Below are positions 1 to 64,000 of a DNA stretch of 64,000 nucleotides, in pieces. Position numbers and translations under genes: made by a program. The notes below the pieces were generated by a model. That model was given only the letters and a program-made list of their open reading frames with translations. It searched no databases and was not told the origin of the DNA. The stretch is taken from the IMG/VR virus record IMGVR_UViG_3300010399_000031, positions 62,001 through 126,000 of that record; one strand, given 5' to 3'. Within the stretch, counting starts at the first letter, position 1. Each line of letters starts with the position of its first letter.

Positions 1-242
1 AACTTGTCAAAATCTGTCAAGTTGGGCATAGCACATGAGAGAGTTGAAGACGCACTCGATACCAAGAGATCATCGGGGTTTGATCACCCTGACTTGATCG
101 TATGAGTGGTAAATACGTCTACACCATGTCGCACGATACGCCCTGAGGGGCCGCCTTGAGAGCTAACCCGAACTCCCGCCCTAAGGGGCGCATCGGTGCG
201 TAGTCGGCGGGCCCCTCACCACCACCCTTTTGGAGGAACCTG

Positions 243-344
243 ATGTTTAGGAGACTAAGAGAATGGTGGGAGTTTTGGATGGATTTTCGAGCTTTCATGA
301 AAGAACTTAAAGAAGTCAAGAACTCAACCACACTATCCAAATAG
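243..344 (+). CDS. small hypothetical protein (33 aa, MFRRLREWWEFWMDF...)
   Basis: Read by eye: ATG 243 to TAG 344, GGAGG at 232-236 upstream; W/F-rich amphipathic N-terminus. Confidence 0.4.
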   Translation: MFRRLREWWEFWMDFRAFMKELKEVKNSTTLSK

Positions 345-353
345 GAGACCAAC

Positions 354-599
354 ATGTTTGGCCGGTTCTTTAACTGGCTCTTCAGAAAAGAAATTGCAGC
401 TACGAAAAACGTATTTAGCGATGCGTCGTGTTCGTACTGTGAAAGTCGAGGTTTTTACCAGTACTCGATCGATGAAGTAGCCGTCTACAGTTGCACCCAC
501 TGCCGCAACGCTTTCACGTTGCCGCGCAACATCTGTACGCTAAGTGATGCAGATCAGGCATTGCCCGAGAAACAGAACACACCCCTTGGCGCGCTTTAG
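354..599 (+). CDS. small zinc-ribbon protein
   Basis: AGGAG upstream; two CxxC pairs (CSYC, CTHC). Confidence 0.6.
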   Translation: MFGRFFNWLFRKEIAATKNVFSDASCSYCESRGFYQYSIDEVAVYSCTHCRNAFTLPRNICTLSDADQALPEKQNTPLGAL

Positions 600-809
600 C
601 GCGATTGAGTCAGTTTTGCTATCTGTCTTCTATCCAGGAGGCGATAGCAAAACTGACTTATGCCGTTATACGGGATAGTCCTTGGAACAAAGTGAAAGAC
701 AATTCAGCTTTAAACATAGCTCTAAAACGCACCAGAACGGGCGTAGAGCGGCTCCTTTATCCTTTTTTATACGCACCACGTATCTTGTGGTACAAAGCCG
801 GGAAAACCG

Positions 810-1193
810 ATGCCGAAATACAATGCGACACTCATCCAAGATGCTGGTGAGTTGATTGCGTATCTAGAACAACCACTGTGGGTAATTCTCATGAAGTATG
901 ATCCGAGACATTACCTCAGTATAAAACACGTCTACGAGTGGTTAATCCGCGAGGAGATCGAAGTTGTCTACGGGCTATCGTGTATCGGACACAGACACCG
1001 ACTCGATCCTTACCGTAAGATACGGAACAAGCTTACCAGAGCCATACCAGTCCCGCTGGAGAAGTTAATTCCAGCCTACATCAAGGCCCCTCGAATTTAC
1101 GATAATCCATTTGTCCAAGTTGATCTGATGGAAGGCACCGACCTTTACATCCAGTACTTTCAACACGGGACTCAATCAGCACTGACTTTCTGA
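810..1193 (+). CDS. hypothetical protein, first gene of the packed pre-polymerase operon
   Basis: 127-aa ORF, 7-nt gap to the next gene; no recognised motif. Confidence 0.6.
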   Translation: MPKYNATLIQDAGELIAYLEQPLWVILMKYDPRHYLSIKHVYEWLIREEIEVVYGLSCIGHRHRLDPYRKIRNKLTRAIPVPLEKLIPAYIKAPRIYDNPFVQVDLMEGTDLYIQYFQHGTQSALTF

Positions 1194-1200
1194 AGAAAAA

Positions 1201-1923
1201 ATGGACCTTGCGCTTTTGGAAGCACTCACCGCTGAAGAGCATAGCGGTCGAAGACTTTATCTGGATATTCTTGAAGTTGCGTCACGACTGGAGCGCAACT
1301 ACGGTCATTACTTCAAACCCTATTTAGGAGAGCAGCTGTATTTTGATGGCGTAAGTCGCCCGATCCTGGATTTCGAAAAGAACACCTATCACTCGATGGT
1401 GGAGAAAGATCCACTAAGACCGGGTGAACTCGTGAGTGTGTCGATCCGCGACGCCAATGCGCTGCGTGAGGCGGATGTGTACGATCAACACGAGCGGCTG
1501 GTGGTGCGGGGTAAAGATGTGGTCAAATTGCGGGTGCAGCCAAGTGATCCTGTGCGCATGATGGATTTCATCGTGGAGTACGTCTCGGACTACTGCCACT
1601 CACGCATTCCCGCATTTGAAAAGAAAGGGCGAGGTCTTAATGAGATCTTCGAAAGTTTTCTCTCACCCGAGATGCTCGATGACTTTGAGGTCTTAAAGAA
1701 AAAGGACCCCAATGATGCGGAATACTTTGTCTCAGAAATCTTCTACTTGATCGATCCCTTGTTAGCCGAAGTGCGCGAATTCATGGGGCCGAACAAGTGG
1801 ATGATTTTCCTGGTCAGGCGCCAAGCGTTTGATTTGGTGCTCGACGCCTATCTAGACTACCGCATCTACGTCTATCATGAGCGACTCAAGCAAGAGCAGG
1901 ACGATACCTCATGCGAGTCGTAA
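1201..1923 (+). CDS. hypothetical protein, possible divergent member of tandem paralog array
   Basis: 240-aa ORF overlapping the next gene; C-terminal segment WMIFLVRRQAFDLVL. Confidence 0.7.
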   Translation: MDLALLEALTAEEHSGRRLYLDILEVASRLERNYGHYFKPYLGEQLYFDGVSRPILDFEKNTYHSMVEKDPLRPGELVSVSIRDANALREADVYDQHERLVVRGKDVVKLRVQPSDPVRMMDFIVEYVSDYCHSRIPAFEKKGRGLNEIFESFLSPEMLDDFEVLKKKDPNDAEYFVSEIFYLIDPLLAEVREFMGPNKWMIFLVRRQAFDLVLDAYLDYRIYVYHERLKQEQDDTSCES

Positions 1924-2378
1924 ATCAAGTATTTGTCATCTCGCTACAAGAGCCGGCGCTACTGGTCAAAGACTACATGCGCAAGTTCTACAGTCAGAGT
2001 GACGAAGAAATTTGCCGCTCCCCAGAGTTAGCCAACAAAGTTGCTAACTATCCGTGCATGACTTACATGGGGTTGCTCGCGCAAGCGATTTTTAACACCC
2101 CCGTCAGTCATGTGGGGAAAACCGATAAGGATCTGGAGCAAGCAGAAAAGCTGTTGATTTGGGATGGGATGAAACCCCAGGTTGTTGTTGAGTGTGCAAG
2201 ACGCAGTTTCGAGTTGTGTGTGGACATCATTGCCGCCACTATCCCCAATCTTGTCTTTTACGATGAGGGCGGAGTTGACTTTACCATGCTCAACGAGTTT
2301 GATCTGCGGGTGAATTTGCCCATCGACTTGGATAAGTTAGAAGAAAACCACATCGATGATATTTATCGAGGAGCCTAA
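1911..2378 (+). CDS. hypothetical protein, possible member of tandem paralog array
   Basis: 155-aa ORF overlapping its neighbours; N-terminal VFVIS strand, C-terminal FTMLNEFDLRV. Confidence 0.7.
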   Translation: MRVVNQVFVISLQEPALLVKDYMRKFYSQSDEEICRSPELANKVANYPCMTYMGLLAQAIFNTPVSHVGKTDKDLEQAEKLLIWDGMKPQVVVECARRSFELCVDIIAATIPNLVFYDEGGVDFTMLNEFDLRVNLPIDLDKLEENHIDDIYRGA

Positions 2379-2849
2379 GTGTACGTTATTCTGAATACGG
2401 ATGAATTAGTCCAGCGCTATATGGCCTATGATTCGTTGTTCAGCTTCTACGAAAACGGTATCAAAGATCTCATCAAGGATGCTGTCTTTGAAACCGGCAA
2501 GCGCAATAAGTTTCGCTTCATGGGGGAACGCCACCTCGAAGCGTACTGGGATCAGTCTTTAGCGGGACGGACCGCACGCGCTTGGGAAGAAGCCATCGAT
2601 ATGGCACTCGATCATAGCCCGCAGTCGGTGCAAGATTATCAGCAAGCGCATTACAAAGTGGATCGAGACGTGATTCACCTTGTCGCTGAGCAGATTGAGG
2701 AGGAAGCTGAGCAGTTGATTTTATCGCTGATCAAGGAAAGGAGCTTTAAGATTTTACACGTCAACCCAAAACACGTCAACGAGTGGATTGGTAACGATTT
2801 GGTAGTGGAGATCGCTCGCGTGCCGGAGGAGTACGATGGTTGCGCCTAA
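2379..2849 (+). CDS. hypothetical protein, tandem paralog array
   Basis: GTG start directly after previous stop; MYVILN...WIGNDLVV. Confidence 0.7.
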   Translation: MYVILNTDELVQRYMAYDSLFSFYENGIKDLIKDAVFETGKRNKFRFMGERHLEAYWDQSLAGRTARAWEEAIDMALDHSPQSVQDYQQAHYKVDRDVIHLVAEQIEEEAEQLILSLIKERSFKILHVNPKHVNEWIGNDLVVEIARVPEEYDGCA

Positions 2850-3306
2850 TCAGTTGGTTGCCGATTACACCCAATTTCCGGAGCACTTGATTCTGGACTT
2901 TGAAGATATCTTCTGGAGGATGCGGCGCGACGTATCGATGATCTATCCGCATGAGGTCGATTGGGACTTACTTTTCTCCAGGATGTTCTCTGGCCTTCAG
3001 CGCTTGGAGCAACGACGACTAGCGTATAGCGGTTGGCTTGAAAACCAAGACCTCATCGAACAGGTGCTCGACATTGCCAATGGAGATGAGATTTTCCCGG
3101 ACCTCTTTGATGTCAACAAGATGGAGCGCTTGTATCGCGTGTTAAAGCGAGCCGGGCTGGAAATCAAAGAGCGCCTTTTGACCCTCATGGCGTACCATCG
3201 CGGGGTTTTTCCCTATACCTACAGAACAATGATTTCCGATGGATGTCTATTCTTTTCTAGAAATGAAAGCATCTACGATACCCGAGTTCCTGATCCTGAA
3301 TTCTGA
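2836..3306 (+). CDS. hypothetical protein, tandem paralog array
   Basis: GGAGGAG upstream; PEHLILD...AYHRGVFPYTY...DGCLFF. Confidence 0.75.
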   Translation: MVAPNQLVADYTQFPEHLILDFEDIFWRMRRDVSMIYPHEVDWDLLFSRMFSGLQRLEQRRLAYSGWLENQDLIEQVLDIANGDEIFPDLFDVNKMERLYRVLKRAGLEIKERLLTLMAYHRGVFPYTYRTMISDGCLFFSRNESIYDTRVPDPEF

Positions 3307-3673
3307 GAACGAGGCTCGTGAGTTGGGCTTTCTGACTCAGTACTTCCCGGTTGAAGACGGAGAAGTGTTTTGCAACATTTTGGAGTGCATCGTTTACGAG
3401 AAAACAGCCGAATTGGAACTGGAGGTCCACCGGCGCGATGTACTAACGATGATGGTTGAAGACGGTCATGGTCTTTATGCTGAGAGCATGGCTAACTTGA
3501 TTCATCGGCTTGGTCAAACCGTTTTTCAGCAGTTGCGCGGCTTCGGGGCGTATTACAAGGGGTTTTTACCTTACTGCTATTGTCAAGACCTGGACGGAGA
3601 TCTCGTGCTGCGGGCATTGAGCTACCGAGATTTGCGTCTGCACTTTAAGGAAGACGAGGAAGAAAATGAATGA
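3263..3673 (+). CDS. hypothetical protein, tandem paralog array
   Basis: PEFLILN...AYYKGFLPYCY...DGDLVL; ATG 3263 preferred over 3239. Confidence 0.7.
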   Translation: MKASTIPEFLILNSENEARELGFLTQYFPVEDGEVFCNILECIVYEKTAELELEVHRRDVLTMMVEDGHGLYAESMANLIHRLGQTVFQQLRGFGAYYKGFLPYCYCQDLDGDLVLRALSYRDLRLHFKEDEEENE

Positions 3674-4073
3674 CCTGATCGAAGCTCAGGTCATTCCGCT
3701 CACCGTCATCGTACCTACGGAAGACTTGATTGCTGAGTTTAACCGAACGCTTTTTCCCCTCACCATCAGCGACTTCGATCTGCGCGAGATCATGACTCAG
3801 ATTTCTGAGCAGATCGACAGTTGCGATAAGAAAAGTACGTTTGAATTTTTCCGGCAGTTACCCAAGTTCGATCGTATAGTGTGTAAGCCATTTAGTGAAA
3901 CGATCGAGCGGCAACATCTGCTTAAGTGTGCGGTCTTCACTCTTGCTACCGGGTTGTATGATCGACTTGAAAACCTGCGGGTTTTTGATTCTTACCGGTT
4001 CATGAGTAAATTTCCGTACTGTTTTGATAAGATGGTGGGAAACGACGCAGTGTATTTCCACATCCCGTACTGA
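3666..4073 (+). CDS. hypothetical protein, tandem paralog array
   Basis: PLTVIVP...KFPYCFDKMVGNDAVY; overlaps previous stop. Confidence 0.75.
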   Translation: MNDLIEAQVIPLTVIVPTEDLIAEFNRTLFPLTISDFDLREIMTQISEQIDSCDKKSTFEFFRQLPKFDRIVCKPFSETIERQHLLKCAVFTLATGLYDRLENLRVFDSYRFMSKFPYCFDKMVGNDAVYFHIPY

Positions 4074-4103
4074 TCGTGTCCTCATTTTTCCCAAAGAGCG
4101 AAC

Positions 4104-4514
4104 ATGTCTACTCAATACCAGATCGGGAGTACCTACTCCTTTAGTGTCTATCCGGTCGCGCAGCTTGGTAACAACTTCCAAAACATCCAAGTATTGGCGT
4201 TACTAGACGCCACCACGGTGCAGCAACTCGGCGTTGACATCTGGGCGATGCACAAAAACATCTACCCGACGCTACCAGCAGGCACCCCCAACGACCCGAC
4301 ACAGTTCCAGTATCTGCGCATCAAACTCCAGTCCGGCACGAGCACCATTATCGCGATCCCCTGGATCAACGATTCGACGGTGGAACTCGTGAGTGCCCAG
4401 ACGCTTGACGTGAAGATTTACAACGTTGATCCGGCCACCTGGATTCCGCGCGTGCAACTGGCCTTAGCTCAACTCGGCCTGAATAACGTCCAAGTCTCAG
4501 TGTTCACTGGATAG
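4104..4514 (+). CDS. conserved phiKZ-like beta-rich protein, likely virion-associated
   Basis: 136-aa ORF with strong codon bias, in the position just before the DNA polymerase gene. Confidence 0.55.
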   Translation: MSTQYQIGSTYSFSVYPVAQLGNNFQNIQVLALLDATTVQQLGVDIWAMHKNIYPTLPAGTPNDPTQFQYLRIKLQSGTSTIIAIPWINDSTVELVSAQTLDVKIYNVDPATWIPRVQLALAQLGLNNVQVSVFTG

Positions 4515-4554
4515 GATGTGAGTGCTTGATCAACTAGATTTTTTTAGTGGATCG

Positions 4555-4900
4555 CATATTCTCTGAGAAGGTAAAGGGCGAAACGTGACTCGTCCGGTTT
4601 GCTGGTTCAACCCCGTGGGCAGTGCGGCACAGGGGGAGTAACTGGAACTTTGGTGCCGGGAACACCTTAGAGCGTCACGACCGCTGTACCCGCTGGTGCC
4701 ACCTTAATCGAGTTGGCTGCTTTCCTTGGTGGCGGACCCGATGCATCCCGTGTTAAGACTTCACTCATCTTGATCCGGCGTCAGAACGGGTGTGCACCAG
4801 CACCTTTTGGTGTACCCATGTGTCCAGCCTTTTGACATGTGGCGCTGTTTTGAGCATTTGGAACCTCGCAAATTAGGGGAGGGCTTTGGCTCTCCCCGCC
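4555..4900 (+). ncRNA. candidate structured non-coding RNA (unknown family)
   Basis: No convincing ORF; nested complementary segments (4584-4589/4674-4679, 4625-4630/4653-4658, 4692-4699/4794-4801, 4698-4703/4728-4733, 4736-4740/4787-4791); promoter-like sequence upstream, terminator downstream. Confidence 0.4.
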
Positions 4901-4916
4901 TTTTTCTTTTATGCCC
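4876..4916 (+). terminator. intrinsic terminator followed by TATGCC
   Basis: GGGGAGGGC-TTTG-GCTCTCCCC, then T-tract and TATGCC. Confidence 0.8.
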
Positions 4917-4990
4917 TTATTTTTTTTTTGTCGTTACTTTTCTAGCGAGCGTATCAATAGTACGAGTGAAGATCCCCCACGGAGTAAAAG

Positions 4991-7219
4991 ATGGAACTGA
5001 ATAACCCTTTTGTCCTGAAACCCGAGGCTTATAAGCGAGATATCGATATTTTGCGCCACTATGTTGATCAAGCAGCTACGTATCTTGTCATCATGACTGG
5101 GAAGAATTATGCCGAGTGCATCAACTATGTGAAAAAGCAATTGGGTAAGGGCGGGCGATTTGAGTTTCAAGATCGTAAGATCACCTACGCTGAGCGCGGG
5201 GATAATGGTGATCGAGAGTTGAAAGAGGGCCCACTCTCGTGGTTCTTGACCACCTCGGTAAAAGAACAAGATATTATCGCCCCCACATTCACGACGTACT
5301 TGCACCCGAAGAAAAAGAAGTCGCTCTTTGCCATCTATATTGCGCTGGGTAAAAAACGCCGCAATAAAGCTAAGCACGAAATGTTCACAGCAGAGATGGC
5401 GCGAGATGATGCATTGAAGGTCAACGATACCGTTACAGCTACGGCTCAAGATCGACTCTATGCGTTTAAGAAGGTGGAGCAAGTCTACGCCAAACAAAAG
5501 AACAACTCTCTCTCGGGCGGACACAACTCCACTTCCACCACGCTTATCAATAAGACCGCCCACTCGACACTGACCTCCATTTGTCGGGCAACGTCCGGCT
5601 ATGGTAATGCGAACAACGAAAAGTTTCTTGCTGGTAATCGCCATTACTGGTCGCCAATGATCGCGACGAATAACATCGTCTCCATCGTGCGACATACTGA
5701 CTACAAACAGTTGCAGGCGGTTATCGAGAAGTATCAGATGTATTTACCCACAGCGCAAGATGTAATCGACGTGATCGATTACTCTGCCAAGCACTACTGG
5801 GGTCCGCACTGGAAGAGTACTGCTACCCATACTCGCCTGATGGAGATAGCTGCTCGCCTCACCCCTCTTCAGCGTGCCGCCTTTGTCTATACGGGTGATC
5901 TGTATCACATCCGTCAGTACAATTCGGACTTTGTGCGCACCTTGGTGATGGGATTATCCAAACGGGTCGATGTCGAACACCCCAATCCTCAAGAAGTCTT
6001 TAAGCGTTGCTTCGATGATCAGCGTAATTTGGCAATTGTGATTTGCTCACACGTCACCAAGGGGATCGACCCGGATAAACTGAAGGACCATCCCCATCCG
6101 TACGCTGTGACTGCCTCGACGATCGAAAACATCTACACTACGCTAGAAGAGTACGAGGATTTTATCAAGACGTTTTTCGTCACCGAGAACATGCCTGCCT
6201 CGATGGCTTATTTTCCGGAATCTATCCGGCATACGGCCTTGATGTCGGATACGGACTCCACCATCTTTACCGCTCAGGAATGGGTCGATTGGGCGTTTGG
6301 TCGAATCGGATTTAGCGACGAGGAAAATAATCTTTCTTCCGCTATGATTTACATGGCGTCAGCTTCGATCACTCATGTGCTTGCCAGGATGTCAGCCAAC
6401 ATGGGCGTCGATACATCGATGATCCACCAGATCGCGATGAAGAACGAGTACAAGTTTGACATCTTTGTACCGACCAACGAAGCAAAGCATTACTTTGCTT
6501 TGATTTCCTCGCAAGAAGGAAAGGTGTACAATAAGTTGAAGGAAGAGATCAAAGGAGTACACCTGAAGAACTCGAATGTCAATAAGTACATCATGGGGGT
6601 GGCTAAAAAGACCATGATCGAATCGATGGAGACGATCATGCGTGGCGAGATGATCGATCTGAAAGCGTACTTAAAACAGTTCGCTGATATCGAGCGCAGT
6701 ATCAAAGAATCGATCGAAAAGGGTTCACACGACTTCTTTCGTTTTGGACGAGTCAATCAACTGTCTTCCTATAAGCGCAAAGAAGATAAAGAAAAAGGTT
6801 GGATCGAACCTGAACATGATTGGATGGCAAGAACTCCCTATCGTTTTTACTTGCTCTGGAAAGAGGTCTTTGCACCATTTTACGGTGATGTGCCAGAGCC
6901 ACCCTATACGTGTTTGAAACTGTCATCAAATCTCGATACGATGGGTAAAACCAAGGAGTGGTTGGCGTCGATAGAGAACCGGGAGTTGGCTGATCGATTG
7001 ACCGAGTGGATGAAGAAGTACAAAAAGTCGTACCTTGGCATGGTGATGTTACCTGAGCAGATCGTGGCGATGCGCGGTATTCCGCCCGAATTGCTCAAGG
7101 TGGTTGATATACGCAACATGATCGTGGAGTCAACAGCGGTCTTCTATAAGCTGAGCGAAGCGTATGGCGTGTACATGCTTAACGATAAGAGAACTAAACT
7201 TTTTTTGGACTACTACTGA
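4991..7219 (+). CDS. family B DNA polymerase, polymerase-domain subunit (phiKZ gp50-like)
   Basis: Motif B AKQKNNSLSG and motif C LMSDTDSTIF; lacks exonuclease and motif A, which lie in 45002-46765. Confidence 0.88.
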   Translation: MELNNPFVLKPEAYKRDIDILRHYVDQAATYLVIMTGKNYAECINYVKKQLGKGGRFEFQDRKITYAERGDNGDRELKEGPLSWFLTTSVKEQDIIAPTFTTYLHPKKKKSLFAIYIALGKKRRNKAKHEMFTAEMARDDALKVNDTVTATAQDRLYAFKKVEQVYAKQKNNSLSGGHNSTSTTLINKTAHSTLTSICRATSGYGNANNEKFLAGNRHYWSPMIATNNIVSIVRHTDYKQLQAVIEKYQMYLPTAQDVIDVIDYSAKHYWGPHWKSTATHTRLMEIAARLTPLQRAAFVYTGDLYHIRQYNSDFVRTLVMGLSKRVDVEHPNPQEVFKRCFDDQRNLAIVICSHVTKGIDPDKLKDHPHPYAVTASTIENIYTTLEEYEDFIKTFFVTENMPASMAYFPESIRHTALMSDTDSTIFTAQEWVDWAFGRIGFSDEENNLSSAMIYMASASITHVLARMSANMGVDTSMIHQIAMKNEYKFDIFVPTNEAKHYFALISSQEGKVYNKLKEEIKGVHLKNSNVNKYIMGVAKKTMIESMETIMRGEMIDLKAYLKQFADIERSIKESIEKGSHDFFRFGRVNQLSSYKRKEDKEKGWIEPEHDWMARTPYRFYLLWKEVFAPFYGDVPEPPYTCLKLSSNLDTMGKTKEWLASIENRELADRLTEWMKKYKKSYLGMVMLPEQIVAMRGIPPELLKVVDIRNMIVESTAVFYKLSEAYGVYMLNDKRTKLFLDYY

Positions 7220-7374
7220 TGAAACTAGGAATCATTGGTATTTATCTGGGAGTGATGGTTTTCTTCATTGCAATGGCCATCGGTGTCCTCGTGAGAAAAC
7301 CCTCCAAACGTTTTCCCGATCCCCCACCCGGTTATTACGAGTGGCTTAACAAAACCAACAAACCGAGGCAATGA
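7219..7374 (+). CDS. small membrane protein (51 aa)
   Basis: Read by eye: MKLGIIGIYLGVMVFFIAMAIGVLVRK..., ATG overlaps the polymerase stop (TGATG). Confidence 0.6.
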   Translation: MKLGIIGIYLGVMVFFIAMAIGVLVRKPSKRFPDPPPGYYEWLNKTNKPRQ

Positions 7375-7402
7375 AGGTACCGATTAAAGGTAGGGAGGGT
7401 GT

Positions 7403-7837
7403 ATGTCGGAAGAAGTCGCAATTATCGTGCGAGGCTCCGCCGGAAGCGGCAAGTCAGCCTTACTCGGCGAGATTCAAATTCTGCTCCAGGCGATGCGCGT
7501 ACCTCACCGTTTCGAAGACCCGCAAAAATGGCAACAAGAGCTTAATTTGACTGGTGCCGATTGGCAGGCGGAATTGGAGCGCACCAAGCCCGTAGTGGTG
7601 CTCTGTGAAGAGCCTGCAATGGACCCATTCGGTCCTGCGATGCGTAAAGCATATGAGGATGGTAGACAGGCATTTCGTGACGGTTTTCCTGTCAACTCCA
7701 ATCCTTACGCGCAACAACTGTCGTCCTCAACGGTCGCTCTTGTTGTCCAATGGCTTGTAGGCTACAACTTCGAAATCGCTGTAGCCTACAGCGCGTTGCA
7801 GGAAAACTACAACGCGTTACGGGAAAAGCAATCATGA
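7403..7837 (+). CDS. protein with N-terminal Walker A-like loop and C-terminal RMF-like motif
   Basis: GGGAGG upstream; IIVRGSAGSGKS; AYEDGRQAFRDGFPVNSNPY...QWLVGY. Confidence 0.55.
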   Translation: MSEEVAIIVRGSAGSGKSALLGEIQILLQAMRVPHRFEDPQKWQQELNLTGADWQAELERTKPVVVLCEEPAMDPFGPAMRKAYEDGRQAFRDGFPVNSNPYAQQLSSSTVALVVQWLVGYNFEIAVAYSALQENYNALREKQS

Positions 7838-8019
7838 TCAAGGAAATCCTCCTTATCTGTGCTGGCTTCATCATCGCCTGTGTGGTTGCCGTCAAGTACG
7901 GACCGTGGTTCAAGAAAACCTCGACCACGGTTACCCAGGACGTCACTAACGTCGAGAACAACATCAAGAAAGAGGCGGGAAGCGATGGCAACAATTCTGG
8001 CCCATCCACTGGCGCTTAA
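7834..8019 (+). CDS. small membrane protein (61 aa)
   Basis: ATGA overlap with previous gene; ILLICAGFIIACVVAVKY hydrophobic helix. Confidence 0.6.
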   Translation: MIKEILLICAGFIIACVVAVKYGPWFKKTSTTVTQDVTNVENNIKKEAGSDGNNSGPSTGA

Positions 8020-8122
8020 GATCGTCATCGGCGTCATCTGCGCCGCAGTGGTGAGCGCCTACGCGGTCAAGCGCTATTTGAAGTACCTCAATAGCGACGC
8101 GCAAGGTAACGACTGGATGTAA
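7985..8122 (+). CDS. small membrane protein (45 aa)
   Basis: MATILAHPLALKIVIGVICAAVVSAYAVKRY; GAGGCGGGA upstream. Confidence 0.5.
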   Translation: MATILAHPLALKIVIGVICAAVVSAYAVKRYLKYLNSDAQGNDWM

Positions 8123-8146
8123 GATTCAATTACAAGGGGAAGCACC

Positions 8147-8308
8147 ATGAAAATCATCGCTACGGTCAAAACACTCGCCCAAGCTTTGATGGTTGGTTTT
8201 CATTATGGACATGTTCAGTTGCGTCAGAACGGTTCTGGTATTTCTCCGATGCCGATCGGTTGGGTTAGCCCAGTGAGTGTTCGATCTCTCCCGGTACTTC
8301 GCATCTAG
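8147..8308 (+). CDS. small hypothetical protein (53 aa)
   Basis: Read by eye: AGGGGA upstream, MKIIATVKTLAQ...; ends at the bidirectional hairpin. Confidence 0.45.
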   Translation: MKIIATVKTLAQALMVGFHYGHVQLRQNGSGISPMPIGWVSPVSVRSLPVLRI

Positions 8309-8342
8309 CGGCATAAAGGGGTGGGCTGGACCCACCCCAAAA
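8308..8342. terminator. bidirectional terminator with TATGCC on the minus strand
   Basis: GGGGTGGG-CTGGA-CCCACCCC between convergent genes. Confidence 0.8.
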
Positions 8343-8349
8343 TATGCCC

Positions 8350-9456
8350 TTACATCCCGTTCACATCCACCAACTGACGTTCAATTTCATCGATTTCAGA
8401 CATCACGTCCATGAGTACACCGGGCGTGAGCACTTTCATCATGCTATTGCGCTTATACATTTTCATCTGTCGCAATACGTAATTCACTTCATTGCGGTTG
8501 GTTGTGGAAGCGCCAGCTTTACTCACGCGTACCAAAAAGTCCAGCGCAGGTAAGCGAGAAATGGAAAGCGCCCAGACCAACTGCTGCGTGGGAACCATTT
8601 GCGGCAACCGCATGAGTAGATCCAGATTCTCATCGGTTACAAGCGGTACTTCATGCATGATCCCACGAAAGTTACGACTAATCTTTTCCAGCAACTCCAG
8701 CATCCTCGTTTGCCACTCGGTCACACGTTGATCCCAGTGGACCAAAGGAAACGAGTGAGGACGTTTTGCTTCCCCTATTGGTTCACCCTTGAGCAGGGCG
8801 TGCATGCGGTTAAAGAGCGCATGGTCCAGATGTGAGTACATCATTTTCGGTAGCACGTACATGTGAACAAACTGCATCGTGCTCATCTGGTTTTCTTGGT
8901 AAAGGGTTTGCTGCTCCGCTTGCTCCAAGCGAAAGGAGCGGTACATCACTGCCAACAAGGGAATGTTCACCACCAGCACGGCAATACCGTAATCGGTCGA
9001 GTTATCATTGCCGTTCGGTAATTTTAAACCGAGGTCAGTAATGGGGTGACGCAGCACACGCACCGGAATCTGATCCTTCCAGTTTTTCTCGACTTCTACC
9101 CCATCAAAGTCCTCGTTCTCAGCAATGATAATTTCTGGACATTGAGGTCCGTAAAACACACCGGGGAAAATCTGACCCCGGTAGATGGATGATGTCATTT
9201 TTAATGCCATCGATAGATTCAATGACATAGCTTGTACGTTATCTTGGTAACGTACAATGTTCAGCGATAACGGCACATCGATGGACTGGATAAGACGGAC
9301 CAAAAAGTGATCAGACTCCACCGCCATCGGATGGGTCTGATAGTAGCGGATGACTGTCTCCAGATTGCGTTTCAGCCCATCGCGGATAGTATTCCATCCC
9401 GGCACCCTCGCGACAGCGCTCAACGTCTCTGGCATGGAATTGAATAAGCTGTACAT
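8350..9456 (-). CDS. conserved phiKZ-like protein, probably virion structural
   Basis: Long minus-strand ORF (388 aa maximal, likely start MYSLF at 9456) between polymerase and chimallin. Confidence 0.55.
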   Translation of the reverse strand: MYSLFNSMPETLSAVARVPGWNTIRDGLKRNLETVIRYYQTHPMAVESDHFLVRLIQSIDVPLSLNIVRYQDNVQAMSLNLSMALKMTSSIYRGQIFPGVFYGPQCPEIIIAENEDFDGVEVEKNWKDQIPVRVLRHPITDLGLKLPNGNDNSTDYGIAVLVVNIPLLAVMYRSFRLEQAEQQTLYQENQMSTMQFVHMYVLPKMMYSHLDHALFNRMHALLKGEPIGEAKRPHSFPLVHWDQRVTEWQTRMLELLEKISRNFRGIMHEVPLVTDENLDLLMRLPQMVPTQQLVWALSISRLPALDFLVRVSKAGASTTNRNEVNYVLRQMKMYKRNSMMKVLTPGVLMDVMSEIDEIERQLVDVNGM

Positions 9457-9527
9457 GGATGTCGTATCCAAGCAAGAAGAATAGAGGCTATAAAATACCG
9501 TCGGGAATTCCCACATCGGAGGAGAGA

Positions 9528-9839
9528 ATGAAAATTGTCACACGAGAAGAGTTTTTGAAGCTCCCCAAAGGAACGCTGTACTCGAAGTGGCAGCCGTGTG
9601 TTGCCGAAGAAATCCACATCAAAGATGAGACGGTGATGGATGACTTTTGCTGCGTTGAAATTTCCAACTCAACCAGCTTCTTATACACAAATGAGGTCAG
9701 CTCACCTGTGAATCTGGAGACACCCTATCGAGACGCATGCGCTCGTGACAAGGATCAGCTTTTCGCCGTCTGGGAACTGGAAGACCTGAAAGCTTTGGCT
9801 AAGGTAGTCAATCGCGCGATGGAGCTTGCACAGCAATGA
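9528..9839 (+). CDS. hypothetical phage protein
   Basis: GGAGGAG upstream of ATG 9528 (MKIVTREEFLKLPKGTLYSK). Confidence 0.65.
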   Translation: MKIVTREEFLKLPKGTLYSKWQPCVAEEIHIKDETVMDDFCCVEISNSTSFLYTNEVSSPVNLETPYRDACARDKDQLFAVWELEDLKALAKVVNRAMELAQQ

Positions 9840-9909
9840 CACGGCGAATCACTGGACGACTTTCTGCTGCGGTAGCGATTGCATCATTTACGGCTGATAT
9901 GGGAGTTGC

Positions 9910-10417
9910 GTGATGGATGAGAAAAGATCGTTCTTCGGTAATCTGGACAAGATCGAGAAGAGCAAGTCCCCGACTGGCAACTTCAAGATCATGACGATGA
10001 GTGAGTTGTACGAGGCTGTTCGATGCGCTGGCAGCATCGACGAATTCACGCACCTCATGCGTATCGAAGGTTTCGACTCGATCGATTCGTCATGATTGGT
10101 CAGAGCGCAACAATCATGACGAATCGATCGACAGCGCAATTCAGCACATTAAGAGCCCGGTGTCGATCATCGCGACCGTAGACGACCATCACTCGCAAGA
10201 ACTTATTGACAAGATTAAGGAGTTGAACAAATCGTTCGGCAGCCAAGTGGTGATTATCGATTCGTACACGGACAAATTCAAGTTCCCGAATCAGCCGCTA
10301 TACCCTTGCGGTGTTACAGTGTTCACAGAGAAGGAACAAGAAGACGTACTAGTCAAAAATCGATCTAAGGGCCCGCGTCATACCAAAAACCAACGTGGCT
10401 CATGGTGGAACCGATAA
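9910..10417 (+). pseudogene. gene apparently split into two frames by a 46-nt palindromic insert (pseudogene or recoded gene)
   Basis: ORF 9910-10095 and frame 10001-10417 fuse into one reading frame if 10086-10131 is removed. Confidence 0.4.
10078..10131. repeat. perfect 21-bp inverted repeat with 12-nt spacer
   Basis: TCGATCGATTCGTCATGATTG (10078-10098) / CAATCATGACGAATCGATCGA (10111-10131). Confidence 0.95.
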
Positions 10418-10436
10418 AGAAAGGTTAATTAAAAAA

Positions 10437-11165
10437 ATGGAAGAACTAGAACAGAAAGTACCGCTCGTGTTATTTTCAGGTGGAATGGATTCCACCTATC
10501 TACTTCAGTTCTATTTGGACTGGACTAATGTGGAAACGATGTATGTTCAAGCTAATACTCATCCTGACAAAGTCACGAAGGAACTCGAAGCGCGACAGAA
10601 GTTAATGAAGCTATTCGAGAAGTATTACAAATACCGTGTGTTGGATGACCACCAAGTCAATCTAACCGATGTGTGGCATTCGTGTGTTGAAGATCACAAC
10701 ACTCAACCGATCAGTTGGCTCACGGCAGCGCTTCTTAAGTACAACTCAAAAAGACACAGTGCAGTGGCGATTGGATATTTGCTGGGTGATCAAGCCCCAG
10801 CGTATCGTGAGCAACTGGAAGGCTTCTGGAGAAACGGCTGGATGTTGTTAAGAGGCCGCATGAGTCCTCCTCCCCCGCTTCTTTTCCCGCTCTTGGATCA
10901 ACACGTCTCTAAGGCATCTGTGGTGCGCGATATTGACAAATGTTTGATCATGTCGACCTGGGTGTGCGAGATACCTAACACGGTTGGTGAGTTTGCGCTC
11001 AAAAGGATCGTACCTTGTAAGAGGTGTCAGCCGTGTCGCTTACTTAGGAACACTATCGAAAACTGGGAAGAGGATAATAACAAGAAGTACTACACCGAAG
11101 CAATTAAAGCGCTTAATCCAGATCTGTACCCACCGAATGACCCATGTAAGGAAATTGCAGTGTAA
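10437..11165 (+). CDS. QueC-like PP-loop ATPase with Zn-binding C-terminus
   Basis: VLFSGGMDST PP-loop; TWVCE...CKRCQPC four-Cys cluster like QueC TxSCY...CGxCxxC. Confidence 0.7.
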   Translation: MEELEQKVPLVLFSGGMDSTYLLQFYLDWTNVETMYVQANTHPDKVTKELEARQKLMKLFEKYYKYRVLDDHQVNLTDVWHSCVEDHNTQPISWLTAALLKYNSKRHSAVAIGYLLGDQAPAYREQLEGFWRNGWMLLRGRMSPPPPLLFPLLDQHVSKASVVRDIDKCLIMSTWVCEIPNTVGEFALKRIVPCKRCQPCRLLRNTIENWEEDNNKKYYTEAIKALNPDLYPPNDPCKEIAV

Positions 11166-11250
11166 AGTAAGTCCAGTAAAAGGCGCGCTAAAAAACAATA
11201 GATGCACTTGTTGTATGGACTAGGACAGATAACGTTAACAAGGAAAAACA

Positions 11251-11559
11251 GTGGATTTAACCTGCGTAAATAGTCTGCTAAATGACAAGGCGTTTACCAT
11301 AGGGTTTCTCGTTGGCTCGCTTCTTTTCATTGTTTTCTGGATGTACTCCAGTTACATGAGGACGATGTACCTCATCGAAAAGAGCAGAAGCGATAACCGA
11401 ACCGCTACGAAGCTGGGCGAGAAGTTTTACTACATCGTTCCGGAAACGCAATACACCCAATCCGAGTTAGCACAGATTTGCAAACGACCGTATCAAGCAG
11501 TAGAACTTGACCAATATCGATCAGCAATCGAAGATGGAGAGAAAAAACAAAAGGATTAG
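11251..11559 (+). CDS. membrane-anchored hypothetical protein
   Basis: AFTIGFLVGSLLFIVFWMY hydrophobic helix; AAGGA upstream. Confidence 0.6.
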   Translation: MDLTCVNSLLNDKAFTIGFLVGSLLFIVFWMYSSYMRTMYLIEKSRSDNRTATKLGEKFYYIVPETQYTQSELAQICKRPYQAVELDQYRSAIEDGEKKQKD

Positions 11560-11740
11560 ACTTCCTCACTTTGTTCCTGATCCGTGTCGGGGTGTATTGT
11601 GGCAATGCACGGATGGGAAGTACTCTGGGTATGGCAATACCAAGAGAGAAGCTTTATCAGGTTGGCTTGAAGCCAGACTGATTAAACTCACGCAGAAAGA
11701 GCCAAGAGTGGGCTCTGACGGCAAACGGCGACACTGGTGA
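11534..11740 (+). CDS. small hypothetical protein
   Basis: WQC...GYGNTKREALSGW, overlaps the previous gene end. Confidence 0.5.
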   Translation: MERKNKRIRLPHFVPDPCRGVLWQCTDGKYSGYGNTKREALSGWLEARLIKLTQKEPRVGSDGKRRHW

Positions 11741-11761
11741 AAGGTGGTTGAAAGTTTAGCA

Positions 11762-11774
11762 ATAAATTTTTACT
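11762..11774 (+). promoter_or_regulatory. middle-promoter-like element upstream of chimallin
   Basis: ATAAATTTTTACT, identical copy at 19414-19426; resembles the phiKZ middle consensus (AAnnnTTAC-type, recalled). Confidence 0.55.
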
Positions 11775-11884
11775 ACCTTGGTATAGATACTATAGGAGAA
11801 GAGCTACACTCAACTCTTACCTACCACGGTTCTCCTGCCGTGGTAGGGACCCCACCTGTGATCGCGATATAGGTCGATTGAAAG

Positions 11885-11904
11885 AAAAATTGGCTATATA
11901 TCAC
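11885..11904 (+). promoter_or_regulatory. early-promoter-like element upstream of chimallin
   Basis: AAAAATTGGCTATATATCAC; resembles the phiKZ early TATATTAC motif and copies at 20338 and 34169. Confidence 0.6.
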
Positions 11905-11969
11905 AAACTTGCATAGTGGTAACACTGTGTTTGCGCAAACATGTTTTCATCAAGGAAGAAAGGAAAATC

Positions 11970-13922
11970 ATGACTCTGAAGACCAATCAATCCCGTGGCG
12001 GTCAAACCTCGATGGGTGCAGCTTACGCTGAAGCATCGCAGCGTCAGCCTGGTGCACAAACGGGTGCGGAGACCACGCAGGGAATGCCGCGTGAAGGCGC
12101 TGTGTCGCCCGAGACGTTCAGCATTCGTCAAATGTCGGCGCTGTTCGAACTTCCGGCAGCCGCCAACACGCAGTCGGAAGTTCTGGCCAAGGCTCGCAGC
12201 GTCCTGGAGGCCGATGTCAAAGCCGTGCCGGATCAGCAGTTCGACATCAAGATCATCGGTCTTGATCGTGAAAACCCGGCGCTGCACATCGGCGTCTCGG
12301 TGATCGTGATCGGCGTCTCGGTTCGTCAGAACCAAAACTACGGCATGGGTTACCACGTTCTGCTGCTCGCCGCAAGCGCGCCGGAGCCGGGTACGCAAAC
12401 GTTCCAGTACGCGCAAAACCGCACCGTCGAAGTCAAGCAAGTGGTGGGCGATGCATGGGACGATATCATGCGCACCGAAGTGAATAAGGAGCTTCAGCGC
12501 ATGTTCCCGAACGTGCCGCTATACTCGGGTGAAGCGCGTGTCGTGCATACGAACTTCAACTGGGACGACCAGACGCGCGTGAAGACGTTGCGTGCCGAAG
12601 TCGTGACGGCTGCTGCGATGGCGCTGGCCAAGTCGTTGCCCGACTTCAAGGACGTGAACCTCAAGCGCATCGAAGTCGACAACACGCTCTCGCTCACGAC
12701 GCAGTTCAAGCAACCGCAGATCACCGATTCGACCGGTCTGCCGATTCGTGCCGACATCCGCATCACGTTCAAGGCCGGTCAAACGCAGCGCAACCCGAAT
12801 CAGCTACAATCGCCGAACACGGAAAAGCCCCAGGAGATCACCTCCATCGCCGGCTACATGGATCTGATCCACATTCGGCAAGCGGCGGCCAATCCGTATC
12901 TGGCTCCGCAGCAGCAAGTCGAGTACGATCCGGCCACGGGTCGTCCGGTACCGGTGCGCCCGTTCATTCCGCGTTTCGTGATCACGCGTCTGCGTTCGGG
13001 TCGTGCTGCGACGCTTTCGCAGCAGTTGCTCGGCCTCGTGACGGTCTTCACACTGCGTAAGCCCGGTGCATACTACCCGCAATTCAAACCCGATTACGGC
13101 GTTCAGAACAACGACGGTATCGATCTTCGGGATGTGGGTGCACTCGGCCTCGTGATGGTCAATCCGCAAACAGGAGCGCCGGTGGGTCGTATTCCGACTA
13201 AGCAAGATACGTTCCGGGAATCGGATCTGGGTATTTTGCTGCACTCGGCTTGCCGCGCTGGTCTTGTCGTCTCGATGGATATCGACGAGTGTGGTGATGA
13301 CACGTGGATGAACGCTCCGTTCGCGGAAGCGGCTCAGACCGTTAATCCGGCCAAACGTCAGGCAGCCACCGAGTTGTTGTTTGACTCGATGAACTATCTG
13401 ACTGCCGGTAAGTTGGCCAACCACTTCCAGCGCGGTGCGGAGATCTGCTTCAACGAAAACAACCGCATCATCAACGGCTACTACACTGGTCGGGGCGGCG
13501 CGCTGTGCGACGCTCGTGACCTGGACGAACTGGCGATGCTCAACCTGATGGGAGAGCGTGACATGAAGGTCGTCACGGACTGGGAAGATACCTATCTGCG
13601 TAGCGAGTTCCCGCTGGAACAACGACTCGACGCCCGACTGGAAACGATGAAGAACCTGATGCCGGATCTGAAGGTGACCGGTATGTCCACACGTGTGACC
13701 TTCACCGACGCCTTCTTGAAGGCATCCACGAAGGCTGTGGCCGAAACGGGTCTGACCATCAAGGAAGTCTCCGCGTGGGCTGGGATGCAAGGGTTCGATG
13801 CCCCGACGTACCAGTTCGCTGGTGTCGCACTCGGTGGTTACGAAGCGACGAATCTGTTCCAAGCAGCTGGTGGTGGTGGCATGGGAACGTCCTACACGGG
13901 CGGTACCGGGCGCTGGCGCTAA
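11970..13922 (+). CDS. chmA: chimallin, major nuclear shell protein (phiKZ gp54-like)
   Basis: 650 aa, very strong codon bias, own promoters and terminator, immediately upstream of the NADFDGD-containing RNAP subunit (conserved Chimalliviridae synteny). Confidence 0.85.
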   Translation: MTLKTNQSRGGQTSMGAAYAEASQRQPGAQTGAETTQGMPREGAVSPETFSIRQMSALFELPAAANTQSEVLAKARSVLEADVKAVPDQQFDIKIIGLDRENPALHIGVSVIVIGVSVRQNQNYGMGYHVLLLAASAPEPGTQTFQYAQNRTVEVKQVVGDAWDDIMRTEVNKELQRMFPNVPLYSGEARVVHTNFNWDDQTRVKTLRAEVVTAAAMALAKSLPDFKDVNLKRIEVDNTLSLTTQFKQPQITDSTGLPIRADIRITFKAGQTQRNPNQLQSPNTEKPQEITSIAGYMDLIHIRQAAANPYLAPQQQVEYDPATGRPVPVRPFIPRFVITRLRSGRAATLSQQLLGLVTVFTLRKPGAYYPQFKPDYGVQNNDGIDLRDVGALGLVMVNPQTGAPVGRIPTKQDTFRESDLGILLHSACRAGLVVSMDIDECGDDTWMNAPFAEAAQTVNPAKRQAATELLFDSMNYLTAGKLANHFQRGAEICFNENNRIINGYYTGRGGALCDARDLDELAMLNLMGERDMKVVTDWEDTYLRSEFPLEQRLDARLETMKNLMPDLKVTGMSTRVTFTDAFLKASTKAVAETGLTIKEVSAWAGMQGFDAPTYQFAGVALGGYEATNLFQAAGGGGMGTSYTGGTGRWR

Positions 13923-13949
13923 GTTGTACGGTAGCTGAAGTAATGTGAG

Positions 13950-13980
13950 AAAAGAGGAGATTGAAATCTCCTCTTTTTTT
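13950..13980 (+). terminator. intrinsic terminator after chimallin
   Basis: AAAAGAGGAGAT-TGAA-ATCTCCTCTTTT plus T-tract. Confidence 0.85.
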
Positions 13981-14006
13981 CTTAAAGCTATCGTACGGAG
14001 GTAATC

Positions 14007-15491
14007 TTGGGAGTCAGTCTCGCGTTAGCAGATTTGGACGTCGTACATCGTAGCTGTCAACACGTCGTTCACGTGGTAAATGACATTTCGGTTGCCTTGG
14101 CAAGCGAGAAGGAGGATTTTAACCGCAAGATCATGACGCGGTTCTCCGGGGATGATTTGCTGAGCAATTTACCCAGTTGTTATTGCGGCCAGACAACAGG
14201 AGAGCAAAACAAGTATGACATCTGTAACGTGTGTCATACGCCTGTTATCGATTCAACGATGCAGGAGTTGGAACCGATCGTGTGGATGAGGGCTCCCAAT
14301 GGAGTCAGGTCACTCATCAACCCGCTATTTTGGACTATGATTTCGGAGTTCTTCTCGCGAGGAAACTTCGATGTCTTGCGCTGGATTGCGGACACGAACT
14401 ATCACCCAGTGGCACGCGTGCCAGCAGTGATGGAAGCAGTCAAAGCAGTTATTCCAGACCGTGGGTATAACTATTTCATCGATAACTTCTTGGACGGCGA
14501 TCGAATCATTGAACGCCTGATGGAGTTGAAAGTCTATCGTACGCCACCTAAGAGGAAGGTTGCGACCGATTTGATGGAGATGATACGGCGATATCGACAC
14601 TGTCTGTTCCCGCAACACGTTCCTTTCCCGAACAAAGCGCTCGTCGTTCTCGAACGCAGTAACGTCGGCAATTACATCGACACCACGATTAGCGGCGTGG
14701 TCGATGCGATTCGCACGATGACAGGTATTGACCTTCCAGAAAACAACTTCTCGATCCGGACCAAGGAGAACCGGACCATCAAGACGTTGTGTCAGTACGG
14801 CGAGTTCCACCTCGAATGGGCTTCGAAGTCGCTGGCTGGCAAACCGGGGATTTTGCGCAAGCACGTCTATGGTTCACGGTCGGACTTCAGTTTCCGAGCA
14901 GTGATCACCTCCATCAGCGACGCACATCGCTACGACGATATTTATATCTCGTGGGGTATCGCAGTGTCGGTGTTCAGACTGCACCTGGCGAACAAGCTCG
15001 ATCGCCTGGGGTGGCTCTCGAACCAGATCGTTGGATTTCTCGACGAACATGCGCAAAAGTTTCACCCGCTTCTGGCCAAGCTTTTTGACGAGTTGATTAC
15101 CGAATCACCGGGGGGAAGAATCCCGGTTATCCTCGGTCGCAATCCGTCGCTTCAGCGTGGCTCGACACAGCAGTTGTTTATTAGTCGGGTCAAGCATGAT
15201 GTGCAGATCCCGACCATCTCGCTCTCGGTGCTCGTGTTGCGCAGTTTCAATGCGGACTTCGATGGCGATCAGGTCAATGTTTCACTCGCGCTCGATAACC
15301 GTACCGCGCAGGACCAACGCGCACTTGCTCCTCACATGAGCACGTTGGATTTGGATGAACCGTATCACATTTCTTCCAGTCTTTCGCTACCGAAACCGGT
15401 GGTGAGTTCGATTGTGGAATGGATGCACGACGATGAAGGACCTCTGACACCTGAAGAACAACGCATGATGGATGCAATACCTGACGCTTAA
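14007..15491 (+). CDS. non-virion RNA polymerase beta-prime N-terminal subunit (phiKZ gp55-like)
   Basis: Catalytic FNADFDGDQ; Zn-finger CYCG...CNVC; LGRNPSL; TTG start after GGAGG. Confidence 0.92.
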   Translation: MGVSLALADLDVVHRSCQHVVHVVNDISVALASEKEDFNRKIMTRFSGDDLLSNLPSCYCGQTTGEQNKYDICNVCHTPVIDSTMQELEPIVWMRAPNGVRSLINPLFWTMISEFFSRGNFDVLRWIADTNYHPVARVPAVMEAVKAVIPDRGYNYFIDNFLDGDRIIERLMELKVYRTPPKRKVATDLMEMIRRYRHCLFPQHVPFPNKALVVLERSNVGNYIDTTISGVVDAIRTMTGIDLPENNFSIRTKENRTIKTLCQYGEFHLEWASKSLAGKPGILRKHVYGSRSDFSFRAVITSISDAHRYDDIYISWGIAVSVFRLHLANKLDRLGWLSNQIVGFLDEHAQKFHPLLAKLFDELITESPGGRIPVILGRNPSLQRGSTQQLFISRVKHDVQIPTISLSVLVLRSFNADFDGDQVNVSLALDNRTAQDQRALAPHMSTLDLDEPYHISSSLSLPKPVVSSIVEWMHDDEGPLTPEEQRMMDAIPDA

Positions 15492-15514
15492 TTAATTGCA
15501 AAGGAGGTGAGTGG

Positions 15515-16126
15515 ATGTACGCTCCTGCAATGAGTGACTTCGACACACTGGCGTATGGGACTCCTCACCCAGGAACTCTCAGTTATATACGCCAGAAGTT
15601 TGACACCTTATCGACCGCACTGTCCGATAAGGGAGCAGCCTTCATGGCTGATGCACGGCAGAGGTGGGATCAATTCATGGGTTCGGCCGCGATTCGCAAG
15701 GCGCGAGCCGTGAAAGAGAAGTTGTTGGACGGGATGTATCTGCGCAACGAGATTTTGACGTATGACAGCATCGGGCAGTTCCAGTCGGCACCGCCATTGA
15801 TGCAAAACATCATCATGTCCGAACCACTGATCAGGCAGATGTATTACGATCAGCGTATCGATGGCTATTCCGGCTCATATGTCGATCCTAACCCCGGTTG
15901 TATCGGGTGGGATGATCCGACTTATCGGATGGTCATGAACGGCGTACTGGTGGATCACCCGGAGCACGACTTCCACTGTCGGATCGTGCTCGATGATTTG
16001 CCAGAAGGTGTCGCGCCGCTTGACATCGATCAGAAGTCCAACGCCATCGGTACGTGGGAGGCAGCGCGGGCCTTTATCGAGGCCGGTAAGCACGACATTA
16101 CCGATTTGCTGGGCGGGATGATGTAG
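15515..16126 (+). CDS. conserved Chimalliviridae core protein (position of phiKZ gp59)
   Basis: 203-aa ORF with AGGAGG upstream; synteny only. Confidence 0.5.
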   Translation: MYAPAMSDFDTLAYGTPHPGTLSYIRQKFDTLSTALSDKGAAFMADARQRWDQFMGSAAIRKARAVKEKLLDGMYLRNEILTYDSIGQFQSAPPLMQNIIMSEPLIRQMYYDQRIDGYSGSYVDPNPGCIGWDDPTYRMVMNGVLVDHPEHDFHCRIVLDDLPEGVAPLDIDQKSNAIGTWEAARAFIEAGKHDITDLLGGMM

Positions 16127-16164
16127 GAAAGAGCATTGCGCAAGTGGTTGTTTCATGAAGTTTA

Positions 16165-16194
16165 AAGGGAGACTTCGGTCTCCCTTCTTTTTTT
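16165..16194 (+). terminator. intrinsic terminator
   Basis: AAGGGAGAC-TTCG-GTCTCCCTT plus T-tract. Confidence 0.85.
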
Positions 16195-16255
16195 GTCAAC
16201 TTCTTCAAATACAAACGAGGTTAATGCTGTGTATTCAAAACACAGCAGGTAACTT

Positions 16256-16693
16256 ATGTCCACGCTCAATTCATCCGTCATTGCATTGCCGATGTTTGCT
16301 AGTTCGGGTTGGACCACTTCTTTGAACGAAAAAGCTGACGGGATCTTGTCGCAGTTCTTTGAAGCAGACGCCTTGCAATCCGAGCTTTATCAAGGTAATG
16401 TCAGCAGTTTGCAGTATCTGATTCACGAGTACAACAACGACCCGATTAAAATGGTCAGCGCCATCAGATCGGCGTTGGAGAATCTCTTAGGTCGTTATTA
16501 TCCACAAGGGTGTAACGTCGAAGTGACCTCCGATGCCACGAGCCCGACTTGGGTTGGGTCGCAATACGACATCAAGATCACCGCGCTTGTCACGGAAAAC
16601 GGCGCGCAGCAATCATTCGGCTATCTTGTCTCGGCCGAGAACTCCATCATCAGCAATATCGCCCGGATCAATAACTCTGGTCCTGCATTCTAA
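16256..16693 (+). CDS. conserved protein, possibly T4 gp25-like baseplate/sheath initiator fold
   Basis: IRSALENLLGRYYP...VEVTSD...YDIKIT pattern resembles gp25-like proteins; by eye only. Confidence 0.35.
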   Translation: MSTLNSSVIALPMFASSGWTTSLNEKADGILSQFFEADALQSELYQGNVSSLQYLIHEYNNDPIKMVSAIRSALENLLGRYYPQGCNVEVTSDATSPTWVGSQYDIKITALVTENGAQQSFGYLVSAENSIISNIARINNSGPAF

Positions 16694-16753
16694 TCAGATG
16701 TTTTTTCAGCGTGTGAATCCATGTTGTAGTGGGAAAATACCGGAGAATAAGAC

Positions 16754-17389
16754 ATGGTTGCGCCAACCCAAGCGAATAATCCCGCGCTAAAAGCGCTGGT
16801 CGATCAATGGTCGAACAAGGTCGGTAACGAGTTCGACCGCGTTCAAAATCGGATTGACCCGACCCAACTGGAAGGTAAGTTGGAGATGAACGAGTTTCAT
16901 TTCCGAGCGTTCATCGATTTCTTTGCCGGAAAGGAAGAAATGATGTACTTCGGCAAAGGTCGTCAAGCGCATGAGCGCGCGCTCGCTATTTGGCTGAACC
17001 ATTCGGGTGGTGGTCTGCGAGAAGTGGATGTAGTGAAAACGATCGATGGACAGCAACAGGTCGTCTTTACCGTACCACCCGTGTACGATCGCACGATGAT
17101 CGAGCCCGCACTGCGAGAACCTGACAAACCGTCGGTGTACGGCGCGGTCGTCAATGCCAACACTATCTCCAGTCATTCCGCTCAACACGCCGAGAATTAC
17201 CTGAAGCGACACCTCGATGAACGATTGGATACCATGTGGCATCCGGAGGTGATGCGCAAAAACGCCGAAGCATGGAACAAGATTTTCACCTACTACGGAC
17301 TGCCTGCGTTGGTACCGGCACTCACAGGTGAGAAGCCAAATACGACCGATTCGTCGAAAGACGAAGTCGTCGGTTTTGATCCGTTGTAA
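16754..17389 (+). CDS. conserved hypothetical protein
   Basis: 211-aa ORF with GGAG upstream, in core block. Confidence 0.65.
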   Translation: MVAPTQANNPALKALVDQWSNKVGNEFDRVQNRIDPTQLEGKLEMNEFHFRAFIDFFAGKEEMMYFGKGRQAHERALAIWLNHSGGGLREVDVVKTIDGQQQVVFTVPPVYDRTMIEPALREPDKPSVYGAVVNANTISSHSAQHAENYLKRHLDERLDTMWHPEVMRKNAEAWNKIFTYYGLPALVPALTGEKPNTTDSSKDEVVGFDPL

Positions 17390-17409
17390 ATCCTTCATGG
17401 AGTGTTACC

Positions 17410-18540
17410 ATGGCCATGAAGGTTAAGAAGATTCATCTGGCTACCCTCAGTGACCTGCATCTCGGACATCGTCGCAATAGTGCATCGGAGATCATAGCGA
17501 ATCTCCGGTGTACTATTGACGACAGTGTTCGAACTTCCCAACTCGACATCATCTTCTTGGCCGGAGACGTTTTCGACGACTTGCTTTTACTCAATAACGA
17601 CGAAGTACTCGAAATCGACCTGTGGATTTATTGGTTGATGACGTTATGCGTAAAATACGACATCGTACTGAGAGTGTTAGAAGGCACTCCCAGACATGAT
17701 CGCAAACAATCGAAGCGGTTTGAGTTGATCAACGAGGTGATGGGTAAACCGGTTGATTTGAAGTATATCACTGATATTTCGGTGGAACACATCGAACGCT
17801 TTGGTATTGATGTGCTTTATGTTCCGGACGAAGCCACGGAGTCGCCAGAGAAAACGCTTGGCGTTGTCAAAGAGGTGATGGCAGCGCGAGGGTTAGAGCA
17901 AGTTGATTTTGCCATCATGCATGGTTGCTTCGATTACCAGATCCCCTATCTGGCAAGTGACCACAAGCATGATTCTCAAGCCTATTTAGCGCTGGTACGT
18001 TACCTGATTTTTATCGGTCACGTACACATGTTTAGTCAACTAGACCGTATCACAGCGCAAGGTTCCTTTGATCGTCTCTCCCACGGTCAAGAAGAACCTA
18101 AAGGACATGTTCGTGCAACCGTATATCAAAATGGAGAAAGAGAGGTTACTTTTGTTGAGAACACGAACGCGAAGAAGTTCGTTACGCTCAAGTGCCAGGA
18201 GAATACGCTGGAAGAAACATTGGTTGAAATTCACGAGTTGGTGCAAACACTGCCGCCGCATTCTCATGTCCGATTGGATTTGAATGCGGATCACCCGCTT
18301 TTAGCCAGCACCGACACGTTGATTCGACGCTTTCCCATGATAACGTGGGAGAAGATTGTTCGCGAGACAGGAGAGGAATCTGTCATTGCAGAGGCTGATG
18401 CAAGCGAGGAAGAGTATACCCCGATCACGATTACACGTGATAACATCGTTCAAATGGTGATGTATCGGGTGGCCCTTCACCCGGAAATTACCAACGATTT
18501 ACTGGTACTTGCACAGGAGCAACTGGAAAAGGTGATCTAA
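17410..18540 (+). CDS. SbcD/Mre11-like metallophosphoesterase nuclease
   Basis: SDLHLG, AGDVFD, GTPRHD, MHG and IGHVH motifs. Confidence 0.88.
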   Translation: MAMKVKKIHLATLSDLHLGHRRNSASEIIANLRCTIDDSVRTSQLDIIFLAGDVFDDLLLLNNDEVLEIDLWIYWLMTLCVKYDIVLRVLEGTPRHDRKQSKRFELINEVMGKPVDLKYITDISVEHIERFGIDVLYVPDEATESPEKTLGVVKEVMAARGLEQVDFAIMHGCFDYQIPYLASDHKHDSQAYLALVRYLIFIGHVHMFSQLDRITAQGSFDRLSHGQEEPKGHVRATVYQNGEREVTFVENTNAKKFVTLKCQENTLEETLVEIHELVQTLPPHSHVRLDLNADHPLLASTDTLIRRFPMITWEKIVRETGEESVIAEADASEEEYTPITITRDNIVQMVMYRVALHPEITNDLLVLAQEQLEKVI

Positions 18541-19404
18541 ATGAGTGCCAGTACGCGTCATCTATCGGAAAGAACCATCGGTCAATACCCCATCTCGGTG
18601 GGGACTTCCTTGGCCATTGAATCGGCTATGGGGATTCACCCAGAAATCGAGGTCAAGTTCCAACCGATTAAGCAATACGGGGAGTTTTGGATCAACCTGA
18701 AGACGCTGTATCGAAACATGATGGGTTCGCTCCAAGCGGACGCAGCGCAGCTTGTGTTGGGTGTACCGGTAGGGGATGAATTGCAATTAGAGATGGATCG
18801 AATCGATTCAATTATTGCAAGTGAATCCGATTGCCAAGTCATCTACTATGTGTGTAACTACACACGTATGGATCAGCGCTATCCACATGCTCGGATTCGA
18901 GTCGATAGTACTCCGCGCCAAAAGCAATTTACACAGACAATGAAGGAGGCAATCCAACATTTGCTGATGTTAGAGACGAAACCAGCAGGGCAGCAGCATG
19001 AGTCTAGGATGAAAGTGTTTGATGTTACACTCAAACCCACCGAACGAACTAAAACGCTGATCCTCACCCACGTACCGCTTGATCTGTGTAGTTATAAGCA
19101 CTTCGGTGAATTAGCGCTTTTGGAAAGTCACACGGGTGCAATCAAAGAAAAAGCGCAATGGTACACCAAGTATCTTAACGGTAAAGAGTTGGCCCGTATC
19201 CCGTTTCGGGAAGATTTGTTGCAAGTGTTTGGTGATCACGAGTTGTTCCATCCGTATCCAATTGAGAATCGCAAACAGCTAATCGCCGTGGCTGAGAAAT
19301 ATAGTTTGACCCCTTTAACAACCACCGAGAAGATTCGATATACCCTCGATTTCTTACTCAATCCGTATCTGAAGGAGAAGTTAAGAGCAATGTTGGTTCC
19401 CTGA
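18541..19404 (+). CDS. conserved core protein, possible divergent 5-prime nuclease/FEN-like fold
   Basis: 287 aa, abuts SbcD; WINLKTLYRN and ILTHVPLDL...ESHTG weakly resemble T4 RNase H blocks. Confidence 0.4.
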   Translation: MSASTRHLSERTIGQYPISVGTSLAIESAMGIHPEIEVKFQPIKQYGEFWINLKTLYRNMMGSLQADAAQLVLGVPVGDELQLEMDRIDSIIASESDCQVIYYVCNYTRMDQRYPHARIRVDSTPRQKQFTQTMKEAIQHLLMLETKPAGQQHESRMKVFDVTLKPTERTKTLILTHVPLDLCSYKHFGELALLESHTGAIKEKAQWYTKYLNGKELARIPFREDLLQVFGDHELFHPYPIENRKQLIAVAEKYSLTPLTTTEKIRYTLDFLLNPYLKEKLRAMLVP

Positions 19405-19413
19405 AAAAACACC

Positions 19414-19426
19414 ATAAATTTTTACT
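19414..19426 (+). promoter_or_regulatory. middle-promoter-like element
   Basis: ATAAATTTTTACT identical to 11762-11774. Confidence 0.55.
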
Positions 19427-19522
19427 TCTTCACGGAAAATAACCGAAGAAGTAGTGGGAATTTACGCAGTCGATCCATTTTCTGGATGCGTCCATACATC
19501 AATTTCGTCTGAGCAAAAAAAC

Positions 19523-20266
19523 ATGGCATACGACAACAACCGCAGTGGCGGATACAGCGGTCCGCGCACCGAACGCCCGAAGAACATGCTGGATGACTTC
19601 CGTGTGAGTCTATCGGCACCGAGTACCGCCAAGGGTAAGTGGGCTTCGTTGAAATGGAGCTACGCGGGAAATCAAGTCGGTCTCACGATGTACTCCAATG
19701 ACCCAGCTGACGAGAAGAAGTCCGTGCGCATTCAGATGCCACCGACCGATTTCTGCCGGATCTTGGTGTTGCTGGAGATGGCGATCAACTTCCCGGAGCA
19801 GGGTGATCACAAAGTCTGGATGGAGTACAGTGACTACATGTGGTTCAATCGGGAAAAGAGCAAAGAAGTCAAACTCCAAGGCACGGTCTACATCGGCAAG
19901 AAAGACGGCGTCGTCTGGATGTCGCTTGTCTCCTACGACAAGAGTCGCCCGCGCATCAAGTTCCCCTTCGGTAACACCATGTACACGGCGCTCTACAAGA
20001 GCGACGGCTCAGCCATGACCGATGCGGAAACCTCGGTCATCTCCGCGAAAGCGAACCTGATGTTCCTTCAACATACGATCCCGACCGTGGCTAATGCGCA
20101 CTACAAGCATCGCGAATCGAGCGCAGTGAAGAAAGATGGTGACGAACGTAGTAGTAACTCCAGTAGTGGCGGAGGTGGAGGTTACTCCAGCGACTCTCGC
20201 TCGGGTTCGGGTAACAACAATGCCGCACCGGATGAAGACGGATATAGTGACGACATACCTTTTTAA
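19523..20266 (+). CDS. chmC: ChmC-like nucleus-associated nucleic-acid-binding protein (phiKZ gp67 position)
   Basis: Directly upstream of the gp68-like subunit; folded core followed by G/S-rich disordered tail ending DDIPF. Confidence 0.6.
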   Translation: MAYDNNRSGGYSGPRTERPKNMLDDFRVSLSAPSTAKGKWASLKWSYAGNQVGLTMYSNDPADEKKSVRIQMPPTDFCRILVLLEMAINFPEQGDHKVWMEYSDYMWFNREKSKEVKLQGTVYIGKKDGVVWMSLVSYDKSRPRIKFPFGNTMYTALYKSDGSAMTDAETSVISAKANLMFLQHTIPTVANAHYKHRESSAVKKDGDERSSNSSSGGGGGYSSDSRSGSGNNNAAPDEDGYSDDIPF

Positions 20267-20329
20267 GGATTTCGTTGCGAAGTGAGTAGGGTAAGAGGAA
20301 GATCTCTTGATCTTCCTCGATTGAAAAGA

Positions 20330-20347
20330 AATTGAGCGATATATTAC
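20330..20347 (+). promoter_or_regulatory. early-promoter-like element
   Basis: AATTGAGCGATATATTAC contains TATATTAC; preceded by a 10-bp hairpin at 20295-20318. Confidence 0.65.
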
Positions 20348-20391
20348 CTCCAGAGTAGTTAGAGTGGACTACGTTTGAGGAGAAAGTTGTT

Positions 20392-21963
20392 GTGAAAATC
20401 AACACTGATCGAATGGGGATGTATAGTCCTCAGACGGACGCGCAGATGTCGCATAATGGTATTGTCATTACGTGGAACTACGCGGCATTTAAGAAACAAC
20501 AAGGAAAGGAGGGTCAATCAACGGGGTTGTTTGTCGAGATCAATGATTACTGGGAGTATGTCGCCAAGGATCATCCTGCGGTGGTTGACCAGATTTTTAG
20601 CGTCTATCTGCGGATCAAAGACACATTCGAGAATACGGAAAACACCAAAACCCTTACTAGTACGCTCGTACCGTTACTTGAAGAGTTGTATAAATTGCAC
20701 CCGATCGAATCACTTGATCATTGGGTGCGTTTCTATTCGGGAATCAGGATCCCGGAGAAGATCGAAAAGGAGTTCGTCGAAAGCGACGAGCTTTCTAACA
20801 CGCGACTTAAGACATACACGCGAGAGGACTATCACAAGTTACTCGTGTTAGCGCTTGCATTTCGTGCAGTGGTTCCAGTGTGGGGTGAGCTTATCGCCTA
20901 TACCGAGAAACACAAAATCCTCGGCACTAATTGGAAAGAATACAGTGCTTATCAGTTGCTTAACCGAACTGCACTGATGAACTGCGAAGCCATGGTCAAG
21001 CTTCGTGGGTATGTGAATGCTTTCATTCCGACAGATAAAACCAAGCGACCCCATTCTGCCATCATGGCTGGGGTGGGAACTGAGGATTTCCCTGAGTGGT
21101 TACTTGGTGTTATCGTTTTTCGACGTGTGTGCAATGGAGACATTCGTAACACCAATCCAGACACTCACTTGGTGAGTTCTATTCATAGCTACATTCTGAA
21201 TAAACTCAACCCGAGCGAGTCCAGTTTCATCGGACGCGTGCGGGAGAAGAACAGTCGCAAGGAAGGTGAAGGTGACGATAACAAACTCTCTCGTCTGGAA
21301 GGTTACAAGATCCGGCAAGAGTTAGCAGAAGGGGACATCGCCATGATCGTCCACTCTGCGCGTGACCCATATCGCTTGGCGCGTGCTGTCTCACAAAGTG
21401 TTGATTTGGCTTTGGTGGAGGAAGCTTTGGAATCAACCAAGGCGCTTCTCGGAGTTCACATCCAACAACCGCAATTGACGATCATGCAATGGGTGCTGGC
21501 GGACGGCATCAAACCGCGTGGTTTGCAGTATCTTCCCAAACCGGTGTTTTTACAAGCCATGGCAGTGGCACAAGCTGTACTCTGGCATAAGGGTCACTAC
21601 GCAATTGCTGGACTCGTGAGTGCTGAGGCTGAGGTAGGGGACGCCGAATTTAGCGAGGTGAACATGGGTGGTCATGGGCGAATTTCCAAGGAGTTGACGG
21701 AACATTTGGCCATCACGCATCCGTACCACCTGCGCCCAAGTGGTAAGCAGCAAAAAGAAAGTGGTCGCTTGCAAAATAGCGCCGTGGTTTCCATTGACTT
21801 GGTGACCAAGCAATTCGATCAGTATGGTTGGTTGTTGACCTTGCCGAGTGACAAGATCAAACTTATCAACCTGAATATGGCAACGCGTCGATTCGTCCTT
21901 CCCAATGACATTCGCAGTCAGCTTGCCAAACTCGCTATAGACATCGCAACTGGGAGTCTTTAA
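20392..21963 (+). CDS. non-virion RNA polymerase sigma-like subunit (phiKZ gp68-like)
   Basis: 523 aa, size and position between ChmC-like and PicA-like genes match gp68. Confidence 0.7.
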   Translation: MKINTDRMGMYSPQTDAQMSHNGIVITWNYAAFKKQQGKEGQSTGLFVEINDYWEYVAKDHPAVVDQIFSVYLRIKDTFENTENTKTLTSTLVPLLEELYKLHPIESLDHWVRFYSGIRIPEKIEKEFVESDELSNTRLKTYTREDYHKLLVLALAFRAVVPVWGELIAYTEKHKILGTNWKEYSAYQLLNRTALMNCEAMVKLRGYVNAFIPTDKTKRPHSAIMAGVGTEDFPEWLLGVIVFRRVCNGDIRNTNPDTHLVSSIHSYILNKLNPSESSFIGRVREKNSRKEGEGDDNKLSRLEGYKIRQELAEGDIAMIVHSARDPYRLARAVSQSVDLALVEEALESTKALLGVHIQQPQLTIMQWVLADGIKPRGLQYLPKPVFLQAMAVAQAVLWHKGHYAIAGLVSAEAEVGDAEFSEVNMGGHGRISKELTEHLAITHPYHLRPSGKQQKESGRLQNSAVVSIDLVTKQFDQYGWLLTLPSDKIKLINLNMATRRFVLPNDIRSQLAKLAIDIATGSL

Positions 21964-23567
21964 TGAACGAAACAACCGCACTGATGTCCCGTCCCCGTGG
22001 TTTTGGTCATGTTCCCGCAGAAGCCAAAATCACCAAACTGCTGATTTACGAAACCGGTGAATACAATCGGCAGTGGAGTCGTCCTTACACGACCAACTTC
22101 GACGGGCATGTCCTGAATCAATTCCACGAGCAGTTGCAAGGGCTCGACCATTACGCACCGGCAAACTTCACCGGCATCGCGCAGAGCTTCATCAAGCCAG
22201 CTGCACAAGTCGATCTTAACGGTGGCGGTATTGCCATCCCGCAAGGTTGGAATAGCCGCCGGTGTCGCTTCATGATGGTCGTCGAGTACGACGGACACCT
22301 CGGGATGCGCATGCAGGAAATCCTCACGGGTTGGACCGAGGGCGTTGGTGCCATGCCGCAAGGGGGTATCCTTCACCATGAAGCGCAACCCCTGATGGTT
22401 GACAACGACATGATCTTCTATGTCAATTCGACCATTCAGTTGCAGGTGAAAAGTGAGTTCGGACCTGCTGGTCATCGTGAGACGATGGCGGTGGCTAAAA
22501 ATTCCCACGTTCTTGCCGATCCGAAGTACGGTTCGATCTTCACCCCCGGTACACAAGAGCGCATGCGCCCGACCGATCTGTTTGCTGTGATGAGTCGCTC
22601 GCATCTGCATGCGGTGCGCGATGAGTATGGCAACATCCCTGGTGTGGGTCCGCGTCTATTCGATGGTCGCAATGCGATGACCAACATGGCGGCGCTTTCG
22701 CTGCGCAGCAATGTGATTCCGGCCGCGTACATGTCGCGCGTGATGGATAACTATCACAACGCGGCGGTGACCAACAACGATCCGAGCAAAGCCAACGGCG
22801 ACTTCTACACGAACGCGCGTACGTATTCCAACGATGGGTTGGTGAGCAACGACGAAGTGCTGCGGATGTTGGCTGATCTGCGGGGCGAGCCGATTGGCAA
22901 TACGTTCCGATTCCGAGATTTGGTCAGGCTCGATCCGACCATTCAAGGTCGAGCGCTTGGTCGGTGTTCGGGGCGCACCGAGAAGATCACGGGGTTGCAC
23001 CAAGCTGGGATGACCAAAGAGTGGGACGGTCGTGATGCGGTGACGCTGGCTGCCACCATCATCAGTCAGTGTGTGCCGGGTATCATGGCCGATCTTGCAC
23101 TGACCGTGATGCATTTCCGTACGCACAATGAGATGGCTGTCTCGGGCAACTATTCAGCTGTCGATCCGACCACGTTCTTGGGTCGGCCAGGTCGAGAGCC
23201 GGACTTTGCGATTATCAATGTCGCTGGGTTTGGTGATCAAGATCTGGGTCCGGGGATGTACGCGTTCGAGAAACGCTTCTGGTTCGAAGTGATGAAGGAC
23301 CTGTGCTTTGACAACCAGATTCGTTTCATGCTGGAGGTCAATTGCAATCTGACGGGCGAGACCGTGGTGAACATCTCGCTCGATGGTCGCCCGATTGAAC
23401 AGTTCGTCACACCGTCGTTTGCTGATGCGCTACTCACCCCGCTTGTCACCAACGACCACAACCACGTGGTTCAAGTGGCTAACGATTTTAATCAATTACT
23501 CACAGCCGTCGTACCGACGACGGATGCAGCGTCATCCACGGCGTTCTTCAACGACGACTCATTCTAA
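21963..23567 (+). CDS. picA: nuclear protein import factor PicA/Imp1 (phiKZ gp69-like)
   Basis: 534 aa, translationally coupled (TAATG) to the gp68-like gene; synteny. Confidence 0.65.
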   Translation: MNETTALMSRPRGFGHVPAEAKITKLLIYETGEYNRQWSRPYTTNFDGHVLNQFHEQLQGLDHYAPANFTGIAQSFIKPAAQVDLNGGGIAIPQGWNSRRCRFMMVVEYDGHLGMRMQEILTGWTEGVGAMPQGGILHHEAQPLMVDNDMIFYVNSTIQLQVKSEFGPAGHRETMAVAKNSHVLADPKYGSIFTPGTQERMRPTDLFAVMSRSHLHAVRDEYGNIPGVGPRLFDGRNAMTNMAALSLRSNVIPAAYMSRVMDNYHNAAVTNNDPSKANGDFYTNARTYSNDGLVSNDEVLRMLADLRGEPIGNTFRFRDLVRLDPTIQGRALGRCSGRTEKITGLHQAGMTKEWDGRDAVTLAATIISQCVPGIMADLALTVMHFRTHNEMAVSGNYSAVDPTTFLGRPGREPDFAIINVAGFGDQDLGPGMYAFEKRFWFEVMKDLCFDNQIRFMLEVNCNLTGETVVNISLDGRPIEQFVTPSFADALLTPLVTNDHNHVVQVANDFNQLLTAVVPTTDAASSTAFFNDDSF

Positions 23568-23582
23568 ATAGTAGGAGTAGCT

Positions 23583-25088
23583 ATGGAATTGCTTCCTTTG
23601 TACAAGTCAATCCTCAAGGCGGGGCACTTGGTGGTTGATGACGAAGGGTTCATCAAGCGGATTTGGAAGGGAAAGAAAGAGCCGTGGCTTATCAACGGTA
23701 AATCCGTGGTTCTTCCCACGGATGCACAGTTAAAGACACCCTCGGCTGAAACAATCGTCTTCCATCCGCTGTTTGAATTCCTCACGCGTGCGGAATCGGA
23801 AGTGACGGCTGAGTATCGCCGCACAGTTACGGAGCGACTGCATCTGTCGTTTCTGGCGCTGGCAAGCGAGTTGCTCACGATCGCCGCTTCTCAGGACATG
23901 CACGCCAAGCTCACTCCTGAACAGTCGGAGTTTCTCTCGTTCGTGCCGGAGGCCGACGGGCAGATGCTCAAAACGTTCGAAGAGTTGTGCGACGCCATGC
24001 CGGAGGGGCAAAATCAGAAGGCATTCGTCTCGATGTATCTAAAACGTGGCGGCATCGTGCAAGGTAAGTCAGCTCACCGAGCAGCGATCGTCACGTTCCC
24101 GTTGTACAAGCAGTTGGTGGAAGACGGGCAAAAACGTGAAGCGGAGATGAATGCGCGCAAGCACGTACCAAAGAAGAAGGATGAGAAAAAGGAGGAAGAA
24201 AAACTCCTACCTATTCCGAACGAGACGTATGGCGTGAAGTTGCGCAAGATCGATCGGGAGGCGTTTATCAAACTCTTCGAGTACATGGTGCCGGGCATCG
24301 CCGAAGTCGATTCGTATTCAGCTACATCGAATAGCAACATCGCGCCGTCGATGGATGCGATCATGCACGCGGTACAGAACTTGGCTGCGCCACTGAATGA
24401 CATGGTTGAGCGTTTCAAGGGGAAGTTGTCGGAAAGCGCGCAGATCATTTTGCGTGTTGAAGATGCCTGGGTGCCGGAGTTTGTCAATTTGGCTCCGCTA
24501 CAAGTGCAAATTCGAATGATTCCGATGCAAGATGGTAACGATGGTGCGTTGCCAGTTGCGGCAGATAAGAAAGCAGCAGAAGCGGAAGCGTACGCCAGTC
24601 CTCCGAAAGCGGTCCCGGTTACAAGCGCTCAGGCGGGCCAAGCTCAACCGAGTGGCGTCTCAGCGGTCGGAGAAGAGCACGCCCCGCCAGGATTTCGCCT
24701 ACCACCGAAGAATCCCCAGCAACCGGCTACCCCGACGTATTCTGGAGCACCTGTTGTTGCCCCGCCTCCACCGCCGCCTGCCTATCCGGCATATCAACCC
24801 CAAGTCGGCTATCCTCCACCGTACGCCGCAGTCCCACAGATGGCTCCTCCCGCTGCACCGCCGGTCGCCATGCCGGGCGTACATCCGTCGCTTGCCGCCT
24901 TTGCAGCCCCGTACATGGCTTCAATGGCTGCACCCTATGTGGCTCAACAAGACATGCCTACGTGGGCCTATGGGGGTGGTACACAACGGCCGGTGCAGTC
25001 GCAAGGTTATCCTCAACAACAAGGTTACCCCACCGCACCGCAAGGGTATGGTTACGGGGTGCCTGGTACGTCTCGTGGGGATTTCTAA
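23583..25088 (+). CDS. conserved core protein (phiKZ gp70 position) with P/A/Q/Y/G-rich C-terminal tail
   Basis: 501 aa; last ~170 aa are low complexity. Confidence 0.65.
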   Translation: MELLPLYKSILKAGHLVVDDEGFIKRIWKGKKEPWLINGKSVVLPTDAQLKTPSAETIVFHPLFEFLTRAESEVTAEYRRTVTERLHLSFLALASELLTIAASQDMHAKLTPEQSEFLSFVPEADGQMLKTFEELCDAMPEGQNQKAFVSMYLKRGGIVQGKSAHRAAIVTFPLYKQLVEDGQKREAEMNARKHVPKKKDEKKEEEKLLPIPNETYGVKLRKIDREAFIKLFEYMVPGIAEVDSYSATSNSNIAPSMDAIMHAVQNLAAPLNDMVERFKGKLSESAQIILRVEDAWVPEFVNLAPLQVQIRMIPMQDGNDGALPVAADKKAAEAEAYASPPKAVPVTSAQAGQAQPSGVSAVGEEHAPPGFRLPPKNPQQPATPTYSGAPVVAPPPPPPAYPAYQPQVGYPPPYAAVPQMAPPAAPPVAMPGVHPSLAAFAAPYMASMAAPYVAQQDMPTWAYGGGTQRPVQSQGYPQQQGYPTAPQGYGYGVPGTSRGDF

Positions 25089-25103
25089 GTTGTAGTGAGA
25101 TTT

Positions 25104-25150
25104 GACGGCATAAAGAAGAGCGCAGCTTACCGCGCTCTTCTTTTTTTGTC
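25104..25150. terminator. bidirectional terminator with TATGCC on the minus strand
   Basis: AAAGAAGAGCGC...GCGCTCTTCTTT between convergent genes. Confidence 0.85.
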
Positions 25151-25182
25151 GTTAAAACAAAGCTGTAGGTAAAACAAAGCTG

Positions 25183-25524
25183 TTAGTTGGCGGTACGATT
25201 AACCGAGTTTTCTACCTGCATAATTCGTTGGACTTCAGCGGTATTGGGAACCTGAAGAGTGAGCATCATGTCCCGATATTCGTCAGAAGAAGTCATTTTG
25301 TTCACACGCATGATAACGTAATGAAACTGCGCAGGAATACGCAGGAAAGTGAGCAAACCATTCAAGTCAGCATCGAAGCGCTGTGCGATACCCGGCTCAA
25401 TGACCAAGGGCTGCGTACTGTTGTCGGTGCGAAACACCGTCATGAAGTCTTCCAACGCATCGCGCAGCGTATCGGTGTAATACGATTGTGCACCTTCCGC
25501 GACCATCAGAGCATCGACTTGCAT
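25183..25524 (-). CDS. small conserved protein, possibly T4 gp53/LysM-like baseplate component
   Basis: AAGGA upstream of MQVDALM; HYVIMRVNKMTSSDEY...LQVP pattern. Confidence 0.4.
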   Translation of the reverse strand: MQVDALMVAEGAQSYYTDTLRDALEDFMTVFRTDNSTQPLVIEPGIAQRFDADLNGLLTFLRIPAQFHYVIMRVNKMTSSDEYRDMMLTLQVPNTAEVQRIMQVENSVNRTAN

Positions 25525-25627
25525 GGAAGTATCCTTCAAGAAGAAATGTAAGAATTTTGAATCACATATCATCAAGAGAGTAGTGAAAACTACTCGGAAT
25601 TGAATTAATCTTTCCTCAAAGGAAAAT

Positions 25628-26854
25628 GTGATGTCTGAGCATGCTGAACTGGACATTTGCAGTTATGTAGCAAACCAGATGGACAGGCGATTGATGGGGG
25701 TCAATGGCTTGAACTTTGCAGATACCCTGGATAGCTCACCTCGTAAGCAAATGTTTGCGAGTCATATCGGTCAATGTTTGGTGATCAAAGGAGGCACCGA
25801 GCGATTTATCCAGACCGGTATGGAGCGCCAGTATGCACGAACCACCTTCTCGGTGAAGATGCCAGAGGATGGCATCATCCTGAAAGTGCTGCATCGTTAT
25901 CGAGAAACAATGGGGGAAACGATTCACAACCCCGAGACCTATCTGCTATACGAATCGATGGATCCTGCTCGTGCTGGGGAAATCGGAATTATTACGTTAC
26001 CGGAGTATTTCTCTGATCAGACGTATTTTGGTTTCGAATATGGCCGAAGCAAGTGGCTTAAGAAGTCCTCGATTACACACGGCACTCCGATCAAGAAAGG
26101 TACGATCTTGCTCGATTCTCCGGCGATCGTGGAGAACGATGATGGTAGCCTTCAGGGTTACAAGTATGGTCGCCAGTGCAAGGTGGCGTATATGACTCAT
26201 CCGGCAGTTTCTGAGGATGGGATTGCGGTATGTCGGGATGTCCTTCCGTATTTCGCAATTAATACGTTTCGCAAGTATGAAGTGGAGTGGGGAAGTCGCT
26301 ACATTCCACTGAACCTTTACGGAGACGAGAACAACTATAAACCTTTTCCCGAGATTGGCGATGTGATTCGTCCAGATGGATTAATCATGGCACTGCGACG
26401 GGACGATCGCTCTTTGGCCGTGGTGGAGCAATCAGCCCGTGCCTTGCGTGAGGTGGACTTCTTGCATGATCGGCGTTTTTACGCCGCCGGTGCCGGTGGT
26501 CGGGTGATCGATGTTCGGATCTATCATGATGACTATACGTCCAGCAATGCTCCTGAAGAGATGGAGCGCCAAGCGATGCGCTATCATCGCTCGTCGCAAC
26601 AGTTTTATCGGGAATTGCTGCAAGAACTGAAGGAAATCGAGCAACGGCGCGGTGTGCCGCCCGTGCTATCGACGGAGTTGCATGAATTGGCAGTTGAAGC
26701 CACGGCCATTTTGGATAATCGAGCCAATGGCGCACAAGAGCGTCGAGTACTGCTTCATCGCAAAAACCCGATCGATGACTGGCGTATGGAAATCGTTGTT
26801 CAGTATGAAATCATTCCTACGGAAGGTTTCAAAATTACCGATTGCCATGGTGGT
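25628..26854 (+). CDS. non-virion RNA polymerase beta C-terminal subunit, exon 1 (phiKZ gp71-like)
   Basis: DSSPRKQMFASH and SEDGIAV blocks; ends ...GFKITDCHGG at the conserved GDK...HGNKG motif. Confidence 0.9.
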
Positions 26855-28136
26855 ATTTAGTAAAAGTTCGTCCGTCCTTGTAAAAAGGAGGATGAAATGG
26901 GAATTCGAGTTATTCCTGGTTATGAAACTTACGGCGTTACAAAGGCTGGAATAGTTGTTTCGTTTGAGAGTGGAACGATCCTGAGGCGATACTTGTTTGA
27001 TGGTTATATCTACGTAGATCTTTTTAAAGAAACGATAAAACCATTACGAGTACATCGACTAGTTGCATTAGCGTGGGTTGTGAATCCTAATCCAAACCGG
27101 TTTACCATTGTCAATCATCGCGATGGTATTCGGATAAACAATTGGTGGGAAAATCTTGAGTGGACTGATTACTCAGGTAACAATTATCACGCTATTAACG
27201 CAGGACTGAGGTCTGATAACATTCGCTGTTGTGTAAGAGATTTTTACACAAAGCAAGTGCATGAATTTGCTTCAATGGCGCAAGCCAAGGAATTCATGGG
27301 ACTTCGTAAAGACGTTCGAGTTGAACAACTCTCACTCAAGCAATTTGGAGCACTTATCGAGGGTCGATTTGAGTTCCGATTTGCAAACGATTCGACACCG
27401 TGGTTTTATGAAAATCGCACTGAGCTGGTTCCGCCATCCCGATATATGGTGGTGGTTCTAGAACCAAACGGCGAAACTAGAGAAGTATATTCGAATCGAG
27501 ATTTGCTTCAACGCTATCAACTTTATCGTAGCTCGAGCAGATCTATCCCTGGATTAGTCGATTACGGAAATTCATTATATCCGGATCATGAGTTTAGTTA
27601 TCGAGACAGTTACGCGGAGGAACAACACCGTGTGTCCCGAAATATAAAAAGTCAGGCTCAACCCATTCTTGCGGTACGTGGTGTCGAAGAGCTTGATTTT
27701 CAATCACTGACTCAATGTGCTAATCATTTTGATGTCGATCGTTCAGTTATTGTTCTTCGGTTAAATAGTGGACAAGATTTGGACGGATGGACTTTTACTT
27801 CAATGCCTCTTTAATCAGTAATGATTAAAGAAATCTCCTTTAATTGCTGGAAACTCCTGTTAGACGTGTGTACCACTGCGAGCCGCGAGGCAAAGCGACG
27901 GTTTGAAAAACACACGGTAGGGACAATCAGCAGCGAAGCTTCTCTTACGAGAAGAACGTTCAACGACTAAGACCTTACCAGTCTGTAGAGCCAAGCGGTA
28001 GGCGTATAGCCTTTAAATCGAAATAGGGAGCTTCCTACTTGAAAAAGAGGAAGAAGATATAGTCTGCTCCGTATGGAAACATACGGCGGGTGCTTTAACG
28101 CACCGGCTCAGCGTAGCGAACTGAGTGGACATTAGG
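26855..28136 (+). mobile_element. group I intron (1282 nt) in RNAP beta gene
   Basis: P AATTGCTGGAAA 27842, Q AATCAGCAG 27925, R GTTCAACGACTA 27958, S AAGATATAGTCT 28054; exon 1 ends in U, intron ends in G; splicing restores CHGG-KGVICKI. Confidence 0.9.
26897..27814 (+). CDS. intron-encoded HNH homing endonuclease
   Basis: VHRLVALAW...VNHRDGIRINNWWENLEW; AT-rich; AAGGAGG upstream. Confidence 0.9.
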   Translation: MGIRVIPGYETYGVTKAGIVVSFESGTILRRYLFDGYIYVDLFKETIKPLRVHRLVALAWVVNPNPNRFTIVNHRDGIRINNWWENLEWTDYSGNNYHAINAGLRSDNIRCCVRDFYTKQVHEFASMAQAKEFMGLRKDVRVEQLSLKQFGALIEGRFEFRFANDSTPWFYENRTELVPPSRYMVVVLEPNGETREVYSNRDLLQRYQLYRSSSRSIPGLVDYGNSLYPDHEFSYRDSYAEEQHRVSRNIKSQAQPILAVRGVEELDFQSLTQCANHFDVDRSVIVLRLNSGQDLDGWTFTSMPL

Positions 28137-29144
28137 AAAGGCGTCATCTGTAAGATCCTCGAACCTGAGGACATGCCGGTGGATGAAAACGGCGTGCGCG
28201 CCGATATCATCATGGACGGAAACTCGACCAATAGCCGGATGAACCTGGGTCGAAAGTACGAACAGTTCTTTAACAGCGCGTCAGCCCACGTGTGTGCCAC
28301 GGTGCGCAAGATGCTCAACCTGGAGGTTAAAGAGCCGAGTTTGGAACTGAAGCTTGAGCAATTGGAGGCCACGAACAAAGCCGCAGTCGATGCGGCTTGG
28401 TACTATCTGTGCGGATATCTGAAGATCATGAGTCCGGATAAGATGTATCCGTGGTATTGGAAGGGAGAGGCGCATACGACGCAAAAGGGATTGATCATCA
28501 ATCCTTATCCGCGAACTCGCTATCTCGCGGAAGTCATTCGTTCAGTTGATGGACTGATCATCTACTGGCCACCCGAGAACAGCCGGGAGTTCACGGATGC
28601 AGTGCAGTTGATCCAGAACAACGCCCAGTATCGCCCCCACCATGGTCCGGTTACCTATCGCGGGTACTCCGGTAAAATGGTGAAGACTCGAAACAAGGTG
28701 AGAATCGGTAGTGTGTACATCATCTTGCTAGAGAAGATTGCTGATGACTGGACGGCTGTGTCCTCATCCAAGCGTCAGCACTTCGGGGTGATCAGTCAGA
28801 TCACGAGTTGGGATAAGCATAGCTCGCCGCAACGCGTGCAAGCGATTCGGGCATGGGGTGAATCTGAAGTCCGGATCTCCATCTCTTTCCCTGGACCGCG
28901 TGTGACCGCAGACCTTTTGGACCGTAACAACAATCCAAGAACCGCGCGCCACCTTATCGACAACTTGCTGCAAGCTGAGCGCCCAACCGATATCGAGCGT
29001 ATCGTCGATCGACGGGTGATTCCGTACGGAGGAAACAAACCAGTGCAGTTGGTGAAACACATGGCGCTTACCTGGGGTTGGCAGTTCGAGTACGCGCCGT
29101 ATATTCCGAATCAAAGTAGCACAACACGGGAGATTGCTGCATGA
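28137..29144 (+). CDS. non-virion RNA polymerase beta C-terminal subunit, exon 2 (phiKZ gp73-like)
   Basis: KGVICKILEPEDMP...ADIIMD...SRMNLG and GESEVR blocks of RNAP beta. Confidence 0.9.
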   Translation, partial: KGVICKILEPEDMPVDENGVRADIIMDGNSTNSRMNLGRKYEQFFNSASAHVCATVRKMLNLEVKEPSLELKLEQLEATNKAAVDAAWYYLCGYLKIMSPDKMYPWYWKGEAHTTQKGLIINPYPRTRYLAEVIRSVDGLIIYWPPENSREFTDAVQLIQNNAQYRPHHGPVTYRGYSGKMVKTRNKVRIGSVYIILLEKIADDWTAVSSSKRQHFGVISQITSWDKHSSPQRVQAIRAWGESEVRISISFPGPRVTADLLDRNNNPRTARHLIDNLLQAERPTDIERIVDRRVIPYGGNKPVQLVKHMALTWGWQFEYAPYIPNQSSTTREIAA

Positions 29145-31171
29145 AGCGAATCAGTGCACGATTTCTAACCACCATGAGCACTGAACAATTGTGGACCACG
29201 TTGCGTGGTCCCTTTGTTTTGGTGTTCGATGACGGCGAGCTAGAGACCAACGCAAAAGAAAGTCTATATTCAAGCTATGCGTGGGAGTTCCATCGCAAGT
29301 ATCCCCGCACCCCGATGTTCAAACGTCATCACGTCAAGGAGATCATCGGGAAAAAACGATTGGCCAACGGTACGCACCTGAAGTTGCTGGGCAACGTCAT
29401 GTGGAGTGTGCACGCGGCGTATCAAGACGATACGAGCGTCACGCTCGACCAACTCTCCGAGATGACGTATCGGATCGTCAACCTGATGTATAACGATCTG
29501 TCCTATCGGTGTGAACCATGGGTGACGTCGCTTGATGTGACGGATTACATCGAGATTCTCAACCACCCGGACGTGCTGGCAGCGAAAAAGGATGCACCTC
29601 CCACGGAGCAAGCCATCGCACATATCCACGAGACAATTACCAAGGTGCTCTTGGATGACCCGAGTATGGCGCACAACCCGATTGCGCGGGCTGTGAAGTC
29701 AGGACTCTCGAATATGGGTCAGGTGTTGCAGTGCGTGGGGCCGCGAGGCTTTATCACCGATATGGATGGGAACTATTTCCCACGTCCAATCATGCGGGGG
29801 TTTGCCGAGGGCTTTCGCGACTTTCACGATTCGTTCATCGAGTCTCGCCATGCGTCCATGTCGCTTGCTCAAGCAAAAGACCCGCTTGAGCAGACTGAGT
29901 ATTTCAGTCGACGCTTGCAGTTGATCTGTCAGAATGTGCGGCGACTGCACATGACCGATTGTGGATCGACCGAGTATCTGTATTGGACGATTCGCGATCA
30001 GCAGTTTGACGATGACGGTAATGTCAGTCAGAAGTCGGATCTGGATCTGTTGGCCGGTAAGTATTTCGTGAATGCGGAGGGCGGGCTCTCTGCTATTCGT
30101 AAAACGGATAAGCACCTGATCGGCCACACGCTGAAAGTGCGCAGCACCCTAGGTAAGTGTCGGCACCCAGATCCGTATGGGGTGTGCGCGGCTTGCTTTG
30201 GTGAGTTGGCATATTCGATCCTCGATCCTTTGACGGGCAATCTCGGCCAGACCACCTGCACCTCGATGACCGAAGTCGTCTCGCAACTGGTACTCTCCAC
30301 CAAGCACTTTGTCGGCAATGCGATGATGGAAGCCATCGTGCTGGATAACATCACTAAGCAGTATTTCGATGTGACCAGTGACCGGGCGTCGTATCTGCTG
30401 CACAAACGCTGGAAGAATCACCATGTGCGTTTGATCATCCCGCACCAGTTCGCTGCCCACTTCACCGACATTCAAGCTGTGGCTGATGTCAACCAGTTGA
30501 CGAGTATCTCGCGTATCAGTGAGTTGCCGGAAATTGGCATTGGCATTGGAAACGGGGAGAAGTATGAGGAAATCGCGTTGCGTGTCGCGATGGATCGTCG
30601 CATGGCATCCATGACATATCCACTGCTCGCCCACATCAAGAAAGTCGGTTGGTCGCTCAATGAAAAGGGCCACTACATCGTCGATATGTCAGGTTGGGAT
30701 TACGACAAACCTATCCTGTCGTTGCCGATGAAGCGGTACAACATGAGCGATCACTCCGCTGAGATTGCGGATATTCTGGAGGCATCCATCAAGGAAATCG
30801 CCGAGCGAGATCTGGAGGAATCGGTCGATCCGACGTTGGTCAAGTTGTTTGACCATGTCAACCATCGCCTCTCGGTGAATCTGGCGGTGCTTGAAATCGT
30901 ACTCTATGGTGGAATGGTGGTGTCGAGTGCCAACGACAATTTCGCGCTGCCTAAGGCGAACACAGGTCGAGCACTGGGTGTGTATGATCTGACCATCGAG
31001 AACCGCTCTATGGCGGCTAAGATGGCCTATGAGCATCAGTTGGCGAGTATCCTGAACCCGCACAACTATATCACACCCAATCGGATGGATCACCCGTTCG
31101 ATGCGGTGATTATGCCTCACGAAGTGCTTCAAGCAGGAGAGGAGGAATACCTGCGTAGTATCGGAGCATAA
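29141..31171 (+). CDS. non-virion RNA polymerase beta-prime C-terminal subunit (phiKZ gp74-like)
   Basis: DCGS and RSTLGKC...GVCAACFG Zn site; SQLVLSTKH trigger-loop-like segment. Confidence 0.88.
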   Translation: MKRISARFLTTMSTEQLWTTLRGPFVLVFDDGELETNAKESLYSSYAWEFHRKYPRTPMFKRHHVKEIIGKKRLANGTHLKLLGNVMWSVHAAYQDDTSVTLDQLSEMTYRIVNLMYNDLSYRCEPWVTSLDVTDYIEILNHPDVLAAKKDAPPTEQAIAHIHETITKVLLDDPSMAHNPIARAVKSGLSNMGQVLQCVGPRGFITDMDGNYFPRPIMRGFAEGFRDFHDSFIESRHASMSLAQAKDPLEQTEYFSRRLQLICQNVRRLHMTDCGSTEYLYWTIRDQQFDDDGNVSQKSDLDLLAGKYFVNAEGGLSAIRKTDKHLIGHTLKVRSTLGKCRHPDPYGVCAACFGELAYSILDPLTGNLGQTTCTSMTEVVSQLVLSTKHFVGNAMMEAIVLDNITKQYFDVTSDRASYLLHKRWKNHHVRLIIPHQFAAHFTDIQAVADVNQLTSISRISELPEIGIGIGNGEKYEEIALRVAMDRRMASMTYPLLAHIKKVGWSLNEKGHYIVDMSGWDYDKPILSLPMKRYNMSDHSAEIADILEASIKEIAERDLEESVDPTLVKLFDHVNHRLSVNLAVLEIVLYGGMVVSSANDNFALPKANTGRALGVYDLTIENRSMAAKMAYEHQLASILNPHNYITPNRMDHPFDAVIMPHEVLQAGEEEYLRSIGA

Positions 31172-31240
31172 GTTGGATCAGGGGTGGGTTCAGTGCCCAC
31201 CCCTTGCACTTTTTCTGTTCAAGCGATTAGAAGGCAAAAC

Positions 31241-32785
31241 ATGGTTGAACTGACTATTACGGTGTACTCGCACCATTTTGAAGTAACGCGTATCTCCCCG
31301 CGAGGCCGCCGGGTAGTAGAAGACTTTGCCAGACGCTATATCGAATACACCCTCAGAAAAAGACGGGGTCGGCCCGGCTTTGATGAAGTGCCCGATTGTG
31401 TGTTTGCCGCTTCTAACGCTGACCGCACGCAGTACCGTTTTCACGCCGCGCAGATGGAGGAGTTTAAGAACCACCTGCGTGTGTTTGATTTGGTTCACCC
31501 CGATGCTATCGAGTGGATTGAAGTACCGTTGTATGAGCCGCTCGGGGTCGATCTATTGATTCAAGAGGGATGGCTCCCTAAAGAGAAGTATAAACAAGCC
31601 GATGCCATTGCCTTCATGGAAAGGACAGAACCGCCTCGCAAACTCCTTGGAATGCATACAGGTTACGGCAAAAGTTTTTGTACAATGCAAGCCGTAGCAA
31701 ACATTTCGACTCTTTCTGTGTGGTCAGTGCAGGCGAAGTTTCTGGAGAAGACTCGACTGGATATGCTCAGGACACTCCAAGTCGAATTGGAAGATATCAT
31801 CGTCGTACGCGACACGAAGGATTTGAAGTTGCTGCTGCTAAAAACAATGCAAGGGCCGATCGATTGCAAAATCGTTCTTATTAGCAGCAAGTTGATTCAG
31901 ATTTGGATTTCGTTGTACGAGAAAGTGGGCAAAGCAATTGAAGGCGTAGGTTACAGTTGCATGCCGCAAGAGTTTTATCCGTTGTTGCGTGCTGGCGTTC
32001 GCGTGATTGATGAAGTGCACATGGAGTTTCATTTTAACTTCAAACAAGATCTTTACACGCACGTACCACAGTCGATCTCACTCTCGGCAACGATGATCTC
32101 CGATAGTCGGTTTCGCAACCAGATGTACATGTTGACGTACCCGCTCTCGTGTCGTTTTGAAGTACCCTACATTCCGTTTATCAGTGCGACCGCCATTTCG
32201 TATCAGTTTGAAACCCCTGATCGGATTCGCGTCCTGGGTCGCCAAGGGATGTATTCGCATTACGTGTTTGAAGACTCGGTGATGAAGAACAAGAAAGTCT
32301 TAGCCAATTACGTTAAGATGATCAAGTTTATCACGGAGATAGAGTTTGTCCGTGATCACCGAGAAGGCGAGAGCATGGTGGTGTACGCCGCCAGTGTGGA
32401 GTTTTGCACCTATCTCGTTGAAGAGTTCCGTAAAACCTGGTCAGATTTGAGAATCGAGCGTTATTGTGGGTCGATCAATGATCCGTATGAAAATCTCATT
32501 AACGCGCAGCTGGTGGTGACCACACTCGGTAGCGCGGGTACGAACGTCGATATTCCCAAATTGAAATGCGTACTGTTGACTACTTCAGTGGATTCCACTC
32601 AGGGTAACATTCAAGGGGCAGGTCGTCTACGTGACGATAAACTTGAAGCGGGTCGCGCTGCTCGGTTTGTTTGGCTTTACTGTGAACAAGTGGGACGACA
32701 TGTCGCGTACCACAACAAGAAAATGGGCTTGCTCAGACCCCGAGCTTTAAAGCTTAATGAACAGTCGTATTCTGAACTGCTGTAA
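31241..32785 (+). CDS. superfamily 2 helicase (phiKZ gp75-like)
   Basis: HTGYGKS, IDEVH, LSAT and QGAGR motifs. Confidence 0.85.
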   Translation: MVELTITVYSHHFEVTRISPRGRRVVEDFARRYIEYTLRKRRGRPGFDEVPDCVFAASNADRTQYRFHAAQMEEFKNHLRVFDLVHPDAIEWIEVPLYEPLGVDLLIQEGWLPKEKYKQADAIAFMERTEPPRKLLGMHTGYGKSFCTMQAVANISTLSVWSVQAKFLEKTRLDMLRTLQVELEDIIVVRDTKDLKLLLLKTMQGPIDCKIVLISSKLIQIWISLYEKVGKAIEGVGYSCMPQEFYPLLRAGVRVIDEVHMEFHFNFKQDLYTHVPQSISLSATMISDSRFRNQMYMLTYPLSCRFEVPYIPFISATAISYQFETPDRIRVLGRQGMYSHYVFEDSVMKNKKVLANYVKMIKFITEIEFVRDHREGESMVVYAASVEFCTYLVEEFRKTWSDLRIERYCGSINDPYENLINAQLVVTTLGSAGTNVDIPKLKCVLLTTSVDSTQGNIQGAGRLRDDKLEAGRAARFVWLYCEQVGRHVAYHNKKMGLLRPRALKLNEQSYSELL

Positions 32786-32857
32786 AAACCGCACTGGCTT
32801 TGCTTTCTTGACCGAGCCGCTGATCAGGAAAGTGAAGTCTATTATTAGAACCAAGGA

Positions 32858-33436
32858 GTGAAAGAAAGTATGGACCCGATTCTCACCGCTAAGAGCACCA
32901 ACCTTGCCGATGCATTTGCGTTGTTGCTGGGTATCTACCAAGGGCCGCAAGCAATTACCAATGGCCGCACACATCGTCGTAAAATGACGCATGTGGGCAA
33001 TCCGTTTCACCAGTTTATTTATCACGAAAAGCCGCCCGCTGACGGCACTGCGTGGCCAGCTGTGCGCTATCTCTCAGCGGAGTTTTTCCAGTGGAGTGGA
33101 TTTTTCCATCTCTACTGCCACACACACCAAGAGGTACTGCCGTTCTTGCCCAAGAAGCTTGCTTTAAGCGACATCCAACAAGGTTTTGCTCACGAGCGCT
33201 TTCGTAAAGAATCGTCCAGCGTGTGTCGCACCTATTCGATCGAACAGATCGAGCTTGCCGCGCGCGATGCGGTAGCCTGGTTGGTCTTAGGTAATCGCCC
33301 CGCTCGACCCACTTTGGAACAGATGCGCGAGACGGTGCGCCAGATCGACCAGTTTCGACGCCGGTTTGCTTCGTCCAAGACAAGTGGCTTTATCCCGATG
33401 AGCATCGAGGATCTCACCAGTATGCTGGAGGCTTGA
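32858..33436 (+). CDS. hypothetical protein
   Basis: 192-aa ORF, AAGGAG upstream. Confidence 0.6.
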   Translation: MKESMDPILTAKSTNLADAFALLLGIYQGPQAITNGRTHRRKMTHVGNPFHQFIYHEKPPADGTAWPAVRYLSAEFFQWSGFFHLYCHTHQEVLPFLPKKLALSDIQQGFAHERFRKESSSVCRTYSIEQIELAARDAVAWLVLGNRPARPTLEQMRETVRQIDQFRRRFASSKTSGFIPMSIEDLTSMLEA

Positions 33437-33437
33437 G

Positions 33438-34109
33438 ATGATTAATGTCTGGATGGAGGTCCTTACCGCCAGACTGGGAAACTATTTTACCGATGCGCTG
33501 GAGGAAAACGAGCATTTTGACTTCATGACGCTGCTGCGACGCGTGTTAGCTGATAAAACGTTGATGAACTTTAAACTCATCATCGAGCAGGCGCATGATT
33601 TGGCTACTTCCGAAAACCTGGAAAGTGGTTTATTCCAGCGCCGTGCGATGCGTCTTGTATTACCACGGGTCAGTAAGGCGTTCGCTGAATTACCTAAAGA
33701 AATCACCGTAGATGACATGCGTCGCTCCAACTACGTGTTGCGTGAAAGTTCACACTACACGTTTATGGAAGCGTATTGGATACTCATCGCATGGGTGGCG
33801 TTTGGGGAAGATAACATCGTTCCGGTTGACATGATCGCTAATGCTTTATTGGTGAATTTTCGTGAAGCGATTAACAAGGGAATCACCAAGCCAAAAGATC
33901 CGTTTTTCATTATGATTGGATCAGATAAACGCACGAAACTCCCCACCAACAAGAGCGGGTATGATCAGAAAACGCGGCGACTTCCCAAAGGAGCGATAGA
34001 CGTTATGCAATTGCTTCTCCAACGTATGGATCAGAAGTTACTCGCCATCAGGGATTACCAGCGTAGCGCAAAACCTGCTGGAGAAATCCTGGTCTCTGTC
34101 GTCCATTGA
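33438..34109 (+). CDS. hypothetical protein
   Basis: 223-aa ORF abutting previous gene, GGAGG upstream. Confidence 0.6.
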   Translation: MINVWMEVLTARLGNYFTDALEENEHFDFMTLLRRVLADKTLMNFKLIIEQAHDLATSENLESGLFQRRAMRLVLPRVSKAFAELPKEITVDDMRRSNYVLRESSHYTFMEAYWILIAWVAFGEDNIVPVDMIANALLVNFREAINKGITKPKDPFFIMIGSDKRTKLPTNKSGYDQKTRRLPKGAIDVMQLLLQRMDQKLLAIRDYQRSAKPAGEILVSVVH

Positions 34110-34121
34110 CAACAGCAAAGA

Positions 34122-34151
34122 CGGAGACCCTAGTGGTCTCCGCTTATGCCC
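34122..34151 (+). terminator. hairpin followed by TATGCC
   Basis: CGGAGACC-CTAGT-GGTCTCCG-CTTATGCCC. Confidence 0.65.
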
Positions 34152-34157
34152 GAGTGT

Positions 34158-34180
34158 AGATTTTTTCAGCTATATATAAC
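34158..34180 (+). promoter_or_regulatory. early-promoter-like element
   Basis: AGATTTTTTCAGCTATATATAAC, similar to 11885-11904. Confidence 0.6.
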
Positions 34181-34232
34181 TTTTGCGAACTGGTAACGAA
34201 GCCAGTTAATTTCACTACAAAAGGAGTCCTTC

Positions 34233-34778
34233 ATGAATACCATTTCCCCCATCGTTATTGCTCTCGAAAAGAACAAACTTATCGCCATCGATGATGAGAG
34301 CGGACAAGAAGTCAAACTCTACGGCGTGGGTCACCTCATCAAAGATAATAAACGCGATGAGTTCGCCGTGCCGCTTTTCAAGGACACGTCGTTCTTCCTA
34401 CGCTCACTTTATCTGGGCGAGGACGAAAAAGTCCACATCGACGTCTACACAACGGGTGGCGCGATCTACGCACAAGAGACACCTGACCTTGTGGATCTAC
34501 AACACCATAAGGTGATGTATGGAACGATCTTCCAGACCTGGATCTTCGGCCTGAAAGATGGCGGATGCGTTCCACGTCCGGCGCCGGTGCCTGAATCGAA
34601 GAAAGTAGTAAGCGAGGACAAATCGAAAGTGAGTTTCTCCACCCTCTTCAGCAAGAAACCGAAGAAGGAAGATAAGCCGGTCGAACCGAGTTACGACGCA
34701 ACCCCGCGTCGTAACACCACCCTCGCCGGCCTCACGCATCTCGCAGTAAAGCAAGAAGAGTCGCAACAAGCAGTGTAA
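34233..34778 (+). CDS. hypothetical protein, probably early-expressed monocistronic
   Basis: AAGGAG upstream; own promoter-like element and terminator; K-rich tail. Confidence 0.7.
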   Translation: MNTISPIVIALEKNKLIAIDDESGQEVKLYGVGHLIKDNKRDEFAVPLFKDTSFFLRSLYLGEDEKVHIDVYTTGGAIYAQETPDLVDLQHHKVMYGTIFQTWIFGLKDGGCVPRPAPVPESKKVVSEDKSKVSFSTLFSKKPKKEDKPVEPSYDATPRRNTTLAGLTHLAVKQEESQQAV

Positions 34779-34800
34779 CATTCAAGTATCAGGTGATAGA

Positions 34801-34851
34801 GGCGGCATAAAACCTAGGGGGTTTCCCCTAGGTTGTCTCTTTCTTTTTTTG
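34801..34851. terminator. bidirectional terminator with TATGCC on the minus strand
   Basis: AACCTAGGGG-GTTT-CCCCTAGGTT between convergent genes. Confidence 0.85.
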
Positions 34852-34860
34852 TTTCCATTC

Positions 34861-35073
34861 CTAACTTTTAGGTGTTTCTTCAGCCAGCGGCATGTTCAAT
34901 GGAATAGAGACGTGGTGGCCAGCACCCGCCAATATCCCGATGGTGCGGTGAATCGCACCCGTCTTAATGCGGTAACCTGTCACCACACCATCGCCGTCAA
35001 CATAACAATGCGCTGACATCATCATGATGGTTAGCTGTTCAGCTATGAGTTTTAAAGTGGACTCAGCATCCAT
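34861..35073 (-). CDS. small hypothetical protein
   Basis: 70-aa ORF at the end of the minus-strand operon. Confidence 0.5.
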   Translation of the reverse strand: MDAESTLKLIAEQLTIMMMSAHCYVDGDGVVTGYRIKTGAIHRTIGILAGAGHHVSIPLNMPLAEETPKS

Positions 35074-35081
35074 TACACGAC

Positions 35082-35543
35082 CTACCTAAATGGTTGATAA
35101 ATCTCCACCGGAATCGGAAGCGCTTCACAGTACTTATGCAAAAGCGGCTGAACATCTTTCTCCCAATCCAATCCTCCTTCTCCGCACCCAAGAGCTGGTA
35201 CCGCTAAACTCACGATACCATACTCTTCATAGACCTTAGACAAATGTAGCAGCCCAGCATCAATCCACTCCCAGCGCGAAGGTAGCGACCAATGGCTTTT
35301 AGTCGGGAAAGAATAGATCTTGCGCGCCTTCCAATCAACGTTATATACAAAGCACTTCTCAAGCTGAAAGACACGTCTAGCGCAAGCACGTCGATACGCT
35401 TTGAAATACTCCGGGTAACGCTTTTTAAATTGCGCAGCAAGACCTTTTCCCATAACCCCGACCGTATTGACCGGGTTGACGAGCGTTTGCATCTTAGACT
35501 CAAAGATGTCACCTACTCCTTCCCAGACAATAGTCACGATCAC
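35082..35543 (-). CDS. macrodomain protein, DarG-like ADP-ribosyl glycohydrolase
   Basis: GDIF...LVNPVNTVGVMGKGLAAQFKKRYP, FPTK and PALGCGEGGLDW. Confidence 0.85.
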   Translation of the reverse strand: MIVTIVWEGVGDIFESKMQTLVNPVNTVGVMGKGLAAQFKKRYPEYFKAYRRACARRVFQLEKCFVYNVDWKARKIYSFPTKSHWSLPSRWEWIDAGLLHLSKVYEEYGIVSLAVPALGCGEGGLDWEKDVQPLLHKYCEALPIPVEIYQPFR

Positions 35544-35905
35544 CCCTTTGGCAATGATAGTTGATTGGTCAAGTTCTCAGCTGTCCTTTCATCACGATTA
35601 CGTTTAATAGAGGCAATCTCCATTATTTCAGCGGCATCGTAACACGGCAATTGCAGGAACTCCAACCAAGAAATCCCGAACGCTTCACTGACTCGATGAA
35701 AAACAAACTGCTCCATTCGCTCGCGCAAAAGCCCGTATGTATAGTTATCTTCCGCTGGATGTAGTTCGATTACGGCAAAGGGATGTTCCGAATCATTTTT
35801 GGTATGATCGTAAATCCCAAAGAGTGTCTCGTACTGCTCTAGCATTAACAACTGTGCATCGGTTGAGCAGATATTCGGGACGACCTTTAGTAAGCGTTCA
35901 AGCAT
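35540..35905 (-). CDS. conserved protein, possibly T4 gp51-like baseplate hub assembly factor
   Basis: FGISWLEFLQLP pattern, downstream of a gp26-like gene; by eye only. Confidence 0.35.
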   Translation of the reverse strand: MLERLLKVVPNICSTDAQLLMLEQYETLFGIYDHTKNDSEHPFAVIELHPAEDNYTYGLLRERMEQFVFHRVSEAFGISWLEFLQLPCYDAAEIMEIASIKRNRDERTAENLTNQLSLPKG

Positions 35906-35967
35906 CGCACTGACTGCAATGCCGTCCTCGAAATTACTATCTGCTACGAATCTAAGCGTCGCTGACC

Positions 35968-37566
35968 TTACAGGGCCATACGGGCTTGAATTCGCTCGCT
36001 CTTTTGCACGAGCAGGGTAAAAAACGTGTACAACGAGTCGATTGGCACAAGATGCGGGTAACGCGGTAATTTATTCTCTTCACTCGGGGCGGCCGCCGTC
36101 GTTGCAATCACACTGATGGTGGTGTCGTCGACGAATTTGTGGATCGCATCGAAGTACGCCTTACGGACTTGGTCGACTTCCGAGAGCGTGTTCATGAGCA
36201 TGTCCAGTGTCTCGATATCTTCGATCACCGTTTCACCGCCGTCGCCCGACACTTCGATGAAATTCTTCACCCAGTGCACGAACTGACGCATGACCGTGGC
36301 TTTACCCTGGGTGCTGATATAACGATCCCGGATTTCGTCGTTCACCGGTTGCTGGAACGAACGATCCACCATATCGGTAATTGAATCGATCCAACGGCTA
36401 CCTGCTTTAAGATACTCATCGATCGAGGGTACCTTAAGCGTCATCTCCAAACCCTCTTCGAGTTTGACGCGTCGCTCGCTAAGCGTAAACTCCGCTTGGT
36501 AGCGCTCCAGTAGTTCCTCGGTGGTGTGGTTACCCATCCGACGTGACATATGGGCAATTTGCCACTCGGTGAGCATCGAGCGATCCACGAAGTGTAGCTT
36601 CGAGACGTCCAAAATCCCCTTGGCTTCTTTCTTCTCCTGATTCTCACCCACAAGAACCGAGCGCGAATACTGAAAACCCTTAGGGAAGATCACACAGGCC
36701 AGACCCCAAGCCAGTGTCTGCAAATCAGACGTCTTCAGACACTTGCGCCAGTCCAAGCTCGGTTTGAGCGTCTTATCGTGCATGTGCTCTTCAGCGAATT
36801 GCACGAGTTGGCCGGCGATGAACGAGGAACTGTTGGCAAAGGCCAAGCCGTACGTGCGACGTCCCAGCGTCACCTTCTCGTCCGAGATACGACGAAACAA
36901 ATCGAGCAAGTCCCCCTCGGTGGGGGCGCGCAGCGTAATCCAGAAGCCCGATGCCCACATCGGGATCTGGATGTACATCCCCATCCCTAGCAAAGCGCGC
37001 ACACGCTGCACCGCGCGCTGACCGGTGACGGGTTCGCCCGGTGCCGAAAAACGCGGACGCGCTGCCATCAGCTTGCTGTTCTCCGAAGGGACAGCTTGCA
37101 TCCAGCGCGAGTTTTCTCGCTCCACCGACGATTGGAACTGATTTTCGGTGGCTCGCGTCATTTCGCCGTCGAGCAATTGCTGCGCCCAAACGCGCTCGCC
37201 TTCCGTGTCGCCAATCATCTCGTTCGGGCGCTGTTCGTGGTATTGCTCCACGCGCTTTTCCGTATCGGCCGGTAGGATTAGCAGCTCGCCGTTGGCGATA
37301 TTCACGGGTCCCGGCGAGGTGTCCGGGTTGTAGATCTCGTACTCTTGTACGACGTTTTGCGCCGGTTCATGGGGCGGCAAACCCGGCCAGGGTTGATGCT
37401 CGGTCTCGGGTTGCGATTGGGCCTGCCCGCTTTGCGCGCTCGCGACTTGCTCCGACTCTTGGGTCGTCGCCCCGATCGCAGCGTCCTGACCGACGACGGG
37501 CGTATTCGGCACCTGTGCGCTCGGATCGGGTTGCGGCGTAGCGTTTTGATTTTCTTCGTTGGACAT
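35968..37566 (-). CDS. conserved core protein (phiKZ gp77 position), possibly T4 gp26-like hub chaperone
   Basis: QIPMWASGFWITLRAPTEGDLL resembles gp26-like N-terminal block; acidic P/Q-rich leader. Confidence 0.45.
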   Translation of the reverse strand: MSNEENQNATPQPDPSAQVPNTPVVGQDAAIGATTQESEQVASAQSGQAQSQPETEHQPWPGLPPHEPAQNVVQEYEIYNPDTSPGPVNIANGELLILPADTEKRVEQYHEQRPNEMIGDTEGERVWAQQLLDGEMTRATENQFQSSVERENSRWMQAVPSENSKLMAARPRFSAPGEPVTGQRAVQRVRALLGMGMYIQIPMWASGFWITLRAPTEGDLLDLFRRISDEKVTLGRRTYGLAFANSSSFIAGQLVQFAEEHMHDKTLKPSLDWRKCLKTSDLQTLAWGLACVIFPKGFQYSRSVLVGENQEKKEAKGILDVSKLHFVDRSMLTEWQIAHMSRRMGNHTTEELLERYQAEFTLSERRVKLEEGLEMTLKVPSIDEYLKAGSRWIDSITDMVDRSFQQPVNDEIRDRYISTQGKATVMRQFVHWVKNFIEVSGDGGETVIEDIETLDMLMNTLSEVDQVRKAYFDAIHKFVDDTTISVIATTAAAPSEENKLPRYPHLVPIDSLYTFFTLLVQKSERIQARMAL

Positions 37567-37576
37567 GACTATTCCG

Positions 37577-38239
37577 TTAGGCGTTGATTTCTTGCATGGC
37601 GTTGCCGACCACCGACATCGTCGTCTCGACGGATTCGACGTCGGTCACCACGTTAGGATCTTGTTCGGGTTTGAGCCCGGTGTCCGACAGTTGTCCGTTG
37701 GCGTCGAGCATGAGTAGTTCCGCCTCAGTGAAGATTTCGAGAATGTGCGCCACTGTCGGTTCAATGATGGCCGTCATCCGCTCCTTGAAGAGGTTGTACT
37801 TCTCGGCAATCTGGATCGAGAGCATCAGTTCATCCGGATCACTCGTACCACCTTCCCGACCTGCGTGCTCGGCTGCGATGGCCGTCAACTCGTTTTTGAG
37901 TGTGAGGATGTCACGCTTAAACATCTCAATGCGCAGCTGTAAGCCCTTTTGATCGCGGATGTGCGCGATAATGTCTTTTCGACGAGCAAGTGCACCCAGT
38001 ACGGCCGGGGCCATCACGCCCTTGGCGCATTCGATGTACAACCCACGCAGGTCGTTCCACACTGGCATCCAACCTTCGGCCTTTTTGCGCTCTTCTTCGT
38101 CTTGTTTGACCTCTTCGAGCTTTTTGGCAAACATCGGGTGAATGGCCGCAACGGGCGGCACTTGGGGTTGACGAGGTGCCGGAGCCACACCAACTTTTTG
38201 CATGTCCTTCATACGACGGCTAAGAGACTTCTTGGTCAC
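37577..38239 (-). CDS. conserved hypothetical coiled-coil protein
   Basis: 220-aa ORF, AGGAG upstream, operon context. Confidence 0.6.
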   Translation of the reverse strand: MTKKSLSRRMKDMQKVGVAPAPRQPQVPPVAAIHPMFAKKLEEVKQDEEERKKAEGWMPVWNDLRGLYIECAKGVMAPAVLGALARRKDIIAHIRDQKGLQLRIEMFKRDILTLKNELTAIAAEHAGREGGTSDPDELMLSIQIAEKYNLFKERMTAIIEPTVAHILEIFTEAELLMLDANGQLSDTGLKPEQDPNVVTDVESVETTMSVVGNAMQEINA

Positions 38240-38369
38240 GATGTGACTCCTAACTTGTTAGTTTATACCACAAAAAATCAGACAGACAGCTCAATCATTT
38301 GACTATCCGGCGACAATTGGCTACAGAATCCCGGAACGACTTACTTTTTTTGTGCGAAATGAGGCAAAC

Positions 38370-39203
38370 ATGCTCGACATACTCGACGACTACTTGAGTG
38401 GGGTAACCACGCCCGAGCTTAAGCAAGCCATTCGCCACGCTCATGAGTTGTTTGACCGCTACGGGCTCGACACCTACGAGAAGGACTTCGAAGAATTCCT
38501 CATGACAGGTGACCAAGCTGATACGGGTCGCGTGGTGCAAGACACGTATGATTTAACACGCTCGCTCCAGTTTAAGATTTTGGAGGAGCATCAACTCGTG
38601 ATCGATGAGAACGCAGCACCTTCTGTGCTCAATATCTTTTTGGAAGGTTTGTTGCGGTTGCCTGAGTACGATAACCCCGACGCACTGTATGGCATCTTGA
38701 TGCAACCACTCGATGCCATGGAGCTTATCTCCGAGTGTATCGCTTTGGTGATGGGGCGCTCAGCCGATCATCTTCACCAGTATGTCCGCAATTGTGGCGC
38801 TGCTCTTTTGCAACAAGTCGTGCGCAACCTCGATCAAAAACACTTCGCCCAGTCTGATGAAGAGATTGTGGCTAAGCGTGAGCGGGTGCAAGCTTACAAA
38901 GATTTTCTCGCCGTTGCACAGATCAAGCAACTGAAGATCGCATATCTCTTAGAGCACGGATTGGATGTGGGTCACCCGGTGATGATCTACTTGAATCTGA
39001 TCGGGCAAGACTTCGAGGAGATGGAGGCAAGCTATATCGCCAATGAGTTAGTTGCGATGTGTTTGATTTCCTCCGATGCGAACACCAATCCGCGCCAAGT
39101 GGTGACTGACCACCTGGAAAAATTCGTCTCTGACATGAACAAAATCACGAAAGTGGATTTGGTCGTGGGAGAGCTTTTACTTAAGTTGAGTGCCCATGGA
39201 TAA
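38370..39203 (+). CDS. conserved hypothetical protein (phiKZ gp79 position)
   Basis: GAGG upstream of ATG 38370; overlaps the virion RNAP gene start. Confidence 0.65.
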   Translation: MLDILDDYLSGVTTPELKQAIRHAHELFDRYGLDTYEKDFEEFLMTGDQADTGRVVQDTYDLTRSLQFKILEEHQLVIDENAAPSVLNIFLEGLLRLPEYDNPDALYGILMQPLDAMELISECIALVMGRSADHLHQYVRNCGAALLQQVVRNLDQKHFAQSDEEIVAKRERVQAYKDFLAVAQIKQLKIAYLLEHGLDVGHPVMIYLNLIGQDFEEMEASYIANELVAMCLISSDANTNPRQVVTDHLEKFVSDMNKITKVDLVVGELLLKLSAHG

Positions 39204-40503
39204 GCGATCTTACTTTTTAGCAGCCTGCCGCGCTGAGGAGTTTCGGCGCTCGGCCTGGGTGATCTCCGTGTTTGCCGTACTGAAGGAAGACCCGGAGAAA
39301 TGGAAGACAGATAACTACCCTTATCGGATAGTCCAGTTACCTACAGGCAATTGGTTTGTCAACCCAGAGAATCGAGACGAATTACTCCCGATTGAAGGCA
39401 CCAAACCGGGTGAACCGATGTTCCGCCCTGGTGAGTGGGTGACTATTACCAAGCGGGAATTTCCCAACCTGGAGAAAGAGAGAGCAACCGTAACCTACGG
39501 CAATTTGCTCGTGAACTTCACCTCAGTGATCTACCCCTTTGGTAACAAAGTACCGTACCAAGAGGGAGAAATTACTGCACGGGGAATGGAAAAACTCATC
39601 ATCAAGCGGTTAAGAGATACGCCTGAAGAAGGCCAAGCGCGTGAAGATCGAGTGATCTACGTCGACGAGTATTTGAAGTTCGCCGACTCGATGTTTTATC
39701 TTGCTGGTCTGTCGCAAGTGTGTGTCCCCGCTGGTTCGCGTAAAGCGATGACCGTCGACCCAGCAGTTTATAAACTGCGTGAGAGGCTCATCGCAGAAAA
39801 CAAAGATCGCTTGCACGATGCGACAACTGTAGCGAAGATCGACGCGGAACTCGTTAAACACGATAAAGCATGGATCAAAGGCGACGAGGCTGAGCACTTC
39901 TTGCTTGCAGGAAAATCGTACGACATTGTGCGCAAGAAGCTCTTTTTGCAAATGGGTGCAGAAATCGGTTTGGATGAGAGCCAGACCGTGGACTATATCC
40001 CTAAGTCACTGGCAGAAGGTTGGGATATTTCCAAATTCCCCGCCATGAACAATTCCCTCCGAGCAGGCTCCTTTAATCGGGGCTACCAGACTATGCTCGG
40101 CGGTGAATCGGTTAAGTGGCTTTTGCGTGCCTCCTCCAATATGTCAGTCACTTCGCCAGACTGCGGTTCAAAACTTGGCAATGAAGTAAAAATTGACGAA
40201 CACAATAAAGCTTCCTTGGTCGGTTTTAGTCTGGTTGGAAAAGAAGGACCGATCAAAGTGACAGAAGAAAACGTCGGTCAGTATTTGGGTAAGACAGTCA
40301 TGGTGCGCTCACCCATGTATTGCACGATGCCCAAGACTGACTTTTGCGCGGTATGCGTAGGAGACCGATTGGCTGCGAACCCGAATGCTTTGTCGGCCGC
40401 AGTGGCGCAGTATGGCAACGCCTTCTTAGATCTTTTCATGTCCGCTGCGCATGCCAAGGCTTTATCCTTGGTAAAGATGGATTATCGCGATGTAATCCTG
40501 TAA
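39196..40503 (+). CDS. virion RNA polymerase beta-prime C-terminal subunit (phiKZ gp80-like)
   Basis: DCGS and RSPMYC...FCAVCVG Zn site; second beta-prime C paralog in the window. Confidence 0.82.
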   Translation: MDKRSYFLAACRAEEFRRSAWVISVFAVLKEDPEKWKTDNYPYRIVQLPTGNWFVNPENRDELLPIEGTKPGEPMFRPGEWVTITKREFPNLEKERATVTYGNLLVNFTSVIYPFGNKVPYQEGEITARGMEKLIIKRLRDTPEEGQAREDRVIYVDEYLKFADSMFYLAGLSQVCVPAGSRKAMTVDPAVYKLRERLIAENKDRLHDATTVAKIDAELVKHDKAWIKGDEAEHFLLAGKSYDIVRKKLFLQMGAEIGLDESQTVDYIPKSLAEGWDISKFPAMNNSLRAGSFNRGYQTMLGGESVKWLLRASSNMSVTSPDCGSKLGNEVKIDEHNKASLVGFSLVGKEGPIKVTEENVGQYLGKTVMVRSPMYCTMPKTDFCAVCVGDRLAANPNALSAAVAQYGNAFLDLFMSAAHAKALSLVKMDYRDVIL

Positions 40504-40574
40504 AAATCAAGATTTTCATCGTCGTTTTAATTTTGTACATTGTATAGTGCAACTAGTGAAGTATCAAAAAATAC

Positions 40575-41591
40575 ATGTACAAAATCGATGAAGAACTTGA
40601 AGTAGTCGCCTTGATTGAGCACCCACGATACCCCGGCTTTTTCGTTATCCCAGGAAACGATTGGATTGCGATCAACAGAGTCGGGGTATGTATCAGTCTC
40701 CTTACAGGAAACCCAGCAAAACCCCAAAACGGACCAGGGGGTTATAAAACAATCACAGTCTGGAGATACGGAAAATCCAAGACCTTTTATATCCATCGCC
40801 TTGTTGCTCTAACTTTTGTCGGACGACCTAAGCGGCATTGGAAAAAGGATTTCTCCGAATTGGAAGTGAACCACAAGGACGGAGATAAGTCGAACTATTT
40901 GATTAAAAATCTTGAATGGGTCACACCCAGAGAAAACATGATCCATGCCAGTACCAATGGATTGTTTAACGGGGAAGAAGTCGTTGCAAAGAACACTCAG
41001 ACACTGAAAGAAATTCGATTTCCTAACGCCACACGCTGTGCGAGGTATTTTGGATTAAACACCAAACGTTTTATTAGACATCTTGCTTCGCCTGGTTATG
41101 GGAGACTCACTAAAGATTGGTATGTCTTTAAGTACGATGATGATCAACCCTGGCCCGTGTTGACAGAGAAAGAAAAAGTTAAAGATTCGTGGGATGACAT
41201 TTACGTCACCTGGTACGCAAAGAGTCTTGAAACTGGCGATGTAGTAATTGCAGATAAGCTTGAGGAACTGGCTGTTTTGTTAGGTTTTTCTTACTATGCA
41301 GTTGCAACCCATCGGCAAGAGAAAGGGGAATCCGTTGCGTACTGTGGTTGGATTATCCAAAAGGATGATGCTCCGCTAGAAGACGGGGTGAACAAACGCT
41401 TGCGTGGGGAGAAGTACAGCTGGAAGAAACCCAAACCCGTTGTTTTTGAAAACATCAAAACAAAAGAAGTGAAGAAATTCCCGAGCATAAGGGTAGCGGC
41501 AAAAGAGACCAACATCAAGGAAGGCAAGATTATCTATTCGATTAAAAACGGAAAGATTGTCAACGGATGTTCCTTGAAGTACGAAGAATGA
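40575..41591 (+). CDS. free-standing HNH homing endonuclease (NUMOD4-like N-terminus)
   Basis: YIHRLVALTFVG...VNHKDGDKSNYLIKNLEWVTPRENMIH; AT-rich. Confidence 0.88.
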   Translation: MYKIDEELEVVALIEHPRYPGFFVIPGNDWIAINRVGVCISLLTGNPAKPQNGPGGYKTITVWRYGKSKTFYIHRLVALTFVGRPKRHWKKDFSELEVNHKDGDKSNYLIKNLEWVTPRENMIHASTNGLFNGEEVVAKNTQTLKEIRFPNATRCARYFGLNTKRFIRHLASPGYGRLTKDWYVFKYDDDQPWPVLTEKEKVKDSWDDIYVTWYAKSLETGDVVIADKLEELAVLLGFSYYAVATHRQEKGESVAYCGWIIQKDDAPLEDGVNKRLRGEKYSWKKPKPVVFENIKTKEVKKFPSIRVAAKETNIKEGKIIYSIKNGKIVNGCSLKYEE

Positions 41592-41655
41592 TTTAGTTTT
41601 TCATTGCGTTCGAGGATCTTCTGAGGAAGTACCCTCAACCCAAACCTCGCTTGGA

Positions 41656-43785
41656 GTGAACATGTCGGATGTGAACGATCAGAACCAACAAGCTGGAGCC
41701 ACGAGCACCAGCGCCGCAGTACCGGCTCCCTCGATTGTCGTGGGTAGTCCCGGCCTCGTCGAGTACACGGACTCGACCGGCAAGAAGGAATTCTATCCGC
41801 TTCAACCCGGTGAAACGCTCGATGCCAATGGCCTCATTCAACCGAGCGGCTTGACCCCGGAGCAAGCCACGGCTGAACTGGCTGCCGAAACGGACAGCCG
41901 TGTTGCAGCCCAACAAACCGCTTCGACCCTCGTTCCCGATGCGTCGAGCACGACCGATCAAGGAACGAGTGATGCCAACGCAGGAACCTCCGTGCCCGCA
42001 GCAGGAACCACCGGAACCGCCGATGCAAGCGGAGCCGACCAATCCGGCGCTGCAAGTACCGACGCTGACGCAACTCAAAGCGCAGGCACAGCCGCTGGCG
42101 ATGCAAGCGCTACATCGAGCACAAGCGGCGATAATGGGGCTGATGCAGCAGCAAGCACAGCTGTCGACCAACAACCCGCAACCGGAAGCGATGTCGGATC
42201 ATCGGCTGATGCTACCGCCGTCGGTGGGCAAGTCGATCCCAACGCAGGAACTGCTGGAAGCGATGCAGCAAATGCAGCAGCAGGAACGACAGCAGCTGAC
42301 GCTGACAGCACGCAGCAACCCGACGCACCCGTGGCCGGTGGTGCTGGGACACCCGCAGTAACGGATCCGAGCGCTGCTCCGGCGACCTCGACTACGACGA
42401 GCACCGATACGGGGGTTACTGATGCAACCCAAGTTCAACCCGCAAACGGCGATGCTGACGCCGATACCGCAACCGATGCAACCGCTGACGCCGCAGCAGG
42501 TGCAGCAGCAGATGCAAACGCTACGGCGGCTGGTGGCGACGCAACCACTGTCGATCAAGGGACTGGTGACGCCGGAACCCAAGACGGTGGACAGGTCAGC
42601 GGCGACGGGCAAGGCGACGCTGCTGGTTCGGCAGGTCAACAAAGCGTCGACACCCCCGTCTCAGCCGTGACGACGAGTACGACGGATGCCGCTTCCACGG
42701 CAGACGCGGGAAACGTTGCGAGTGGCGCCTCTACCACAACGGATGCTTCGGCCACGTCTGCGCCGGCTGGTGACGCGGGAAACGACCAAGATGCAGCCAA
42801 TGCTGCTGGCCCTGTTGCCGACTCTACAACTGACGCTCCGGTGGCCGGCGCTGCAACTGATACTTCACAATCCGCCGCTGACGCGAGCCAGTCGACGAGC
42901 AGCGATGCAACGACGACCGATGCATCGACCACGACGCCTGCGGTCTCGACAGTCACGGATCCGGCAACGGGAAACCAGTCGCCCGCGTCTTCCACCCCGA
43001 GTTCGGACGCAAGCGCCAGCACCACCGACGCTTCATCGTCGTCGATCGCAACGGATACGCCCTCGGCTGGTGGCGCGTCGGATTCGTCCACACCGTCGAC
43101 GGGTGACTCGGGAAACGTCCAGCCGGCCGCGAACGCTGGGAGCGATACGTCCTCCTCGGACTCTTCGCAGTCGCAACAGCCGGCGCAACCTTCCTCGGCG
43201 GACTCGTCTTCCACCGATGGTGATACGACGACGAGTGCAAGTGATACGCCTTCGGCTCCCGTGACACCGGTCGATCCGGTACCGCCCGGTCCGGGTGATG
43301 CAGGTCGGGCACTGACGCCGACTGAAGTCAACCAGATCGTCTGGAGTTTGATCAAGGATTGCTCGCAGATGACGAAGGACGTCATTGAAGGGGTGTACGC
43401 GTACATCTCCAACATGCGGCCGAACATGCCGCTGACGGCAGAAGAAGGCGCACGTCAGCAAGTGACGCTCTTCCGCCATCTGTCGAACCTGTTCAACCGC
43501 GTCGAGGGCGACTTCACGCAAGCGTTTGCTGCCACGCTCAAGCTGTTCGAGACGCATTCGAACGGCGTGTTCGCGGAGACGCATCGCTACCGTTTCATGG
43601 ATCGGATGGATCCGCTCTCGGGTAAGGATCGCGAGGCATTTCGTGCGATGGTGCACATGCTCGTGACGCTGGGTCCGGTGGCGGGCCGCCAACAGGTTCT
43701 GAAGCAGTTGAGCCTGGAAAAAGCCATGGAGCACGGCGTGAACGAAGCGGGCAAGATGCGCGTGCGATCGTTCCTCGGTCAGTAA
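41656..43785 (+). CDS. protein with ~460-aa Asp/Ser/Thr/Ala/Gly-rich disordered region and C-terminal helical domain
   Basis: 709-aa ORF; composition read directly from the translation. Confidence 0.8.
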   Translation: MNMSDVNDQNQQAGATSTSAAVPAPSIVVGSPGLVEYTDSTGKKEFYPLQPGETLDANGLIQPSGLTPEQATAELAAETDSRVAAQQTASTLVPDASSTTDQGTSDANAGTSVPAAGTTGTADASGADQSGAASTDADATQSAGTAAGDASATSSTSGDNGADAAASTAVDQQPATGSDVGSSADATAVGGQVDPNAGTAGSDAANAAAGTTAADADSTQQPDAPVAGGAGTPAVTDPSAAPATSTTTSTDTGVTDATQVQPANGDADADTATDATADAAAGAAADANATAAGGDATTVDQGTGDAGTQDGGQVSGDGQGDAAGSAGQQSVDTPVSAVTTSTTDAASTADAGNVASGASTTTDASATSAPAGDAGNDQDAANAAGPVADSTTDAPVAGAATDTSQSAADASQSTSSDATTTDASTTTPAVSTVTDPATGNQSPASSTPSSDASASTTDASSSSIATDTPSAGGASDSSTPSTGDSGNVQPAANAGSDTSSSDSSQSQQPAQPSSADSSSTDGDTTTSASDTPSAPVTPVDPVPPGPGDAGRALTPTEVNQIVWSLIKDCSQMTKDVIEGVYAYISNMRPNMPLTAEEGARQQVTLFRHLSNLFNRVEGDFTQAFAATLKLFETHSNGVFAETHRYRFMDRMDPLSGKDREAFRAMVHMLVTLGPVAGRQQVLKQLSLEKAMEHGVNEAGKMRVRSFLGQ

Positions 43786-43817
43786 GTCAAGCACGATGCA
43801 TTAGTGGGTGAGGGTTA

Positions 43818-43877
43818 AGAGGGATTGGGTGCTCCATCTTTTGGAGCACCTAGTCTCCTCTTTTTCTTTTTTATGCC
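43818..43877 (+). terminator. intrinsic terminator followed by TATGCC
   Basis: GGTGCTCCA...TGGAGCACC core stem, T-tract, TATGCC. Confidence 0.8.
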
Positions 43878-43898
43878 ACTAATGCGTCGGGGTAAAAC

Positions 43899-44711
43899 AT
43901 GTCTGCATTGCCAAGTAACTATGATCTGTATCATCGTCGCGGGGTACAGAAAGCACTGAACGAAAAATGCAACCCTTCACCGAATCTGAAAGTCGACGGA
44001 GTGTTTGGTCCTGTCTCTGTCGCGGCTTTGCAAACTTACCAACACCAATCCGGTCTTGACGCCGATGGCGTCTATGGACCTCAGACTCAGGCGCTACTCG
44101 AACCGTTTATCGCGAGCAAGTACATCGCCAAGTCCGATCTTCAGCAAGCAGCAAACGACTTACAAGTCGAACTCTTTGCCATCGAAGCCAATGCAGAGAC
44201 CGAATCGCAAGGCTCTGGTTTTTTCAACGACGGCAGCTGCGCAATTTTGTTTGAACGCTATTGGATGTATCGCAACCTGATCGCCGCCAAGGGTCAGGCA
44301 ACGACCGATGGCTTGATGAACCGGTATCCGGACATCATCAACCCGTCTCGCAACTACTTGGGCGGACCTGCTGAGTATAAGCGACTGAACTTAGCCCTTA
44401 CAGTCGATCGCAATTGCGCGTTGCTCTCGACCTCATGGGGATTGTTCCAGATCATGGGCTTTAACTACAAAGACGCCGGCTACCAATCGGTGGAGAGCTA
44501 CGTTTCCGACATGAATACGTCAGAAAAGCTCCAACTGGCAGCTTACGTGAACTTCATCAAGAATCACCAAAACGGCGCTTTGCAGCGCTCGTTGCAAGCG
44601 AAGAACTGGGCAGGCTTTACCGGAGTGTATAACGGCTCAGCCAACATCTCGATTTACTCGATGAGGATGAGTAACAATTACAAGCTCTTTTCAACCGGTC
44701 AATTGGTTTAG
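43899..44711 (+). CDS. modular endolysin: peptidoglycan-binding domain plus DUF3380-type N-acetylmuramidase
   Basis: DGVFGP...DGVYGPQT PG-binding repeat; ETESQG, ILFERYW and STSWGLFQIMGFNY. Confidence 0.88.
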   Translation: MSALPSNYDLYHRRGVQKALNEKCNPSPNLKVDGVFGPVSVAALQTYQHQSGLDADGVYGPQTQALLEPFIASKYIAKSDLQQAANDLQVELFAIEANAETESQGSGFFNDGSCAILFERYWMYRNLIAAKGQATTDGLMNRYPDIINPSRNYLGGPAEYKRLNLALTVDRNCALLSTSWGLFQIMGFNYKDAGYQSVESYVSDMNTSEKLQLAAYVNFIKNHQNGALQRSLQAKNWAGFTGVYNGSANISIYSMRMSNNYKLFSTGQLV

Positions 44712-44762
44712 CGGCATATGACCCGTTCAAGACTACCTCGCTTAATCGGCAGGGTAGTCTTG
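44711..44762. terminator. hairpin between convergent genes with TATGCC on the minus strand
   Basis: CAAGACTACC...GGTAGTCTTG. Confidence 0.7.
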
Positions 44763-44772
44763 GGCTGGGGCA

Positions 44773-45015
44773 TTATGTCCCATTGGCCATATTGTCAATT
44801 ACTTCATGTGCGTATTCAGCGGGAATACGTATCACGGGAAAAAACTCTTCTCCAAACTCATCGCGTCTTGCTGCACTGACGTTGAATGAAATACTGAGGC
44901 GTACACGAGCAAAGTATCTTGCTTGAGGGCCGTATAGCTGACTCTCTCGCCACATTCGTTTGCGGAACTCTTTATTCCATCGAATCCGCGCTTTGACTGT
45001 TTTAGACAGCGCCAT
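44773..45015 (-). CDS. small basic hypothetical protein
   Basis: 80 aa, GAGGA upstream, overlaps the polymerase-subunit stop. Confidence 0.55.
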   Translation of the reverse strand: MALSKTVKARIRWNKEFRKRMWRESQLYGPQARYFARVRLSISFNVSAARRDEFGEEFFPVIRIPAEYAHEVIDNMANGT

Positions 45016-46765
45016 TGTTCATATCCTCTCTAAACGCATCTAACAGTTGATCAAGGTCAGGTAGTCCAAAGAGCGTAACGGCTACCTCCACGGCGTTGGT
45101 CTGACCCCCGCTTAGATTAATGCCAGCCATTTTACGCTCGTAAAGCGACACCCCATCAATTGAACACAACTCACGATGAGTGGTTTCTTTCGAGATGTTC
45201 GCCACTTCCTCGTTGGTGGGGTAAGAGGCAGAGACATCTAAGTCACCCGTGTGACCCCGAAAGTTCGTTCTTAACCAAGGGGCATGTTTGATAACTTGCA
45301 AACCGTTATCATGCACCAAGTGTGCCGGCAGCGTAATGATCCAGCCTTCTGCGTCTACCGTTTTTGCATCGATCGCATCGCGCATGTTGTTCGATGTCGT
45401 AGCGATCATCAAACCTTCCGGTGCGTCCTCTGCCCGGTGCGATAAACAGTAGTAATGCAAATCATCGACCATCCGTCTCGGCTGGCTTTTAAAGTTCGAG
45501 AAATCCGAACAGCCCGAGAACATCGGCAACTTCAATGCCATGTCCTGGATCTTATCTTCCAACTCCTGCATCCCCACGCCATCGAAGAAGTTGTAGATGA
45601 TGTATTCCAGTGGATAGTACTTTTGCATCTCTTGGTGCCACTCAAGCGTGCCTTCCGTGACGCTCGTGATACCTTCAAACTTAAGCTTACCGCGTTTGAT
45701 CTCCTTGTTCAAAATCGCATCCAGTCCGTAACTTTGTTCTTTTTGTTCTTGATTACGAATCTGGTAATACAGACACATCGCATCCATCACGTAGTACGAG
45801 GCAGGAACGTACAACGTGTGCCAGCGCTCAGCAGGAGTCAATGACTTAACGACACCAGATGCGGTGACTTTTTGCGAAGTGCCTTGAACGTAGTTACAAA
45901 AACGATAAGGTTTAGGGACGCTGGGATCAGACAGAACATCAGCCGGATCGATCCCGTACTTCTTTAACGTTGCGAGAATGCGCTGAATATCGAAGTCGAT
46001 GTTCCAGCACGAGACAAAGTCCGGCTTTAACGCATGAATCCACTCGAACTGTCGCGTGATCAATTCAACCGCGTTATCGCACCAAGTGATCTTCCACTCG
46101 ATCTGACGACGAGTGACAACGTCGCCGAGTTTTTCCATCAAGAGTTTGCGCAAGCGTTCTTCAGGGTTGACTTGCCCCGATACGAAGTCTTTCAATATCG
46201 TGGTGTGGACAGTTTTCCCATAAGCGCAAACAATGATGATCGGGTCATCGGTACCATTGATGACATCGGTTTCGATGTCTAGTGGAGCAGACACATACGG
46301 CGTGTTAAGATGCGGAAACTTATCCTGGTAGTGACGCTTAAGTACGGCGGTCGATAAAATATCTGCCCCGTACAAATACGCCCCAGATACCCCGATTGTT
46401 TTTTCTTCTTCCTTGGTTCGCACGGCTGCCAGGGTGCGAACATTGTACAAAGACGGATCTTTCACCTTGAGCACTTGTCTGATCTTATTGACAAGATCAC
46501 ACTGACGTGCTTTGTAGATATTTAACCGCTCCACTCTCTCCCATTCTTTTTTGTCCCGGTGCCGCCTTTCGTGTTCTTTAGTGACACCAAACTCCCTTTC
46601 AAAATCCTTCCAGAACCGTAGGTTAGGCTTTGTAGTGCCGTCTTTATAGTGGATGATTTCTTTCACCACATGCATGTCGGGCATTCCCCGCTCAGGGGGT
46701 TTAGCATAGACGACATGCCGGCACTCGTACCCTGCAATTTCTGCTTTCTCTGTCTTGGTGGCCAT
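45002..46765 (-). CDS. family B DNA polymerase, exonuclease/motif A subunit (phiKZ gp82-like)
   Basis: ExoI LDIETD, ExoII WNIDFD, ExoIII YNFFD, motif A DLDVSASYP. Confidence 0.88.
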   Translation of the reverse strand: MATKTEKAEIAGYECRHVVYAKPPERGMPDMHVVKEIIHYKDGTTKPNLRFWKDFEREFGVTKEHERRHRDKKEWERVERLNIYKARQCDLVNKIRQVLKVKDPSLYNVRTLAAVRTKEEEKTIGVSGAYLYGADILSTAVLKRHYQDKFPHLNTPYVSAPLDIETDVINGTDDPIIIVCAYGKTVHTTILKDFVSGQVNPEERLRKLLMEKLGDVVTRRQIEWKITWCDNAVELITRQFEWIHALKPDFVSCWNIDFDIQRILATLKKYGIDPADVLSDPSVPKPYRFCNYVQGTSQKVTASGVVKSLTPAERWHTLYVPASYYVMDAMCLYYQIRNQEQKEQSYGLDAILNKEIKRGKLKFEGITSVTEGTLEWHQEMQKYYPLEYIIYNFFDGVGMQELEDKIQDMALKLPMFSGCSDFSNFKSQPRRMVDDLHYYCLSHRAEDAPEGLMIATTSNNMRDAIDAKTVDAEGWIITLPAHLVHDNGLQVIKHAPWLRTNFRGHTGDLDVSASYPTNEEVANISKETTHRELCSIDGVSLYERKMAGINLSGGQTNAVEVAVTLFGLPDLDQLLDAFREDMNNGAV

Positions 46766-46897
46766 GTTCTTCGCTTCACTTCAAGGAACTACCAATGAGT
46801 ATGAGGTTTCGCTCACCTAAACCATTTAGCGGTATGCTTTTTTCTGATTGTAAGTTTAGGCGAGTGGATCAATTATTTTTCTTCTAAGAGGCTTTCC

Positions 46898-48202
46898 ATG
46901 ACGTCACTTCTTCGCGGGCTCAGCATGGAGTCCATCCGGTTTCAGCACAGCCAAGCGTTTTTCAAGGAGTTGACGCTCGCCTTCACCGAGCTGAGAAAAA
47001 ACAAAGGAAAGAATCTGCGTGACGCAGGCGAAGCCAGCGGACACATTTCCAAGATTATCAAAAACCACACCAACCTGAAGGTGCCGTTCGACATCTCGGA
47101 TTATGGCCCGATGGTGGAAACACCCCACCTAAATAAGAACCATCCCCTGATTCACGACATCCGGCGCGATTGGATCAGTTCCGCCGATGGTTTAAGAGCC
47201 ATCACCGATGCGGGTAATTCGGTCAAAGGCACAGTGAATCTTGTCACCGGCAAAGTGACTGGTGTTTTCACCGACATGGAAAACCGGATGTATTATCCGG
47301 AATCGATGCTCACGTCAAATCGTTGGACGAACGAAGAGCATGCTGCAATTGTTCTGCACGAAGTAGGTCACTTGATGACCTACTGTGAGTATATGGATCG
47401 CACCGTAACAACCAACCAAGTGTTGGCCGCCATGTCGATGGCGCTTGGTAAGGCCGGTACCGCTGAGCAGCGAGAAGCAATTCTCGTAAGCACAAAAAAA
47501 GCGCTCAGTCTGGATCTGGATACGACCGAGCTTGCCAAAGAAAAGAACAACGAAGTGATCACTTATGTGGTCATCTCCAATGTCGCTAAAACAACGGCCG
47601 ATGAAATCGGATTTAACATTTACGATCTGAATACCTGGGAAGCACTCTCAGATCAGTACGCGGCACGCCAAGGAGCTGGGGCTCACCTTGTTACGGCATT
47701 GGACAAACTTTACAGAATGCACGGTAATATCAGTTTCCGTTCCACGCCGATGTATTTGGGAATGGAAGCCTTGAAGTTCACCCTGATGTTCGGCGGTACT
47801 TTGCTTGCTATGACAGGTGGCCTCACAGCCATCGCGGGTCGGTACGCAATGGGTTTCGGTGTTGCATTCATCATGATGGATGGCATCGGCGATGGTACCT
47901 ACGATCGCCCTGGTATGCGGCTCTTGCGCGTACGCAATCAGATCGTTGAAGAAATGAAGAACAAAAAGATTACTCCGGGACAAGGTCAGCGACTTTCGGA
48001 AGATCTTCTGGCCATCGACGAAGTACTCAAAGATGTCAACGATCGCGAACAATTTTGGGGTAAGTTGTACAACCTCTTTTCTAGCGATGCGCGTAGTCGC
48101 ATGTCGCAGGAAAAACTCACCAAAGAGTTGGAGACGATTGCAGCGAACGATTTGTTCGTCTCCAGCTTGAAGTTGCGTCAGCAGGCGCAAGCCATGGCTT
48201 AA
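46898..48202 (+). CDS. virion head protein with HEXXH zinc-metalloprotease motif (phiKZ gp84 position)
   Basis: N-terminal SME maturation site; VLHEVGH; WEALSDQYAARQGAG...ALDKL. Confidence 0.7.
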   Translation: MTSLLRGLSMESIRFQHSQAFFKELTLAFTELRKNKGKNLRDAGEASGHISKIIKNHTNLKVPFDISDYGPMVETPHLNKNHPLIHDIRRDWISSADGLRAITDAGNSVKGTVNLVTGKVTGVFTDMENRMYYPESMLTSNRWTNEEHAAIVLHEVGHLMTYCEYMDRTVTTNQVLAAMSMALGKAGTAEQREAILVSTKKALSLDLDTTELAKEKNNEVITYVVISNVAKTTADEIGFNIYDLNTWEALSDQYAARQGAGAHLVTALDKLYRMHGNISFRSTPMYLGMEALKFTLMFGGTLLAMTGGLTAIAGRYAMGFGVAFIMMDGIGDGTYDRPGMRLLRVRNQIVEEMKNKKITPGQGQRLSEDLLAIDEVLKDVNDREQFWGKLYNLFSSDARSRMSQEKLTKELETIAANDLFVSSLKLRQQAQAMA

Positions 48203-48226
48203 CCTTTCACCATCAAGATATCGATC

Positions 48227-48682
48227 ATGAAAATCGTCTTCTCCCGCTTGCAGGACCTGCTCACGCGACTCGTACCCGACGCAGGTCAACGACTGGATGT
48301 CCTCACGAGTGCCATGGCACTGGCGCATTCGCGTGTCACTTCTATCCCTTCGGGTCCGGTTCCCTCGCCCGCCGCGTATTACAATACGCAAGTGATGTCG
48401 GGGCTGGACGAAGCGCTCGCCAAGATGAACGAGCACGCGGTGTTCGACATGAAGTGTGCTCGTAACGAAGCGCGCCAGTTCTGGTTGCTGCGCTACGCGG
48501 CGGCGCACCCTGTCGTATTGCCGGTGGTTTCCGCCATCGGTTTTATCGACACGATCTGCGGCGCTGGTGTCTACATGGATCAGGACCTCATCTGCTTTTG
48601 TAACGACCACAAGGAACCGATCCTGCGCTTGGCTAGTGAAATCATCGCACTCATCGAAAGCGAAAACCAAAAGGTGGCCTAA
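48227..48682 (+). CDS. virion head protein (phiKZ gp85 position)
   Basis: 151-aa ORF with strong codon bias; synteny. Confidence 0.6.
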   Translation: MKIVFSRLQDLLTRLVPDAGQRLDVLTSAMALAHSRVTSIPSGPVPSPAAYYNTQVMSGLDEALAKMNEHAVFDMKCARNEARQFWLLRYAAAHPVVLPVVSAIGFIDTICGAGVYMDQDLICFCNDHKEPILRLASEIIALIESENQKVA

Positions 48683-50430
48683 TGTTCGCAGTCAACCTTA
48701 ATGGGGACGACGAGTTCGACCACCCGGACGTCGTCCTTATCGAAACCGTGGGCGCCGCGCAAGCGCCAGACTGGCATCCCGATGAGGAAATGGTCGCTGC
48801 ACTTGAGGCCCAATTCCTCGACCTTCAGTACTTGTTACAAGACATGTTCAAAGAAGGCGGGATGAATCAACAACTGGCCATGGAGGCGCACCGGGTGCTG
48901 CCGGAAATGGCTGAGAAGTATCCGTTGGGGTACTTCACCAAACAAACCACCGCCACGCTTTATAAGCCTGCTTTAGAAGAGTTGCATGCAGGTGTCTGGG
49001 CGTTAATCGGGGCAGCCTCACTGGCTATTGCAGCTATCATCTGGAAGTTTGTGCGCTGGGTGGTGCGCAAATGGAAGGGAGAACCCGCTGGTGCCGGCGC
49101 AGGCGGCTCTAGTTCCAGTGATGGTCGTCCGTCGGACTCCGAGATCGATCGGGAGATCAAAGAGGCCACGACTGCGGCAGAGCAAAAGATCGAGCAAAAC
49201 GATGCTGCGGTTGAGCAGATGCGTGAGCTTGAATCGGTGCAAAAGGAAGCGGTTTCCAAAGTTGAAGACGAGTTGCGTAAAGTGCGCACTTCGACCAAGG
49301 ATGAAATCGCCAAAGAAAAGGGTGACTTGACGAGTGAAGATCTGACTTCATTCGAGTCAGCCTCCGAGACGCTTGTCGAGCGTCATGCACCGGGGCGTTT
49401 TACGCACCTCATCGACCAATCGCGTAATGCCTGGTTTGACATCGTGCAAGATGGTCGTTGGACCAAATTGATGCTCTCGCTCGCCCCTGTGCTCTCCTCC
49501 ATCGAGCAGCAACTCGTGCAGCGTGTGCAAACGTTTGAGTCGATTTTCTCGGTGACGCAAACGCAAGGTGATCCGGTGCGCCATAAAACCGCGATGGACA
49601 TCATTGCAAGCGTCAAGGAGCCGATCAAACTGCCCGGTGAGTACCAAGACCTGCATCAGCTCTCGCGCATGCTCGATAAGCCTGATCACTTGATGGCTTT
49701 TAACGCAGGCAAGAAGAAACTCGAACCTGTGGTCGCCGGGGAAAAGCTTGCTGCTTTGATGGCCTCCTCCCAGTATAAGGCGCTACTCGAAGTGCGGGTG
49801 CGTTTCATCGAAAAACTGGGGATGCTACACAAACAGCAGATCAAATTGGGGGAAATCTCCAATCGATGGAATGCTGCTCACCCCGGTCAAGGTATTGGCA
49901 TGGGGGTACCGCAAGACATCTCGGAAGCCATGGCTCCGGCCATTACGCTGCTCAAACGTGAACTTGTGTACATGATGCTTGTGAACACGGCGATCGAAAC
50001 GTTCTTGGACGAAATCGATCGGTTCAATTTGACATTGGCCAACTGGTGGTCGGTGGCGTGGAGAGCGTTTGAGCACTACGCGGCGAACACCAAAGTACCC
50101 GAAGGTGCTCCGAAGATCGAGATGCCGGTGGAAGTGCAAAAAGCACAAGGTATCTTGACACTTTTGCGTCGTGCGATGGGTAAAGTTCCGGCGTCCGACT
50201 TGGGTCAGAGCTTGGCTCACTTGCCGGGTCACGCCAAGAACGCGGCAGCTAGTGCAGCGCACAAACTTAGCCAAGCCGCAGGTAAAGCCGTACAAGCGGG
50301 TGCCGCTAAACCGGCAGGTCAGGTGGCCGAACCTAAGGGTGCATCGGGACCCGCAGGAAACCGCCAGATTCCAACGAATCAGTGGCAAAACGCTTCAACC
50401 AAACCGAAGAAGGGCGGCTCTCAAGTCTAG
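48682..50430 (+). CDS. virion head protein with cleavable acidic propeptide (phiKZ gp86 position)
   Basis: ALE/AME sites in acidic N-terminus followed by a hydrophobic helix. Confidence 0.7.
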   Translation: MFAVNLNGDDEFDHPDVVLIETVGAAQAPDWHPDEEMVAALEAQFLDLQYLLQDMFKEGGMNQQLAMEAHRVLPEMAEKYPLGYFTKQTTATLYKPALEELHAGVWALIGAASLAIAAIIWKFVRWVVRKWKGEPAGAGAGGSSSSDGRPSDSEIDREIKEATTAAEQKIEQNDAAVEQMRELESVQKEAVSKVEDELRKVRTSTKDEIAKEKGDLTSEDLTSFESASETLVERHAPGRFTHLIDQSRNAWFDIVQDGRWTKLMLSLAPVLSSIEQQLVQRVQTFESIFSVTQTQGDPVRHKTAMDIIASVKEPIKLPGEYQDLHQLSRMLDKPDHLMAFNAGKKKLEPVVAGEKLAALMASSQYKALLEVRVRFIEKLGMLHKQQIKLGEISNRWNAAHPGQGIGMGVPQDISEAMAPAITLLKRELVYMMLVNTAIETFLDEIDRFNLTLANWWSVAWRAFEHYAANTKVPEGAPKIEMPVEVQKAQGILTLLRRAMGKVPASDLGQSLAHLPGHAKNAAASAAHKLSQAAGKAVQAGAAKPAGQVAEPKGASGPAGNRQIPTNQWQNASTKPKKGGSQV

Positions 50431-50444
50431 ACTTGGGACATATC

Positions 50445-50476
50445 GGGGTCCCTCACGGGACCCCTTTTATGCCGTC
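50445..50476. terminator. terminator hairpin followed by TATGCC
   Basis: GGGGTCCC-TCAC-GGGACCCC-TTTTATGCCGTC. Confidence 0.85.
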
Positions 50477-50478
50477 AC

Positions 50479-53421
50479 TTAGTTGGCAATCACCGACTCG
50501 TCATGAACTATGAAGTTCACCGTCAGATCCTCCATCAGTACGAGTGAATTATCCGTAAGCGCAACAAGCTTCTTGCGCAGTGAAGCACGGATCGAATCGT
50601 CCAGTATGGTAAAGAGCGGCAAGTTCTGCGCCGCACTACCCAAGCCTGTCAAATCCACTGCAATCACATCGTTACCGAAAGCGATCTTCAGCGCCTCTTC
50701 AATCGAGTCGCGCGAGACTTGCGGCGCCGTCAACTGCATCGCGATAATCTGCGTCGCAGTAAGCGTCAACCGTGTGCGCAAATCAGCGTTGTTATACACT
50801 GACTTATCCACATAAAGCGCAAGCTCTAGCGACTGCCCTGCCTCGATCGTGGTTTTCAGCGAGGCCCCCACCATCACATCGACTTGACCCAAAGTCTTCT
50901 TCGGATAGAAGTAGAGATTGGATTGCTCCAGAAGCTGTGCGTTCAGTTGTGCCAAGGCCCCGGTCATCCAAGTCAAAAGTGTATCGATCATCTGGCTACG
51001 GTAAGCTTGAGCAGCCGAGTCGGTCGCAAACTTATACACCCCCTCGATGAGCAAGAAGTCAATCTGTCGCGTCATCCCGCGCGGGTTAGCCACAATCGGT
51101 GCCCCTGCGGCATCTAGCACGAGTGTACCCTTCGCGTGCAAGATCACAGGGTTACCATTGGCGTCGGTGACCGCGTCTCCCTTGTGGTGCAAGATCGTGT
51201 ATTGCGGTTGCCCGTTGACGATCGTAAAGACCGCACCGCTGACCGGGTCACGCTGGTAGACGTCTGCTTGGTAAGTGGCCGGAATATCAGCGTCGTACGT
51301 CTGATACACCTGAGTGGAGATCACCGAGCGAGCACGTGCCCACAGAGTAGAGAGCGACGTACCGAATTGCACCCGCAAAGATTCATGCGTGATCCCCACT
51401 GCGTTAAGCGGCAGGAATGCACGCCCTAGTACCGTGTCGACTTCAGCAGACACCCACTGCGTATCCATCACAGCGGTCGTTGCAAAGACAATGTCAAAGT
51501 CTTGCAACAGAGGTGAACCCACCAGACGCGGCTCCGTCGTGAACATCAAGAACTTGGTCAGTTGGATGCAGTCGTTGGCATCGACGTTCATGTTCGAGGA
51601 CAAGTCGAACTCGTACACGCGCTCTTTACCCGTGCTGTCGTAGCCGATTAACGTACCGGCCAGATAAGCACGATCCTTCTCTTTTTCCGGGACAAACGAC
51701 AGCTGGACGTAAATCTGATCGTCCTTCAGTGCCTGGAAAGTTGCACCCGAGACAGTCTGCACCCGGACTTTGTATCCCGTCGTAGTACGGATGATTTCGT
51801 AATTGGATGAGACATTGACCTGAAGTAGCGTCGTGTCGTTATCCGAGATAAAGAGCTTGGTCTGGATAACCGGATCATCCAGGTAGTACGGACGCACCGC
51901 AAAGCCGTTATTACTGGAGTCGAGCACGTAATGAAACGGTGTGTACAGATAGTTACCGTCGGTGATCATCAAGGCTTTCTGATCCGGCGGCAACGCATTA
52001 AGCATCGCGATCTCTGCGTCCGAGACCAATGAAACCACTCCGTTGACGTCCTGATACAACGCATCCGGGGTGAGCGTCATGGCATTTTGCGATGCCGTGT
52101 TATCGACCACGTACGAATGCGCAGAGAGCGAATCGAGTGAGAACGACACCGTGGCATTGCTCGTACCAGCCGGGGTAAGCAGCGTGCTATTGACCGGTTG
52201 AGGTAAAGTACGAGAGGCCAAGAACGTACGGTTGGTGATGTTATCGATATTGGTCACCACCGTGAAGCCCAGATCTGCCAGTGCGTCTTGCAAATCGATG
52301 TTGCTAATCGGCGTCTTTTTCGGCCCCACGCTGTTGTTGATCACCTGCGCGCGCAGCGTATCGAACGATAACCCATCTGAGCCGCCGTTAAGCGTGCTCG
52401 TTGAATAGGCAAAGATCGCCGTGAGCGATTGCAACGGCACCGTGTAAGCGGTCTCATCGTTCTGATCGAACGCTTGGAACTTCACGATGAAGTTGGCAAT
52501 CTCGTAGTTATCGAGTACCATATTGACCAAACCCTTGGTCGTATAGATGTCGATCCGTACTGCTGACTTGATTACCCCTGTGGCCGTGTAAATCTGCGGG
52601 ATGGAAACACTTAGTATGTTTGTGTCTTCGTCGACCTGAAGCACCGCTGTCGGAGTGGTGATGTCGTAGATTTGTGACGAGTGCGTCGTCACCATCTCGT
52701 TCCATGTACCGTCGCTGTTTTGCAACCAGACCCGGCAGTAGTAGAACTGATCACTGTACTTAAACTGATAGAAAAAGCGCGTCGAAGCGTTGGCGTTTTG
52801 CGTCACCGACGCGCCGCTCATTTGCATGACTTGAAACTGGAACTGCAAATACGTGAGCGTGCCGTCCGAGACCAACTCCCACGCGATCAAGTTATCCGAG
52901 AGTGTTTGAAGTGGAGATGCTTCGCTCGTATCGTACACGATTTGAATCCCACCGTGCAGCAGCTGGCGAATCTCGATCGGATACTGAATCATGAAATCCG
53001 TATCGGCAACTGTAATCACGGTGTTGCGGGGAATCACCACCTTCTTGATCCCGGTGGCGGGATCAAGCACCATCTTCGAGAGTAGCTCCGCATACGGTAG
53101 CATCATCCAGAAGGTGTCGGTCACTGGTGTGGCGAAACGCCCGATGTAATCCACATCGGACATGTGCAAATACAAGTCTTCTTGATCTTGCGCGGCAATT
53201 GGATATTGTTTGCGGTTTAACACTGTGTTTTGTGTCATCGCATTGGCTACGAGTACACAGGCGGACTCCATTACCAAGACGACGGGGTTGCTGGGGTCGA
53301 CGATTTGAATCGTCCCGTTACTGACGTCCTTCCACGACTGCAACATGGCGCGTTGCGACGCAGCAGGGTTGTAACCTAACGTGGAGAGTTGCGACAATGT
53401 ATCGCGTACAGAGGCTGCCAT
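50479..53421 (-). CDS. large baseplate/tail structural protein (phiKZ gp87 position)
   Basis: 980 aa, beta-rich; GGSDG...LRAQVIN segment resembles baseplate J/gp6-like proteins. Confidence 0.65.
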   Translation of the reverse strand: MAASVRDTLSQLSTLGYNPAASQRAMLQSWKDVSNGTIQIVDPSNPVVLVMESACVLVANAMTQNTVLNRKQYPIAAQDQEDLYLHMSDVDYIGRFATPVTDTFWMMLPYAELLSKMVLDPATGIKKVVIPRNTVITVADTDFMIQYPIEIRQLLHGGIQIVYDTSEASPLQTLSDNLIAWELVSDGTLTYLQFQFQVMQMSGASVTQNANASTRFFYQFKYSDQFYYCRVWLQNSDGTWNEMVTTHSSQIYDITTPTAVLQVDEDTNILSVSIPQIYTATGVIKSAVRIDIYTTKGLVNMVLDNYEIANFIVKFQAFDQNDETAYTVPLQSLTAIFAYSTSTLNGGSDGLSFDTLRAQVINNSVGPKKTPISNIDLQDALADLGFTVVTNIDNITNRTFLASRTLPQPVNSTLLTPAGTSNATVSFSLDSLSAHSYVVDNTASQNAMTLTPDALYQDVNGVVSLVSDAEIAMLNALPPDQKALMITDGNYLYTPFHYVLDSSNNGFAVRPYYLDDPVIQTKLFISDNDTTLLQVNVSSNYEIIRTTTGYKVRVQTVSGATFQALKDDQIYVQLSFVPEKEKDRAYLAGTLIGYDSTGKERVYEFDLSSNMNVDANDCIQLTKFLMFTTEPRLVGSPLLQDFDIVFATTAVMDTQWVSAEVDTVLGRAFLPLNAVGITHESLRVQFGTSLSTLWARARSVISTQVYQTYDADIPATYQADVYQRDPVSGAVFTIVNGQPQYTILHHKGDAVTDANGNPVILHAKGTLVLDAAGAPIVANPRGMTRQIDFLLIEGVYKFATDSAAQAYRSQMIDTLLTWMTGALAQLNAQLLEQSNLYFYPKKTLGQVDVMVGASLKTTIEAGQSLELALYVDKSVYNNADLRTRLTLTATQIIAMQLTAPQVSRDSIEEALKIAFGNDVIAVDLTGLGSAAQNLPLFTILDDSIRASLRKKLVALTDNSLVLMEDLTVNFIVHDESVIAN

Positions 53422-53435
53422 TGCTTTTTCCTCAA

Positions 53436-54545
53436 TTAACCCGTGATCTGTTTATCAAGTACCGCTTTTTGCTGAATCGCCGGCAAGAAGTAGTTGTACT
53501 GGTCATTATCGACCCACCACTCCAACTCGTACGTATTCGGATCGATCCGCGCGTAACCAGTGTTGTTAAAAATCGGCAAGGCCGACATTGGTACCTTGGT
53601 GTATTTGCTTGTCCGAACTGCATCGGCCATGTTGCTATTAAATAGCACAACCGTACGATTAAATTCGTCAATTAAAATATCGTCCAAATACGTCGCACCA
53701 AAGCAGCGAAAGTTAATCGTGATTTGGTCGTTTGACGAATTCAACGGTCCTTGTTGGGAGTCAAAGTTAAAGGCTGCTCCCGTTGGTGAAGTGAGTGGAA
53801 AAGACGCGCCTGTGGCTGCGATCTTTTGCACCTTGGTCTTAGTCGAATCGAGTACGACCCGGTAAATGCGGGTGTTGTAGTCGATTTCGTTTTCCCAGAT
53901 CATGTCAGAATAGGGGACAAGCGTGCCTTCAAAGACTGCCGCCATGTACTGGCACCAGTAAAAGAAAAATGCTGTGATGGGGTCACCAGGGATATTCCGG
54001 AAGGTTGCGGTTAATTCATATGACCGCACGGTCTCCGTAATGTTGCCGTCGACAAATCCAAACACTTCTTTATATAGCCCTTCGTGGGATTGGAATTCTT
54101 GCACCGAGATATCGGGCCACCCGTTCAAACTGAGTAGGTGGTTGGTAAGCGGTGCAATAAACGCCTGTTGAGGATCAATGAAAGGCGAACTTACTCCGTC
54201 TTGCACCAAGGTGTAGTCAAGCAAACAGCGAATCGCTCGCGGCAAACTGTCTTTCACCGTGGTTAGCAGTGGTGTGAACAGTCGGTGCGTCTGCAAGTTC
54301 GCTGTTGACAGATTCATTGCGGGTCGTGTGAAGAAAGCTAGGCCGTAGTAATCGCGATTAATCGGAATAGCCGGTGGCGTCTGGCGGTGGTTGATACCGT
54401 AGAAGCTACTGCCAATGGCGGTGCTGGAGGGGCTGATCTGCGAGAGCAGCTGCACGTGTTCCACATTGGCCGCTGGAGTACCGAGGTTTTTCTGCGATAA
54501 AAATGTGGGCAGATCCACCGCAGTCGGTTTTTTGATGTCAGCCAT
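53436..54545 (-). CDS. virion tail/baseplate structural protein (phiKZ gp88 position)
   Basis: 369 aa, co-oriented with the gp87-like gene; synteny. Confidence 0.6.
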   Translation of the reverse strand: MADIKKPTAVDLPTFLSQKNLGTPAANVEHVQLLSQISPSSTAIGSSFYGINHRQTPPAIPINRDYYGLAFFTRPAMNLSTANLQTHRLFTPLLTTVKDSLPRAIRCLLDYTLVQDGVSSPFIDPQQAFIAPLTNHLLSLNGWPDISVQEFQSHEGLYKEVFGFVDGNITETVRSYELTATFRNIPGDPITAFFFYWCQYMAAVFEGTLVPYSDMIWENEIDYNTRIYRVVLDSTKTKVQKIAATGASFPLTSPTGAAFNFDSQQGPLNSSNDQITINFRCFGATYLDDILIDEFNRTVVLFNSNMADAVRTSKYTKVPMSALPIFNNTGYARIDPNTYELEWWVDNDQYNYFLPAIQQKAVLDKQITG

Positions 54546-54577
54546 TTAAACCTCTAAGTAAGAAGGAATGATTCGCA

Positions 54578-56092
54578 ATGGACGCGATCAGCAATGCCGT
54601 GGATATCGGCCTGGGAAATATTCATCACATTGTCGATCTGTGGCGAGCCGGTAAAGCGGACTCGCTGATCGACTACACCCGCGTGACACGCGTCGAGCCC
54701 ATCGTTTTGGTGGATAACGACGTGATGTTTCATGACCTCACTCCGGAGATCATGCAGTCGCTGCTCTCCACGTTTGCCGGTTATTACTTGCAAGCGGCTG
54801 CTCTCTCGCTCACCGTGGGTCGGGTCCAGATCATGCGTCATCTGGATAAGCTCAACCCGCGCCGCTCGCCGCTCGATAGCGCAGCGGACACAGGTGTACT
54901 GGCCGCTGGTTGGATGATGGCGCAAGAGAACTACAAGTTCCGCTTGCCGCGCCTGTCCGACCAAGTGGCGATGGAGTCGCGCGATCGTTACGATCTGCTG
55001 CCGCTCGCTCTGCCGGCTCCGAGTCAGTTGACAATGGAATCGCTCGCACTCGAAGCTGGCGACCCGTATGCGTCGGAGAAAAATGCACGCGACGCTGAAC
55101 GCTTGCAGATCCAAAAGGACGCTGAACGCCGTCAACGTGAACAGTTTGGTCACCAACTGAACCAGGACGATATTCGCACTGCTCAGTCCAGTGCTGATTT
55201 CAACCTGCGCGAGAATCAATTCAAGCACCAGCAAGCTCAGTCAAATGCGCAGCAAGCGCATCAGGCTGCGCAACAACAACATCAAAAGGATGTGTTTGCC
55301 CATCAAAAGGGTCGTGACGCAAAGCAGCAGGCCAACCAAGATCGCAGTCACGAGCTGAGCACAAAAGAGTTCGAGCTGCGTGAGCAGCAGCTCAAGGATG
55401 CGCAAACGGCAACCGAGTTCGGCTACAGCCGGGATACGATCACTACGATCAAAGAGTTGGCCAATCTGTCCGTGGGTAAAATGCTCTCGGTGGAAATCAC
55501 CGATGGCAACCACAGCGCCTCGATTCCGGTTGCGGTTCGTCTCATGACAGCCTCGCTTCCGAGTTCGACCATGACTCATATCTTGTCTCTCGGCAAGAAG
55601 GACATTTCGATGAAGGCGCGCTGGCACGGCTGGCGCTCGGGCCGACTTCAGTTCTGGCGCGACCTCGTGATGTGTAACGATTTGATCGATGAACATCGTA
55701 ACGCCCTGATGAAAGATAAGGACGGGTTGTTCCGTCAGATCGTGGCACGCAAAACGAAAAACCGGTTCGCTGGTCTGCTCTCGGGTAATCCGTCGGTAGC
55801 TACCGCCTCGAACATGGCTGTCATCTCCAAAGAGACGGCAGATAAGATCGAGTTGGAGACGGTCGGTACGCTGAACGACTTTAACACGCGTCAGAAGCTC
55901 TTTGAGCCCACCTCGCTCATGATCCTCGTGGTTCTGAATAAGGACTACGATCGCGCAACGTTCTACTATCGCGGCATCGCGGAGAAGACGGAAGTGTCGA
56001 TGCGAGATCTGAAAGCAGCCAACAAGGGCAATGGTCCGGATGTGACGGAAATCTTGCGTGCATTCACGCAAGGTCACGCCCCGACGCTGTAA
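54578..56092 (+). CDS. inner-body/head protein (phiKZ gp89-like) with Q/H-rich insertion
   Basis: AME/TME/ALE sites; synteny before the gp90-like gene. Confidence 0.7.
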   Translation: MDAISNAVDIGLGNIHHIVDLWRAGKADSLIDYTRVTRVEPIVLVDNDVMFHDLTPEIMQSLLSTFAGYYLQAAALSLTVGRVQIMRHLDKLNPRRSPLDSAADTGVLAAGWMMAQENYKFRLPRLSDQVAMESRDRYDLLPLALPAPSQLTMESLALEAGDPYASEKNARDAERLQIQKDAERRQREQFGHQLNQDDIRTAQSSADFNLRENQFKHQQAQSNAQQAHQAAQQQHQKDVFAHQKGRDAKQQANQDRSHELSTKEFELREQQLKDAQTATEFGYSRDTITTIKELANLSVGKMLSVEITDGNHSASIPVAVRLMTASLPSSTMTHILSLGKKDISMKARWHGWRSGRLQFWRDLVMCNDLIDEHRNALMKDKDGLFRQIVARKTKNRFAGLLSGNPSVATASNMAVISKETADKIELETVGTLNDFNTRQKLFEPTSLMILVVLNKDYDRATFYYRGIAEKTEVSMRDLKAANKGNGPDVTEILRAFTQGHAPTL

Positions 56093-56155
56093 GTCTTGGT
56101 GGGAGGGATGAGTCCCTCCCCCTCCTTATTCCTCTCTTTCAAGACTAGAAACGTC

Positions 56156-56926
56156 ATGACTAAAGAAGTCGGTGTTTATATGCTTTACAACTCCGACACG
56201 GGTGAAGAATACGTTGGTAGTGGAGATCTTCAGAGAAGGAAGTCGACTCATTTCTCTGATTTAAGAAACAATCAACACCCAAATTGGAAACTTCAGAGAG
56301 CTTATAATCGTAATCCAAATTTTAATTTTATCGCTTTTCCTACGGATACTCGTAGATTAGCTGCCGAAATTGAACAGGAGATGATAAATAAGCTTTATGG
56401 TGAGCCCTTTTTCTTGAATATCTCGACATCAACAGATGCACCAATGTTGGGTCGAACGCATTCGCCAGAAGCGCGTGCGAAGATAAGTCAGCGTTTTCTG
56501 GGGCAGCCTAGTCCACATCGTGGAATTCCTATGGCTGAGGAAACCAAGGTTAAATTGAGTACAAAGGCAATTGAACGCTGGAGTAATCCCGAAGAAAGGG
56601 AGAGGCACAGTCAAAAATTAATTGGTCGAAAACTTTCACCTGAGCACGTGGAGAATGTGCGATCGGCATTAACCGGTAGATCGTTATCAGAAGAACACAA
56701 AACAAAGATTGGCGAGGCCAGCCGAGGTAGGGTGGATTCTCTAGAGACTCTCGAAAAGAGACGAAATTGTCAACCATCGATGAAGTCAGTCGTTGTCGAC
56801 GGTATTCCGTACAGAAGTGTCAATGAAGCTGCTAGAGCGCATGGTATTTCTTCTGAGGGAGCCGCGAAACGATTCAGGAGCACTACTCAACGATTTAGCG
56901 GGTGGGCTTTTGCTGTCGAAGATTAA
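56156..56926 (+). CDS. free-standing GIY-YIG homing endonuclease with NUMOD3-like repeats
   Basis: GVYMLYN...EYVGSG...RKSTHF...HPNWKLQRAYN; repeated GRxHS/GRxLSxEH units; AT-rich. Confidence 0.88.
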   Translation: MTKEVGVYMLYNSDTGEEYVGSGDLQRRKSTHFSDLRNNQHPNWKLQRAYNRNPNFNFIAFPTDTRRLAAEIEQEMINKLYGEPFFLNISTSTDAPMLGRTHSPEARAKISQRFLGQPSPHRGIPMAEETKVKLSTKAIERWSNPEERERHSQKLIGRKLSPEHVENVRSALTGRSLSEEHKTKIGEASRGRVDSLETLEKRRNCQPSMKSVVVDGIPYRSVNEAARAHGISSEGAAKRFRSTTQRFSGWAFAVED

Positions 56927-56942
56927 CATTTAAGGATTTTTT

Positions 56943-57860
56943 ATGCGCATCCCCCAATTTTTGACCTCGTTGCTGCCCACGTTCTCGAAGAACCGTATCG
57001 TCGAGGACATCAACATCACCACCGGTGAAATCACCGAGTACACTCATCCGGCTTACGCGATCGCCGCCCCGGACTTCAAGAATCACAAGTTCAGCTCCGA
57101 GCGCCTCAAACCGTTTCTTGGTTCGTTCGAGCGCCACATCAAGGGGCGGGGCAACTTCATCGTCAACATCGACAGTGGTTGGAAGACGGTTCTCGCCAAT
57201 CTGGAGGAGACCAAGCGTCTCGTGGAAGCCACCTACAACGAAGACGTTGGTGGCGCCGGGATCACCTACCTGAAAGCGAACCTCTTGCAGTTCGTGGAAC
57301 TGGTTGCCTTCACCTCCAAGTACGCTCGCAAGCTGCTGATCTTCGTCTATGCAGCAGAGACCGAAAAGTACCCCGACTCGGGTACGGTCTTTACCGACTC
57401 GATTAAACCCGCTGAAATCGAGTGGCTGCAATCGAACATGCAGAACTTCGGTCTTGCATGGAACATCGTCGCCACCGATCCGGCGGAGTTCAAAAAGAAG
57501 ATCAAAGAAATCCCCGACATCGTCGTCAAGCAAGAGGCAGCTGATGCGGTGAGCGCCGCCATTGGAGACCGCAAACTCGACCCATTCAGCATGAGGCTCA
57601 TCCCGGTGTGGATGAATCCGATTTACCATGTGCGCATGTTCGTCGCCCAGTGGCAGACCGAGCGTTACCACGAAGCCAAAGCAGAGTTGCAACTGCTCCA
57701 GCTGCACAAGCTCCATCTGCAAAAGCTCAAGGAAGGCAAACCCGACGCTGCCCTTAAGCAGCAGATCGAATACACCGAGAACCGCATCAGCAAGATCAGC
57801 GCGAAAATCGCTGATATGGAGGCGGAAGCTGGAGTCAACCAGCAAGGGGTGGCGGCATGA
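56943..57860 (+). CDS. inner-body/head protein (phiKZ gp90-like)
   Basis: 305 aa, very strong codon bias, C-terminal coiled coil; synteny. Confidence 0.65.
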   Translation: MRIPQFLTSLLPTFSKNRIVEDINITTGEITEYTHPAYAIAAPDFKNHKFSSERLKPFLGSFERHIKGRGNFIVNIDSGWKTVLANLEETKRLVEATYNEDVGGAGITYLKANLLQFVELVAFTSKYARKLLIFVYAAETEKYPDSGTVFTDSIKPAEIEWLQSNMQNFGLAWNIVATDPAEFKKKIKEIPDIVVKQEAADAVSAAIGDRKLDPFSMRLIPVWMNPIYHVRMFVAQWQTERYHEAKAELQLLQLHKLHLQKLKEGKPDAALKQQIEYTENRISKISAKIADMEAEAGVNQQGVAA

Positions 57861-58465
57861 GTGACTTTCAGCTGAAGATCTATCCACGGGGCTTTCTTGG
57901 CAAGCCGCTGGAGGCGCAGCTGAAGATGAAAGCCAAGCCGTTCGAATCACGGCTTAACGCACTGGCAGTGCGGGTGAACATCTTCACACCCCAGGTGAAC
58001 TCGGTCGACGCCAACCCCGTGGTTGAAACATTGTATGGTCAATGGATCAACCGGTCACCGGAAACCACCTCTTTCGAGTTTCGGAAGAAGGTGCTCATTG
58101 CCGCACTCGATGCGTTTGGCACAGACAACTTCTATGAGTGGTTTGCTGCTCAGCATGCGTCGCCTGCCTTCGGTGACCTGCACAAGCGTTTTCTGGAAGA
58201 TACGCTGTTCTTCCTGCAAAACGGTAAGCGCCAGATGGACTTGATGACGTGGACTTCGCTCGTGACGATCAATGATGCGGGCGAGCGTTTATTCGAGACC
58301 ACGGAGCTGGCACGCGAGTTTTTTGGTATTGCCGATGCCGATCATCAGTGGCGTCGTCCGGACAATCGCAAGGTTACCGAAGTCATCCAAAAGTGGCTGA
58401 CGCACGCACGAGGTTTCGATGACCTTGTGGGATCGCTTCATCTTCTGTTCGGGAATTTGACTTAA
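57857..58465 (+). CDS. conserved virion-region protein (phiKZ gp91/92 position)
   Basis: ATGA overlap with previous gene. Confidence 0.6.
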   Translation: MSDFQLKIYPRGFLGKPLEAQLKMKAKPFESRLNALAVRVNIFTPQVNSVDANPVVETLYGQWINRSPETTSFEFRKKVLIAALDAFGTDNFYEWFAAQHASPAFGDLHKRFLEDTLFFLQNGKRQMDLMTWTSLVTINDAGERLFETTELAREFFGIADADHQWRRPDNRKVTEVIQKWLTHARGFDDLVGSLHLLFGNLT

Positions 58466-58591
58466 GCTCACCGTGGTTTTCTTTTGATACTATAGTGACT
58501 TGAGGAAAACTCGTTCAGTCATGAAAAGGTAGTATCCGCGCGGGTACCTACTGGTAGTTAAACTTTCACCTATTGCAATAGGAGCAATACC

Positions 58592-59908
58592 ATGCGTCGC
58601 ATGTATAGTGGCCTCGTGGCCGCAATGGAAAACGAAAAAGTCAACAACGACGACAAGAAGGAGCTACCCGATCACGCGGACTCCCTGGAAACCGACGTTG
58701 CTGACATCAACGAGACGGCGGCCGACGGCGAAGCGCATCAAGCCAACATCGACCAAGCCGAAGCCACAGCCGAAGCGCTCGAACAGTTCCGTGTCGCTCT
58801 CGAAGGCATGCAAGGCGACGGCGGCATCGACGGCAAGGCCGCGCAGCTGCTGCACATCGGTGCGAGCTTCATGGTGGGTAACGTCGGTGGTTCGAACCCG
58901 AACACGGTTGTGCCGGCCATGGAATCGTTCGGTGGCACGGGTAGCCGCCTGCAAGCCGGTACGATCGCCCTCGAAGAAATCAAGGAACGCATCGCCGAAA
59001 TCTGGCGCGCGATCGTCGAGGCCATCAAGAAGGCAGCGGCTTTTGTCGCTGGCTACTGGATGAAGGTGTTCGGTGCAGCCGAGAAGCTGCAACGTCGCGC
59101 GAAGGAACTCGAAGAGCGCGCTCGTCAGACGACCGGTCAAGCCAAGAACAAGGAAATCGAGGACAGCGGTATCGCCTCGCGCGTTCACATGGGTGCGGGC
59201 GGCGGTGGCGTGGCCGAAGGTCTGACGGCTCTGAAGGAAGTCACGAGCGCGATCGTCACGCGCGGCGCAGCCACGGGTGGCGAAGTCGGCAAGAAAGCGG
59301 TCGAAGCGGTCAAGGCGCTCGACGGTAAGAACCTGCCCGAGATCCTGAAGCTGTGTGAGCCGATCCCCGGTTCGAAGAAGATCGACAACCCGCAGCAAGC
59401 CGGCGTAGCCGCAGCTCCCGAAGGTCTGGCCGTCTACGGTACCGCGGAGTTGCCGGGCAACTTCGCGGTCGTTTCGTGGGTGCCGGCCGGTGACGGTGGC
59501 GAGTTCGCCTCGCAAGTCAAACAACTCTCGGCTGTCGCCTACAAGACGGTTCAGGTGAACAAGGGTGCGAAGGCCGATGCCAAGCTCTCCGTAATGTCGC
59601 TCGCCGAATGCGGTTCGGTGGCCAAGCAAGTCGGCACGATCGCCGACGAGCTGCTCGCCATGCGCAAGAACACGAGCAACCTGAACGCGATCCAGAAGGA
59701 ACTCGCTTCGGCTGCCGAAGGCGTGGCGTCCAAGGCTGGTTCGGAAGAAGACGAATCGAAGCGCGAGCAGATGTCGGCCGTGAAGGCGATCGCCACTGCC
59801 GCGAACCGCCTGCTCGTCGAGCCGGGCGCGTCGTTCTCGAAGTACGCCATCCAGGCGTGCGAAGCGTATCTGCACTGGGTCGAGAAGTCGCTCAAGCAGT
59901 ACGCGTAA
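58592..59908 (+). CDS. internal head (ejection) protein, phiKZ gp93/94/95/97 paralog family
   Basis: Acidic propeptide with AME, SLE, ALE x3 and PAME sites, then IAEIWRAIVEAIKK helix. Confidence 0.8.
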   Translation: MRRMYSGLVAAMENEKVNNDDKKELPDHADSLETDVADINETAADGEAHQANIDQAEATAEALEQFRVALEGMQGDGGIDGKAAQLLHIGASFMVGNVGGSNPNTVVPAMESFGGTGSRLQAGTIALEEIKERIAEIWRAIVEAIKKAAAFVAGYWMKVFGAAEKLQRRAKELEERARQTTGQAKNKEIEDSGIASRVHMGAGGGGVAEGLTALKEVTSAIVTRGAATGGEVGKKAVEAVKALDGKNLPEILKLCEPIPGSKKIDNPQQAGVAAAPEGLAVYGTAELPGNFAVVSWVPAGDGGEFASQVKQLSAVAYKTVQVNKGAKADAKLSVMSLAECGSVAKQVGTIADELLAMRKNTSNLNAIQKELASAAEGVASKAGSEEDESKREQMSAVKAIATAANRLLVEPGASFSKYAIQACEAYLHWVEKSLKQYA

Positions 59909-60006
59909 GCTTCGGCATCGCGCCGTAGTTGGAGTTGCGCCCTCGCTCTCTTGGTGAGACGCGAGGGCGTTTCTTCTCTTTCCCTTTTTCAAAAGGCAAA
60001 ACGAAC

Positions 60007-61368
60007 ATGCGTCGCTTTCTGCATGTCGCCCTGGAAAACCATCAAGACAAACTCGATGGTCCGCCGCTGGGCGATGAAAACATTTCGATGGAAGAAGAAG
60101 CCATCATGATCGACGAAGGTAGCCAGGCGGCTGCCGAATGCGACCAAGACCTCAAAGAGGCCGAGCGCATCGTCGAAGTGTCCAACGCACTGGAGGACCT
60201 CGCGGTCGTCGCCGGTTCCAAGGAAGACCTCTCGGACGACGAAGCACGTCTGATGGAACATGCCGGCGACATGGCGGTTGCCGGTACGGACGTCGAGCCG
60301 GACGAAATCGTCCCGGCGATGGAGGCGTTTCGCGACAAGGAAACGGGCAAGATCTCCGGCAAGCTCGCCATGGAGAACTTCCGTGAGAAGGCCGAGCGCC
60401 TGTGGCAGAACATCAAGCGCATCCTGAAGGAAATCTGGGAGAAGATCGCCCAGTTTTTCTACAAGATCTTCGGCACCATCCCGCGTCGTCGCAAGGCTCT
60501 GAAGTCGCTCGCCGAGAAGGTCGAGGCCACGCATTCGATGCAACGCGACAAGGCCAAGTTCACCGTCGGTGCCTCGCGCTTCATGTTCACGGGCAACACC
60601 GCCGTGAAAACCGGTGGCGCACTCGAAGCCGCCGTGAAGGAATTCGTCGCCACGGGTCAGTGGATCTACGGCGACTACGTCTCGCACGTGAAGGGTCTGG
60701 CCGAATCGGTGGCCAAGGGTCTGGACAGTTTCGACGTCGAAAAACCTGCCGAAGCAACGAAGATGGTTGCCGAAGCACTCGTGCGTGAAGGCAAGGGTCG
60801 CAAGGTTCCCGGTCAAGGCAGCTACGCCGGCAACTCGCGTTGGACCAACTTCGAAGTGGCCAAGGGGCACGACCTTCTCGGCGGCGTCTCGCTCTTCTCG
60901 CTCGCTCCCAAGGCAGCCGAAGGCGTGGGCGACCTCGCTGTGCTCGACCGTTCGCGTCAAGCCGTCATCCAACTCGCTCCTTCGAGCGAGAAGGCGAGCG
61001 GCAACAACAACGCGATCGAATTCCAGACCCTGACGCAGGCCGAGTCGCTCGGTCTCATCAAGGAACTGGAAAAGCTGCTCGACTCGATGGAGCAGTATCA
61101 GCGCGGCAAGGTCAAGGGCGAGATCGAATCGGCGAAGAAGAAGATCGCCGATGCTTCCGAGAAGGCCGAGAAGGCCGGCGAAGCCAAGCGTGGCTCGGAA
61201 GATGCAGGCGAGCGTGCAGCGGTGCCGCACTACAAGGCACTGGTGCAGTTCAACGTCGCTCTGGCTCGCTGGATTCAGAGCCCGACGATCGAGTTCACCA
61301 AGCTTGCGTTCGGTGTGATCAACCAAGCCGAAGTGCTCATCAGCCGCAGCGTGGCGCAGTACAAGTAA
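60007..61368 (+). CDS. internal head (ejection) protein, second paralog
   Basis: MRRFLHVALE start, SME/ALE/AME sites, then AERLWQNIKRILKEIW helix. Confidence 0.8.
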   Translation: MRRFLHVALENHQDKLDGPPLGDENISMEEEAIMIDEGSQAAAECDQDLKEAERIVEVSNALEDLAVVAGSKEDLSDDEARLMEHAGDMAVAGTDVEPDEIVPAMEAFRDKETGKISGKLAMENFREKAERLWQNIKRILKEIWEKIAQFFYKIFGTIPRRRKALKSLAEKVEATHSMQRDKAKFTVGASRFMFTGNTAVKTGGALEAAVKEFVATGQWIYGDYVSHVKGLAESVAKGLDSFDVEKPAEATKMVAEALVREGKGRKVPGQGSYAGNSRWTNFEVAKGHDLLGGVSLFSLAPKAAEGVGDLAVLDRSRQAVIQLAPSSEKASGNNNAIEFQTLTQAESLGLIKELEKLLDSMEQYQRGKVKGEIESAKKKIADASEKAEKAGEAKRGSEDAGERAAVPHYKALVQFNVALARWIQSPTIEFTKLAFGVINQAEVLISRSVAQYK

Positions 61369-61387
61369 GCGCAGGCGGTGTCGTAAA

Positions 61388-61467
61388 GCAGAGGCGGGGA
61401 AACCTGCCTCTGCTGTGGATTAAGTGTAAAAAGGGGTTGGGGTTGCCCGGCCCCTTTTTATGCCGTC
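61388..61467 (+). terminator. tandem terminator hairpins followed by TATGCC
   Basis: GCAGAGGCGGG-GAAA-CCTGCCTCTGC and AAAAAGGGGTTGGG-GTTG-CCCGGCCCCTTTTT. Confidence 0.85.
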
Positions 61468-61515
61468 ACCAAGAAACGAATTTTATGAAAACTCAATCTA
61501 AGTAAGGGCACCCTC

Positions 61516-63078
61516 ATGCCGAAAATCCAATGGCCGATCACCGATACCGATCAGACGGTGCTGCGCCCCGTCGTCGTCGGTATTGTGGAAGAGATTAAAG
61601 AGTACACCGATATGCCTGAAGGGATGCCGATTCTTTATCCGGGTCCCGACGGTAAGACGTATCAACCTGGTAGCAGTATCAACAAAGACGATCTATCGAA
61701 CCAAGTGCGCGGGCAGATGTACAATCAACTCGCCATTGAAGTCGATGAGCAATACGAACACGATGCTTACCTCACTACTCCTGTCGAGCATCCAGAGCAT
61801 CTGTTTATTTTCCGCGACGATTATCTGGACACGTACATCAAACCCGCTTATTCGTCGATGGATGTCACGATTAATATCCGTTTTCGTGCCCAAGACAAAA
61901 CCACCGCTGAACGCTGGCGCGCCCAGATGAAGATGAAGATCGGACGCGGTAAGCTCGTCAATTTACACACCGTTACCTACAGTTACTTAATCCCTCCAGC
62001 TATGCTTGCAATCTTGCAAGAGATTCACAGGCTGAGGGAGAACGTAGCCCCTTATGGGCAAGATTGGAACACGTATTTCACAAGCACTGTGTCACCAAAA
62101 GCAACCCTGGTGACCGATCAAGCTGGGAAAAACCAAGCCTGGGTGATGGCTGAGTCTCAGATGCGAGTTCAAGGTTACTGGGATTTGGATGGAGCGGTGG
62201 AAAAAGGTGGTCGAGGCGATGATGGTGGCGAGACCTGGCTTATTACCGCAGCGTATAAGTTTCGCTACCATAAGCCTGAAGTGTGCTGGATGCGCTATCC
62301 ACTGATGATCCACAATCAGTTGCTCGATCAGAAGTTTCGACCTGAACATGGGCCTTATGAGATCGAGAAACAACAGCGAACCTACCAATGGAGTACGAAG
62401 ACATTTAGCTCTTTTGAGAAGGGGCGGCTTATCACCCATTTGCAAAAACGAGACGGAGTTGAGCTACCTTCGTTTGATGAGTGGTATCCGAATGAAGTTT
62501 GGCCGTGGACCAAGCGACTCGCATCGATCATGCTCTACATCGATACGAATAATCCGCGACTGATTACGAATCTTATCAGTGACATCAATCCCTACACGTT
62601 TGAACCCGAAGTGTTGGTGTTTTTGCAAAGCGAAGCGCCATACATGACAAAACCTTTGGCTTCGCTCATTAGTTTGACGCTTTACCAAGGTAATTCACTC
62701 ATGGATCCGTCCTCGATCACCGTGGATAGTAATCTAGACGTGACGACCACGTTTGATCCGGATCTGCGACAATCGTATCATATTCGTCTGGCGTTTTACA
62801 GCAACTTAGCGGTTTTGACTCCGGCTGCACGAGAGCGCTTGCAGTCGAGCTGCGGAGCAGCTGTGAAGATCTTTGACTATTTGGATCCGACGTTAAAATT
62901 GCGCAATCAACTCCCGACGTGTATTATACCGGGTAACTGGTTGCCTAAACCTGGATTACAACAAATCACAGATACTTTAAACGCTGGAACCATCTCCAAG
63001 GGTAACGGTCAAACCTACGGGACCATGAAAACCGTGTCGACCGCAATCTTGATCGCCCATCGCGCAGAGAGTAAATAA
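61516..63078 (+). CDS. virion structural protein (phiKZ gp98/99 position)
   Basis: 520-aa ORF, AAGGG upstream; synteny. Confidence 0.6.
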   Translation: MPKIQWPITDTDQTVLRPVVVGIVEEIKEYTDMPEGMPILYPGPDGKTYQPGSSINKDDLSNQVRGQMYNQLAIEVDEQYEHDAYLTTPVEHPEHLFIFRDDYLDTYIKPAYSSMDVTINIRFRAQDKTTAERWRAQMKMKIGRGKLVNLHTVTYSYLIPPAMLAILQEIHRLRENVAPYGQDWNTYFTSTVSPKATLVTDQAGKNQAWVMAESQMRVQGYWDLDGAVEKGGRGDDGGETWLITAAYKFRYHKPEVCWMRYPLMIHNQLLDQKFRPEHGPYEIEKQQRTYQWSTKTFSSFEKGRLITHLQKRDGVELPSFDEWYPNEVWPWTKRLASIMLYIDTNNPRLITNLISDINPYTFEPEVLVFLQSEAPYMTKPLASLISLTLYQGNSLMDPSSITVDSNLDVTTTFDPDLRQSYHIRLAFYSNLAVLTPAARERLQSSCGAAVKIFDYLDPTLKLRNQLPTCIIPGNWLPKPGLQQITDTLNAGTISKGNGQTYGTMKTVSTAILIAHRAESK

Positions 63079-63079
63079 C

Positions 63080-64000
63080 ATGCCCGCAGTTCTTCAACCT
63101 GGTCCGAACACTCCGCCAACGGAGCAACCGCACCCCCCCAAGATCTACTCGGAACGCTACAAGGGTGTAACAGTTGACACCCGGTATATTCCGACCACGG
63201 CGTTACTCACTCACGTGGAAGGTTCACCATTGATGGTGAATTACTACGCACAAGTGGTGAGTCGTGATTCAGAAGTGGCGGGACAAAACGTGAATCGTTC
63301 CCCTACGATCCAACAGTATCAATTGATCAAGGGAATGGAGATCCGAGTTACGGAAGCATTAAAGTGGAGTCAAAACGACGAAACTAAACAGTTTACAGCG
63401 ACAGGTTCAGCCAACGTCTATCCGTTTTTGACACCGAATCTAGGTGACATGTTTTTGATGGATGTCGGTAGTGGTCGAGAAGGAATCATGCAGATAACCG
63501 ACACTCGGCGGTTATCTATTTTTGAAGAAGCGATTCACGAGATCGATTACACTTTCGTATCGTTTTCTGACCAGGATCAGTTGCGTTTAGCAGATCTTAA
63601 TACGAAGGTGGTGGAATCATACACCTACGCCAAAGACTTTTTGCAGTACGGACAAAATCCTGTACTGCTCGATCAAGATGCTGAAAACGTCGCGCAATTA
63701 AAGTACGCATATTCAGACATCGTTCGTCAGTATTTTAAGGAGTTTCTTTCCAATGAATACAAGACGTTGATTATCCCTGGTCAGGCGTGGGCGGTTTACG
63801 ATCACTTTCTTACCAAATTCATGCTGAAGTTTTGTACGACACTCAATTCTCCAGAAATTCAGTATTGCCGATTACTGAATGTCGATGGTGTGGACGATAT
63901 GAAAACTCCTACCTTCTGGGATATGTGTCTACAACGTAACGAAATGATCAAACGTATTCTCAACATGCGGATGAGTTTGACAGCGACTTTGTATTTTCCG
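63080..64000 (+). CDS. virion structural protein, truncated by the window end
   Basis: Read by eye: ATG 63080, MPAVLQPGPNTPP...HVEGSPLMVNYY..., open towards the window edge; not in the ORF track. Confidence 0.65.
   Translation, partial: MPAVLQPGPNTPPTEQPHPPKIYSERYKGVTVDTRYIPTTALLTHVEGSPLMVNYYAQVVSRDSEVAGQNVNRSPTIQQYQLIKGMEIRVTEALKWSQNDETKQFTATGSANVYPFLTPNLGDMFLMDVGSGREGIMQITDTRRLSIFEEAIHEIDYTFVSFSDQDQLRLADLNTKVVESYTYAKDFLQYGQNPVLLDQDAENVAQLKYAYSDIVRQYFKEFLSNEYKTLIIPGQAWAVYDHFLTKFMLKFCTTLNSPEIQYCRLLNVDGVDDMKTPTFWDMCLQRNEMIKRILNMRMSLTATLYFP

What the first reader, a model, noticed from the sequence alone, without database searches (positions are those of the whole stretch)
1201..4073. Tandem array of 3-6 divergent paralogs upstream of the polymerase: candidate nuclear-import adaptor family
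Seen: six overlapping ORFs share an N-terminal hydrophobic strand (PEHLILD, PEFLILN, PLTVIVP, MYVILN, QVFVIS, RRLYLD) and a C-terminal hairpin-like signature. The signature is clearest in the last three (AYHRGVFPYTY..DGCLFF; AYYKGFLPYCY..DGDLVL; KFPYCFDKMVGNDAVY) and weaker in WIGNDLVV, NEFDLRV and AFDLVL. Recalled, not verified: phiKZ genes in this interval (around gp47/gp48) were recovered as accessory factors for cargo-specific import through Imp1/PicA. Inference: the array is one expanded fold acting as interchangeable cargo adaptors or a hetero-oligomer at the nuclear shell, rather than unrelated hypotheticals.
Basis: partly seen in the sequence, partly recalled or inferred. Interest (0 to 1): 0.7.

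Follow-up and report, generated by a model that had tools for sequence, protein, structure and literature searches.

The report
Paralogous small-protein array beside jumbo-phage polymerase
Just upstream of the DNA polymerase of a nucleus-forming jumbo phage lie four ancient tandem copies of one small protein of an undescribed fold, in the slots that phage phiKZ uses for two cargo-specific nuclear-import factors, so such factors may exist across the whole phage family.

Summary

D, E and F are true paralogs (hhalign 98-99%, E 1e-13 to 1e-16). C is a likely fourth member (E 1.8e-6; controls at or above 0.04). A, B and Z show no significant link to them.

The block Z-A-B-C-D-E-F-SH3DP-Pol is collinear in dozens of chimallin-type phage contigs. 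The D/E/F family has 1,160 clusters at 50% identity but no Pfam, PHROG or NCBIfam model. The AlphaFold2 model of F (pLDDT 89) has no PDB analogue.

A is the orthologue of phiKZ gp43. The interval between A and SH3DP therefore corresponds to phiKZ gp44-gp48, which includes Imp2 (gp47) and Imp4 (gp48). Sequence profiles do not connect D/E/F to Imp2 or Imp4. The evidence for homology is position, an identical order of secondary-structure elements in an Imp4 model, overlapping Foldseek neighbours, and D/E/F members sitting in those slots in sister lineages of phiKZ.

Homology is therefore probable but unproven, and the import-adaptor function is inferred. The complex prediction with the Imp1/PicA homologue gave no answer.

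The parts
810..1193 (+). [not shown]
   Evidence: Orthologues are collinear in FLC9 and many IMG/VR loci. hhalign against D/E/F gives E 0.014, no better than the reversed control at 0.035.
1201..1923 (+). A: 240-aa protein, orthologue of phiKZ gp43 and PhiPA3 gp39. Its C-terminal hairpin plus D-Y-R-I motif matches gp43 residues about 100-157.
   Evidence: An HMM built from 52 sequences outside the phiKZ clade hits phiKZ gp43 at E 8.9e-11 before gp43 is included. The direct hhalign is weak, E 0.0022 over 57 columns.
1911..2378 (+). B: 155-aa conserved small ORF with its own family. Membership of the D/E/F fold is not shown.
   Evidence: Orthologues in the same slot. hhalign against D/E/F gives E 0.013 versus 0.025 for the reversed control. 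The ESM Atlas model is poor, pLDDT 0.45.
2379..2849 (+). C: 156 aa, GTG start. Likely a distant fourth paralog of D/E/F.
   Evidence: hhalign of the F family against the C family gives 89.7%, E 1.8e-6 over 121 columns. Controls give E 0.04 or more. An iterated HMM started from F recruits C.
2836..3306 (+). D: 156-aa paralog, preceded by a strong GGAGG ribosome-binding site.
   Evidence: hhalign D-E gives E 2e-15 and D-F gives E 1e-13. Start-site context.
3239..3673 (+). E: 144-aa paralog in the slot that phiKZ Imp2 (gp47) occupies. The exact start is uncertain (ATG at 3239 or 3263).
   Evidence: hhalign E-F gives E 2.6e-16. Close relatives have the same 144-aa length. No clear ribosome-binding site at either ATG.
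3666..4073 (+). F: 135-aa paralog in the slot that phiKZ Imp4 (gp48) occupies. Its structure was modelled.
   Evidence: AlphaFold2 model with pLDDT 89 and pTM 0.85: strand, four helices, beta hairpin. No PDB analogue.
4104..4514 (+). G: SH3 fold domain associated with phage DNA polymerases, the orthologue of phiKZ gp49. It is the 3' anchor of the array.
   Evidence: Pfam PF20287, E 1e-35. phrog_3235, E 8e-38.
4876..4897 (+). Terminator-like hairpin followed by a T run, between the array and the polymerase gene.
   Evidence: 9-bp stem with 7 G-C pairs. This is a consensus match only.
4991..7219 (+). Family B DNA polymerase of phiKZ type (gp50 orthologue).
   Evidence: tblastn finds 300 phage records. 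The best is Burkholderia phage FLC9 at 46% identity.
11916..13922 (+). Chimallin (nuclear shell protein). Context showing that this phage forms a nucleus.
   Evidence: PF25677, E 3.9e-33. phrog_4795, E 2e-80.
21963..23567 (+). Imp1/PicA homologue. Context: the proposed docking partner.
   Evidence: Matches phiKZ gp69 at E 1.4e-34 and 26% identity. The neighbours gp65-like to gp70-like are syntenic.

Best explanation
C, D, E and F are ancient tandem duplicates of one small alpha/beta protein of about 135-155 aa. The fold is an N-terminal strand, a mostly helical body, one long helix and a C-terminal beta hairpin. It belongs to a large family with no Pfam, PHROG or NCBIfam model and no PDB analogue.

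The four genes lie in a conserved, tightly packed gene block: Z, A (= phiKZ gp43), B, C, D, E, F, then the SH3DP gene, immediately upstream of the DNA polymerase. The phage is nucleus-forming (Chimalliviridae-type).

The most likely reading is that D/E/F are the counterparts, and probably very diverged homologues, of phiKZ Imp2 (gp47) and Imp4 (gp48). On that reading each copy binds one cargo. The known phiKZ cargoes are DNA-metabolism enzymes, namely the UvsX/RecA-like Nlp1 and host TopA. The copy would then present that cargo to its own interface on Imp1/PicA at the chimallin shell and be imported with it.

Shown here: the paralogy, the conserved synteny, the lack of a structural analogue, and the positional correspondence. 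Inferred: homology to Imp2/Imp4, cargo binding, docking to Imp1, and co-import.
For: Paralogy: hhalign 98-99% for D/E/F and 89.7% for F-C, with clean reversed and shuffled controls.

Conservation: the block is collinear in FLC9 and dozens of IMG/VR loci. Of 67 distinct loci, 35 carry exactly 3 D/E/F copies and the range is 0-6.

Both flanks are orthologous to phiKZ. A = gp43 (E 8.9e-11 before inclusion) and G = gp49 (PF20287). The A-to-G interval is 1.2-3.7 kb (median 2.2 kb) in the 67 loci, including phiKZ types, so the slots correspond.

Published genetics: orf47/Imp2 is needed for Nlp1 import and is itself imported through Imp1. orf48/Imp4 is needed for TopA import. Neither gene tolerates transposon insertion.

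Structure: the AlphaFold2 model of a 99%-identical phiKZ-type Imp4 has the same element order as F, strand-helix-helix-helix-long helix-strand-strand. The top-50 BFVD hits of F and of Imp4 share 12 entries, all from Chimalliviridae. F hits the PhiPA3 Imp2 homologue gp044 at rank 13.

Phylogeny: on the polymerase tree, lineages just outside the phiKZ crown group (L082, L063, L096, L078) keep a sequence-detectable D/E/F member in slot -1 or -2, which are the Imp4 and Imp2 slots.

The phage encodes chimallin and an Imp1 homologue.
Against: No sequence profile links D/E/F to Imp2, Imp4 or any other phiKZ-type array family. All hhalign probabilities are below 14%, and the D/E/F HMM finds nothing in phiKZ or PhiPA3.

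The Imp4 model is only moderate (pLDDT 66) and its middle third is unreliable.

The shared Foldseek neighbours of Imp4 are individually insignificant (E 0.5-1.6). The F to PhiPA3 gp044 match has a TM-score of only 0.35. No direct model-to-model superposition was possible.

The complex prediction of F with E and the Imp1 homologue scored 0.00, reported as 'no answer'.

Synteny with the polymerase fits a replication role equally well. Nothing about localisation or import was measured for these proteins.
Confidence: 0.5

Rival explanations
1. The whole array, including Z, A and B and also phiKZ gp43N-gp48, is a single fold family.
For: All families show the same crude pattern in alignment-averaged propensities: an N-terminal strand followed directly by a helix, a helical middle, and C-terminal strands after a long helix. 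The method reproduces the AlphaFold2 patterns of F and Imp4.

The best hhalign alignments of D/E/F against B and against Z are full length and collinear, 113 and 106 columns.

The Imp4 model weakly hits its own 201phi2-1 array neighbours B3FK49, B3FK53 and B3FK54.
Against: E-values for B and Z (0.013 and 0.014) are no better than the reversed controls (0.025 and 0.035). A has about 90 extra residues. The ESM Atlas model of B is unusable. The Chou-Fasman profile is a crude tool. The mapping of B3FK accessions to genes is inferred from their numbering.
Confidence: 0.4
2. The proteins are replisome or DNA-metabolism accessory factors that work inside the phage nucleus, for example by tethering or loading partners of the polymerase. 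On this view the phiKZ import phenotypes reflect piggy-back entry or retention, not a dedicated adaptor role.
For: The array is invariably linked to the SH3DP gene and the DNA polymerase across the family. Imp2 is itself nuclear, and the known dependent cargoes are a RecA/UvsX-like protein and topoisomerase I. orf47 and orf48 lack transposon insertions, as core replication genes do.
Against: A terminator-like hairpin separates the array from the polymerase gene. No nucleic-acid-binding or enzymatic fold was detected. Further copies lie far from the replication genes. The phiKZ escape mutations specifically abolished import.
Confidence: 0.25
3. They are fast-evolving host-interaction or counter-defence proteins that happen to lie in this operon.
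For: They are small and extremely divergent (9% mean column identity across the family). They are multi-copy, with lineage-specific expansions of up to 6-7 tandem copies and with dispersed copies. They have no known domain.
Against: Order and copy number have stayed fixed over very deep divergence (polymerase identity 40-49%). The phiKZ positional counterparts lack transposon insertions, which is unusual for accessory counter-defence genes.
Confidence: 0.1
4. The similarity is chance and these are unrelated hypothetical ORFs.
For: Pairwise BLASTP is barely significant. Single-sequence tblastn against 50,697 phage records finds nothing.
Against: Profile-profile E-values are 1e-13 to 1e-16 with clean controls. 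The family has 1,160 members in public data. The AlphaFold2 model is confident.
Confidence: 0.02

Closest known systems
phiKZ Imp4 (gp48) and PhiPA3 gp045: factor required for TopA import
   Same: It occupies the slot immediately upstream of the SH3DP gene and polymerase, as F does. It has a similar size (127 versus 135 aa). Its AlphaFold2 model has the same order of elements: strand, three helices, long helix, hairpin. Twelve of its top 50 BFVD neighbours are shared with F.
   Different: No detectable sequence similarity. The hairpin motif differs: P-x-D-x-x-G-T-F-G-F-V-V in Imp4 against F-P-Y-x-F...G-N-D-x-V in F. Function is untested here.
phiKZ Imp2 (gp47) and PhiPA3 gp044: factor required for Nlp1 (UvsX-like) import and itself an Imp1-dependent cargo
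   Same: It occupies the second slot upstream of SH3DP, as E does. PhiPA3 gp044 appears among F's Foldseek hits (rank 13, E 0.024). Some lineages add a C-terminal tail to the core in both groups.
   Different: It has an N-terminal extension. The TM-score is only 0.35. No profile link was found.
phiKZ gp43 and PhiPA3 gp039
   Same: It is the orthologue of A by iterated HMM (E 8.9e-11 before inclusion). It marks the 5' edge of the array.
   Different: gp43 is 357 aa and carries an extra C-terminal half. Its function is unknown.
Eukaryotic importin-type cargo adaptors
   Same: Only the proposed logic is shared: a soluble adaptor that links specific cargo to the gate of a nucleus.
   Different: There is no structural or sequence relation. 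The gate is a protein lattice with Imp1, not a nuclear pore.

Membership tests
New D/E/F family (small alpha/beta proteins of the Chimalliviridae polymerase-proximal array) | Significant profile-profile similarity over the whole domain | tested here: met
   For D, E and F, hhalign gives 98-99%, E 1e-13 to 2.6e-16. For C, 89.7%, E 1.8e-6. Controls give E 0.04 or more.
New D/E/F family | The same test applied to A, B and Z | tested here: not met
   The best E-values are 0.013-0.014 for B and Z, equal to the reversed controls. A has no hit below E 0.09.
phiKZ Imp2 (gp47) family | Sequence homology to gp47 or PhiPA3 gp044 | tested here: not met
   hhalign of the gp47 cluster (c7) against D/E/F or C gives at most 4.9% probability. 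The D/E/F HMM finds nothing in the phiKZ or PhiPA3 genomes.
phiKZ Imp2 (gp47) family | Genomic position: second gene upstream of SH3DP/Pol, downstream of the gp43 orthologue | tested here: met
   E occupies that slot, and both flanks are orthologous.
phiKZ Imp2 (gp47) family | Required for Nlp1 import and imported through Imp1 | not testable with these tools
   This is known only from phiKZ and PhiPA3 genetics.
phiKZ Imp4 (gp48) family | Sequence homology to gp48 | tested here: not met
   The Imp4 profile against the F or D/E/F profiles gives at most 0.9% probability.
phiKZ Imp4 (gp48) family | Same fold | tested here: inconclusive
   The order of secondary-structure elements is the same. Twelve of the top 50 BFVD neighbours and two of the top 30 AFDB neighbours are shared. 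However, the Imp4 model has pLDDT 66 and no direct superposition was possible.
phiKZ Imp4 (gp48) family | Genomic position immediately upstream of SH3DP/Pol | tested here: met
   F occupies that slot. Sister lineages of the phiKZ crown group have a D/E/F member in it.
phiKZ Imp4 (gp48) family | Required for TopA import | not testable with these tools
   Known only from phiKZ genetics.
Nucleus-forming phages (Chimalliviridae-type) | Encodes chimallin and an Imp1/PicA homologue | tested here: met
   PF25677 at E 3.9e-33. gp69 homologue at E 1.4e-34.
SH3DP (PF20287), for the gene at 4104-4514 | Pfam model above the gathering score | tested here: met
   122.5 bits against a cut-off of 25.

The most novel reading that the evidence does not exclude
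The D/E/F fold is the ancestral, family-wide cargo adaptor of the phage nucleus. phiKZ Imp2 and Imp4, so far thought to be confined to Pseudomonas phages, would be its diverged members. Tandem and dispersed duplication would have produced one adaptor per DNA-metabolism cargo (a UvsX-like recombinase, topoisomerase, and perhaps the polymerase itself). Each adaptor would be read by its own interface on Imp1/PicA.
Probability: 0.3. Interest if true: 0.8.

Novelty: new variant of a known kind. Interest (0 to 1): 0.6.

Why it matters
How the chimallin shell chooses which proteins to admit is an open question. The only known cargo-specific factors, Imp2, Imp4 and Imp5, were reported as restricted to Pseudomonas phiKZ-like phages.

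If the polymerase-proximal array is their family-wide equivalent, three things follow. Cargo adaptors would be an ancient core feature of nucleus-forming phages. Their diversification by gene duplication would explain how new cargoes are licensed. A family of 1,160 clusters with no current description, and with no structural analogue found in the PDB, would gain a testable function.

The finding also gives concrete candidates for import studies in phages of Burkholderia, Ralstonia and other hosts.

Tried and rejected
- Pfam, PHROGs and NCBIfam scans of Z and A-F found nothing meaningful.
- megablast and tblastn against named phages found no match for the region or for F.
- The word-indexed homologue search with PhiPA3 Imp2 returned only itself. 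With the Imp4 alignment it returned 11 proteins.
- Larger merged profiles (D/E/F super-alignment, plus C, plus 147 library hits) did not connect to Imp2, Imp4, B or Z. They weakened the C link, which is specific to the F subfamily.
- The ESM Atlas look-up of B returned a poor stored model, pLDDT 0.45. The Atlas shape search with F gave no match above TM 0.38.
- The complex prediction of the Imp1 homologue with E and F scored 0.00, 'no answer', and is not used as evidence either way.
- The long E-slot ORFs (239-417 aa) were considered as possible fusions of two copies. This was rejected: each has one domain plus a charged tail.
- A clamp-like ring of single-domain subunits was considered. It was dropped because the model is mostly helical and has no clamp-like match.
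- A Pfam RecA search of the phage genome found nothing. It is uninformative because the record is 81% complete and the phiKZ UvsX-like protein may be too divergent for this model.
Full report
**What is in the sequence.** Window 800-7220 carries a run of + strand genes with no gaps to speak of:
- A 1201-1923 (240 aa)
- B 1911-2378 (155 aa)
- C 2379-2849 (156 aa, GTG start)
- D 2836-3306 (156 aa)
- E 3239-3673 (144 aa)
- F 3666-4073 (135 aa)
- G 4104-4514 (136 aa)
- after a 476-nt gap, a 742-aa DNA polymerase at 4991-7219

Neighbouring genes overlap by 8-68 nt or abut. C, D and F have purine-rich ribosome-binding sites. E has none at either candidate ATG. A terminator-like hairpin at 4876-4897 lies between G and the polymerase gene.

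G is a clear member of Pfam PF20287, 'SH3 fold domain associated with phage DNA polymerases' (E 1e-35). Z and A-F match nothing in Pfam, PHROGs or NCBIfam.

**Which genome.** The window is bases 62001-126000 of a 243,403-bp IMG/VR virus record estimated at 81% complete. The best named relative of its polymerase is Burkholderia phage FLC9, at 46% identity. phiKZ and PhiPA3 are at about 36%.

The window also encodes chimallin (11916-13922; PF25677 E 3.9e-33, phrog_4795 E 2e-80), a non-virion RNA polymerase subunit, and an SbcD-like protein. A gp66-to-gp70-like run includes a homologue of phiKZ gp69, that is Imp1/PicA, at 21963-23567 (E 1.4e-34). This is a deeply diverged nucleus-forming (Chimalliviridae-type) jumbo phage, not phiKZ itself.

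**Are the ORFs paralogs?** Pairwise BLASTP shows only D-E (E 0.002) and E-F (E 0.08), both at collinear C-terminal positions.

I fetched 16 and then 80 related loci from IMG/VR, using the SH3DP gene and the polymerase as anchors. I built orthologue alignments for each slot and compared the profiles.
- D, E and F match each other at 98-99% probability, E 1e-13 to 2.6e-16, over about 119 columns, which is essentially the full length.
- The F family matches the C family at 89.7%, E 1.8e-6, over 121 columns. The N-terminal 'I-L-p-T-x-e-L-v' and C-terminal 'W/f-i/l-G-n-D-L/I-V' segments are in register.
- Reversing or column-shuffling the target gives E 0.27 or more for D-E and 0.04 or more for F-C.
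- For B and Z the best E-values (0.013, 0.014) are no better than the reversed controls (0.025, 0.035). A has no hit at all.

So three of the six ORFs are certain paralogs, a fourth is likely, and two are unsupported. A crude alignment-averaged Chou-Fasman profile reproduces the AlphaFold2 patterns of F and Imp4. It shows the same strand / helices / C-terminal strands layout in every array family.

**Conservation and copy number.**
- The order Z-A-B-C-D-E-F-G-Pol is collinear in FLC9 and in dozens of IMG/VR contigs whose polymerases are only 40-49% identical to the window's. In FLC9 the D orthologue is unannotated and an antisense ORF is annotated in its place.
- Among 67 distinct loci containing A, G and the polymerase, the number of sequence-detectable D/E/F copies between A and G is 3 in 35 loci, 0 in 16, 1 in 9, 2 in 5, 4 in one and 6 in one.
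- The window's genome has at least three further family members outside the window, at genome coordinates 165292-165780, the adjacent ORF ending at 166174, and 175077-175448. FLC9 has two dispersed copies.
- A profile search of 1.84 billion representative proteins finds 1,160 family members at E 0.001 or better, and 398 at 1e-10 or better.

This is a large, old family that has not been described.

**Structure.** AlphaFold2 on F, with a 116-sequence family alignment, gives a confident model (pLDDT 89.1, pTM 0.85). Its elements are strand 13-16, helices 19-29, 36-49 and 55-62, a short helix, a long helix 80-103, and a hairpin at 118-124 and 127-132.

No solved structure resembles it.
- Foldseek against the PDB gives a best E of 0.36.
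- The ESM Atlas gives nothing above TM 0.38.
- The PDB sequence-profile search finds nothing meaningful.

Against BFVD, every named hit among the top 50 is a small uncharacterised protein of a jumbo phage, often several per phage: RP12, RSL2, Eowyn, Desertfox, Mortimer, Ea35-70, Noxifer, Phabio, EL, Psa21 and PS119XW. At rank 13 is PhiPA3 gp044 (E 0.024, TM 0.35). gp044 is the Imp2 homologue.

**Relation to the phiKZ import factors.**

In phiKZ, escape from EcoRI-Nlp1 maps to orf47 (Imp2). Nlp1 is gp152, a UvsX/RecA homologue. Imp2 is itself imported, and in an Imp1-dependent way. Escape from EcoRI-TopA maps to orf48 (Imp4) and orf287 (Imp5). All three were reported as conserved only in Pseudomonas phiKZ-like phages and were proposed to be specific adaptors (bioRxiv 10.1101/2024.03.27.586873). 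A later preprint calls them cargo-specific adaptors. A transposon screen found no disruptive insertions in orf47 or orf48.

In phiKZ the gene order is gp43, 44, 44.1, 45, 46, 47 (Imp2), 48 (Imp4), 49 (SH3DP), 50 (Pol). PhiPA3 is equivalent.

The flanks are orthologous to the window's. G = gp49. A = gp43: an HMM built from 52 sequences outside the phiKZ clade hits gp43 at E 8.9e-11 before gp43 is included. The interval between the flanks is 1.2-3.7 kb (median 2.2 kb) in the 67 surveyed loci. F therefore sits in the Imp4 slot and E in the Imp2 slot.

On a midpoint-rooted polymerase tree, D/E/F members are detectable on both sides of the root. The lineages closest to the phiKZ crown group (L082, L063, L096, L078) still carry one detectable member, in slot -1 or -2.

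An AlphaFold2 model of a phiKZ-type Imp4 (99% identical to gp48, 20-sequence alignment) is only moderate: pLDDT 66, with termini at about 80-85 and the middle below 50. It nevertheless has the same order of elements as F. Its top-50 BFVD hits share 12 entries with F's top 50. They also include its presumed array neighbours in 201phi2-1, accessions B3FK49, B3FK53 and B3FK54. Two AFDB cluster hits are also shared.

The evidence against is as follows.
- No profile comparison connects D/E/F or C to any phiKZ-type array family. The best is 13.8% probability.
- The family HMM finds nothing in the phiKZ or PhiPA3 genomes.
- The shared Foldseek hits of Imp4 are individually insignificant.
- I could not superimpose the two models directly.

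I put homology of D/E/F with Imp2 and Imp4 at roughly two in three.

**Interaction test.** The single complex prediction combined the Imp1 homologue, E and F, each with its own alignment. It scored 0.00 and returned 'no answer'. By the tool's own rules this is evidence neither for nor against binding. The long E-slot proteins in some lineages are not fusions of two copies. Each has one domain plus a charged tail, so there is no Rosetta-stone support for a hetero-oligomer.

**Most likely mechanism and its rivals.** The best-supported reading is that the array encodes cargo-specific import adaptors or co-imported escorts of the Imp2/Imp4 kind. They would have diversified by duplication and are encoded next to the replication genes whose products they help bring into the nucleus. 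The two known phiKZ cargoes, a recombinase and a topoisomerase, fit that location. Only paralogy, synteny and lack of a structural analogue are shown here. Cargo binding, Imp1 docking and co-import are inferred.

The main rival is that these are intranuclear replisome accessory proteins, with the import phenotypes a by-product of piggy-back entry or retention. A weaker rival is that they are fast-evolving host-interaction proteins. Chance similarity is excluded for C to F.

**Novelty.** The import-factor idea is published for phiKZ. What appears to be new is the following:
- a defined, very large family with a confident fold model and no PDB analogue;
- its ancient tandem paralogy;
- its fixed place in a block conserved across the nucleus-forming phages;
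- the proposal that Imp2 and Imp4 are diverged members rather than inventions specific to Pseudomonas phages.

The papers I searched and read do not describe this. That search covers open-access papers and preprints only.

Noticed in passing
L001 4781-5311 (+) versus annotated FLC9 gp6 at L001 4823-5188 (-): In the Burkholderia phage FLC9 record, the D orthologue on the + strand is not annotated. An antisense ORF is annotated as gp6 instead, which is probably a mis-annotation.
   Followed up: partly
window 4515-4990, hairpin at 4876-4897 (+): The 476-nt non-coding gap between the SH3DP gene and the polymerase gene contains a strong terminator-like hairpin (9-bp stem, 7 G-C pairs, T run). The array and the polymerase may therefore be separate transcription units.
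   Followed up: no
own genome outside the window: G000 165292-165780, adjacent ORF ending at 166174, and 175077-175448: There are three further D/E/F-family genes here, one tandem pair and one singleton, far from the replication genes. FLC9 has two similar dispersed copies near 185 kb.
   Followed up: partly
L076 5354-7434 (IMGVR_UViG_3300037323_000212): This contig carries six to seven tandem D/E/F-type ORFs in the same interval. It is a lineage-specific expansion.
   Followed up: partly
L010 6381-7589, L050 6467-7720, proteins P0152, P0158, P0176: In several lineages the E-slot protein has one D/E/F domain followed by a 100-250 aa charged, probably disordered tail. The 201phi2-1-type Imp2 homologues (268-284 aa) also carry a C-terminal tail.
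   Followed up: partly
L092 7159-8017 and L093 7167-8025: In 201phi2-1-like contigs the Imp4-type gene is itself tandemly duplicated (two members of cluster c6 side by side). Duplication within the array therefore also occurred in the phiKZ clade.
   Followed up: no
window 17410-25088: A block syntenic with phiKZ gp65-gp70: an SbcD-like nuclease, gp66-like, gp67 (Imp6/ChmC)-like by position, a gp68-like RNA polymerase subunit, the Imp1/PicA homologue and gp70-like.
   Followed up: partly
protein P0032: An Imp1/PicA homologue is filed under Paraburkholderia sp. BCC1886 on a 286-kb contig. This is probably a jumbo-phage genome sitting in a bacterial assembly.
   Followed up: no

What the first reader, a model, noticed from the sequence alone, without database searches (positions are those of the whole stretch)
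4531..4916. Candidate ~340-nt structured non-coding RNA with its own promoter and terminator, next to the DNA polymerase gene
Seen: this is the largest ORF-free gap in an otherwise densely packed window. It starts with AGATTTTTTTAGTGGATCGCATATTC (4536-4561), which resembles the promoter-like elements at 25551-25572 and 34158-34180, and ends at a strong terminator (4876-4910). Complementary pairs form two nested domains: CGTGAC/GTCACG enclosing CGGCAC/GTGCCG, and GCTGGTGC/GCACCAGC enclosing GCCACC/GGTGGC and ACCCG/CGGGT, some mutually exclusive (switch-like). I recognise no Rfam family. Inference: a phage-specific large ncRNA (scaffold for nucleus/RNA export, 6S-like RNAP decoy, or replication primer), or a structured replication origin.
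Basis: partly seen in the sequence, partly recalled or inferred. Interest (0 to 1): 0.72.

Follow-up and report, generated by a model that had tools for sequence, protein, structure and literature searches.

The report
New structured RNA gene beside phage polymerase
The gap upstream of the DNA polymerase gene of this soil jumbo phage holds a real non-coding RNA gene of about 245-350 nt, matching no described RNA family, whose pseudoknotted fold is kept by compensatory mutations in at least 19 related phages; its function is still unknown.

Summary
Window 4515-4990 is the largest ORF-free gap. It lies between a phiKZ-gp49-like gene (PF20287) and the DNA polymerase C-subunit gene (PF20286) of a 243-kb chimallivirus from soil metagenomes.

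All 12 fetched relatives with 52-77% identical polymerase keep a homologous non-coding segment here. It starts with a conserved promoter-like element and ends in a phiKZ-type intrinsic terminator.

The RNA core (window 4564-4808) has two domains:
- A 5' domain with hairpin Pa, whose loop forms a pseudoknot, plus hairpins H2 and H3.
- A 3' three-way junction: long helix P2 enclosing H4 (UUCCUU loop) and H5 (near-invariant CUCACUCA loop).

Covariation is strong. Domain 1 is 93% paired, 18 of 25 pairs show double changes, and 0 of 500 shuffles reach this. A domain-1 covariance model also finds more distant chimalliviruses (E 1e-6 to 1e-3).

There is no Rfam match, no conserved ORF and only one copy in the genome. 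No RNA-seq run was listed, so transcription is inferred.

Function is unresolved. I favour a trans-acting RNA that uses its pyrimidine-rich loops, possibly on the polymerase mRNA leader (about 0.3). A protein-binding scaffold is about equally likely. Leader and primer readings are less likely.

The parts
4104..4514 (+). Upstream gene (context): homolog of phiKZ gp49, Pfam PF20287 'SH3DP'
   Evidence: Pfam E 1e-35. It matches PDB chains named PHIKZ049. phiKZ gp49 forms a hexagonal ring of the baseplate (PMC13250141). No terminator lies between its stop codon and the RNA.
4539..4561 (+). Promoter-like element: T run 4539-4545, then a -10-like CATATTC at 4555-4561
   Evidence: Kept in all 14 close homologs as TTTTTTA, 12-13 nt, CATnWTGTG, then AGAGAAGG. 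It fits the published description of phiKZ early promoters, a T-rich motif upstream of -19 plus an extended -10 (PMC8244752). It is not a frequent motif in this genome. Its function as a promoter is inferred.
4564..4808 (+). Conserved RNA core (about 245 nt), two domains
   Evidence: Covariance model R1 matches 4564-4679 at 90.8 bits, E about 1e-21. Domain 2 folds to the same architecture in all 14 homologs. Stop codons occur in all six frames in 12 of the 14 homologs.
4576..4595 (+). Hairpin Pa (GGGCGA 4576-4581 with UCGUCC 4590-4595); its loop holds the 5' strand of the pseudoknot
   Evidence: 100% of cells paired in 19 sequences, with C-G to U-A exchanges (helix 1).
4584..4589 (+). Pseudoknot, 5' strand (CGUGAC), pairs with 4674-4679
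   Evidence: 85% of cells paired and 4 of 6 pairs have changes on both sides. The pseudoknot was not part of the model that made the alignment (helix 2).
4602..4645 (+). Hairpin H2: outer stem 4602-4608 with 4638-4645, inner stem 4611-4617 with 4628-4635
   Evidence: 95% paired and 10 of 11 pairs have changes on both sides, for example U-A in 7 sequences against C-G in 10 at one pair (helix 3).
4652..4666 (+). Hairpin H3 with a G-rich loop (GGGUA in most relatives, CCGGGAA here)
   Evidence: 95% paired and 3 of 4 pairs have changes on both sides (helix 4).
4674..4679 (+). Pseudoknot, 3' strand (GUCACG)
   Evidence: See the 5' strand at 4584-4589.
4692..4703 (+). P2 long-range helix, 5' strand (GCUGGUGCCACC)
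   Evidence: It pairs with 4789-4801. A helix of 12-17 bp forms at the same place in 12 of 14 independent folds, from very different sequences. In the 8-sequence sub-clade it is 100% paired, with 6 of 13 pairs changed on both sides.
4707..4742 (+). Hairpin H4, variable stem, pyrimidine-rich loop UUUCCUU at 4721-4727
   Evidence: Folds. Loops of the UUCCUU, CCUCCUU or UUCUUC type occur in most homologs and in the distant groups. H4 is absent in L066.
4748..4778 (+). Hairpin H5 with the near-invariant loop CUUCACUCA at 4759-4767
   Evidence: CACUC is invariant in 14 sequences. The stem covaries, with 6 of 7 pairs changed on both sides (helix 2).
4789..4801 (+). P2, 3' strand (GGUGUGCACCAGC), followed by ACC and a short U tract
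   Evidence: A U-rich tract follows P2 in most homologs.
4802..4875 (+). Variable 3' tail, not conserved in sequence or length
   Evidence: Alignments. The tail runs from about 8 nt (L066) to about 110 nt (L068).
4876..4915 (+). Intrinsic terminator: 9-bp G+C-rich hairpin at 4876-4897, a T tract, and TTTTATGCC at 4907-4915
   Evidence: Terminator scan. The stem covaries with L028. The hairpin plus TTAT(G)..GT tail is the conserved phiKZ terminator motif (PMC10914365), and the same tail follows the RNA in relatives.
4920..4971 (+). Promoter-like element of the polymerase gene: T10 at 4920-4929 and ATCAATAGTACGAGTGAAG at 4953-4971
   Evidence: 17 nt are identical in L028 although the flanks differ. 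Related TACGAG or CTGAGTG boxes stand before the polymerase gene in the other clades. Function is inferred.
4964..4971 (+). Candidate pairing site GAGUGAAG for the H5 loop (8 bp), 28 nt before the start codon
   Evidence: Duplex of -12.7 to -13.2 kcal/mol, better than 99.3% of windows in the local 12 kb. However, about 0.9% of all genome windows do as well.
4991..7219 (+). Downstream gene (context): divergent family B DNA polymerase, homolog of phiKZ gp50 (the DNAP-C subunit)
   Evidence: Pfam PF20286, E 1e-219. gp50 is one half of the split phiKZ polymerase (PMC13648687).

Best explanation
Window 4539-4915 is a single-copy gene for a structured non-coding RNA of a family not described before.

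Shown:
- A segment homologous to 4564-4808 lies at the same place, between the gp49-like gene and the DNA polymerase C-subunit gene, in every fetched relative. None of them has a conserved reading frame there.
- A two-domain fold is maintained by compensatory substitutions. The first domain has hairpin Pa, whose loop makes a pseudoknot, plus H2 and H3. The second has long helix P2 enclosing H4 and H5.
- G-U pairs and folding energy favour the + strand.

Inferred:
- The RNA is transcribed from its own promoter-like element (T run plus a -10-like box, resembling phiKZ early promoters).
- It ends at the U tract after P2 or at the strong terminator at 4876-4915. That would give a discrete RNA of about 245-350 nt which is not part of the polymerase mRNA.

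Most likely mode of action (about 0.3): it acts in trans as a folded RNA that displays invariant single-stranded pyrimidine-rich loops (H5 CUCACUCA, H4 UUCCUU). These would pair with purine-rich mRNA leaders. The first candidate is the leader of the adjacent polymerase mRNA (GAGUGAAG at 4964-4971), which would tune the timing or level of polymerase synthesis.

My confidence that this is a genuine structured RNA gene is about 0.9. The confidence figure below blends that with the weaker mechanism.
For: - Synteny and conservation: all 12 loci fetched through polymerase homologs of 52-77% identity have an ORF-free or nearly ORF-free gap of 320-640 bp holding the same element.
- Homology search: covariance model R1 scores the 14 training sequences at E 1e-13 to 1e-27. 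Outside its training set it finds L017, L027 and L007 (E about 1e-6) and L008 and L015 (1e-4 to 1e-3), always upstream of the polymerase gene.
- Covariation, domain 1: 93.4% of cells paired against 38-59% with partners slid; 18 of 25 pairs have double changes; 0 of 500 shuffles reach the observed values. The pseudoknot, which was not in the model, is 85% paired with 4 of 6 pairs covarying (MAFFT-only version).
- Covariation, domain 2 (8 sequences): 96.9% paired, 12 of 20 pairs with double changes. P2 and H5 appear in independent folds of nearly all 14 sequences (P2 in 12, H5 in all), with different sequences.
- Not coding: stops in all frames in most homologs, no conserved start codon, and substitutions at first and second codon positions.
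- Boundaries: the promoter-like element is kept in all 14. The terminator is found by the scan and carries the family's TTTATGCC tail.
- Strand: -91.3 kcal/mol on + against -78.5 on -.
- Pairing idea: the H5 loop makes 8 bp with 4964-4971 in the window and 9 bp in L057. Two positions are exchanged compensatorily (U-A to C-G, C-G to G-C). Own loop-leader pairs beat shuffled partners, permutation p = 0.03.
Against: - No transcript evidence: no RNA run was listed, and the DNA runs show only identical sequence.
- No terminator separates the upstream gene from the RNA, so read-through from that gene is possible.
- The promoter-like motif is rare in this genome and its class is unknown.
- The pairing hypothesis is weak. 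L028, L062 and L067 pair poorly with their own leaders.
- About 0.9% of all 40-nt windows of the genome pair as well as the polymerase leader does.
- GAG at the site is probably fixed by the polymerase promoter or start site, since TACGAG recurs in distant clades.
- A pseudoknotted fold with conserved junction nucleotides is more typical of ligand- or protein-binding RNAs than of simple base-pairing sRNAs.
- The core's thermodynamic z-score is only -0.76.
Confidence: 0.6

Rival explanations
1. It is a protein-binding scaffold or decoy RNA. The folded core binds a phage or host protein through its invariant loops and junctions (CUCACUCA, GGGUA, CCGGAUUGC, GAGUA...GAAC). It would work as part of a ribonucleoprotein or as a sponge, not by base pairing.
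For: - The pseudoknot, three-way junction and many invariant unpaired nucleotides resemble other large orphan structured RNAs.
- The H5 loop is invariant although the candidate mRNA sites vary.
- The candidate mRNA site is not unique in the genome.
Against: - No partner is identifiable.
- The neighbouring gp49-like protein, once suspected of binding nucleic acid, is a baseplate ring protein in phiKZ.
- There are no repeated protein-binding motifs of the CsrB or RsmZ kind.
Confidence: 0.3
2. It is a cis-acting leader of the polymerase gene, either a riboswitch-like or protein-dependent attenuator or a '5'UTR-derived' RNA made by premature termination. Transcription starts at 4564, and conditional read-through of the terminators sets polymerase expression.
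For: - It is on the same strand, directly upstream, with a terminator between.
- P2 followed by a U tract looks like an aptamer-closing helix doubling as a terminator.
- Premature-termination RNAs in 5'UTRs are common in phiKZ (17 candidates) and 201phi2-1 (PMC10914365, PMC11512511).
- phiKZ and PS119XW have a short conserved hairpin-plus-T-run element at the same place.
Against: - A second, very strong terminator follows (4876-4915).
- A conserved promoter-like box lies between that terminator and the start codon.
- The spacer between P2 and the terminator varies from 8 to 110 nt, with no conserved anti-terminator.
- In L061 and L064 a small ORF and another terminator separate the RNA from the polymerase gene, and in L027 about 0.5 kb does.
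Confidence: 0.18
3. It is a replication element. Either the transcript primes DNA synthesis, as ColE1 RNA II or T7 and T4 origin transcripts do, in a phage family with no known primase, or the DNA itself is a structured origin.
For: - Chimalliviruses lack an identified primase but carry an RNase H bound to the polymerase, and priming by the phage RNA polymerases has been proposed (PMC7824862, PMC13648687).
- The element sits next to the polymerase gene.
Against: - Compensatory changes that include G-U pairs valid on one strand only point to RNA structure, not DNA.
- A strong terminator releases the RNA.
- There are no iterons, no AT-rich unwinding element and no G-rich hybrid-forming run.
- Cumulative GC skew has no turning point here.
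- phiKZ, PS119XW, 201phi2-1 and the Xanthomonas phage RTH11 gave no domain-1 match.
Confidence: 0.06
4. It is only the 3' untranslated end of the upstream baseplate-gene transcript, a stabilising structure plus terminator between a late and a middle transcription unit, with no activity of its own.
For: - No terminator lies between 4514 and the RNA.
- The locus is a boundary between a structural gene and a replication gene.
Against: - A protective 3' end does not need 245 nt with a pseudoknot, invariant loops and junctions kept across polymerase identities down to about 41-44%.
- The promoter-like element is conserved right after the stop codon.
- phiKZ manages this boundary with a plain terminator.
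Confidence: 0.06

Closest known systems
5'UTR-derived and intergenic ncRNA candidates of phiKZ and 201phi2-1 found by ONT-cappable-seq (Putzeys et al. 2024, PMC10914365; PMC11512511)
   Same: They are phage-encoded in the same virus family, delimited by a phage promoter and a phiKZ-type terminator (hairpin plus a TTATG..GT tail). They are often placed just upstream of a conserved gene and conserved by position across genera.
   Different: Those RNAs are under 250 nt, mostly simple hairpins. None is reported upstream of gp50, and none has covariation-supported tertiary structure. phiKZ and 201phi2-1 themselves give no match to the domain-1 model.
Large orphan structured bacterial and phage RNAs (GOLLD, ROOL, OLE, raiA, HEARO) in Rfam
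   Same: They have a large multi-helix fold with pseudoknot and junction, strong covariation and an unknown biochemical role. GOLLD and ROOL are often phage-borne. That last point is from my own knowledge.
   Different: There is no sequence or structure match to any of 4227 Rfam models at E up to 10 or at gathering score in 8 homologs. The size, architecture and genomic context differ.
Trans-acting base-pairing sRNAs with a Rho-independent terminator, including 'cis-neighbour' regulators
   Same: It has its own promoter, a terminator hairpin with a U tail, a conserved single-stranded segment complementary to an mRNA leader, and pyrimidine-rich loops able to pair with Shine-Dalgarno-like sequences.
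   Different: It is much larger and more intricately folded. The candidate seed sits in a 9-nt hairpin loop. Target complementarity is only partly conserved and is not unique in the genome.
T4/RB69 gp43 translational operator (DNA polymerase autoregulation through an RNA hairpin in its own leader)
   Same: It is an RNA element tied to expression of a phage family B DNA polymerase gene.
   Different: The operator is a hairpin of about 36 nt overlapping the ribosome-binding site of the same mRNA. That figure is from my own knowledge. Here the element is a separate, terminated 245-nt RNA upstream of the leader.
ColE1 RNA II and phage origin transcripts (primer RNAs)
   Same: It is a structured transcript of a few hundred nt near replication functions, in a system that has RNase H and lacks a known primase.
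   Different: There is no evidence of a persistent RNA-DNA hybrid, an origin or a skew change. The RNA is released by a terminator.

Membership tests
Any Rfam 15 family (4227 models) | Score at or above the family's gathering threshold | tested here: not met
   The best match in 4300-5200 is 19.5 bits (suhB, threshold 41) and covers only the terminator. Nothing was found in 8 homologous loci. As a positive control, the same search of the whole window finds a group I intron at 27785-28086 with 92 bits.
Group I intron or other self-splicing element | A match to the catalytic core model, and interruption of a reading frame that is restored by excision | tested here: not met
   There is no Intron_gpI match here. 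The flanking genes are separate genes in all chimalliviruses examined.
6S RNA (RNA polymerase decoy) | A long, largely double-stranded rod with a central open-promoter-like bubble | tested here: not met
   The covariation-supported fold is a pseudoknotted domain plus a three-way junction. No 6S model matched.
Riboswitch or transcription attenuator | A conserved sensor domain directly coupled to mutually exclusive terminator and anti-terminator pairing that controls the downstream ORF | tested here: not met
   A sensor-like domain is present. However, the spacer to the terminator varies from 8 to 110 nt with no conserved alternative pairing. A promoter-like box follows the terminator, and other DNA intervenes in L061, L064 and L027.
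Riboswitch or transcription attenuator | Ligand or factor binding that changes read-through | not testable with these tools
   This needs in-line probing or transcription assays.
Base-pairing regulatory sRNA | Independent transcription unit with an intrinsic terminator | tested here: inconclusive
   A promoter-like element and a terminator are conserved, but no transcript data were available.
Base-pairing regulatory sRNA | A conserved unpaired seed with conserved, covarying complementarity to a target mRNA | tested here: inconclusive
   The H5 loop is invariant. Complementarity to the polymerase leader is good in the window and L057, with compensatory changes, and the permutation p is 0.03. 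It is poor in 3 of 14 homologs and not unique in the genome.
phiKZ-type intrinsic terminator | A G+C-rich hairpin followed by a T tract containing TTAT(G)..GT | tested here: met
   The hairpin is at 4876-4897 and TTTTATGCC at 4907-4915. The published consensus is in PMC10914365. Relatives read TTTATGCCGT.
phiKZ-type early (virion RNA polymerase) promoter | A T-rich motif upstream of -19 plus an extended -10 box; activity with the virion polymerase | tested here: inconclusive
   The sequence pattern fits the description (PMC8244752). The motif is not recurrent in this genome, and activity cannot be tested here.
Primer RNA or replication origin | An RNA-DNA junction or replication start at the locus; a strand-compositional switch | tested here: not met
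   There is no turning point in cumulative GC skew at genome position 66.5 kb. RNA-DNA junctions cannot be tested with these tools.
Protein-coding gene or pseudogene | A conserved open frame with codon-like substitution pattern | tested here: not met
   Stops occur in all six frames in most homologs. There is no conserved start codon, and changes are paired between helix strands rather than three-periodic.

The most novel reading that the evidence does not exclude
The RNA is a working part of the chimallivirus replication apparatus. It would be a dedicated primer or initiator RNA, or an RNA subunit acting with the split DNA polymerase and its RNase H-clamp partner. That would explain how these phages start DNA synthesis without any recognisable primase, at least in this clade.
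Probability: 0.06. Interest if true: 0.95.

Novelty: new variant of a known kind. Interest (0 to 1): 0.7.

Why it matters
- Nucleus-forming jumbo phages are a main model for viral compartmentalisation and for escape from bacterial immunity. Their RNA biology is almost unexplored. Published candidates are short and lack supported structures.
- This is a large RNA with a pseudoknot and a three-way junction, supported by compensatory evolution. It is fixed at one locus beside the polymerase gene across polymerase identities down to about 41-44%.
- That degree of constraint implies an important function. The element gives a defined target for antisense knock-down, structure probing and pull-down experiments.
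- It touches open questions about how these phages time or prime replication.
- It also adds a candidate family for Rfam, and it shows that the 'empty' gaps at this locus in many uncultivated chimalliviruses are genes.

Tried and rejected
- blastn of the gap and of two distant groups' gaps against 50,697 phage records found no homolog.
- RNA-seq runs: none was listed. DNA contigs from four runs show the same phage, identical here apart from one T fewer in the T10 run in one of them, so they add no variation.
- Sequence-only profiles (nhmmer) do not link the clades. Only the covariance model does.
- An exact motif scan of IMG/VR with GCTGGTTCAACCC...GGGGGAGTA found only the two known relatives.
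- A looser 14-base pattern gave 119 or more hits. Of those, 99 were re-scored with R1 and none matched.
- The domain-2 model R2 is weak outside its sub-clade. It places L058 and L067 exactly and the window nearly on my P2 coordinates, but the E-values are not significant.
- The idea that the neighbouring 'SH3DP' protein binds this RNA was dropped. Its phiKZ homolog is a baseplate ring protein.
- A small ORF starting at the AUG in the Pa loop was rejected. The start is not conserved and the substitutions are not codon-like.
- GAGTGA is not a general promoter or start-site motif of this genome: 34 copies of TGAGTGA, about the number expected by chance.
- A kissing contact between the H2 apical loop and the H5 loop was rejected, because the H2 loop is not conserved in L061 and L064.
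- An origin of replication inferred from GC skew is not supported.
- A second R1 match in the genome, at 50247-50363, is not significant.
Full report
**Where the finding lies.** The window is bases 62001-126000 of a 243,403-bp virus record. The ORF at 4104-4514 matches Pfam PF20287 ('SH3DP', E 1e-35). The ORF at 4991-7219 matches PF20286, the divergent family B DNA polymerase (E 1e-219). This gene pair is typical of phiKZ-like, nucleus-forming jumbo phages (chimalliviruses). The DNA occurs in soil and rhizosphere metagenome runs. No cultivated phage is close: the best tblastn identity of the 136-aa protein is 43%, and blastn of the gap finds nothing.

**Checking the observation.**
- With ORFs of 60 aa or more on either strand, 4515-4791 is the largest uncovered stretch of the window. 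With 100 aa or more, 4515-4933 is the largest internal one.
- ARAGORN finds no tRNA in the window.
- Rfam gives only sub-threshold matches to the terminator hairpin.
- The 386-nt interval folds better than shuffles (z = -2.85). This is mostly due to the terminator, because the 245-nt core has z = -0.76.
- Energy alone would therefore not carry the claim.

**Relatives.**
- A polymerase-based scan of IMG/VR and JGI metagenomes gave one sister lineage (L004, L028, L041; 77% identity). Its gap aligns with conserved blocks and visible compensatory changes.
- A search of the 5.8-billion-protein collection then gave polymerase homologs of 52-77% identity. I fetched 12 of them with flanks.
- All 12 have the gp49-like gene, a gap of 320-640 bp and the polymerase gene. 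All 12 gaps contain the same element.
- In L061 and L064 a small unannotated ORF (87 and 66 aa, no Pfam match) and a second terminator lie between the element and the polymerase gene.

**Anatomy in window coordinates.**
- *Promoter-like element:* T run 4539-4545 and CATATTC 4555-4561. In the 14 sequences this reads TTTTTTA, 12-13 nt, CATnWTGTG, then AGAGAAGG.
- *Likely 5' end:* a purine-rich GAGAAGGUAAAGGG at 4565-4578.
- *Pa:* 4576-4581 with 4590-4595.
- *Pseudoknot:* the Pa loop CGUGAC (4584-4589) with GUCACG (4674-4679).
- *H2:* 4602-4608 with 4638-4645, and 4611-4617 with 4628-4635.
- *H3:* 4652-4666.
- *P2:* 4692-4703 with 4789-4801. It encloses H4 (4707-4742, loop UUUCCUU) and H5 (4748-4778, loop CUUCACUCA).
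- *3' end:* a short U tract, a non-conserved tail to 4875, the terminator hairpin at 4876-4897, and a T tract with TTTTATGCC at 4907-4915.
- The hairpin-plus-TTATG tail is the conserved terminator motif reported for 61 phiKZ terminators (PMC10914365).

**Is the structure real?**
- On the plain MAFFT alignment of domain 1 (14 sequences), 92% of cells pair. With partners slid, 41-56% pair. Sixteen of 25 pairs have changes on both sides, and no shuffle out of 500 reaches the observed values.
- I built a covariance model of domain 1 without the pseudoknot (R1). It retrieved the 14 sequences and also L017, L027 and L007 (E about 1e-6) and L008 and L015 (1e-4 to 1e-3). All of these lie upstream of polymerase genes only 41-44% identical to the window's.
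- On the resulting 19-sequence alignment, 93.4% of cells pair and 18 of 25 pairs have double changes. The pseudoknot, which the model could not favour, is 85% paired with 4 of 6 pairs covarying, including A-U to G-C in the distant group.
- Domain 2 diverges faster. Each of the 14 sequences folded on its own gives the same architecture, with P2 built from quite different sequences.
- In the 8-sequence sub-clade, 96.9% of cells pair and 12 of 20 pairs have double changes.
- Several conserved pairs are G-U, and the + strand folds 13 kcal/mol better than the - strand. The structure therefore belongs to a + strand RNA.

Of the five helices, two are real: the pseudoknot and P2. GCCACC/GGTGGC is an alternative that the family does not use. 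CGGCAC/GTGCCG and ACCCG/CGGGT are not conserved. The apparent mutual exclusivity is a hairpin loop pairing at a distance, that is, a pseudoknot.

**Not coding, single copy, no known family.**
- Stops interrupt all six frames in most homologs.
- The AUG inside the Pa loop is absent from the window, L028, L057 and L063. Substitutions fall on first and second codon positions but are paired across helices.
- R1 finds one significant copy in the genome.
- Rfam finds nothing in 8 homologous loci. It does find a group I intron elsewhere in the window, which serves as a control.

**Wider distribution.**
- Many chimalliviruses with polymerase identities of 40-45% have 430-610-bp gaps at this locus.
- One set (L008, L015, L042, with L005 linked by sequence) is homologous by R1 and by eye. 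It shares GGUAAGGGCG...CGUCCGGAUUGC, and its pseudoknot pairs UGGCU with AGCCA.
- Another set (L012, L013, L014, L021) has its own strongly covarying two-domain RNA with a similar promoter-like start. R1 does not match it, so homology is open.
- phiKZ, PS119XW, 201phi2-1 and the Xanthomonas phage RTH11 give no match. Burkholderia phage FLC9 gives a weak but correctly placed one (E 3.6). Erwinia phage pEa_SNUABM_54 and Ralstonia phage FLC1-1B give only weak matches (E 4-9) outside the gap.
- phiKZ and PS119XW have only about 200 bp here, with a short conserved hairpin and T run.

**Context from the literature.**
- phiKZ gp49, the homolog of the upstream gene, forms a hexagonal ring of the baseplate (PMC13250141). 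The Pfam name is therefore misleading, and the locus is a border between a structural gene and a replication gene.
- gp50 is the C-terminal half of a split polymerase that works with an RNase H-clamp protein. No primase is known in this family (PMC13648687, PMC7824862).
[quoted passage not shown] I found no report of one at this locus, and the supplementary tables were not available.

**How it may work.** A strong terminator follows the RNA, and a conserved promoter-like box lies between that terminator and the start codon. Other DNA intervenes in some relatives. All this argues that the RNA is a discrete product rather than the polymerase leader. Its most constrained unpaired parts are the H5 loop (CACUC invariant), the H3 loop, the junction CCGGAUUGC and the pyrimidine-rich H4 loop.

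Evidence for pairing between the H5 loop and the polymerase leader:
- In the window the H5 loop can make 8 bp with GAGUGAAG (4964-4971), 28 nt before the polymerase start codon. In L057 it makes 9 bp with GAGUGGACC at the same distance. Two positions are changed on both sides.
- Across the 14 phages, own loop-leader pairs are better than mismatched ones (p = 0.03).

Weaknesses of that idea:
- Three phages pair poorly with their own leaders.
- About 0.9% of all genome windows pair as well.
- The GAG of the site is probably dictated by the promoter, since TACGAG recurs in distant clades.

I therefore give the base-pairing mechanism about 0.3. A protein-binding scaffold or decoy gets about 0.3, a cis leader about 0.18, a primer or origin about 0.06, and a mere 3' end about 0.06.

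**Verdict.** This is a genuine, strongly constrained, previously undescribed structured RNA gene of a clade of nucleus-forming jumbo phages. Transcription and function remain to be shown.

Noticed in passing
window 27785-28086 (+): Group I catalytic intron, Rfam RF00028, 92.2 bits, E 2e-22. It coincides with the second-largest ORF-free stretch of the window (27815-28012). I did not examine which gene it interrupts.
   Followed up: partly
window 4104-4514: The Pfam family is named 'SH3 fold domain associated with phage DNA polymerases'. In phiKZ it is gp49, which forms a hexagonal ring of the baseplate in the 2026 cryo-EM atlas. The PDB holds chains named PHIKZ049. The family name therefore suggests the wrong role.
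   Followed up: yes
L012:3528-3940, L013:3563-3950, L014:3535-3945, L021:3563-3950: A second structured RNA lies at the same locus in another chimallivirus group. RNAalifold finds 36 pairs with compensatory changes, and the RNA has a similar T-run promoter-like start and terminator. The domain-1 model does not match it, so it may be a very divergent homolog or an analogue.
   Followed up: partly
L072:2903-3438 (Burkholderia phage FLC9) and L070:2888-3230 (Xanthomonas phage RTH11): These cultivated phages have 536-bp and 343-bp unannotated gaps between the gp49-like gene and the polymerase gene. FLC9 starts with ...TGAAGAGAAGGGC, as this family does, and gives a weak match at the right place. 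It is a possible experimental system.
   Followed up: partly
L061:744-1007 and L064:1187-1387: Small ORFs (87 and 66 aa, no Pfam match) are inserted between the RNA and the polymerase gene in two relatives. There the RNA is followed only by P2 plus a T7 run before the ORF.
   Followed up: partly
L027:3425-3990: About 0.5 kb of extra DNA lies between the RNA's terminator and the polymerase gene. It holds a 145-aa ORF on the opposite strand that is unrelated to 201phi2-1 gp82, which occupies the same position in that phage. The sister contig L007 lacks the insertion.
   Followed up: partly
whole genome, e.g. window 13974, 16188, 25141, 34844: Terminators of this phage follow a pattern: a G+C-rich hairpin, then TTC, T7-10 and GTC. 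Many also carry GGCATAAA just upstream of the hairpin. That is the reverse complement of the TTTATGCC tail, so these sites look bidirectional.
   Followed up: no
window 7336-7343 and 4961-4968: The box TACGAGTG that precedes the polymerase gene recurs before the next gene downstream of it (..GGTTATTACGAGTGG..). It may be a shared promoter or start-site element. The 8-mer is not enriched genome-wide (10 copies).
   Followed up: partly
genome 50247-50363 (outside the window, L193:1501-1617): There is a weak second match to the domain-1 model (18.8 bits, E 0.02-0.07). It is probably chance.
   Followed up: partly
window 4920-4929: A 244,013-bp contig from a 2023 soil run carries this locus with no substitutions but with T9 instead of T10. 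The same phage was thus sampled six years apart with an unchanged RNA gene.
   Followed up: yes
L001:4394-4594 (phiKZ) and L003:4385-4565 (PS119XW): In the short gap of these phages, a conserved hairpin (..CATCA..TGATGTGCTACC.CTCAAT..) is followed by a second hairpin with a T run, just before the polymerase gene. This may be one of the premature-termination leader RNAs reported for phiKZ.
   Followed up: no
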